A stretch of 24,000 bases of DNA, taken from assembly GCF_047345745.1 (NCBI RefSeq), contig NZ_JBLFES010000001.1, forward strand, positions 1,595,945 to 1,619,944. Direction: 5' to 3'. The stretch is from Maribacter sp. 2210JD10-5 (GTDB taxonomy: Bacteria; Bacteroidota; Bacteroidia; Flavobacteriales; Flavobacteriaceae). The notes below the pieces were generated by a model, which saw only the letters and a program-made list of their open reading frames with translations, did no database searches and was not told the origin of the DNA. Made by a program: the position numbers and the translations under genes. Shown piece after piece: positions 1 to 24,000 of this stretch (position 1 is its first letter; every line of letters begins with the position of its first letter).

Positions 1-32
1 TTCGATAAAATTCAAGGGCTGCTTTTACAGCA

Positions 33-791
33 CTATTTTTTGGTTATTCCAATGCTATTGAACGTGTTGGAGTTCAGCAAATCCATTGAATTTCCAAGGG
101 TATCCAATACTTCTAGCCGTGCGTTATCGGAATCGTCAACGTGAAGTTTAATACGCATCCGGCTTTTGGAATCATAAAGGAAGAGGCCTATATCACCGTT
201 TTCCTCCCTGCCTAAAAACATTCGGTATTTGTTGATGTTTTCATCAATATATTTTTTGAATTTTAGGTATTCTTCCCTTTTACGTTTCTCGTCAAAAGAC
301 TGTGTTTTTTCAGCGAAATCCGCATATAGTTTTTCAACACGTACGGAGTCTGCCCGTTCCCTGAAAAACATACCGTACCATCGCTTCCAGCTATCGCCGT
401 CTTTGTATTCGTCTTTCATGATGGCCATAATCTGGTCATTCTTTTGCTGGTCAAATGTTATTCCCGCGATATTTTCAGTATCGGTACCATCATAATAGAT
501 GCCACCAACCTCGTCTCCAACCCTGTTGAAAAAAATGATGCCCGGCAGATCTCTTTCGGAATCGGGATCGTTCACAACTCCGTTGGTTGTGGCCAAAGCC
601 TGTCGCTCGGGATTGCTTAAAACCATGTAATGATTCTTGTCGGAACCTACCACATTCAATCGTTCCACGGTAAGTTCTGGAATGAAATTGATTTTCGGGG
701 TTATTACATCCCTATACACGATATACAACAGCATTAGGAACAGTACCGTCGAGTTCAAGATTTTCAAATATGTTATTTTCGTTTTTTTCAT
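33..791 (-). CDS. hypothetical membrane-anchored protein, no recognisable domain
   Basis: 252-aa ORF. The N-terminus MKKTKITYLKILNSTVLFLMLLYIVY is a basic stretch followed by one hydrophobic helix. The rest is charged and soluble-looking, with no motif I can assign. Copy 1 of the GAYTTTTTGACAAR element lies upstream at 919-932. Confidence 0.55.
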   Translation of the reverse strand: MKKTKITYLKILNSTVLFLMLLYIVYRDVITPKINFIPELTVERLNVVGSDKNHYMVLSNPERQALATTNGVVNDPDSERDLPGIIFFNRVGDEVGGIYYDGTDTENIAGITFDQQKNDQIMAIMKDEYKDGDSWKRWYGMFFRERADSVRVEKLYADFAEKTQSFDEKRKREEYLKFKKYIDENINKYRMFLGREENGDIGLFLYDSKSRMRIKLHVDDSDNARLEVLDTLGNSMDLLNSNTFNSIGITKK

Positions 792-918
792 TTCAAACTG
801 AGTATTTCATAAAGCTGTTACTGGCTTTCATAGGATACAATCAAATGATATCGATGTTTTCCCTTACTAAAGTCATGTTGCCAAGTGGCTTAAATCTATT
901 ACGGTAGCAAACAATTCG

Positions 919-932
919 TTTGTCAAAAAATC
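919..932 (-). promoter_or_regulatory. copy 1 of 14-bp upstream element (GATTTTTTGACAAA read on minus strand)
   Basis: Intergenic, 128 nt upstream of the ORF 33-791 start. Preceded by an A-tract (aaaaaatt). Followed 25 nt after the G of TTTTTG by TAGATTTA (891-898), which resembles the Bacteroidetes -7 box TAnnTTTG. Confidence 0.55.
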
Positions 933-1076
933 AATTTTTTCCCGACAGTACAAGTTCAACCTGTTTTATATGTTTATAAATCGATTCAGGTGAGTGTTCG
1001 GAAATCTCGGGCTAAGAAAATTTATATGTTGTGCTATTCTTCTTTTGGGTTTTTCTAACACGGCCATAATAAAAAA

Positions 1077-1090
1077 GACTTTTTGACAAA
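1077..1090 (+). promoter_or_regulatory. copy 2 of 14-bp upstream element (GACTTTTTGACAAA)
   Basis: Intergenic, 54 nt upstream of ATG 1144. Preceded by AAAAAA. Followed 26 nt after the G of TTTTTG by TATCTTGT (1112-1119). Divergent with respect to copy 1. Confidence 0.6.
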
Positions 1091-1143
1091 CAGTATTTAC
1101 GTATCTGAACCTATCTTGTCAGTTATGTGAATATTTTCCGAGG

Positions 1144-2331
1144 ATGAAAACTATAATTTCAATTATACTAAGCTTGACTTTGGTTTCTTGCAAAACCGAA
1201 TCAAAAAAGACAAATCATCAAGAGGGGCAAATTTTGAAACCTAATTCTTTAAGAATTGCCCAAATAGATAGCCTCATAAGAGGTTTGATAACCGAGAAAA
1301 AATCGGCAGGGGCCATTTTAGGAATTCAAGTTACCGATAATCACCCTGTAATAAAGACCTACGGTTTTGCAGATATTTCAATGAAGAAGGAAGTCGATAA
1401 GAACCATCAATTCAGGATAGCATCCATTACCAAGCCATTCACCGCTGTGGCGATTCTTAAGTTGGTTGAAGACAAAAAACTGGCTTTGGAAGATACCCTC
1501 GATAAATTCTTTCCGAACTTTCCTAACGGCAATGAAATAACTGTTTATCAGTTATTATCGCACACTTCTGGAATTCCCAACTGGTACGAGGCAAAAATGC
1601 CGAAAGAGACCCCTCCTGATTTTCCAATGTGTTTTTCCCGACAAAAGTTTATATCCAAAATGTCGCCGTCATCCTTGTTTCCACCGGGTACATTGTACAG
1701 TTATTCGAATACTGGCTATGTGCTTTTAGGAGAAATCATCGAGATGGTCTCGGGAATAACCTATGAAAATTATTTACAAGAAGCCATTTTTGAACCTTCA
1801 GGTATGACCGATACCGAAATGGAACGAGAGGGGAATGAATCCGAACAGTGGGTGATGGGATATGGTTACGATAGCACATTAGAGAATCCGTTCATACAAC
1901 CCGAACAATATGCGATGCCGTTCTCTGCCGGTGGCCTTCGGTCAACGGCAATCGATTTATTGCGATTTATAGAAGCATTGAACGATGATAAGATAATAAC
2001 AAAGGGACTAAGAAATAGCGCCATGTCTTATGCTAAGGTGAAAGATGGCAATGATGTGGACGAGGATAGATTTTATTTCCCCGAAGACTTCAAACGACCG
2101 GATCCGCCAAGTTGGATGCAGAAGTACGGATATGGATTGGGATTTGAAGTGATGCAAATCCATAACACCGAGGTCGTGTCGCATGGTGGTAGCATCGCAG
2201 GGTTCAGAACACTATTGATGTATATTCCCGAAAGTAGCGCCACGATGATACTTATGACCAATACTGGCAATCCGGGAGGATATTCGGATATTACAGTGGA
2301 TTTACAACGTCTTGTTACTGAATTGGAATAG
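1144..2331 (+). CDS. serine hydrolase of the class-C beta-lactamase/PBP family, lipoprotein
   Basis: 395 aa. Lipoprotein signal MKTIISIILSLTLVSC. Motifs: SxxK (ASITKPF), YxN (YSNTGY), and HGG in the KTG position (SHGGSIAGF). Confidence 0.85.
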   Translation: MKTIISIILSLTLVSCKTESKKTNHQEGQILKPNSLRIAQIDSLIRGLITEKKSAGAILGIQVTDNHPVIKTYGFADISMKKEVDKNHQFRIASITKPFTAVAILKLVEDKKLALEDTLDKFFPNFPNGNEITVYQLLSHTSGIPNWYEAKMPKETPPDFPMCFSRQKFISKMSPSSLFPPGTLYSYSNTGYVLLGEIIEMVSGITYENYLQEAIFEPSGMTDTEMEREGNESEQWVMGYGYDSTLENPFIQPEQYAMPFSAGGLRSTAIDLLRFIEALNDDKIITKGLRNSAMSYAKVKDGNDVDEDRFYFPEDFKRPDPPSWMQKYGYGLGFEVMQIHNTEVVSHGGSIAGFRTLLMYIPESSATMILMTNTGNPGGYSDITVDLQRLVTELE

Positions 2332-2342
2332 CACAAAAAACT

Positions 2343-3284
2343 TTGCCATATCCTCAGTCGAAAAACTTGAAGACTTCGGAACAAGCGGGGCTATCGAACC
2401 AATTAAAGGTAATCCATTCTTTGAGGAAAGCAATCCATATTAAAAACACCGCGCTAGGGAAAATCGAATATTCGATTCAGGGAAATGGGCAACCTATCCT
2501 ATTCTTGCATGGTGGCCATTCAAATTGTAAAGAGTTTTTAATTCACAAGGGATTTGATCCAAAGGACTTCTGTTTAATAACCCCTTCACGACCTGGTTAT
2601 GGAAATACGCCTCTTAAAGATAACTGTACTCCGAAAAGAGCCGCCGATTTGATGATAGCATTGCTCGATGAGTTACAATTGGATAGGGTAGTGGTCTATG
2701 CCGTTTCCGCTGCCGGTCCTACCGCTATCGCTTTGGCAGCAAACTATCCCGAAAGGGTTTTAAAGTTAGTTTTGGCTTCGGCCGTCACCAAAAAGTGGCT
2801 CAGTAAGAATGAACTGACCTACAAGATGGCCCAGTGGCTTTTTCACCCAAATTTACAAGGAATGACTTGGGGAATGATTCGGTTCTTTTCACGCTTGATG
2901 CCAAATACAATCGCAAAAAGCTTTTACCAACAGTTTACAAAGAACAAAGCCCACAAAATTTCAAAAGACGAGGTATCGGAATTATTGGCGACCCTAAGAC
3001 ACTATCGTTCCCAAAAAGGATTTCTATGTGATATCGACCACATCATAGAAAGTGTTGTTCTTTCGGAGATAAAAGCCCCCACCCTGATAATTCATAGCGA
3101 AAATGACAAAAGCGTTTCTTTCGATCATGCCCTTCATGCCCATAGGATGATTGGCAATGCCAGGCTTATTAAATTGAACAATGAATGGGGTCATTTGATT
3201 TGGATAGGGCAGGACTCGAGAAACAGCATTAAAGAAACGATTGATTTCATAAAAACAATAGCTCAAGACAGGTTCAATAAATAG
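2343..3284 (+). CDS. alpha/beta-fold hydrolase
   Basis: 313-aa ORF. Oxyanion HGG (ILFLHGGHSN). Nucleophile elbow AVSAAG, where Ser is kept but the flanking Gly residues are Ala. Acid in HSENDKSV and His in EWGHLIW. There is no in-frame ATG before the conserved core, so the start must be TTG (2343, 2367 or 2421). The 5' end is uncertain. It lies 11 nt after the upstream hydrolase stop, so co-transcription is likely. Confidence 0.8.
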   Translation: MPYPQSKNLKTSEQAGLSNQLKVIHSLRKAIHIKNTALGKIEYSIQGNGQPILFLHGGHSNCKEFLIHKGFDPKDFCLITPSRPGYGNTPLKDNCTPKRAADLMIALLDELQLDRVVVYAVSAAGPTAIALAANYPERVLKLVLASAVTKKWLSKNELTYKMAQWLFHPNLQGMTWGMIRFFSRLMPNTIAKSFYQQFTKNKAHKISKDEVSELLATLRHYRSQKGFLCDIDHIIESVVLSEIKAPTLIIHSENDKSVSFDHALHAHRMIGNARLIKLNNEWGHLIWIGQDSRNSIKETIDFIKTIAQDRFNK

Positions 3285-3315
3285 AAGGAGAGAAATAACT
3301 CGAAAGACAAAAATC

Positions 3316-4170
3316 CTATTCAAAAGTATAGTCTTGACTATTGAACTCACTTAAGGCGAAATATCCGTATGGATAATTTTCCGGATTTGTAGAGTTATTA
3401 CAGTTTCCTTTGACATTTACAGGAGGAATTACGAATGGGCCACCTTCGTCATCTTGGTCTTCAAGAATGTCAAGATAGTTATAAAACGCCTCGGAAATTC
3501 CGTAAAGAGTCACTTCAAATTGGTCGTCTTTAGAAAAATCATCTTCATCCTCTTCTTCGTAGAAATTTAAAATTTGATTACCATCTTGGAACTCATCACT
3601 AAAAACGAAGTTTTCAAAAATAATGGAAACTATCGCTCCCTCAGCTCTTCTGGTTCTACGGTAGTTTACCCTGTAGTAGTTTTCTACATTTTCCATATCT
3701 GTAAAAAAAACACTTATTTCGGGATTATCTTGGCTAAAGCCTTTGTCGGTACTCTGGTTCACCTCGTCGATTTCAGGTGCCGCTATTAATTGTTCAGAAG
3801 CCGTATAGGTTTCCCCGTCGTAGACCACAGTCAGGGTATATGACTCCCCGATTTCGGGCACAAAAGAGTCGGTGAAATAGTCTCCATCATTGGCCTCTTC
3901 AAAGGCAAATACATTTCCTTCAGAGTTTTCAACCCTAACGGTAGCACCGATAGCAGGGGTCAACCGACCCTCATAAAAGGGGGCCACTTTTTTTAACCTA
4001 ATCCGTTGTTCTTGACCGGACGTTCCTTTCTCCCATTTTATAAGACCTTCAATGACCAATCGCTCTTTGGAAGAATCTAGATCAAGCTCGACGGTTTCTT
4101 CACAAGAAGTAGCATGCGTAAGAATAAAGGATAGTAAAAGATATAAAAGTAATCGTGCTAAATTTGTCAT
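3316..4170 (-). CDS. DUF4249-family lipoprotein (partner of the upstream TonB-dependent receptor)
   Basis: 284 aa. Lipobox LTHATSC followed by the acidic stretch EETVELDLD. Its start is 2 nt after the receptor stop. This pairing with a CarboxypepD_reg-type receptor is typical for DUF4249, as recalled from family knowledge. Confidence 0.7.
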   Translation of the reverse strand: MTNLARLLLYLLLSFILTHATSCEETVELDLDSSKERLVIEGLIKWEKGTSGQEQRIRLKKVAPFYEGRLTPAIGATVRVENSEGNVFAFEEANDGDYFTDSFVPEIGESYTLTVVYDGETYTASEQLIAAPEIDEVNQSTDKGFSQDNPEISVFFTDMENVENYYRVNYRRTRRAEGAIVSIIFENFVFSDEFQDGNQILNFYEEEDEDDFSKDDQFEVTLYGISEAFYNYLDILEDQDDEGGPFVIPPVNVKGNCNNSTNPENYPYGYFALSEFNSQDYTFE

Positions 4171-4172
4171 GC

Positions 4173-6569
4173 TTAAAATTTGAAATTATAGGTTACGGTA
4201 GGCATTATTCCGAAAATCCATGTTTTAATGGCTTCGTTTCGGTATATGGGTTCTTCATCGAGCGTAATCTGGCTGTTTCTAAACGAAATACTGGCAGCAT
4301 TTTTTCTACCGTATAGGTTATAAAGCCCGAATACCCATTCGCCCTTCCATTTTCTGTTATCGTTACTTTTTGGGGTTAAAGTGGCAGATACATCTATCCT
4401 ATGGTATGTGGGTAATCTTTGTTCATTTCTTCCCGTAAAAACGGGAACGAAGTATCCGTCAAAATCGTAGTAGCCCGAGGCATAGTTGGTAGGCCTTCCA
4501 GTCTGGAATATGAAATTGGACCCAAAGCTCCATTTATCGTTTAACACGTAATTACCAGTCAAAGAAATATCATGGGTTCTGTCATATGCGGTGTTATACC
4601 AATCGCCGTTGTTAATGCCAATTTCTTCGTCAGTTCTTCCTCTTACCCGTTGTTCAGACTTGCTCAATGTATAGCTTAGCCACCCTGTAAGACGTCCTGT
4701 ATTTTTTTTGAGTAAGAGTTCAAGACCGTAGGCACGCGATTCGCCGGGCAATATTTCGGTCTCGATATTATTGTTGGCTATTAAATCAGCCCCATCGATA
4801 TAGTCTAAACGATTATCGACAGTTTTGTAATAGCCTTCGATTTCCATAGTAAATTTATCGTCTTTAAAGTTTTTGAAATACCCTACACCATATTGGTCGG
4901 ACCGTTGTGGTTCTATGAATTTTCCACTAGGGGCCCAAACATCCAAAGGGGTTGCTGCGCTTGTGTTGGATATAAGATGTATATACTGGTTCGTGCGCTG
5001 GTAGCTTGCTTTTACGGAAGAAGCGTTATCGAATACATAGGAAAGGGACAAGCGGGGTTCTAAATTGAAGAATGATTCAATGATTTCTCCGTCATCGAAT
5101 GCCTGTTCCCCATTAGGCTTCGCACTTCGGTAAATATCAAAGCGAGAATCATAGATGACCGCTCTTTCGTTGGCGTATGTGTTGAGCATTTGGCCACCCA
5201 ACCGGGCAAAAGATGATAGCCTAATCCCATATTGAATGGATAGGTTGGCCGCTAAATCCTGTTCCGCCCCGATATATAAGCTAGGTTCCAAAGCATATTT
5301 TTCATCCAGTTTTGCATCATTTATCCTTGAATTCTCCCCAGTAGACGTTACCTCTCCGGGATTGAAATTGAAATATCCGGCGCTTAGTCCAAAATTCAAC
5401 TTTAGATTATTATTCAGATAATAGCGAAAATCGTATTTCAGGTCAAAGTTGGTGATTCCCGAATCCAGTTCAAGGCCATTTGATGAAAAGGATAGACCAT
5501 AATCATAACTACTATAAATCAAGGATAAATTGGAGAACAATCGGGTTCCGAACAGATGATTCCATCGCAGATTAAAAGAGGTATTGCCATAACTATTTTT
5601 GAAATCCTCGGCGATGGTTAGGTTGTCCTTGCCAAAATATCCCGAGAGAAAAAGCTTGTTTTTACTATCCAGTTCATAGGAAAGCTTAGTGTTCAAATCG
5701 TAGAACGATGCCCTATTGGGCTCATCTGCCAACATTAAAAAGAGATTGGCATATGAGGTTCTACCGGCCACAAGAAAAGAACTCTTGTCTTTTTGCAATG
5801 GGCCTTCGACCATGAGTCTGCTTGAAATCAACCCGATACCCCCGTTCAGATGTAACTCTTTAGTGTTACCGTCCTTTTGGCGTACATCCAAGACCGACGA
5901 AATCCTACCCCCGAACCTTGCCGGAATACCCCCTTTGTACAACTTTATATCCTTGACCGCATCAGCGTTGAAGACTGAAAAGAAACCGAATAAATGTGAG
6001 GTGTTGTAAATAGTGGCTTCATCAAGAAGTACAAGGTTTTGATCGGCCGCACCGCCCCGAACATGAAACCCAGTAGAGCCTTCATTGGCATTATTGACTC
6101 CGGGCAATAAGGTTATGGTCTTCAGCAAATCGATTTCCCCAAAAACTACTGGAGCTTGCTTTATGGCTTTTGCGCTTAGCTTATTTACGCTCATTTGCGG
6201 AACCTTTATTTGGGATTTCGTATCATTGTCATCTGCCAAAACCACAACTTCGTCCAATTCCGTAGCTACCTCTTCCAGCTCTATATTTAGAGTAAGGTCT
6301 TCATTGAGTTCAACCTCTTTTTCATAGGTGTTGAATCCCATATAACTGAATAGCAATTTGTAGCTGCCGTGGGGTAAGGTGATGCTGTAGAAACCATATT
6401 CATTGGTAATGACTCCTCGGTTTTCGTTGTATACGGTGACGTTTACGCCAAAGAGTGTCTCCCCACTGGAACTATCGGTCAATTTTCCACTGATAGTACT
6501 TTCTTGGGCATAATTGTAGAAATTTCCAAGACACAGGAGAATAAGCATACCAAAAATCTGTCTTTTCAT
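4173..6569 (-). CDS. TonB-dependent receptor with N-terminal carboxypeptidase-D-regulatory-like domain
   Basis: 798 aa. Signal peptide ending NYAQE. CarboxypepD_reg-like segment (ISGKLTDSSSGETLFGVNVTV...GFYSITLPHGSYKLLFSYMGF). Then a plug-like region and a long beta-barrel ending in the aromatic C-terminus TYNFKF. Confidence 0.9.
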   Translation of the reverse strand: MKRQIFGMLILLCLGNFYNYAQESTISGKLTDSSSGETLFGVNVTVYNENRGVITNEYGFYSITLPHGSYKLLFSYMGFNTYEKEVELNEDLTLNIELEEVATELDEVVVLADDNDTKSQIKVPQMSVNKLSAKAIKQAPVVFGEIDLLKTITLLPGVNNANEGSTGFHVRGGAADQNLVLLDEATIYNTSHLFGFFSVFNADAVKDIKLYKGGIPARFGGRISSVLDVRQKDGNTKELHLNGGIGLISSRLMVEGPLQKDKSSFLVAGRTSYANLFLMLADEPNRASFYDLNTKLSYELDSKNKLFLSGYFGKDNLTIAEDFKNSYGNTSFNLRWNHLFGTRLFSNLSLIYSSYDYGLSFSSNGLELDSGITNFDLKYDFRYYLNNNLKLNFGLSAGYFNFNPGEVTSTGENSRINDAKLDEKYALEPSLYIGAEQDLAANLSIQYGIRLSSFARLGGQMLNTYANERAVIYDSRFDIYRSAKPNGEQAFDDGEIIESFFNLEPRLSLSYVFDNASSVKASYQRTNQYIHLISNTSAATPLDVWAPSGKFIEPQRSDQYGVGYFKNFKDDKFTMEIEGYYKTVDNRLDYIDGADLIANNNIETEILPGESRAYGLELLLKKNTGRLTGWLSYTLSKSEQRVRGRTDEEIGINNGDWYNTAYDRTHDISLTGNYVLNDKWSFGSNFIFQTGRPTNYASGYYDFDGYFVPVFTGRNEQRLPTYHRIDVSATLTPKSNDNRKWKGEWVFGLYNLYGRKNAASISFRNSQITLDEEPIYRNEAIKTWIFGIMPTVTYNFKF

Positions 6570-6623
6570 ATAGCATTTGCGTAATTATCGTAGTCGCTAG
6601 GACCTAAATCTTTAAAACAGCTG

Positions 6624-6631
6624 CAAAGCTA
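6624..6631 (-). promoter_or_regulatory. -7 promoter box TAGCTTTG (perfect TAnnTTTG) for the TonB receptor operon
   Basis: The minus strand reads TAGCTTTG, 55 nt upstream of the start at 6569 and 25 nt downstream of element copy 3. Confidence 0.5.
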
Positions 6632-6651
6632 TTTGACAGTAGGGTGGATGA

Positions 6652-6665
6652 CTTGTCAAAAAGTC
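6652..6665 (-). promoter_or_regulatory. copy 3 of 14-bp upstream element (GACTTTTTGACAAG read on minus strand)
   Basis: Intergenic, between the DinB stop (6690) and the receptor start (6569). Preceded by AAAAAA. The 19 nt aaaaaagactttttgacaa are identical to copy 2. Confidence 0.6.
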
Positions 6666-6689
6666 TTTTTTAGGTGGAAGTATATTATA

Positions 6690-7274
6690 CTATGTGAAGT
6701 CTAAATGTTGTGCTCCCTCGCCGGTCAAGTTTTTTTTCATGGTATTGGAAGCCTGCACGAGATGCCTTTCATTATGGTAAATAACTACCCTGAATATATC
6801 GCCCAATTTTAATTTAAGCCATTTGGCAATGCTTACAGGAACTCTGGCCTTGTTTAGATTAACACGTTTTGCAGATTCCAACAACTGCAATAATTTTTGT
6901 TGTTGAATAATGAATTCCTGTAGGATGTCCTTTGTCAATTTTTCCTCCGATGGATTTTTGCTTTTGAACGTTTTTATCTTTTTCATCTGCTCGCCTGGTA
7001 ACATGCTCTCGGCAAAACGATTTCCAAGAAATCCACTTTTGAAATTGGTTTCGGCTGAATGTTTACTCTTTAGAATGCTTTTTTCTATTTCAGGTAGGTA
7101 AAAAATACCATATAGGTTAAGATGCTCGATACATTGTAAGGCACTCCAGCTATCTCGATTTTTTCGCCAATTGAGTTCTTCGAGGGAATTTTTACGTAAT
7201 CTTGTCGCAAAATCCAAGTTTTTCTTGGTCAGTGCTATTAAATCGTTCAATAATTCCTCAGATTTCATGGTCAT
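6690..7274 (-). CDS. DinB-superfamily protein
   Basis: 194 aa with no signal peptide. His-containing segments typical of DinB four-helix-bundle metal sites (QCIEHLNLY and VIYHNERHLVQ). Starts 11 nt after the upstream hydrolase stop. Confidence 0.7.
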   Translation of the reverse strand: MTMKSEELLNDLIALTKKNLDFATRLRKNSLEELNWRKNRDSWSALQCIEHLNLYGIFYLPEIEKSILKSKHSAETNFKSGFLGNRFAESMLPGEQMKKIKTFKSKNPSEEKLTKDILQEFIIQQQKLLQLLESAKRVNLNKARVPVSIAKWLKLKLGDIFRVVIYHNERHLVQASNTMKKNLTGEGAQHLDFT

Positions 7275-7285
7275 GTTCTTTGTAT

Positions 7286-8359
7286 TTACAGGTTATCAAG
7301 AATTTCAGGTATGATTTCTTGAAAAAAGACATTGTTGTAGTGCTTCCCGCTGCAATTAGTAAAAACATTTATCGACGTTTTTTTCTTGGGATCATAAAAC
7401 ATAAACGACTGATATTTTAATGTGCTTCCGGCGTGGCCGATATATTCTTTTCCGCGGTAATTTAATTTCATGATGCCGAATCCATAAGAATTGATGCTTC
7501 CATCCCCTATGGGAATTGACATCGGATTCATGGGAATCCAGCTTCTCATTTTTGATATTGTTTCATCTTTTAAGATGTTCTTTTTAACAAAGAACCCTTG
7601 AAGGAATGCGTTGATTTCTTTCGGAGTACCAAATGCACCACCATCGTAGCCATAATTTTCTCGCCAACCGGAGACGTTGGAACTTGCTTTATCATCAGTT
7701 GCATAAAAGGCTTGTAACCCTAGATTCGCATTGCCCAAGTTGAGGTTTGATAGACCGTGGTTTTTAAAAAAATCATTGAAAGCCATAGTATATGGTTTGG
7801 AAAGTACTTTTTCCACGACCCCCTGCAAAATCAGATAGTTCGAATTGCTGTACATGTAACGCCCCCTATTTCTAAGAACTTTTTTTATATAACTGAATTT
7901 TTTGTTAAAATCCTTGGGCCCACCTCCATTGACCACAGCTTCTCTCCAATCCGAATGCGCTGTGTAGTCCGAGAGTCCACTAGTGTGGTTGAGCAAGTTA
8001 CCTATCGTTATACTATTTCCATCATCGATCTCGACCAGTTCTTCAACATAATCGACTGCCATATCTTCCAGATTAAGTTGCCCTTTTTCTATCAATTTGA
8101 AGACTAGAGCTGCCGAAAGAAATTTTGTTGTACTACCTATTCCGTATATAGTTTGTTTTTCCGTATCCGGATGGTGATAGTCCACTTTCAAAACATCATC
8201 TTCAGTCTCAACATAAACAGCCAGCGATGGAATGTTGCCTCTTTTGGCGATTCTGATAATTTTCTTTTCCAAATTAGATAATTGAATGGGTGCCTCTTCT
8301 GCACCCTTTTCGCAAGACGAAAGAAGTATAAGGTTGGCTAAAAGGATGATTAAATGCAT
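7286..8359 (-). CDS. serine hydrolase of the class-C beta-lactamase/PBP family, lipoprotein
   Basis: The ORF extends to 8443. The internal ATG at 8359 gives a clean lipoprotein signal, MHLIILLANLILLSSC. Motifs: SxxK (GSTTKFL), YxN (YSNSNY), HAG (GHAGS). Second member of this family in the window. Confidence 0.85.
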   Translation of the reverse strand: MHLIILLANLILLSSCEKGAEEAPIQLSNLEKKIIRIAKRGNIPSLAVYVETEDDVLKVDYHHPDTEKQTIYGIGSTTKFLSAALVFKLIEKGQLNLEDMAVDYVEELVEIDDGNSITIGNLLNHTSGLSDYTAHSDWREAVVNGGGPKDFNKKFSYIKKVLRNRGRYMYSNSNYLILQGVVEKVLSKPYTMAFNDFFKNHGLSNLNLGNANLGLQAFYATDDKASSNVSGWRENYGYDGGAFGTPKEINAFLQGFFVKKNILKDETISKMRSWIPMNPMSIPIGDGSINSYGFGIMKLNYRGKEYIGHAGSTLKYQSFMFYDPKKKTSINVFTNCSGKHYNNVFFQEIIPEILDNL

Positions 8360-8452
8360 TTTTGAAACTTTTACTTTCTGAAATAATATCTCGTTTAAAG
8401 ATGATATATGTGTTTGTTGATAAAATTGAACCCTCATTATCATGATTTAAAG

Positions 8453-9802
8453 CTATCCAAGGGAATAACCATAATAAAATTCAAGAATCTTCAACCTAAG
8501 AATATACTCATATTTGGTTTGGATAAGTAGTGCCTCTGCCTCATCGACCCTTACTTTCGATTGAATAAAATCGAAGGTATTCATCATTCCCGTATTAAAC
8601 CTCTGAATAGAATACTCATGGGCCAAACGACGTGCTTCCAAAGTTCTCAAAGCCGCTTCATAGCTTTTCGAAAAAGTGGAAACATCTACATAAGATCGGT
8701 AAATATCGGCCTCCAGTTCCATTAAGGTTCTTTTGTAAGCAACTTCTGCCAGCGCATGTTCTATTTTTGCCCTTTTGATATTGTTATTAATTGTGAAGCG
8801 GTTGAAAATAGGGAAGTCCAAATCGGCACGTATCTGTATACCATCGTTTAAGTACAGTTGGTCAAAAAAATCAAACCTCAAGCCCGTTCTGATATCAAAA
8901 AACAAGTCTGAATAGCGGGTGTCATACTCGAACACCCCTGTCAAGGTTGGATAACGTGCTCCCCTTGCTATATCGAGATTTTTATCGGCCAGTTCAACAC
9001 CAAGCTGAGAGAATTTCACATCATTTCTGTGAATGGTGGCTTTGTGAAAAATATCGTTTGCCGAATTGGACATGATGTTATTGGAGGGTATCTCTTGAAG
9101 ATTATTCTTAATTTCAAAATCCTCAGGGTTCTCGACTCTTAAAAGTTGGGCAAGGTTCAATTTTGAAATTGACACCATATTTTCTCCTTCAATTATTTGC
9201 TGCCCTTGATCTGCCAAAGTAGCTTCTATCTCTAATAAATCCCCTTTGGGAACTACCCCTGCTAAAACCAGTTCTTCTGTTATTTCAACTTCTTGTTCAG
9301 TAGCAGCGTATTGCGCCTTTAGTGCCCTTAATGATTCTTTATTGGATAGTACCTGAACAAAGGCATTTGCAACATTGAGACGAATGTCATCCTTTAGATC
9401 TTCTAACCGATACTGTTCGGAAACTTTGTTAAGCCGAGCCCTAGCGATAGCATTGTAGTTTCTAAGGCCATCGAACAGGGTAATCGAAGAAGTAAGATTT
9501 CCGGAACCGGTCAAAAGTGGCTCGGTAACCACATTATTGGTTATTGGATCAAAACTCAGTCCCCTTCTCTTGGTTACGTCTATAGTAGTTTCAAGGCTTG
9601 GAAAAAGTGCGCCGATGGCATTGGACTTTTCAATATCGACTTCCGAAACATCCAACTCAAGTTGTTTAATGGAAAGGTTGTTTTCCAAAGCGAATATGAT
9701 ACAGTCGTTCAAACTCCATTTTTGGGTTTGACTGAACACAGAGGAGTATGCAAGGATAAAAATTGCAATGGTTAATTTTAACTTAGTGCTACAAAATGGC
9801 AT
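8453..9802 (-). CDS. TolC-family outer-membrane efflux protein
   Basis: 449 aa. Signal peptide ending SVFSQ. N-terminal WSLNDCIIFALENNLSIKQ and two repeated coiled-coil/beta halves, typical of Bacteroidetes TolC-like proteins. No adaptor or pump gene is adjacent. Confidence 0.85.
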   Translation of the reverse strand: MPFCSTKLKLTIAIFILAYSSVFSQTQKWSLNDCIIFALENNLSIKQLELDVSEVDIEKSNAIGALFPSLETTIDVTKRRGLSFDPITNNVVTEPLLTGSGNLTSSITLFDGLRNYNAIARARLNKVSEQYRLEDLKDDIRLNVANAFVQVLSNKESLRALKAQYAATEQEVEITEELVLAGVVPKGDLLEIEATLADQGQQIIEGENMVSISKLNLAQLLRVENPEDFEIKNNLQEIPSNNIMSNSANDIFHKATIHRNDVKFSQLGVELADKNLDIARGARYPTLTGVFEYDTRYSDLFFDIRTGLRFDFFDQLYLNDGIQIRADLDFPIFNRFTINNNIKRAKIEHALAEVAYKRTLMELEADIYRSYVDVSTFSKSYEAALRTLEARRLAHEYSIQRFNTGMMNTFDFIQSKVRVDEAEALLIQTKYEYILRLKILEFYYGYSLG

Positions 9803-9901
9803 AATGTATTTTTAAATTCGACCATCCCGCGCCTGTAAATTTTTTAAGTAATAAGAACGGGAGCGCTTATGCCGAAAATAGAATACGCCAGTATAGAAGC
9901 A

Positions 9902-9915
9902 TTTGTCAAAAAGTC
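9902..9915 (-). promoter_or_regulatory. copy 4 of 14-bp upstream element (GACTTTTTGACAAA read on minus strand)
   Basis: Intergenic, 100 nt upstream of the TolC-like start. Followed 26 nt after the G of TTTTTG by TATTTTCG (9863-9870). Confidence 0.6.
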
Positions 9916-10032
9916 AATATTTACCGAAATGTATTCGGAAAACGTAAATTGAACCATCGCGGTATCAAGTAAATCTAGGGTAGATTAACGATATTGACCG
10001 ACTCGGAGTTACAGAGACGAGTTCGCAGAAGA

Positions 10033-10953
10033 TTAATTTAAATGTTGGAAATGTGAGGGAGGCCGCCCATAGGCTTTTTTAAAGACTTTGCTGAAAACCG
10101 AAAGATCACTGAAACCCAATGAATCGGATACTTCGCTGACCGAAAGGTTTCCATTCTGGACTAATTCTTTGGCTTTTGCAACTTTTATTCTGTTCATATA
10201 TTGATGCGGTGTTCTACCAAAAGCTTTTTTAAAGGAATCGAATAAATGAAATTTTGATAAAGAGGAAGTTTTTGATAATTCGTCGATGGATATGGCCTCA
10301 CCCAAATTGTCATGAATGTATTCATAGGCGACTAATAGCCTTTTCAATGTTTCCTCTTTTGTAGAAAGTTTTTTTGCCTCAATTTTATCGGTAATCTTAT
10401 ATCCAATTTTTTGTTCCCTATACAACGATTGTAACAATTCTATCGTCAATTCATCAGCACTCGTGAGTTCAAAATCTCTTTGGCCGGATAGATTATAAAT
10501 CTGCTGAAGTAATATACCAGTTGAATAGTATTGGGCATTCAAAGAATTTTCGAGAAAAAACGAATCTTCTTGAATTTCCCCAAAAGGATTATCAAGCAAC
10601 TTCAAAGCTTCTTGTTGTAGATAATAGTTGCACTCGCTGATCAGTTTATTTGTAATATCAAAGCTTAGAACATCTAAATATTCATGTTTATCGTTAATAT
10701 ACTCCAGTCCCTCATTGGGATTTAAAATAACAAAATGACCAGATTTGACTTTTATTTGATTTGGGTTCGAAACAAACACTCCGCTACCGTTTTTAAAATA
10801 GAGTACTATCAGGCCATTTCTATAAAATTTATGATGATCTAAATGAACTTCATATCGCATCAAAAAATTTTTGTGCGGATTGTACTCGGGAGGAATCCTA
10901 TACTCTCTTTTCTCGAAGTGGTTGTAAAATCTATTTTTATACCTTAAAGTCAT
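10033..10953 (-). CDS. AraC/XylS-family transcriptional regulator with uncharacterised N-terminal domain
   Basis: 306 aa. C-terminal double-HTH region (ISIDELSKTSSLSKFHLFDSFKKAFGRTPHQYMNRIKVAKAKELV...SEVSDSLGFSDLSVFSKVFKKAYG). I could not assign the roughly 190-aa N-terminal part to a known ligand domain by eye. Confidence 0.85.
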   Translation of the reverse strand: MTLRYKNRFYNHFEKREYRIPPEYNPHKNFLMRYEVHLDHHKFYRNGLIVLYFKNGSGVFVSNPNQIKVKSGHFVILNPNEGLEYINDKHEYLDVLSFDITNKLISECNYYLQQEALKLLDNPFGEIQEDSFFLENSLNAQYYSTGILLQQIYNLSGQRDFELTSADELTIELLQSLYREQKIGYKITDKIEAKKLSTKEETLKRLLVAYEYIHDNLGEAISIDELSKTSSLSKFHLFDSFKKAFGRTPHQYMNRIKVAKAKELVQNGNLSVSEVSDSLGFSDLSVFSKVFKKAYGRPPSHFQHLN

Positions 10954-11057
10954 TTGTCAATTTTAGTTTCAATCTTTCCTTTTAAAATAGCTTTAGTCCT
11001 ATCTCTGCAGCGAGTTAGTGCTGCGAACCATTATATTAAATATTGCGGATTTACATA

Positions 11058-11987
11058 TCAGTTCATATAATATGAAGGCGGGTGGCCATACACTTTTTTA
11101 AATACTTTGCTAAATACGCTCAAATCACTAAACCCAAGTGAATCGGACACCTCAGATATAGATAGCTTCCCTGTTTTTACAAGTTCTTTGGCTTTAGATA
11201 CCTTTAATCTATTGATATATTGATGGGGAGTTTTTCCAAAGGCCATTTTGAAGGAATTATAAAGGTGAAATTTGGATAGGGATGAAACGAAAGACAATTG
11301 TTCAATAGAAATATGGGTTCCTACATTGTCATGTATGTATTCGTATGCAAGAAGTAGCCTTCTGAACGTTTCCTTTTTTGTCACTGATTTTTTAGCCTGT
11401 ATTTCTTTCTCGATTTTATTCCCCAATTTTTGTTCTCTATAAATTGATTGCAATATCTCGATGGTCAGTTCATCAGGGCAAGTCAGTTTGAAATCATCTT
11501 GATTTGACAACCCATATATGAATTGAAGTAGCTGCCCAGAAGCGTAATGCTTTGCCTTTAAAGGGCTCTCAATAAAAAAAGTGTCGTGACTAGTTTCGCC
11601 TAAAGGATCGCTTAATATTTTTTCATTTTCTTCTTGCAAATAGAAATTGCATTGGCTTATCAAACTATTGGATATACCGAAACTCAATACATCTATGTAA
11701 TCGTTTCGTTCATTAATAAATTCCCACCCGTCATTGGGATTAAGTATCAAGAAATCTTCATCCCTGACCTTCAATCTTCTGTCTTTAAGCATAAGTTCAC
11801 CACTGCCCTGTTTAAAATAGCGTATGGTCAAACTATTTTGATGAAAATTAAAGTAAGGAATTCTCGCTTTGTATCTTAATAATAAATTTTCCTCACTTTT
11901 ATAATTAGTGGGGAAATCCTCAACTTTGGCTTTATAACTTTGGTTTTCAAAATGGTTGTAAAAAAGATTTTTATATATATGGGGCAT
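11058..11987 (-). CDS. AraC/XylS-family transcriptional regulator, tandem paralog of 10033-10953
   Basis: The ORF extends to 12044. Alignment with the paralog (MPHIYKNLFYNHFEN vs MTLRYKNRFYNHFEK) favours the ATG at 11987. It shares the identical stretch SEVSDSLGFSDLSVFSKVFKK and is collinear with the paralog over its whole length. Confidence 0.85.
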   Translation of the reverse strand: MPHIYKNLFYNHFENQSYKAKVEDFPTNYKSEENLLLRYKARIPYFNFHQNSLTIRYFKQGSGELMLKDRRLKVRDEDFLILNPNDGWEFINERNDYIDVLSFGISNSLISQCNFYLQEENEKILSDPLGETSHDTFFIESPLKAKHYASGQLLQFIYGLSNQDDFKLTCPDELTIEILQSIYREQKLGNKIEKEIQAKKSVTKKETFRRLLLAYEYIHDNVGTHISIEQLSFVSSLSKFHLYNSFKMAFGKTPHQYINRLKVSKAKELVKTGKLSISEVSDSLGFSDLSVFSKVFKKVYGHPPSYYMN

Positions 11988-12243
11988 TGGCTTTCTTTTT
12001 GTAACAAGTCTACCAACGTTAATAATAGTTACTATTTTTAACATTATTCTAACTTATAGCATCCTTGTATTAGCGATTTAGTTTTTAAACAGTTATTCAA
12101 GATTTTGATTTATGAGAAAATCACACCATTTAATACAAGCATATCATAAAGATTCAAGAATCTAAAACTGGTTGCGTAAAATTTGCTCCTTTAACTTTTA
12201 TTATCCCATTTGTAAAGCAATATGGAACAAACAGGTCAGATAC

Positions 12244-13497
12244 CTAGACAACTACTAGATTGCCTTTCTTGGGCTTACATATTTTATCTTTGAGCACATT
12301 CATGTCCTCACTTATCTTCTTCTCAACTACACGGGCATAAATTTGAGTGGTAGCTAGTTTTGTGTGCCCTAGGAGTTTTGATACCGTTTCAATAGGCACC
12401 CCATTGCTTAACGTTACTGTAGTTGCAAAGGTATGTCTAGCCATGTGGAAAGTGAGGTTCTTTTTAATACCGCTGAGGTCGGCAATTTCCTTTAAATAGC
12501 TATTTAATCGTTGATTCGAAATTTTTGGAAGTAAAGTTTCGGTTAGTTGTGTTCTATGATGGTTTTCATATTTTCTGATTAAACATTCGGTCATCTGCAA
12601 TAGTGGAATTTTAAATGGGATTCCAGTTTTGTTTCTATTGGCCATAATCCACTTGTTTCCATCAATACCCTGCACGATATTTTCTTTCTTTAGATTGATT
12701 ACATCTCCATAGGATATCCCGGTATAGCAACTAAATATAAACAGGTCTTTTACCACGGCCAACCGCTCTATTTCCACAGTCAAATTTTCGATACTTTCCA
12801 GTTCGGTTTCCGTAAGAAATTCTCGCTCTTTACGTTCTATTTTAGGTTTAAATTTTACGAAAGGATCGCGTTCTATCCATTCCATGTGATAGGCCAAGGT
12901 AACCATTTTTCGAAACCGTTGAATGTGCTTCATAACGGCATTGTTTCCTATTCTTCCTTGATAATGGCTAGGTTGATAAGACCTTAGAAAGCTTTCAAAA
13001 CTTAATATGAAGGCATAATCCAGGTCTGGCAAGAATCTATCCTGTGATTTGAATTTTTTTTTGACAAACTCGAGAATGTATTTCTGGCTAGTTCGGTAAT
13101 GGCAGAGTGTTTTCGCACACAGTTTTTCTGCCATTGTTTCGTTGTGATAATCAAATATATCCTTTAGGGAATGAACTTTTTTGTCTTCGCCAAGAAATCT
13201 AGATTTGATAAGTTGTGGCGTTATAACTCTGGATTCTGCCTTTAGGTCACGATAACCTGTGACAATATCGGATTTCACTTCATCCAAGTAAGAATTTATT
13301 TCTCTAGCTTTTTGACCATTACCTTTTGCTCGTTGTCTTTTTGAATCCCATGAATCAACATTAACTTTTTGTTTGAGGCTGATATTGACCTTTTTTCCGT
13401 TCAGAGTGATTCGGACATAAATCTTGCAGTGATTATTCTTATCGGCCCTTTGTGTATAGACCCAAAAAAGGATTGAAAATGTGGTCGTACTTCGCAT
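12244..13497 (-). CDS. tyrosine-type site-specific integrase (Bacteroidetes IntDOT/NBU-like)
   Basis: The ORF extends to a TTG at 13521. The ATG at 13497 gives MRSTTTFSILFWVYTQR, the usual N-terminus of the arm-binding domain in this family. C-terminal catalytic motifs: YTGISYGD, HMARHTFAT (HxxR), and LGHTKLATTQIYARV (His and nucleophile Tyr). Confidence 0.9.
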   Translation of the reverse strand: MRSTTTFSILFWVYTQRADKNNHCKIYVRITLNGKKVNISLKQKVNVDSWDSKRQRAKGNGQKAREINSYLDEVKSDIVTGYRDLKAESRVITPQLIKSRFLGEDKKVHSLKDIFDYHNETMAEKLCAKTLCHYRTSQKYILEFVKKKFKSQDRFLPDLDYAFILSFESFLRSYQPSHYQGRIGNNAVMKHIQRFRKMVTLAYHMEWIERDPFVKFKPKIERKEREFLTETELESIENLTVEIERLAVVKDLFIFSCYTGISYGDVINLKKENIVQGIDGNKWIMANRNKTGIPFKIPLLQMTECLIRKYENHHRTQLTETLLPKISNQRLNSYLKEIADLSGIKKNLTFHMARHTFATTVTLSNGVPIETVSKLLGHTKLATTQIYARVVEKKISEDMNVLKDKICKPKKGNLVVV

Positions 13498-13588
13498 GTT
13501 TTTCGTCTTTAAATGAAACAATCAGTGAGACGAAAGTCAAATCAACAATGCAAATTTTCAGGTTGTTGGGAAGTCAATTTATAAAAGT

Positions 13589-13631
13589 GTTGACGATTTT
13601 GTTGACGATTTTAAAAAATGTTGACGATTTG
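13589..13631. repeat. three direct copies of GTTGACGATTT(T/G): 13589-13600, 13601-13612, 13620-13631
   Basis: Read directly: gtgttgacgattttgttgacgattttaaaaaatgttgacgatttgtg. Two copies are abutting and the third follows a 7-nt A-rich spacer. Located between the integrase start and the tRNA 3' end. Candidate arm-type recombinase sites or an operator. Confidence 0.8.
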
Positions 13632-13682
13632 TGAACTTTTAAAACCAAATCATATCAAATAAAATGATTCCCCTAAAAACAT

Positions 13683-13716
13683 AAAAGCTTGCTAATCATA
13701 AAATTAGCAAGCTTTT
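13683..13716 (-). terminator. perfect 14-bp inverted repeat, likely tRNA-Lys terminator (symmetric A4/T4 flanks)
   Basis: aaaagcttgctaat (13683-13696), cataaa loop, attagcaagctttt (13703-13716). Begins 25 nt downstream of the tRNA 3' end on the minus strand. Confidence 0.55.
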
Positions 13717-13740
13717 GATATTAGATGACATTTCTAATAG

Positions 13741-13813
13741 TGACCTGGCTGGGGCTCGAACCCAGGACCCTCTCCTTAAAAGGGAGATGCTCTACCAACT
13801 GAGCTACCAGGTC
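13741..13813 (-). tRNA. tRNA-Lys (anticodon UUU)
   Basis: The minus strand folds as a 73-nt cloverleaf: acceptor GACCTGG/CCAGGTC, D arm GCTC-AGTTGGTA-GAGC, anticodon arm TCTCC-CTTTTAA-GGAGA, variable loop GGGTC, T arm CTGGG-TTCGAGC-CCCAG, discriminator A. CCA is not encoded. Confidence 0.95.
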
Positions 13814-13849
13814 AAAATTTAAGTGCGTTCATTTCCCTGAATGCGGGTG

Positions 13850-13880
13850 CAAATATAAAGCGATTCATTTATTTTACAAG
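13850..13880 (-). promoter_or_regulatory. Bacteroidetes-type promoter for tRNA-Lys (-33 CTTG, 19-nt spacer, -7 TATATTTG)
   Basis: The minus strand reads cttg-N19-TATATTTG. The -7 box (13850-13857) ends 36 nt before the mature tRNA 5' end. Confidence 0.6.
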
Positions 13881-13927
13881 TCAATTTTAAGAGAATTTTC
13901 TTTTTTTTTGAAAACGCTATAAATTAG

Positions 13928-14470
13928 TTGAATTTTACACAAAACAAACGGGTGAAAATAATTTTGGTAGGGTATATGGGCAGTGGTAAAACTACCATTG
14001 GCAAGCTATTGGCTAAACAGCTGAATACTAATTTTTTAGATTTGGATGAATATATAGAATCATCGGAAAGGTCCACTATAAAAAAGATTTTCGAGGAAAA
14101 AGGGGAAATCTATTTCAGGAAACGAGAAATATTTTATTTGAATGAAATTTTAGCCTCTCAAGAGTCCGTAGTACTCTCCACAGGCGGGGGAACACCTTGC
14201 TTTGGAACAAACATGGATGCTATAATTGCCGCCACTCCAAACACCTTTTATCTAAAGGTTTCTCTTCCGGAATTGGTAAATAGACTTTCAAAAGGAAAAG
14301 AAGAACGGCCCTTGGTGAGTCGTTTTGAAAAAGAAGAAGAACTAATGGAATTTATCGGAAAGCATCTTTTTGAGCGAAGTTATTATTACAACAAGGCACC
14401 TAACGTAATCAGTACCGATGATAAAACGCCCGAGAAAATCGCCTTGGAAATCACCAATAAGTTAGTTTAG
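13928..14470 (+). CDS. aroK: shikimate kinase
   Basis: P-loop GYMGSGKTTIGKLLA, the STGGG shikimate-binding motif (VLSTGGGTPCF), and small size. No usable ATG is present. The start is TTG 13928 or, more like homologs (MKIILVGYMGSGKT), GTG 13952. Confidence 0.85.
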   Translation: MNFTQNKRVKIILVGYMGSGKTTIGKLLAKQLNTNFLDLDEYIESSERSTIKKIFEEKGEIYFRKREIFYLNEILASQESVVLSTGGGTPCFGTNMDAIIAATPNTFYLKVSLPELVNRLSKGKEERPLVSRFEKEEELMEFIGKHLFERSYYYNKAPNVISTDDKTPEKIALEITNKLV

Positions 14471-14959
14471 GAAAACGCGGTCATTTTTAGTTTCAAAAAT
14501 TACGTTTACATGTTCTTGCAGTGAGGTAGAAAGGCTTATTCCTTTATAATCCGCTTTAACGGGATATTTTTTATGATTTCTATTGACCAATACAGCGGTT
14601 TTCAACTGTTTCAAAGGCGTTTTTAAAAAATGGTGCACGCCGTAGATTAGGGTAGTCCCTGAATTAAGTACATCATCCACTAAAACAATAGATTTATTTT
14701 CATAGACCGTTTCTCCCAAAGAGGTCGTTACCTCTTGTTTTAAAGGGTTCTTTTTATCTATATTGACCTTACAGAGCGTAATCTTGGCATCTGTAATCTT
14801 ATTCAAGACGCGGATAATCTTTTTGGCAAAATGGATTCCTCCCCCTTCAATACCTGCAATGATAATTTCGGTTTCGTCCACATTGGCCTCATAAATTTGA
14901 TAGGCGATGCGTTCTACCTTATACTTTATTTGCCGATGGGAAAGTATGTTCTGTTCCAT
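14462..14959 (-). CDS. phosphoribosyltransferase-family protein (type I PRTase, PyrR/Hpt-like)
   Basis: 165 aa. PRPP-binding motif SIVLVDDVLNSGTTL. Its 3' end overlaps the aroK 3' end by 9 nt (convergent). Confidence 0.8.
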   Translation of the reverse strand: MEQNILSHRQIKYKVERIAYQIYEANVDETEIIIAGIEGGGIHFAKKIIRVLNKITDAKITLCKVNIDKKNPLKQEVTTSLGETVYENKSIVLVDDVLNSGTTLIYGVHHFLKTPLKQLKTAVLVNRNHKKYPVKADYKGISLSTSLQEHVNVIFETKNDRVFLN

Positions 14960-15015
14960 AGAATACGTTATTGGTCTAAAGATAAGTATGTTTCTGATAA
15001 GTAAATGTTGATAAT

Positions 15016-15414
15016 TTATTCTTTATTGTCGGTCTCTTCTTCATCTGTTGGAGTTTCCAAATAATCTTCAATTTCTCTACGGTCCTTTTTGGTAGGTCTC
15101 CCCGTTCCCTTTTTACGATAATAATCTTTGGAATATTGGAGTAGTTCATTGTGTTGAAACGCTTCTTTTGGTGTAGTATCTTTTCTGTAAATAGCGACCA
15201 ATTTTGCCCCCACACGGCTTTCAGGTGTCGCTAGCACGGTAAGTTTATAGTCGATTTGATTTTTCCTAAGAACAATTTCATCCATTGGAAAAACCTCACG
15301 ACCAGGTTTGCACACTTGACCGTTAATCTTTACTTGGCCTTTTTTACAGGCAGTGGTCGCTTTGTTTCGGGTTTTAAAGTACCGCGTACTCCATAAGTAT
15401 TTATCAATCCGCAT
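15016..15414 (-). CDS. S4-domain RNA-binding protein (Hsp15/HslR-like)
   Basis: The ORF extends to a GTG at 15444. The ATG at 15414 gives MRIDKYLWSTRYFKTRNKATTACKKGQVKING, the canonical S4 N-terminus. Basic/acidic C-terminal tail. Confidence 0.8.
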   Translation of the reverse strand: MRIDKYLWSTRYFKTRNKATTACKKGQVKINGQVCKPGREVFPMDEIVLRKNQIDYKLTVLATPESRVGAKLVAIYRKDTTPKEAFQHNELLQYSKDYYRKKGTGRPTKKDRREIEDYLETPTDEEETDNKE

Positions 15415-15483
15415 GAATTCAAAATCTTTGTTAAGGTCTTCCACAAAAATAGTGGAAAATTGTATCTTGCCGCCTTAAAAGCT

Positions 15484-16464
15484 ATGTTGATGAAATTGAA
15501 AAATAGTGCTGTTATTGCCTTTTTGGCAATATTGATTATCTCCTGTAAAAATGATGATGAAGGACCAGATATAGAAGTGGTGCCTCCTAGAGTTTTAAGT
15601 GAGGTGGCGGCTGAAGATGATGCTGAAATCAGAGAATACCTTGAAACTCATTTTTATAATTATGAGGAGTTTGCATCGCCCCCAGCTGATTTTGATTTTA
15701 ATATAGTTATCGATACCATTTCGGGAGATAATTCTTCTAAGATTCCTTTAATCAATCAAATTATAGAAAAAAAAGTAATTGTTTCGTCTTCTGAATTTTT
15801 GTTAGAAGGAGAAGAGAATGTCGAGCATACATATTATTATCTAGAGGCCAAAGGTGGGGTAGGTGCTAAACCGACTATAGCTGATTCTACATTTGTTAAA
15901 TATGAGGGAACTTTGTTGAATGGCGATGTTTTTGATAATATATCAACTGGTGTATGGTGGGATAATCCTAGTTTTCAATTTCCCGGACCTGGTAATCAAC
16001 GAGCTTTCAGAGGAGTAGGAGAAGGCGTTACAAATACGGCTGGCGGAAATAATATAATCGATAATCCAGATGGAACTTTTGAGGTTGAAGGCTTTGGTGT
16101 AGGTATGATAGTTTTTCCGTCTGCGTTGGGAACTTTCAACGGACTCAGAAATCCCATACCTGCATACAGTCCGTTAATTTTTAAATATCAAGTCCTTACA
16201 TCTACCGAGAATACGGACCATGATAACGATGGTATACCATCTCTTTTTGAAGATTCGGATGAGGATGGATTATTATATAATGATAATGCAGATTTTGAAT
16301 CAGAGCCAATAAATGGTAGATTTCCCAATTATTTAGATGCGGATGATGACAATGACGGAATTCCAACACGAGAAGAAATAAATTTAGACGAGAACGGTAA
16401 TTTCTTAAGTTTCCGATTTACGAATGGCGGAGATGTTCCTGATCACTTAAATTCTGATATTTAG
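15484..16464 (+). CDS. lipoprotein with FKBP-like domain and C-terminal Asp-rich (thrombospondin type-3-like) Ca-binding repeats
   Basis: The ORF starts at 15460 (TTG). The ATG at 15484 or 15490 gives the signal MLMKLKNSAVIAFLAILIISC followed by KNDDEG. FKBP-like signature FVKYEGTLLNGDVFDN. Repeats DHDNDGIPSLFEDSDEDG and DADDDNDGIPTREE. Confidence 0.6.
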   Translation: MLMKLKNSAVIAFLAILIISCKNDDEGPDIEVVPPRVLSEVAAEDDAEIREYLETHFYNYEEFASPPADFDFNIVIDTISGDNSSKIPLINQIIEKKVIVSSSEFLLEGEENVEHTYYYLEAKGGVGAKPTIADSTFVKYEGTLLNGDVFDNISTGVWWDNPSFQFPGPGNQRAFRGVGEGVTNTAGGNNIIDNPDGTFEVEGFGVGMIVFPSALGTFNGLRNPIPAYSPLIFKYQVLTSTENTDHDNDGIPSLFEDSDEDGLLYNDNADFESEPINGRFPNYLDADDDNDGIPTREEINLDENGNFLSFRFTNGGDVPDHLNSDI

Positions 16465-16488
16465 GATAAAACATTATCTAATAAAAAA

Positions 16489-16522
16489 GGCCCGCCGAGA
16501 AATTTCTCGGCGGGCCTTTTTT
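16489..16522. terminator. bidirectional rho-independent terminator shared by convergent genes
   Basis: ggcccgccgaga (16489-16500), aatt loop, tctcggcgggcc (16505-16516), then TTTTTT. Preceded by AAAAAA, so it is functional on both strands. Confidence 0.85.
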
Positions 16523-16539
16523 AATCTACTATTTTTTTA

Positions 16540-17130
16540 TTAGATTTTAAGCGAAAGACTCAAGATAAGCTGGTCGGGGCGCGTATCAATTCTACTAGGC
16601 CCTACGTTGGTAATATTGGTGTTGATAAAAGTAGCTTCGTTATCACTAAAACCACGTTCATAGCGTAAATCTATTCCTAATTTTCCTAGGTTTACTCCGG
16701 CACCAATATTTAGGCCAACAGTAAAATCGTTGTTGATATTGTCAATAGAAATACCATCGAATTCGGTATCAAGAATATATTGGAACGACGGACCTGCAAA
16801 TAAATGAAGTGGGCCAATTACTTTTACACCCAATAAAATAGGTGCATCTAGTTTGCTCATATTAAAATCGTCACCGTCATAGTCGGATTTTGTTTTTGTA
16901 TACACCAATTCTGGACGTAAATAAATACGGGCGACTCCAATTTTTCCAAAAACCCCTAGATGATATCCAATATTTCTATCTGGATTACGAGCCGCATCAC
17001 CGGCAGATTCAAAGTAATCGCCATTTGCGTTATAATTTAAACCACCTTTGATTCCAAATCCGGAACCACTCTGTGCATATGCCGTAAAACCGGCAAATAC
17101 CATAACAGCTAAAAAAAATACTTTTTTCAT
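16540..17130 (-). CDS. outer-membrane beta-barrel (porin-family/OmpA-like barrel) protein
   Basis: 196 aa. Signal peptide MKKVFFLAVMVFAGFTAYAQ. Alternating Gly/aromatic beta-strand pattern (GIKGGLNY, GYHLGVFG, GLNIGAGVNLG, IDLRYERGF). Confidence 0.7.
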   Translation of the reverse strand: MKKVFFLAVMVFAGFTAYAQSGSGFGIKGGLNYNANGDYFESAGDAARNPDRNIGYHLGVFGKIGVARIYLRPELVYTKTKSDYDGDDFNMSKLDAPILLGVKVIGPLHLFAGPSFQYILDTEFDGISIDNINNDFTVGLNIGAGVNLGKLGIDLRYERGFSDNEATFINTNITNVGPSRIDTRPDQLILSLSLKI

Positions 17131-17341
17131 AATAGTCTTGTTTTATTGATGAATATTAATCAAGAATAGGGCCAAATGTTCTAAACCCTCCTTATACCAT
17201 CAGAACGCAAAGCCTGTTTCTTTATTGCCGTATAAAATTATGGGGAACGTTAAAGATGGTTAAACTTTTCAATATGGATATTGACCCGTTTAAAATCGTT
17301 TTTCTTTGGTTTTTATTAAGCCTTCCCCATATGTAGTTCGC

Positions 17342-17349
17342 TATCTTTG
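17342..17349 (+). promoter_or_regulatory. -7 box TATCTTTG (perfect TAnnTTTG) upstream of tgt
   Basis: Ends 18 nt before the TTG start at 17368. I saw no clear -33 TTG at 19-21 nt spacing. Confidence 0.35.
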
Positions 17350-17367
17350 CAACTTTATCAATAACTA

Positions 17368-18498
17368 TTGGAATTTACTTTACACAAAACAGATAGCCAA
17401 ACCAAGGCTAGGGCAGGAACCATGAAAACGGATCATGGAACCATTGAAACCCCCATTTTTATGCCTGTTGGTACGGTAGCATCGGTTAAAGGGGTGCACC
17501 AAAAAGAACTGAAAGAGGAGATTGATCCAGATATTATTCTGGGCAATACCTATCATCTTTTTCTTCGGCCAAGAACATCGATTTTACAGAAAGCGGGAGG
17601 ACTACACAAATTTATGGGATGGGATAGGAATATCTTGACGGATAGCGGAGGATATCAGGTGTATTCTTTATCGGGAAACCGAAAAATAAAGGAAGAAGGG
17701 GTAAAGTTCAAATCGCACATAGACGGTTCTACACATCTTTTTACACCCGAAAATGTGATGGAAATACAACGTATCATTGGCGCGGACATCATTATGGCTT
17801 TTGATGAATGTACGCCTTACCCTTGCGAATACAACTATGCAAAGCGATCCATGCATATGACACATCGTTGGTTGGACCGTTGTATCGATCATTTGGAAAA
17901 AGTTCCTGTTGCCTATGATTATGCACAAACATTTTTTCCGATAGTACAAGGATCTACGTATAAGGATTTAAGAAAACAATCGGCAGAATATATCGCGAAC
18001 GCAGGAGCGGAAGGAAACGCTATTGGAGGACTTTCGGTGGGCGAACCGGCAGAGGAAATGTACGCCATGACAGAGGTAGTCACGGAGATTTTACCGGAAG
18101 ACAAACCCAGATACTTAATGGGCGTGGGTACACCCATCAATATTTTGGAAAATATAGCTTTGGGTATAGATATGTTCGATTGTGTGATGCCCACTAGAAA
18201 TGCCCGTAACGGAATGCTCTTTACCGCGCACGGCACCATCAATATCAAAAATAAAAAATGGGAAGATGATTTTTCTGCCATAGATGAAATGGGAACTACA
18301 TTTGTAGATAGGGAATATTCCAAAGCCTATCTACGCCATTTGTTCGCCGCTAATGAATATTTGGGAAAACAGATAGCGACCATACATAATTTAGGTTTTT
18401 ATTTATGGTTGACGCGGGAAGCCAGAAAACATATCTTAGCTGGCGATTTTAGGGAATGGAAGAATAAAATGGTCAAACAAATGGATAAACGTTTGTAA
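17368..18498 (+). CDS. tgt: queuine tRNA-ribosyltransferase
   Basis: 376 aa. Hallmark segments ARAGTMKTDHGTIETPIFMPVGT, LTDSGGYQV, AFDEC and LMGVGTP. TTG start; the first in-frame ATG would delete the conserved N-terminus. Confidence 0.95.
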   Translation: MEFTLHKTDSQTKARAGTMKTDHGTIETPIFMPVGTVASVKGVHQKELKEEIDPDIILGNTYHLFLRPRTSILQKAGGLHKFMGWDRNILTDSGGYQVYSLSGNRKIKEEGVKFKSHIDGSTHLFTPENVMEIQRIIGADIIMAFDECTPYPCEYNYAKRSMHMTHRWLDRCIDHLEKVPVAYDYAQTFFPIVQGSTYKDLRKQSAEYIANAGAEGNAIGGLSVGEPAEEMYAMTEVVTEILPEDKPRYLMGVGTPINILENIALGIDMFDCVMPTRNARNGMLFTAHGTINIKNKKWEDDFSAIDEMGTTFVDREYSKAYLRHLFAANEYLGKQIATIHNLGFYLWLTREARKHILAGDFREWKNKMVKQMDKRL

Positions 18499-19580
18499 TG
18501 CTATCGATTATAGACAAATATATTTTAAAGCGATACCTGACTACCTTCGGGCTGATGCTGTTGTTGTTTATCCCAATCGGGATAATGGCAAATCTAGCGG
18601 AGCAGATTGGAAAGATGATCGATAATGAGGCACCGCTAAACGAAATTCTGGAATATTATTTGAATTTCACCATTTATATTGGAAGTCTTTTATTTCCCAT
18701 TTTTCTATTTCTTTCTGTAATCTTTTTCACCTCTAAACTGGCCAACAATACGGAGATTGTAGCCATTTTAAGCTCTGGGGTTTCGTACGGGAGGTTTCTA
18801 CGGCCCTACCTTATTGGTGCCACATTGATTGCCATACTCATGTTTTTCATGACCATGTTCGTTGTACCGCAGGCAAGTGCGGGTTTTAATGAATTCAAGT
18901 TCAAATATCTTAAAAAAGGAAGGCAGGACAGGGTGACCAGCAATATCTTTAACCAATTGAATGAAACAGATTTTATTTACGTAAGCAGTTTTGACCCGAA
19001 GCGAAAAATAGGACATAATTTTACGTATGAACGGTTTGATAGCATTAATCAGCTGGACTTTAAAATTTCGGCACTTAATATAAGATGGATAGATAAGGAT
19101 AGTCTGTATAGATTGACTTCCTATAAAAAAAGAAAAATAGTAGGGGATACAGCATTGATTGAAAGTAAACGAAGGTTGGACACACTTTTTACTTTCCAAA
19201 TTGATGATTTGACTCCGGTATCCTATGTAGCGGAGACAAAGAACCTTTATGAACTGGATAAGTTTATTCAAGACCAACGTCGTAAAGGAGCTTCCAATAT
19301 CAATGCCTATATATTAGTAAAGTATAAAAGATGGGCCTTGCCGCTGACGGCTTTCATTTTGACCATCATCGCGGTTGCTGTTTCTTCGGTAAAAAGAAGG
19401 GGAGGTATGGGGATAAATCTTGCTTTTGGAATCCTTGTGGCCTTCATCTACGTGTTTTTTGATAAGGTTTTTGGGACCTTGGCGGAGCAATCGGGGTTTT
19501 CTCCGTTGTTGGCCGTAATGATACCCAATGTGGTATTTGGTGTTGTCGCATTTTATCTATTACAAAATGCCAAAAGATAG
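18498..19580 (+). CDS. LptF/LptG-family (YjgP/YjgQ) permease
   Basis: 360 aa. N-terminus MLSIIDKYILKRYLTTFGLML is typical of the family. Three N-terminal TM helices, a periplasmic beta-jellyroll-sized loop and three C-terminal TM helices. The ATG overlaps the tgt stop by 1 nt. Confidence 0.8.
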   Translation: MLSIIDKYILKRYLTTFGLMLLLFIPIGIMANLAEQIGKMIDNEAPLNEILEYYLNFTIYIGSLLFPIFLFLSVIFFTSKLANNTEIVAILSSGVSYGRFLRPYLIGATLIAILMFFMTMFVVPQASAGFNEFKFKYLKKGRQDRVTSNIFNQLNETDFIYVSSFDPKRKIGHNFTYERFDSINQLDFKISALNIRWIDKDSLYRLTSYKKRKIVGDTALIESKRRLDTLFTFQIDDLTPVSYVAETKNLYELDKFIQDQRRKGASNINAYILVKYKRWALPLTAFILTIIAVAVSSVKRRGGMGINLAFGILVAFIYVFFDKVFGTLAEQSGFSPLLAVMIPNVVFGVVAFYLLQNAKR

Positions 19581-20460
19581 GATCGTAAATCTGCTACACC
19601 TTCATTTTATAGTTTTTATTTGGGGGTTCACGGCAATTTTAGGAAAACTGATAACCATAGATTCCTTACCCTTGGTATGGTTTCGCATGGGTTTGGCCAC
19701 TTTGTTCATTCTTGTTTACATTTTATGTTCAAAGTTCAGTCTACGTATTGATAAAAAAACGGCAATATGGCTCATTGGAGCTGGGATTGTAGTGGCCTTG
19801 CATTGGGTAACTTTTTTTCTGGCGATAAAAGTAGCCACCGTATCCGTAACATTGGCGATGATGTCCACCGGGGCACTTTTTACGGCTCTGATGGAACCTT
19901 TTTTGTACCATCGGAAAATTATAGGCTATGAGATAATCTTCGGTCTTATTGTTGTCATTGGATTATACCTCATTTTCAGGGTGGAATCCAAATACATATC
20001 AGGAATGGTCATTGCGCTCGTTTCGGCCTTTTTGGCGGCAGTCTTCTCATTGATCAATGGGAAATTGGTGAAAACGCATCGGCCATCGGTCATTTCATTT
20101 TACGAACTTGGGGTAGGAGTACTGTTCCTTTCGATCATATTGATGTTTCAGGGAAGTTTTTCAATGGAATTTTTTAATTTGAATACAACAGATTGGATAT
20201 ATTTACTGGTGTTGGCACTTATTTGTACCGCTTATGCTTTTATCGCTTCGGTCAAGGTAATGCGGATATTGACTCCCTATACTGTGATGCTTACCACCAA
20301 TTTAGAGCCTGTTTACGGTATTGTGTTGGCCATTTTGTTTTTTGGTACGGAGGAAAAAATGAACCCGCTTTTTTATGTGGGTGCACTATTGATTTTGACT
20401 ACGGTAATTGCAAACGGTATTTTAAAGCAACGTGCAGAGAGAAAAAGAAACTTGGGCTAA
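19567..20460 (+). CDS. EamA/DMT-family transporter
   Basis: The ORF extends to 19528 inside the preceding gene. The ATG at 19567 (MPKDRIVNLLHLHFIVFIWGFTAILGK) fits a roughly 10-TM, two-repeat EamA topology. Confidence 0.75.
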   Translation: MPKDRIVNLLHLHFIVFIWGFTAILGKLITIDSLPLVWFRMGLATLFILVYILCSKFSLRIDKKTAIWLIGAGIVVALHWVTFFLAIKVATVSVTLAMMSTGALFTALMEPFLYHRKIIGYEIIFGLIVVIGLYLIFRVESKYISGMVIALVSAFLAAVFSLINGKLVKTHRPSVISFYELGVGVLFLSIILMFQGSFSMEFFNLNTTDWIYLLVLALICTAYAFIASVKVMRILTPYTVMLTTNLEPVYGIVLAILFFGTEEKMNPLFYVGALLILTTVIANGILKQRAERKRNLG

Positions 20461-20479
20461 AGATTCCCTATTTAAGTTT

Positions 20480-20487
20480 TATATTTG
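20480..20487 (+). promoter_or_regulatory. -7 box TATATTTG (perfect TAnnTTTG) upstream of accA
   Basis: Ends 29 nt before ATG 20517, in the 56-nt intergenic gap. Confidence 0.4.
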
Positions 20488-20516
20488 TCCCTACCAAAAG
20501 CTAAATCAAATTAACT

Positions 20517-21470
20517 ATGGAGTATTTGGATTTTGAACTTCCAATTAAGGAATTGGAAGAACAATTGGACAAATGTATGATTATAGGGGAGGAAAGCGAT
20601 GTAGACGTCACCGAAACCTGTAAACAAATAGAAAAAAAGCTTACCGAAACACGAAAGGAGATTTACAAAAATCTCACCGCATGGCAACGAGTACAATTGT
20701 CAAGACATCCCAACAGACCATACACCCTAGACTATATTAAAGCTATTTGTGGAGAGACTTTTTTGGAACTTCATGGAGACCGCACGGTCAAGGACGATAA
20801 GGCAATGATCGGTGGTCTTGGAAAAATCGGAGATCAGAGTTATATGTTTATTGGTCAACAAAAAGGATATAACACCAAAACACGACAATATCGCAATTTT
20901 GGTATGGCAAATCCCGAAGGCTATCGCAAAGCGTTACGTTTAATGAAGTCTGCCGAGAAATTTCAAATACCTGTGGTATGCTTTGTGGATACACCCGGTG
21001 CCTACCCCGGTATCGAAGCAGAAGAACGTGGACAGGGGGAAGCCATTGCGAGGAATATTTTTGAAATGACAAGACTTAAAGTTCCCATCATCGTAGTAAT
21101 CATTGGAGAGGGAGCTTCAGGAGGTGCATTGGGTATTGGTGTTGGCGATAAAGTACTGATGTTGGAAAACACTTGGTACTCGGTAATTTCCCCAGAATCT
21201 TGTTCCTCTATATTATGGAGAAGTTGGGAGTATAAAGAAACGGCAGCGGAAGCGCTAAAGTTGACGGCCACAGATATGAAAAAATTGAAATTGATCGATG
21301 AAATCGTACGTGAGCCGGCAGGAGGTGCACATGCCAATAGGGAAAAGGCTTTTACGATGGTAAAAAATAAAATTGTTTCCCATTTTGAGGAACTGCAAAA
21401 GTTATCACCAAAAGAATTAGTGAATCAACGAATGGATAAATATGCCCAAATGGGTGTTTTTAGTGATTGA
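20517..21470 (+). CDS. accA: acetyl-CoA carboxylase carboxyltransferase subunit alpha
   Basis: 317 aa. Conserved segments [36 protein letters not shown] and [11 protein letters not shown]. Confidence 0.95.
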
Positions 21471-21496
21471 TAAGCTATTTTGTCAAGCTCAGAAAA

Positions 21497-21527
21497 ATCC
21501 AAGAATTTTAATTCTTGGATTTTTTTT
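21497..21527 (+). terminator. rho-independent terminator after accA
   Basis: atccaagaatt (21497-21507) pairs with aattcttggat (21510-21520), followed by T7 (21521-21527). Confidence 0.75.
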
Positions 21528-21637
21528 GTTATCAACATAAATCGTAACTTATTAACAGCAAAATTGTTAGTTAACGGTGAACATCACTTAAGGATTTTTT
21601 CATGTTAACTTAAGGTTAATTGCATATTTTCGCAGGT

Positions 21638-23188
21638 ATGGAGAACACTAAACCTTTAATCGGTCGTAAGATCGATAAGTCTACTATTATCAACCTCGAA
21701 AGAGGAAAGATACCGCCTCAAGCTGTTGATTTAGAGGAGGTTGTGTTGGGTGCGATGATGATTGACAAAAAAGGGGTAGATGAAGTAATAGATATCTTAC
21801 ATCCCGAGGTTTTTTATAAGGATGCCCATAAATTTATTTACGAAGCCATTTTTGTTTTGTTCGAGGAATCCCAACCAGTGGATTTATTAACCGTTTCGGC
21901 ACAATTGAAGAAGGCCGGAAAATTGGAAGCGGTAGGAGGGGATTTTTACCTTATAAAACTCACCCAAAAAGTGGCATCTTCGGCACATATCGAGTTTCAC
22001 GCCCGTATTATTCTTCAAAAATTTATCCAACGGAGTTTAATCAAGATTTCCAACGAAATCATTGAAGAGGCATATGATGAATCTACCGATGTTTTTGAGC
22101 TTTTGGATGCCGCCGAATCAAAATTATATGATGTTACCCAAGGAAATTTGAAACGTTCTTCGGAAACGGCTCTGGATTTGGTAATTCAGGCGAAAAAGAA
22201 AATTGAGGAAATTGCCAACAAAGAGGGCATGAGCGGTATTGCTACGGGCTTTGATAAGTTGGATAGATTGACCTCGGGCTGGCAGCCTAGTGATTTGATT
22301 ATCATTGCAGCGCGTCCCGGTATGGGTAAAACGGCATTGACCTTGTCCATGGCTAGAAATATAGCGGTTGATACGGGCGAAGCGGTTGCTTTCTTTTCCT
22401 GTGAAATGTCCTCCGTACAATTGATTACCCGTCTAATTTCATCTGAAACAGGATTGTCATCCGAAAAACTGAGAACGGGAAAACTGGAAAAACATGAATG
22501 GGAACAATTGAACGTAAAAGTAAAGGCATTGGAAAAAGCGCCTTTGTTCATTGATGACACCCCTTCGCTATCCATTTTTGATTTGAGGGCTAAAGCCAGG
22601 CGTTTAAAATCACAACATGACATTAAAATTATCATTATTGATTATTTACAGTTGATGACCGCCGGTGGAACGCAAAAAGGAGGAAACCGAGAACAGGAGA
22701 TATCCACAATTTCGAGAAACTTAAAGGCCTTGGCCAAAGAATTGAACGTTCCGGTAATCGCGCTATCACAATTGTCCCGTGCGGTAGAGACACGAGGTGG
22801 CAGCAAAAGACCACTACTTTCGGATTTAAGGGAATCAGGCGCCATTGAGCAAGATGCGGACATCGTTTCCTTTATTTATAGACCGGAATACTATAAAATT
22901 GAGGAATGGGATGATGAAGAACGTACACCTACGCAGGGTCAAGGAGAACTCATTGTGGCCAAGCACCGTAATGGGGGGCTTGACAATATCCGACTGAAGT
23001 TTATCGGCCAGCTTGGTAAATTTGACAATCTCGACGATTTTGATTCTCCTTTTGAATTTCAATCTAAAATGAATGCCAATGAGGAAAATCCGTTCATCAC
23101 AAAAGGGCTGCCAAGTGCCGATGATGCTTTTGGAAGTTCAATGAACGATAGTTTCAATCCAGAGGATGATAACGATGTTCCATTCTAG
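21638..23188 (+). CDS. dnaB: replicative DNA helicase
   Basis: The ORF starts at TTG 21620, but ATG 21638 (MENTKPL) is more likely. N-terminal PPQAVDLEEVVLGAMM. Walker A ARPGMGKT, Walker B IIIIDYLQLM, then SQLSRAVE and AKHRNGG. No intein-sized insertion. Confidence 0.95.
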   Translation: MENTKPLIGRKIDKSTIINLERGKIPPQAVDLEEVVLGAMMIDKKGVDEVIDILHPEVFYKDAHKFIYEAIFVLFEESQPVDLLTVSAQLKKAGKLEAVGGDFYLIKLTQKVASSAHIEFHARIILQKFIQRSLIKISNEIIEEAYDESTDVFELLDAAESKLYDVTQGNLKRSSETALDLVIQAKKKIEEIANKEGMSGIATGFDKLDRLTSGWQPSDLIIIAARPGMGKTALTLSMARNIAVDTGEAVAFFSCEMSSVQLITRLISSETGLSSEKLRTGKLEKHEWEQLNVKVKALEKAPLFIDDTPSLSIFDLRAKARRLKSQHDIKIIIIDYLQLMTAGGTQKGGNREQEISTISRNLKALAKELNVPVIALSQLSRAVETRGGSKRPLLSDLRESGAIEQDADIVSFIYRPEYYKIEEWDDEERTPTQGQGELIVAKHRNGGLDNIRLKFIGQLGKFDNLDDFDSPFEFQSKMNANEENPFITKGLPSADDAFGSSMNDSFNPEDDNDVPF

Positions 23189-23364
23189 AAGTTTCAGGCC
23201 TAATTGTAAGTATCAAGTATAAACCTAGTCTTTGGGAAATTTAATTTCAAGAAACTTTTTATTTCCAATCTTGCACCTCGTACTTTGTAAATTCTTTAAC
23301 GCGCCTCAAAATACTTCACGGTTATTTTTCGTTTACCTTTGAGTAGGTTCAATTAACACCGATT

Positions 23365-24000
23365 ATGCGTAAACTTCTTTTTTCTTTTTCTCTGCTTCTT
23401 TTTTCGGTGCAGCTGTCAGCTTCCTCTATTCTTATTCCAATGGATGCGGAGAGTCAAAAGAATCATTTAAAGGCATATGGCATTACATTTTGGGTGTTGT
23501 CCAAACAACAAAAAGTACAGTGGTTGCTCAATTATCGGGGAGGTTCCTTTTTATTGCCCGATGGCGAAAGCGTTCGTAAAGAATGTCAAATAAGGGGAGT
23601 TTCTTTTGAAATTCTATCCGATGGCCAGGCAAATGCCATTTTGGATGAAATCAGTAGTCCGTCTGTAAATCAGGACGCGGTCATCTTGGAAAAAGCACCT
23701 AAAATTGCAGTCTATTCCCCAAAAGGAAACCAACCTTGGGACGATGCCGTGACCATGGCACTTACGTATGCGGAGATTCCTTACGTGACCATTTACGATG
23801 AAGAAGTTTTGGACGATAAGCTTGCATTGTATGATTGGTTGCACTTGCACCATGAAGATTTTACGGGACAATATGGTAAATTCTATGGGGCGTACCGAGC
23901 CACGCCTTGGTACATAGAGAGTAAAAAAGAGTCTGAAAAACTGGCTAAAAAACTGGGATATGAGAAAGTTTCCGAAGAGAAACGGGATGTTGCATTAAAG
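23365..24000 (+). CDS. conserved secreted protein of unknown function, 3'-truncated by window end
   Basis: Absent from the ORF track because it runs off the window. My translation: MRKLLFSFSLLLFSVQLSASSILIPMDAESQKNHLKAYGITFWVLSKQQKVQWLLNYRGGSFLLPDG... It stays open for 212 codons to position 24000. The signal peptide is evident. Confidence 0.6.
   Translation, partial: MRKLLFSFSLLLFSVQLSASSILIPMDAESQKNHLKAYGITFWVLSKQQKVQWLLNYRGGSFLLPDGESVRKECQIRGVSFEILSDGQANAILDEISSPSVNQDAVILEKAPKIAVYSPKGNQPWDDAVTMALTYAEIPYVTIYDEEVLDDKLALYDWLHLHHEDFTGQYGKFYGAYRATPWYIESKKESEKLAKKLGYEKVSEEKRDVALK

Follow-up and report, generated by a model that had tools for sequence, protein, structure and literature searches.

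The accessory cluster that fills the first part of the 24,000-nt window (the whole stretch of Maribacter sp. 2210JD10-5 DNA analysed here) carries the same short element before four transcription units, which raises the question of what reads that element and to what effect. The original prediction treated it as a 14-bp site defining a regulon that covers the cluster. We consider it likely that the four copies serve the adjacent AraC-family regulators as operators, making up a local regulon under their control.

The 14-mer GAYTTTTTGACAAR has exactly four exact matches in the whole window, at the coordinates and on the strands first reported, compared with none in 100 dinucleotide-preserving shuffles. 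As a core the 14-mer is real, but the conserved length is about 23 nt and includes an A-run, the full box reading AAAAAwwtGAyTTTTTGACAAAy. Box 1 (918..940, minus strand; core 919-932) precedes ORF 33-791 and scores 33.8 against a PWM with a maximum possible score of 34.1, close to the ceiling. Box 2 (1069..1091, plus strand; core 1077-1090; PWM 29.1), divergent to box 1 at a separation of 144 nt, precedes the genes at 1144-2331 and 2343-3284. Box 3 (6651..6673, minus strand; core 6652-6665; PWM 22.7) lies before the TonB-dependent receptor and DUF4249 genes, and box 4 (9901..9923, minus strand; core 9902-9915; PWM 31.7) lies immediately 3' of the regulator gene AraC#1 and before the OEP, serine hydrolase, and DinB genes. 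As predicted, every copy lies between genes and is directed toward the gene that follows, with 127, 53, 82, and 99 nt between start codon and 14-mer for copies 1 to 4, respectively. The proposed internal GAC-N5-GAC structure is not a conserved feature because the first triplet is GAY, with T commoner than C across homologous sites. No box precedes any housekeeping gene in the window (13.9-24 kb), and the AraC genes of the window likewise have none of their own.

The four box-headed units together take in all nine genes from 33 to 9802, in agreement with the original prediction, whose gene assignments also held. Unit 1 (33..791, minus strand) encodes a membrane-anchored protein of family 'c8' that has no Pfam or NCBIfam match and no significant fold match, and a terminator-like hairpin lies by it at 18-31. 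Unit 2 (1144..3284, plus strand) comprises a lipoprotein beta-lactamase-family serine hydrolase (1144-2331) and, after a gap of 11 nt, an alpha/beta hydrolase (2343-3284). Unit 3 (3316..6569, minus strand) pairs a TonB-dependent receptor (4173-6569) with a DUF4249 lipoprotein (3316-4170), a putative lid of the receptor by analogy with the proposal that DUF4249 proteins are TonB-dependent transporter lids (bioRxiv 10.1101/2023.03.17.533168). Unit 4 (6690..9802, minus strand) encodes an OEP/TolC-like channel (8453-9802), a second lipoprotein hydrolase of the beta-lactamase family (7286-8443), and a DinB_2 protein (6690-7274). Beyond the cluster and its regulators lie a tyrosine integrase (12244..13521, minus strand), recognized by sub-threshold XerC/XerD/integrase matches, and a tRNA-Lys(UUU) gene (13740..13813, minus strand) that is the probable integration site; the first housekeeping genes follow from 13928 on.

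The candidate binders are two paralogues next to box 4. AraC#1 (10033..10953, minus strand) has a cupin-like N-terminal domain, a helical linker, and two HTH motifs, as judged from Pfam and an AF2 model (pLDDT 89), and the model matches the folds of ToxT, Rns, the AraC N-terminal domain, and MarA. AraC#2 (11058..12044, minus strand; true start likely at about 11987, giving 309 aa) is 59% identical to it, and the recognition-helix segments of the two are nearly the same, with two substitutions in HTH1 and one in HTH2. Both proteins fall under the cutoff of every named AraC family in NCBIfam and are best read as members of an unnamed cupin-type AraC subfamily.

The box was found again in loci with AraC#1/AraC#2 homologues from Flagellimonas, Aquimarina, Saonia, Flavivirga, Winogradskyella, Croceitalea, and Arenibacter, with weaker variants in Cytophagia loci. 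A PWM score of at least 18 is reached by 37 sites across the 570 kb of subfamily loci, where shuffles give an expectation of 0.1; the other AraC loci, 929 kb in all and 589 kb of it AT-rich Bacteroidota DNA, yield none. Of these strong sites, all but one (36/37) lie between genes and have the orientation of the gene that follows. A related cluster (L083) has six boxes, which stand before units encoding OEP, beta-lactamase-family, and alpha/beta-hydrolase proteins. Its OEP, encoded behind the equivalent box, is 60% identical to OEP 8453-9802. The AraC-to-OEP spacers of the two clusters are orthologous, and the box is their only long identical block, the -7 box after it being partly kept. Across genera, the box is conserved at one distance from the -7 box.

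The sites also cluster at the regulator genes: their median distance to an AraC gene is 934 nt, whereas for randomly chosen intergenic positions it is 3565 nt (p = 3e-7). For 16 of the 34 AraC genes, a site on the same strand follows the gene at less than 400 nt. The AraC-box linkage is partly built in because it was by their AraC gene that homologous loci were collected; some loci were picked through a target gene instead, and these, the distance test, and the controls reduce this bias but do not remove it. Homologues of ORF 33-791 have the box in 0/6 cases in loci without this AraC subfamily, as against 5/5 in loci with it (Fisher p = 0.002). Moreover, the box covaries with the recognition residues of HTH1 and HTH2: LSK[FY]H goes with GAyTTTTTGACAAA, LSEYH with the variant TAAGTTTTTGACAAC, and LSRFH plus VFGK with TTCAyTTTTTGACGAAA. 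At the covarying positions AraC#1 and AraC#2 have the same LSKFH and VFSK. The confinement of the box to subfamily loci, its covariation with the HTH helices, and its absence where no regulator is near point to the AraC paralogues as the likely binders and, as far as sequence comparison goes, support the view of the shared element as marking a local regulon, both as originally proposed.

Each box is followed at a fixed distance by a Bacteroidota -7 box (TAnnTTTG), the flanks and the 25-26 nt spacing reading as first described. The -7-type boxes are TAGATTTA (891..898, minus strand) and TATCTTGT (1112..1119, plus strand) for promoters 1 and 2, the perfect consensus TAGCTTTG (6624..6631, minus strand) for promoter 3, and TATTTTCG (9873..9880, minus strand) for promoter 4, beginning 25, 26, 25, and 26 nt after the G of TTTTTG, respectively. 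This spacing is kept across homologous sites: an alignment of 27 sites, from 17 of 28 sources scanned, shows conservation over the 23-nt box and again at +34 to +41, this latter block being the -7 box. TAnnTT[TC]N lies exactly 25-26 nt after the G in 35 of 46 strong sites, and a perfect TAnnTTTG does so in 23 of 46 against a background of 0.12%. In 34 of the 35 promoters with a correctly spaced TAnnTT[TC]N, TTG is missing at the canonical -33 distance. With the -7 box assigned to roughly -12 to -5, the 23-nt box extends from about -54 to about -33, its GACAAA end taking the position normally held by the -33 TTTG. As far as sequence comparison goes, the earlier suggestion of an activator or operator site rather than a core -33 box is supported.

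This architecture, in which the operator would overlap the -33 position of promoters that have a good -7 box and no -33 element at normal spacing, suggests that a regulator on the box probably recruits RNA polymerase in the manner of a class-II-type activator site overlapping the -35/-33 region. Both AraC#1 and AraC#2 have a cupin-like N-terminal domain, and their recognition helices are almost the same; it is therefore probable that they recognize a common box and that one or more small-molecule ligands act on them. Repression or dual regulation by the same AraC proteins, which would block the -33 region, is unlikely; the box does overlap the core promoter and could serve a repressor too, and a few AraC-family members repress. 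Against this, the lack of a -33 element at normal spacing suggests promoters that are weak without help, and the box, always on the 5' side of the -7 box, in one orientation and at a fixed phase, is placed as is usual for those AraC/XylS activators that have a site abutting the -35 region (AraC I2, RhaS, XylS, class II MarA promoters).

Slightly less probable still is a reader other than the AraC proteins, with the AraC genes as co-resident members of the regulon. Such a reader could be an unlinked transcription factor, or an alternative or ECF sigma factor for which the TTGACA within the box is a -35-like element. ECF sigma genes do stand behind boxes in two loci (L019, L153), the AraC gene itself is within a box-driven unit in four (L005, L020, L021, L022), and three or four genuine-looking metagenome sites (L153, L157, L164) are in short DNA without an AraC gene. 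However, AraC is the only gene family common to the loci (though they were retrieved through it), the box disappears with the subfamily, and the recognition-helix residues shift along with box variants; TTGACA is also 22-23 nt from the downstream box, which is a sigma-A -7 box and not an ECF -10. Very improbable is a generic promoter feature, such as a UP-like A-tract or displaced -33 TTTG, and equally so a small dispersed repeat or a recombination site belonging to a genomic island. The box is A/T-rich, includes TTTG, and lies upstream of -7 boxes, an integrase and a tRNA gene flank the cluster, and the bare 20-mer also occurs in unrelated low-GC metagenome repeats, but those matches have no -7 box. 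The box is likewise missing from the window's housekeeping promoters, from most intergenic DNA of 27 related loci, and from the AT-rich control DNA; the 25-26 nt from TTTG to the -7 box misfits a -33 element, and conservation is limited to the ~23 nt, with no terminal repeats or conserved flanks.

Under the preferred reading of AraC-bound operators, the regulator and box form a module kept across marine Flavobacteriaceae and some Cytophagia with variable accessory gene sets, here in a cluster flanked by the integrase and tRNA-Lys. Wired to it are, in the main, genes for hydrolases (secreted or lipoprotein), LRR lipoproteins, T9SS substrates, an OEP channel, and a TonB-dependent receptor. Judged from these comparisons, the subfamily regulators most likely act through the box to activate gene clusters for secreted hydrolases and surface proteins. 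The single uptake, hydrolysis, and export pathway for an ester or amide that had been proposed is not borne out because box-linked targets differ widely between loci and include LRR lipoproteins, T9SS substrates, methyltransferases, and many hydrolases.

The regulon is well defined and mechanistically ordinary. It resembles those of AraC/XylS activators abutting the -35 region (E. coli AraC I1-I2 at araBAD, RhaS, XylS at Pm, MelR) in its cupin-like sensor and double-HTH domain, in an asymmetric, oriented operator of ~20 bp overlapping the upstream promoter element at fixed phase, and in a regulator gene adjoining its targets. It differs in its -33/-7 promoters of Bacteroidota type, an unrelated box sequence, targets that are not a catabolic pathway, and proteins below all named NCBIfam AraC cutoffs. 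Cupin-type AraC proteins are usually dimers on two half-sites, and paired direct-repeat half-sites are found in these activators, whereas one box per promoter is visible here. Within marine Flavobacteriia, the Zobellia alginate system likewise has a conserved operator motif, identified by comparative genomics, beside the TAnnTTTG -7 box at several promoters of one cluster, but its regulator AusR is a GntR-family repressor with palindromic, experimentally tested operators in a polysaccharide utilization locus (PMC7641319). The present box is in contrast asymmetric, AraC-type, and probably activating.

Over its full length, the AraC#1 model is matched best in structure by the virulence regulators ToxT (Vibrio cholerae) and Rns/CsvR (ETEC), at 14-17% identity and with TM-scores that are low because of domain orientation. 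ToxT/Rns sites are of the T-tract-rich 'toxbox' type and lie upstream of genes for secreted and surface proteins, as here; toxboxes are degenerate and usually paired, unlike the present box, and their hosts belong to a different phylum. The N-terminal pocket of ToxT and Rns binds fatty acids according to PDB titles, but nothing here points to a lipid ligand. The marbox consensus of the MarA/SoxS/Rob regulon, AYnGCACnnWnnRYYAAAY, is not present in the box, which is far better conserved than marboxes; MarA and SoxS, unlike the regulators here, have no sensor domain, and no efflux pump partner is encoded in this cluster. Nevertheless, the DNA-binding domain of the AraC#1 model superposes on MarA (1bl0/1xs9), both systems use a single asymmetric, orientation- and distance-dependent box of ~20 bp heading several scattered units, and the targets of both include a TolC-family outer-membrane channel.

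The 24-kb window contains exactly four copies of the 14-mer core GAYTTTTTGACAAR, at 919-932 (minus strand), 1077-1090 (plus), 6652-6665 (minus) and 9902-9915 (minus); the 14-mer was absent from 100 dinucleotide-preserving shuffles of the window. When re-read, the copies, their A-rich 5' flanks and the downstream TAnnTT boxes were exactly as given in the original prediction, and all four copies are, as it held, intergenic and aimed at the next gene, 53-127 nt before the start codon. Allowing two mismatches added only weak window matches, all of them within coding sequence. The units headed by the four boxes encode a membrane-anchored protein (ORF 33-791), a beta-lactamase-family lipoprotein hydrolase with an alpha/beta hydrolase (1144-3284), a TonB-dependent receptor with DUF4249 (3316-6569), and an OEP/TolC protein with a second beta-lactamase-family lipoprotein and DinB_2 (6690-9802), a gene content borne out by ORF and domain searches. 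Two AraC-family genes, AraC#1 (10033-10953) and AraC#2 (11058-12044), adjoin the cluster; no box was found upstream of either, so autoregulation via the box is not a feature of the window locus. Maribacter sp. 2210JD10-5 encodes two more paralogues of these AraC proteins elsewhere in its genome.

Alignment of the four window copies showed that conservation passes beyond the 14-mer and reaches the A-run. To compare loci, 41 AraC#1 homologues were aligned and the loci encoding relatives were fetched, one genome per species, giving 27 loci (L001-L027) with full-length members of the AraC subfamily (39-68% identity) from Flagellimonas/Allomuricauda, Aquimarina, Saonia, Flavivirga, Arenibacter, Winogradskyella, Croceitalea, Ascidiimonas, Flammeovirgaceae and Fulvivirga, and 53 control loci (L028-L080) with unrelated AraC proteins. 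Of the 27 subfamily loci, 14 contain the exact 14-mer, in 21 copies altogether; the 53 controls have none. Sites carrying one mismatch or none, 27 in number, were combined into a profile that defines a conserved element of ~23 nt, AAAAAwwtGAyTTTTTGACAAAy. The GAC-N5-GAC direct repeat initially proposed as its internal structure was rejected because GAT is commoner than GAC as the first triplet (third base T in 14 sites, C in 10). A 23-nt weight matrix at a score of at least 18 recovered 37 sites in 570 kb of subfamily loci, where shuffles lead one to expect 0.1, and none in 929 kb of controls, of which 589 kb are AT-rich Bacteroidota DNA; all but one of the 37 sites lie between genes and point in the same direction as the downstream gene. 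At homologous loci the box is retained across genera, and clade-specific variants of it lie downstream of the AraC gene in L013, L015, L018 and L023.

Strong sites were found in 16 of the 27 subfamily loci, with up to six in related loci compared with the four units of the window. To regard the element as a feature of promoters in general, a dispersed repeat or a recombination site seems extremely unlikely to be right: its flanks are not conserved and no larger repeat exists, on which grounds a dispersed repeat, MITE or recombination site was rejected, and the strict way in which it is oriented and spaced relative to genes and the -7 box also counts against a repeat element.

A second conserved block in the 27-site profile, at +34 to +41, matches the Bacteroidota -7 consensus TAnnTTTG (PMC2483708; PMC7366714; PMC7641319), the downstream part of the -33/-7 consensus (PMC2483708; PMC7366714). 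Among 46 strong sites, comprising the matrix sites and those of five later-fetched loci, TAnnTT[TC]N begins exactly 25 or 26 nt past the G of TTTTTG in 35, and a perfect TAnnTTTG stands at 25-26 nt in 23, against a background of 0.12%. In promoter studies of B. fragilis and F. johnsoniae the spacer from TTTG to the -7 box is reportedly ~19 nt (17-21), which places the TTTG of the box 6-7 nt too far upstream for a sigma-A -33 element, and this identity was rejected. A TTG at the canonical distance from the -7 box is missing from 34 of the 35 promoters. Both the 25-26-nt spacing and the missing TTG support the earlier suggestion of an activator or operator site rather than a -33 box. A sigma-70-type promoter (TTGACA plus -10) was likewise rejected, such sites being no commoner than in shuffles and their spacing a misfit. 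The box is conserved, oriented and in fixed phase to a -7 box at promoters missing the -33 element; it covers about -54 to -33, with the -7 box set at roughly -12 to -5. This fixed phase overlapping an upstream core element that is itself poor or missing corresponds to a class II-type site, and is the layout of activator-dependent promoters.

Among the loci compared, the box is also confined to those of one AraC subfamily, and regulator and box covary. None was found in the housekeeping half of the window, in control loci or at positions far from AraC genes. Measured to the nearest subfamily AraC gene, the median distance is 934 nt for sites and 3565 nt for intergenic positions taken at random from those loci (Mann-Whitney p = 3e-7). 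Of 34 AraC genes, 16 are followed on the same strand by a strong site no more than 400 nt away, and box 4 of the window is placed likewise. In L083, a metagenomic cluster with the window's AraC-AraC-OEP-hydrolase arrangement, six boxes head OEP, beta-lactamase-family, alpha/beta-hydrolase and PAF-acetylhydrolase-like units. When the orthologous AraC-to-OEP spacers of window and L083 are compared, AwATTGACTTTTTGACAAAT is the sole long block of identity, followed by a partly conserved -7 box (TAyTTT); the OEP proteins themselves are 60% identical. Across the subfamily, LSK[FY]H in the first helix-turn-helix motif (HTH1) pairs with the box GAyTTTTTGACAAA, LSEYH (Aquimarina clade) with the variant TAAGTTTTTGACAAC, and LSRFH together with VFGK in HTH2 with TTCAyTTTTTGACGAAA, and the variants of clades differing in recognition helices occupy an equal promoter position. 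AraC#1 and AraC#2 have near-identical recognition-helix segments, the covarying LSKFH and VFSK being the same in both, so the two probably read one common box.

Homologues of ORF 33-791 allow target and regulator to be separated. Six loci were fetched through such homologues in genera or loci without the AraC subfamily (Sinomicrobium, Polaribacter, Abyssalbus, Flavobacterium, another Maribacter and Flagellimonas abyssi), and a genuine box was found in none of the six, versus all five homologues inside subfamily loci lying in box-driven units (Fisher p = 0.002). The box therefore tracks the regulator and not the target gene.

By domain tests both proteins belong to the AraC/XylS family. Each matches Pfam HTH_18 and HTH_AraC and has the C-terminal region of ~100 aa with two helix-turn-helix motifs, and the model DNA-binding domain superposes on those of MarA, AraC and AdpA at 1.2-2.7 A. 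Pfam returned nothing in the N-terminal part of either protein and no named NCBIfam family was reached, but the AF2 model (pLDDT 89) places a beta-barrel at residues 1-100, followed by a helical linker and the two HTH motifs, giving a cupin-like N-terminal sensor/dimerisation domain. The model matches full-length ToxT and Rns, sensor-domain structures of BgaR and the AraC N-terminal domain, and over its full length it is structurally closest to ToxT, Rns and CsvR. AraC#1 is publicly annotated as 275 aa (P0001), although the conserved family N-terminus favors a 306-aa ORF, and the 328-aa ORF of AraC#2 is probably 19 aa too long (309 aa in P0004).

We propose that AraC#1 and/or AraC#2 bind the predicted box, which linkage, covariation and the absence of the box without the regulator make likely. 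Bound at a site that overlaps the -33 position, AraC would contact RNA polymerase, and activation by this contact appears reasonably probable. From what is known of the family, the cupin-like domain would sense a small molecule, and the similarity to ToxT and Rns is a weak hint of a lipid-like ligand. With one box visible per promoter, binding may be monomer-like, as with MarA; alternatively, a degenerate second half-site may be used. A conserved second half-site was rejected, as the 27-site profile has no conserved block ~21 nt upstream of the box. Divergent boxes are independent sites, since the gaps between them vary from 22 to 144 nt.

Two other readings accept the box as a regulatory site. 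Three ECF sigma factors are found in box-driven units across all loci; the reading of the box by another factor, an ECF sigma or an unlinked transcription factor, is nonetheless quite improbable beside the pairing of box variants with recognition helices. Repression rather than activation by the AraC proteins is judged unlikely at promoters laid out for an activator.

The proposed activation by AraC#1 and/or AraC#2 has the same mode of working as AraC/XylS activators with a class II site, and the regulon layout is like that of MarA/SoxS/Rob, down to the inclusion of a TolC-family gene. The resemblance is of layout only: the marbox consensus is GCAC ... YAAA, and identity with it was rejected because the 23-nt consensus holds no GCAC. 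Full-text literature searches found no published description of the box or of the AraC subfamily. The proposed AraC-box regulon is solidly supported by the comparative sequence evidence; in mechanism it would be an expected kind of AraC regulon, so a specialist would not be very surprised. Promoters of marine Flavobacteriia differ from the E. coli model, and to our knowledge very few transcription-factor/operator pairs have been defined in this group. As a sharply defined 23-bp element with a known -7 phase and an identifiable regulator, the box provides a ready system in which to test how the sigma-A polymerase of Bacteroidota is engaged by AraC-type activators. It is a candidate inducible expression tool as well, and the case is useful for work on marine Bacteroidota. 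It also groups "hypothetical" accessory genes, including LRR lipoproteins, serine hydrolases, DUF4249/TonB pairs and the ORF 33-791 family, into units expected to answer one signal, a route to their function.

The content of the box-driven units is heterogeneous. Among 78 genes counted over all loci are those for LRR lipoproteins (12, sometimes five in tandem), alpha/beta hydrolases (8), beta-lactamase-family serine hydrolases (5), Ntn-type AAT/C45 amidases (4), T9SS-tailed proteins (4), AraC proteins themselves at some loci (4), PAF-acetylhydrolase-like enzymes (3) and methyltransferases (3), besides DUF5694, lipocalin-like and unassigned families. The shared thread is secreted or envelope accessory proteins, hydrolases foremost, and not one pathway. 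Uptake, hydrolysis and export of an ester or amide compound, as originally suggested, is consequently not supported as a general function, though it may apply to the window. No pump or membrane-fusion gene lies beside OEP/TolC in the window (8453-9802) or in L083 (11287-12621); in both, the OEP/TolC gene is followed by a beta-lactamase-family lipoprotein gene. DUF4249 has been proposed as the lid of the TonB-dependent transporter (bioRxiv 10.1101/2023.03.17.533168). Arrays of four to five tandem paralogous LRR/DUF5018 lipoprotein genes follow one box in L010 (8882-16808) and L012 (12906-20212), and a variant box in L009 (about 11000-17000). ECF sigma genes in box-driven units (L019, 11617-12222; L153, 1209-1760) hint at a regulatory cascade in some organisms. 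In L013-L017 and L026 (about 9890-9920), the Aquimarina-clade AraC genes have in common another conserved element, tgTTAAAttnTGTTAAaa, immediately ahead of the -7 box of each gene, which suggests that these regulator genes are separately controlled.

Beyond the AraC pair lie a tyrosine integrase (12244-13521) and tRNA-Lys (13740-13813), neither of which figured in the original prediction, and the housekeeping genes begin at 13928; with integrase and tRNA-Lys beside it, the cluster looks like an island inserted at tRNA-Lys. GC content runs from 0.34 to 0.43 across the window with no clear compositional step, and a search of the window for an att-type repeat matching the tRNA end gave none, so the far end of the island is probably to the left of position 1. 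A speculative extension, which we consider unlikely, is that the AraC pair and its near-invariant box form a portable module on genomic islands, wiring acquired secreted genes into one ligand-controlled programme, with paralogues of the same genome insulated by co-evolved box variants. The genes so wired may be beta-lactamase-like and alpha/beta hydrolases, Ntn-type amidases, LRR "eukaryote-like" lipoproteins, T9SS substrates, an OEP channel and a TonB receptor, and such a programme might serve defence or host interaction when a lipid-like or acyl signal is sensed, for example by degrading antibiotics or quorum signals.

The spacer that separates the integrase start (13521) from tRNA-Lys holds three direct copies of GTTGACGATTT (13589-13630), which may serve the integrase as arm-type or regulatory sites. 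A perfect 15-bp hairpin with a T-run (13683-13716), directly 3' of tRNA-Lys, looks like a strong terminator separating the tRNA from the island. An Rfam search for RNA elements in leaders returned tRNA only. The predicted leader of ORF 33-791 contains an 18-nt inverted match (878-895; 17/18) to the DinB coding region (6812-6829), probably fortuitous given an estimated chance expectation of ~0.15.

A metagenome search with the 20-mer AAWWTTGAYTTTTTGACAAA gave, among the matches listed, mostly unrelated low-GC tandem repeats and chance matches lacking a -7 box. The sole genuine-looking matches listed are in L153, L157 and L164 (perhaps also L136), contigs too short to show AraC. Four low-GC contigs of JGI sample Ga0208946 (L116, L122, L124, L133) carry ~18-20-nt tandem repeats that contain the 20-mer by chance; neither a -7 box nor an AraC gene is present, and these contigs are unrelated to the regulon.

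The ORF 33-791 family is covered by neither a Pfam nor an NCBIfam model, and its fold matched nothing significantly. The family is well conserved, with 49-67% identity across Flavobacteriia, Cytophagia and Prolixibacteraceae, and repeatedly adjoins beta-lactamase-family genes among the loci considered (the window, L206, L207, L211 and L083). The Polaribacter homologue sits within a type-III-PKS/FabA/ketosynthase cluster.
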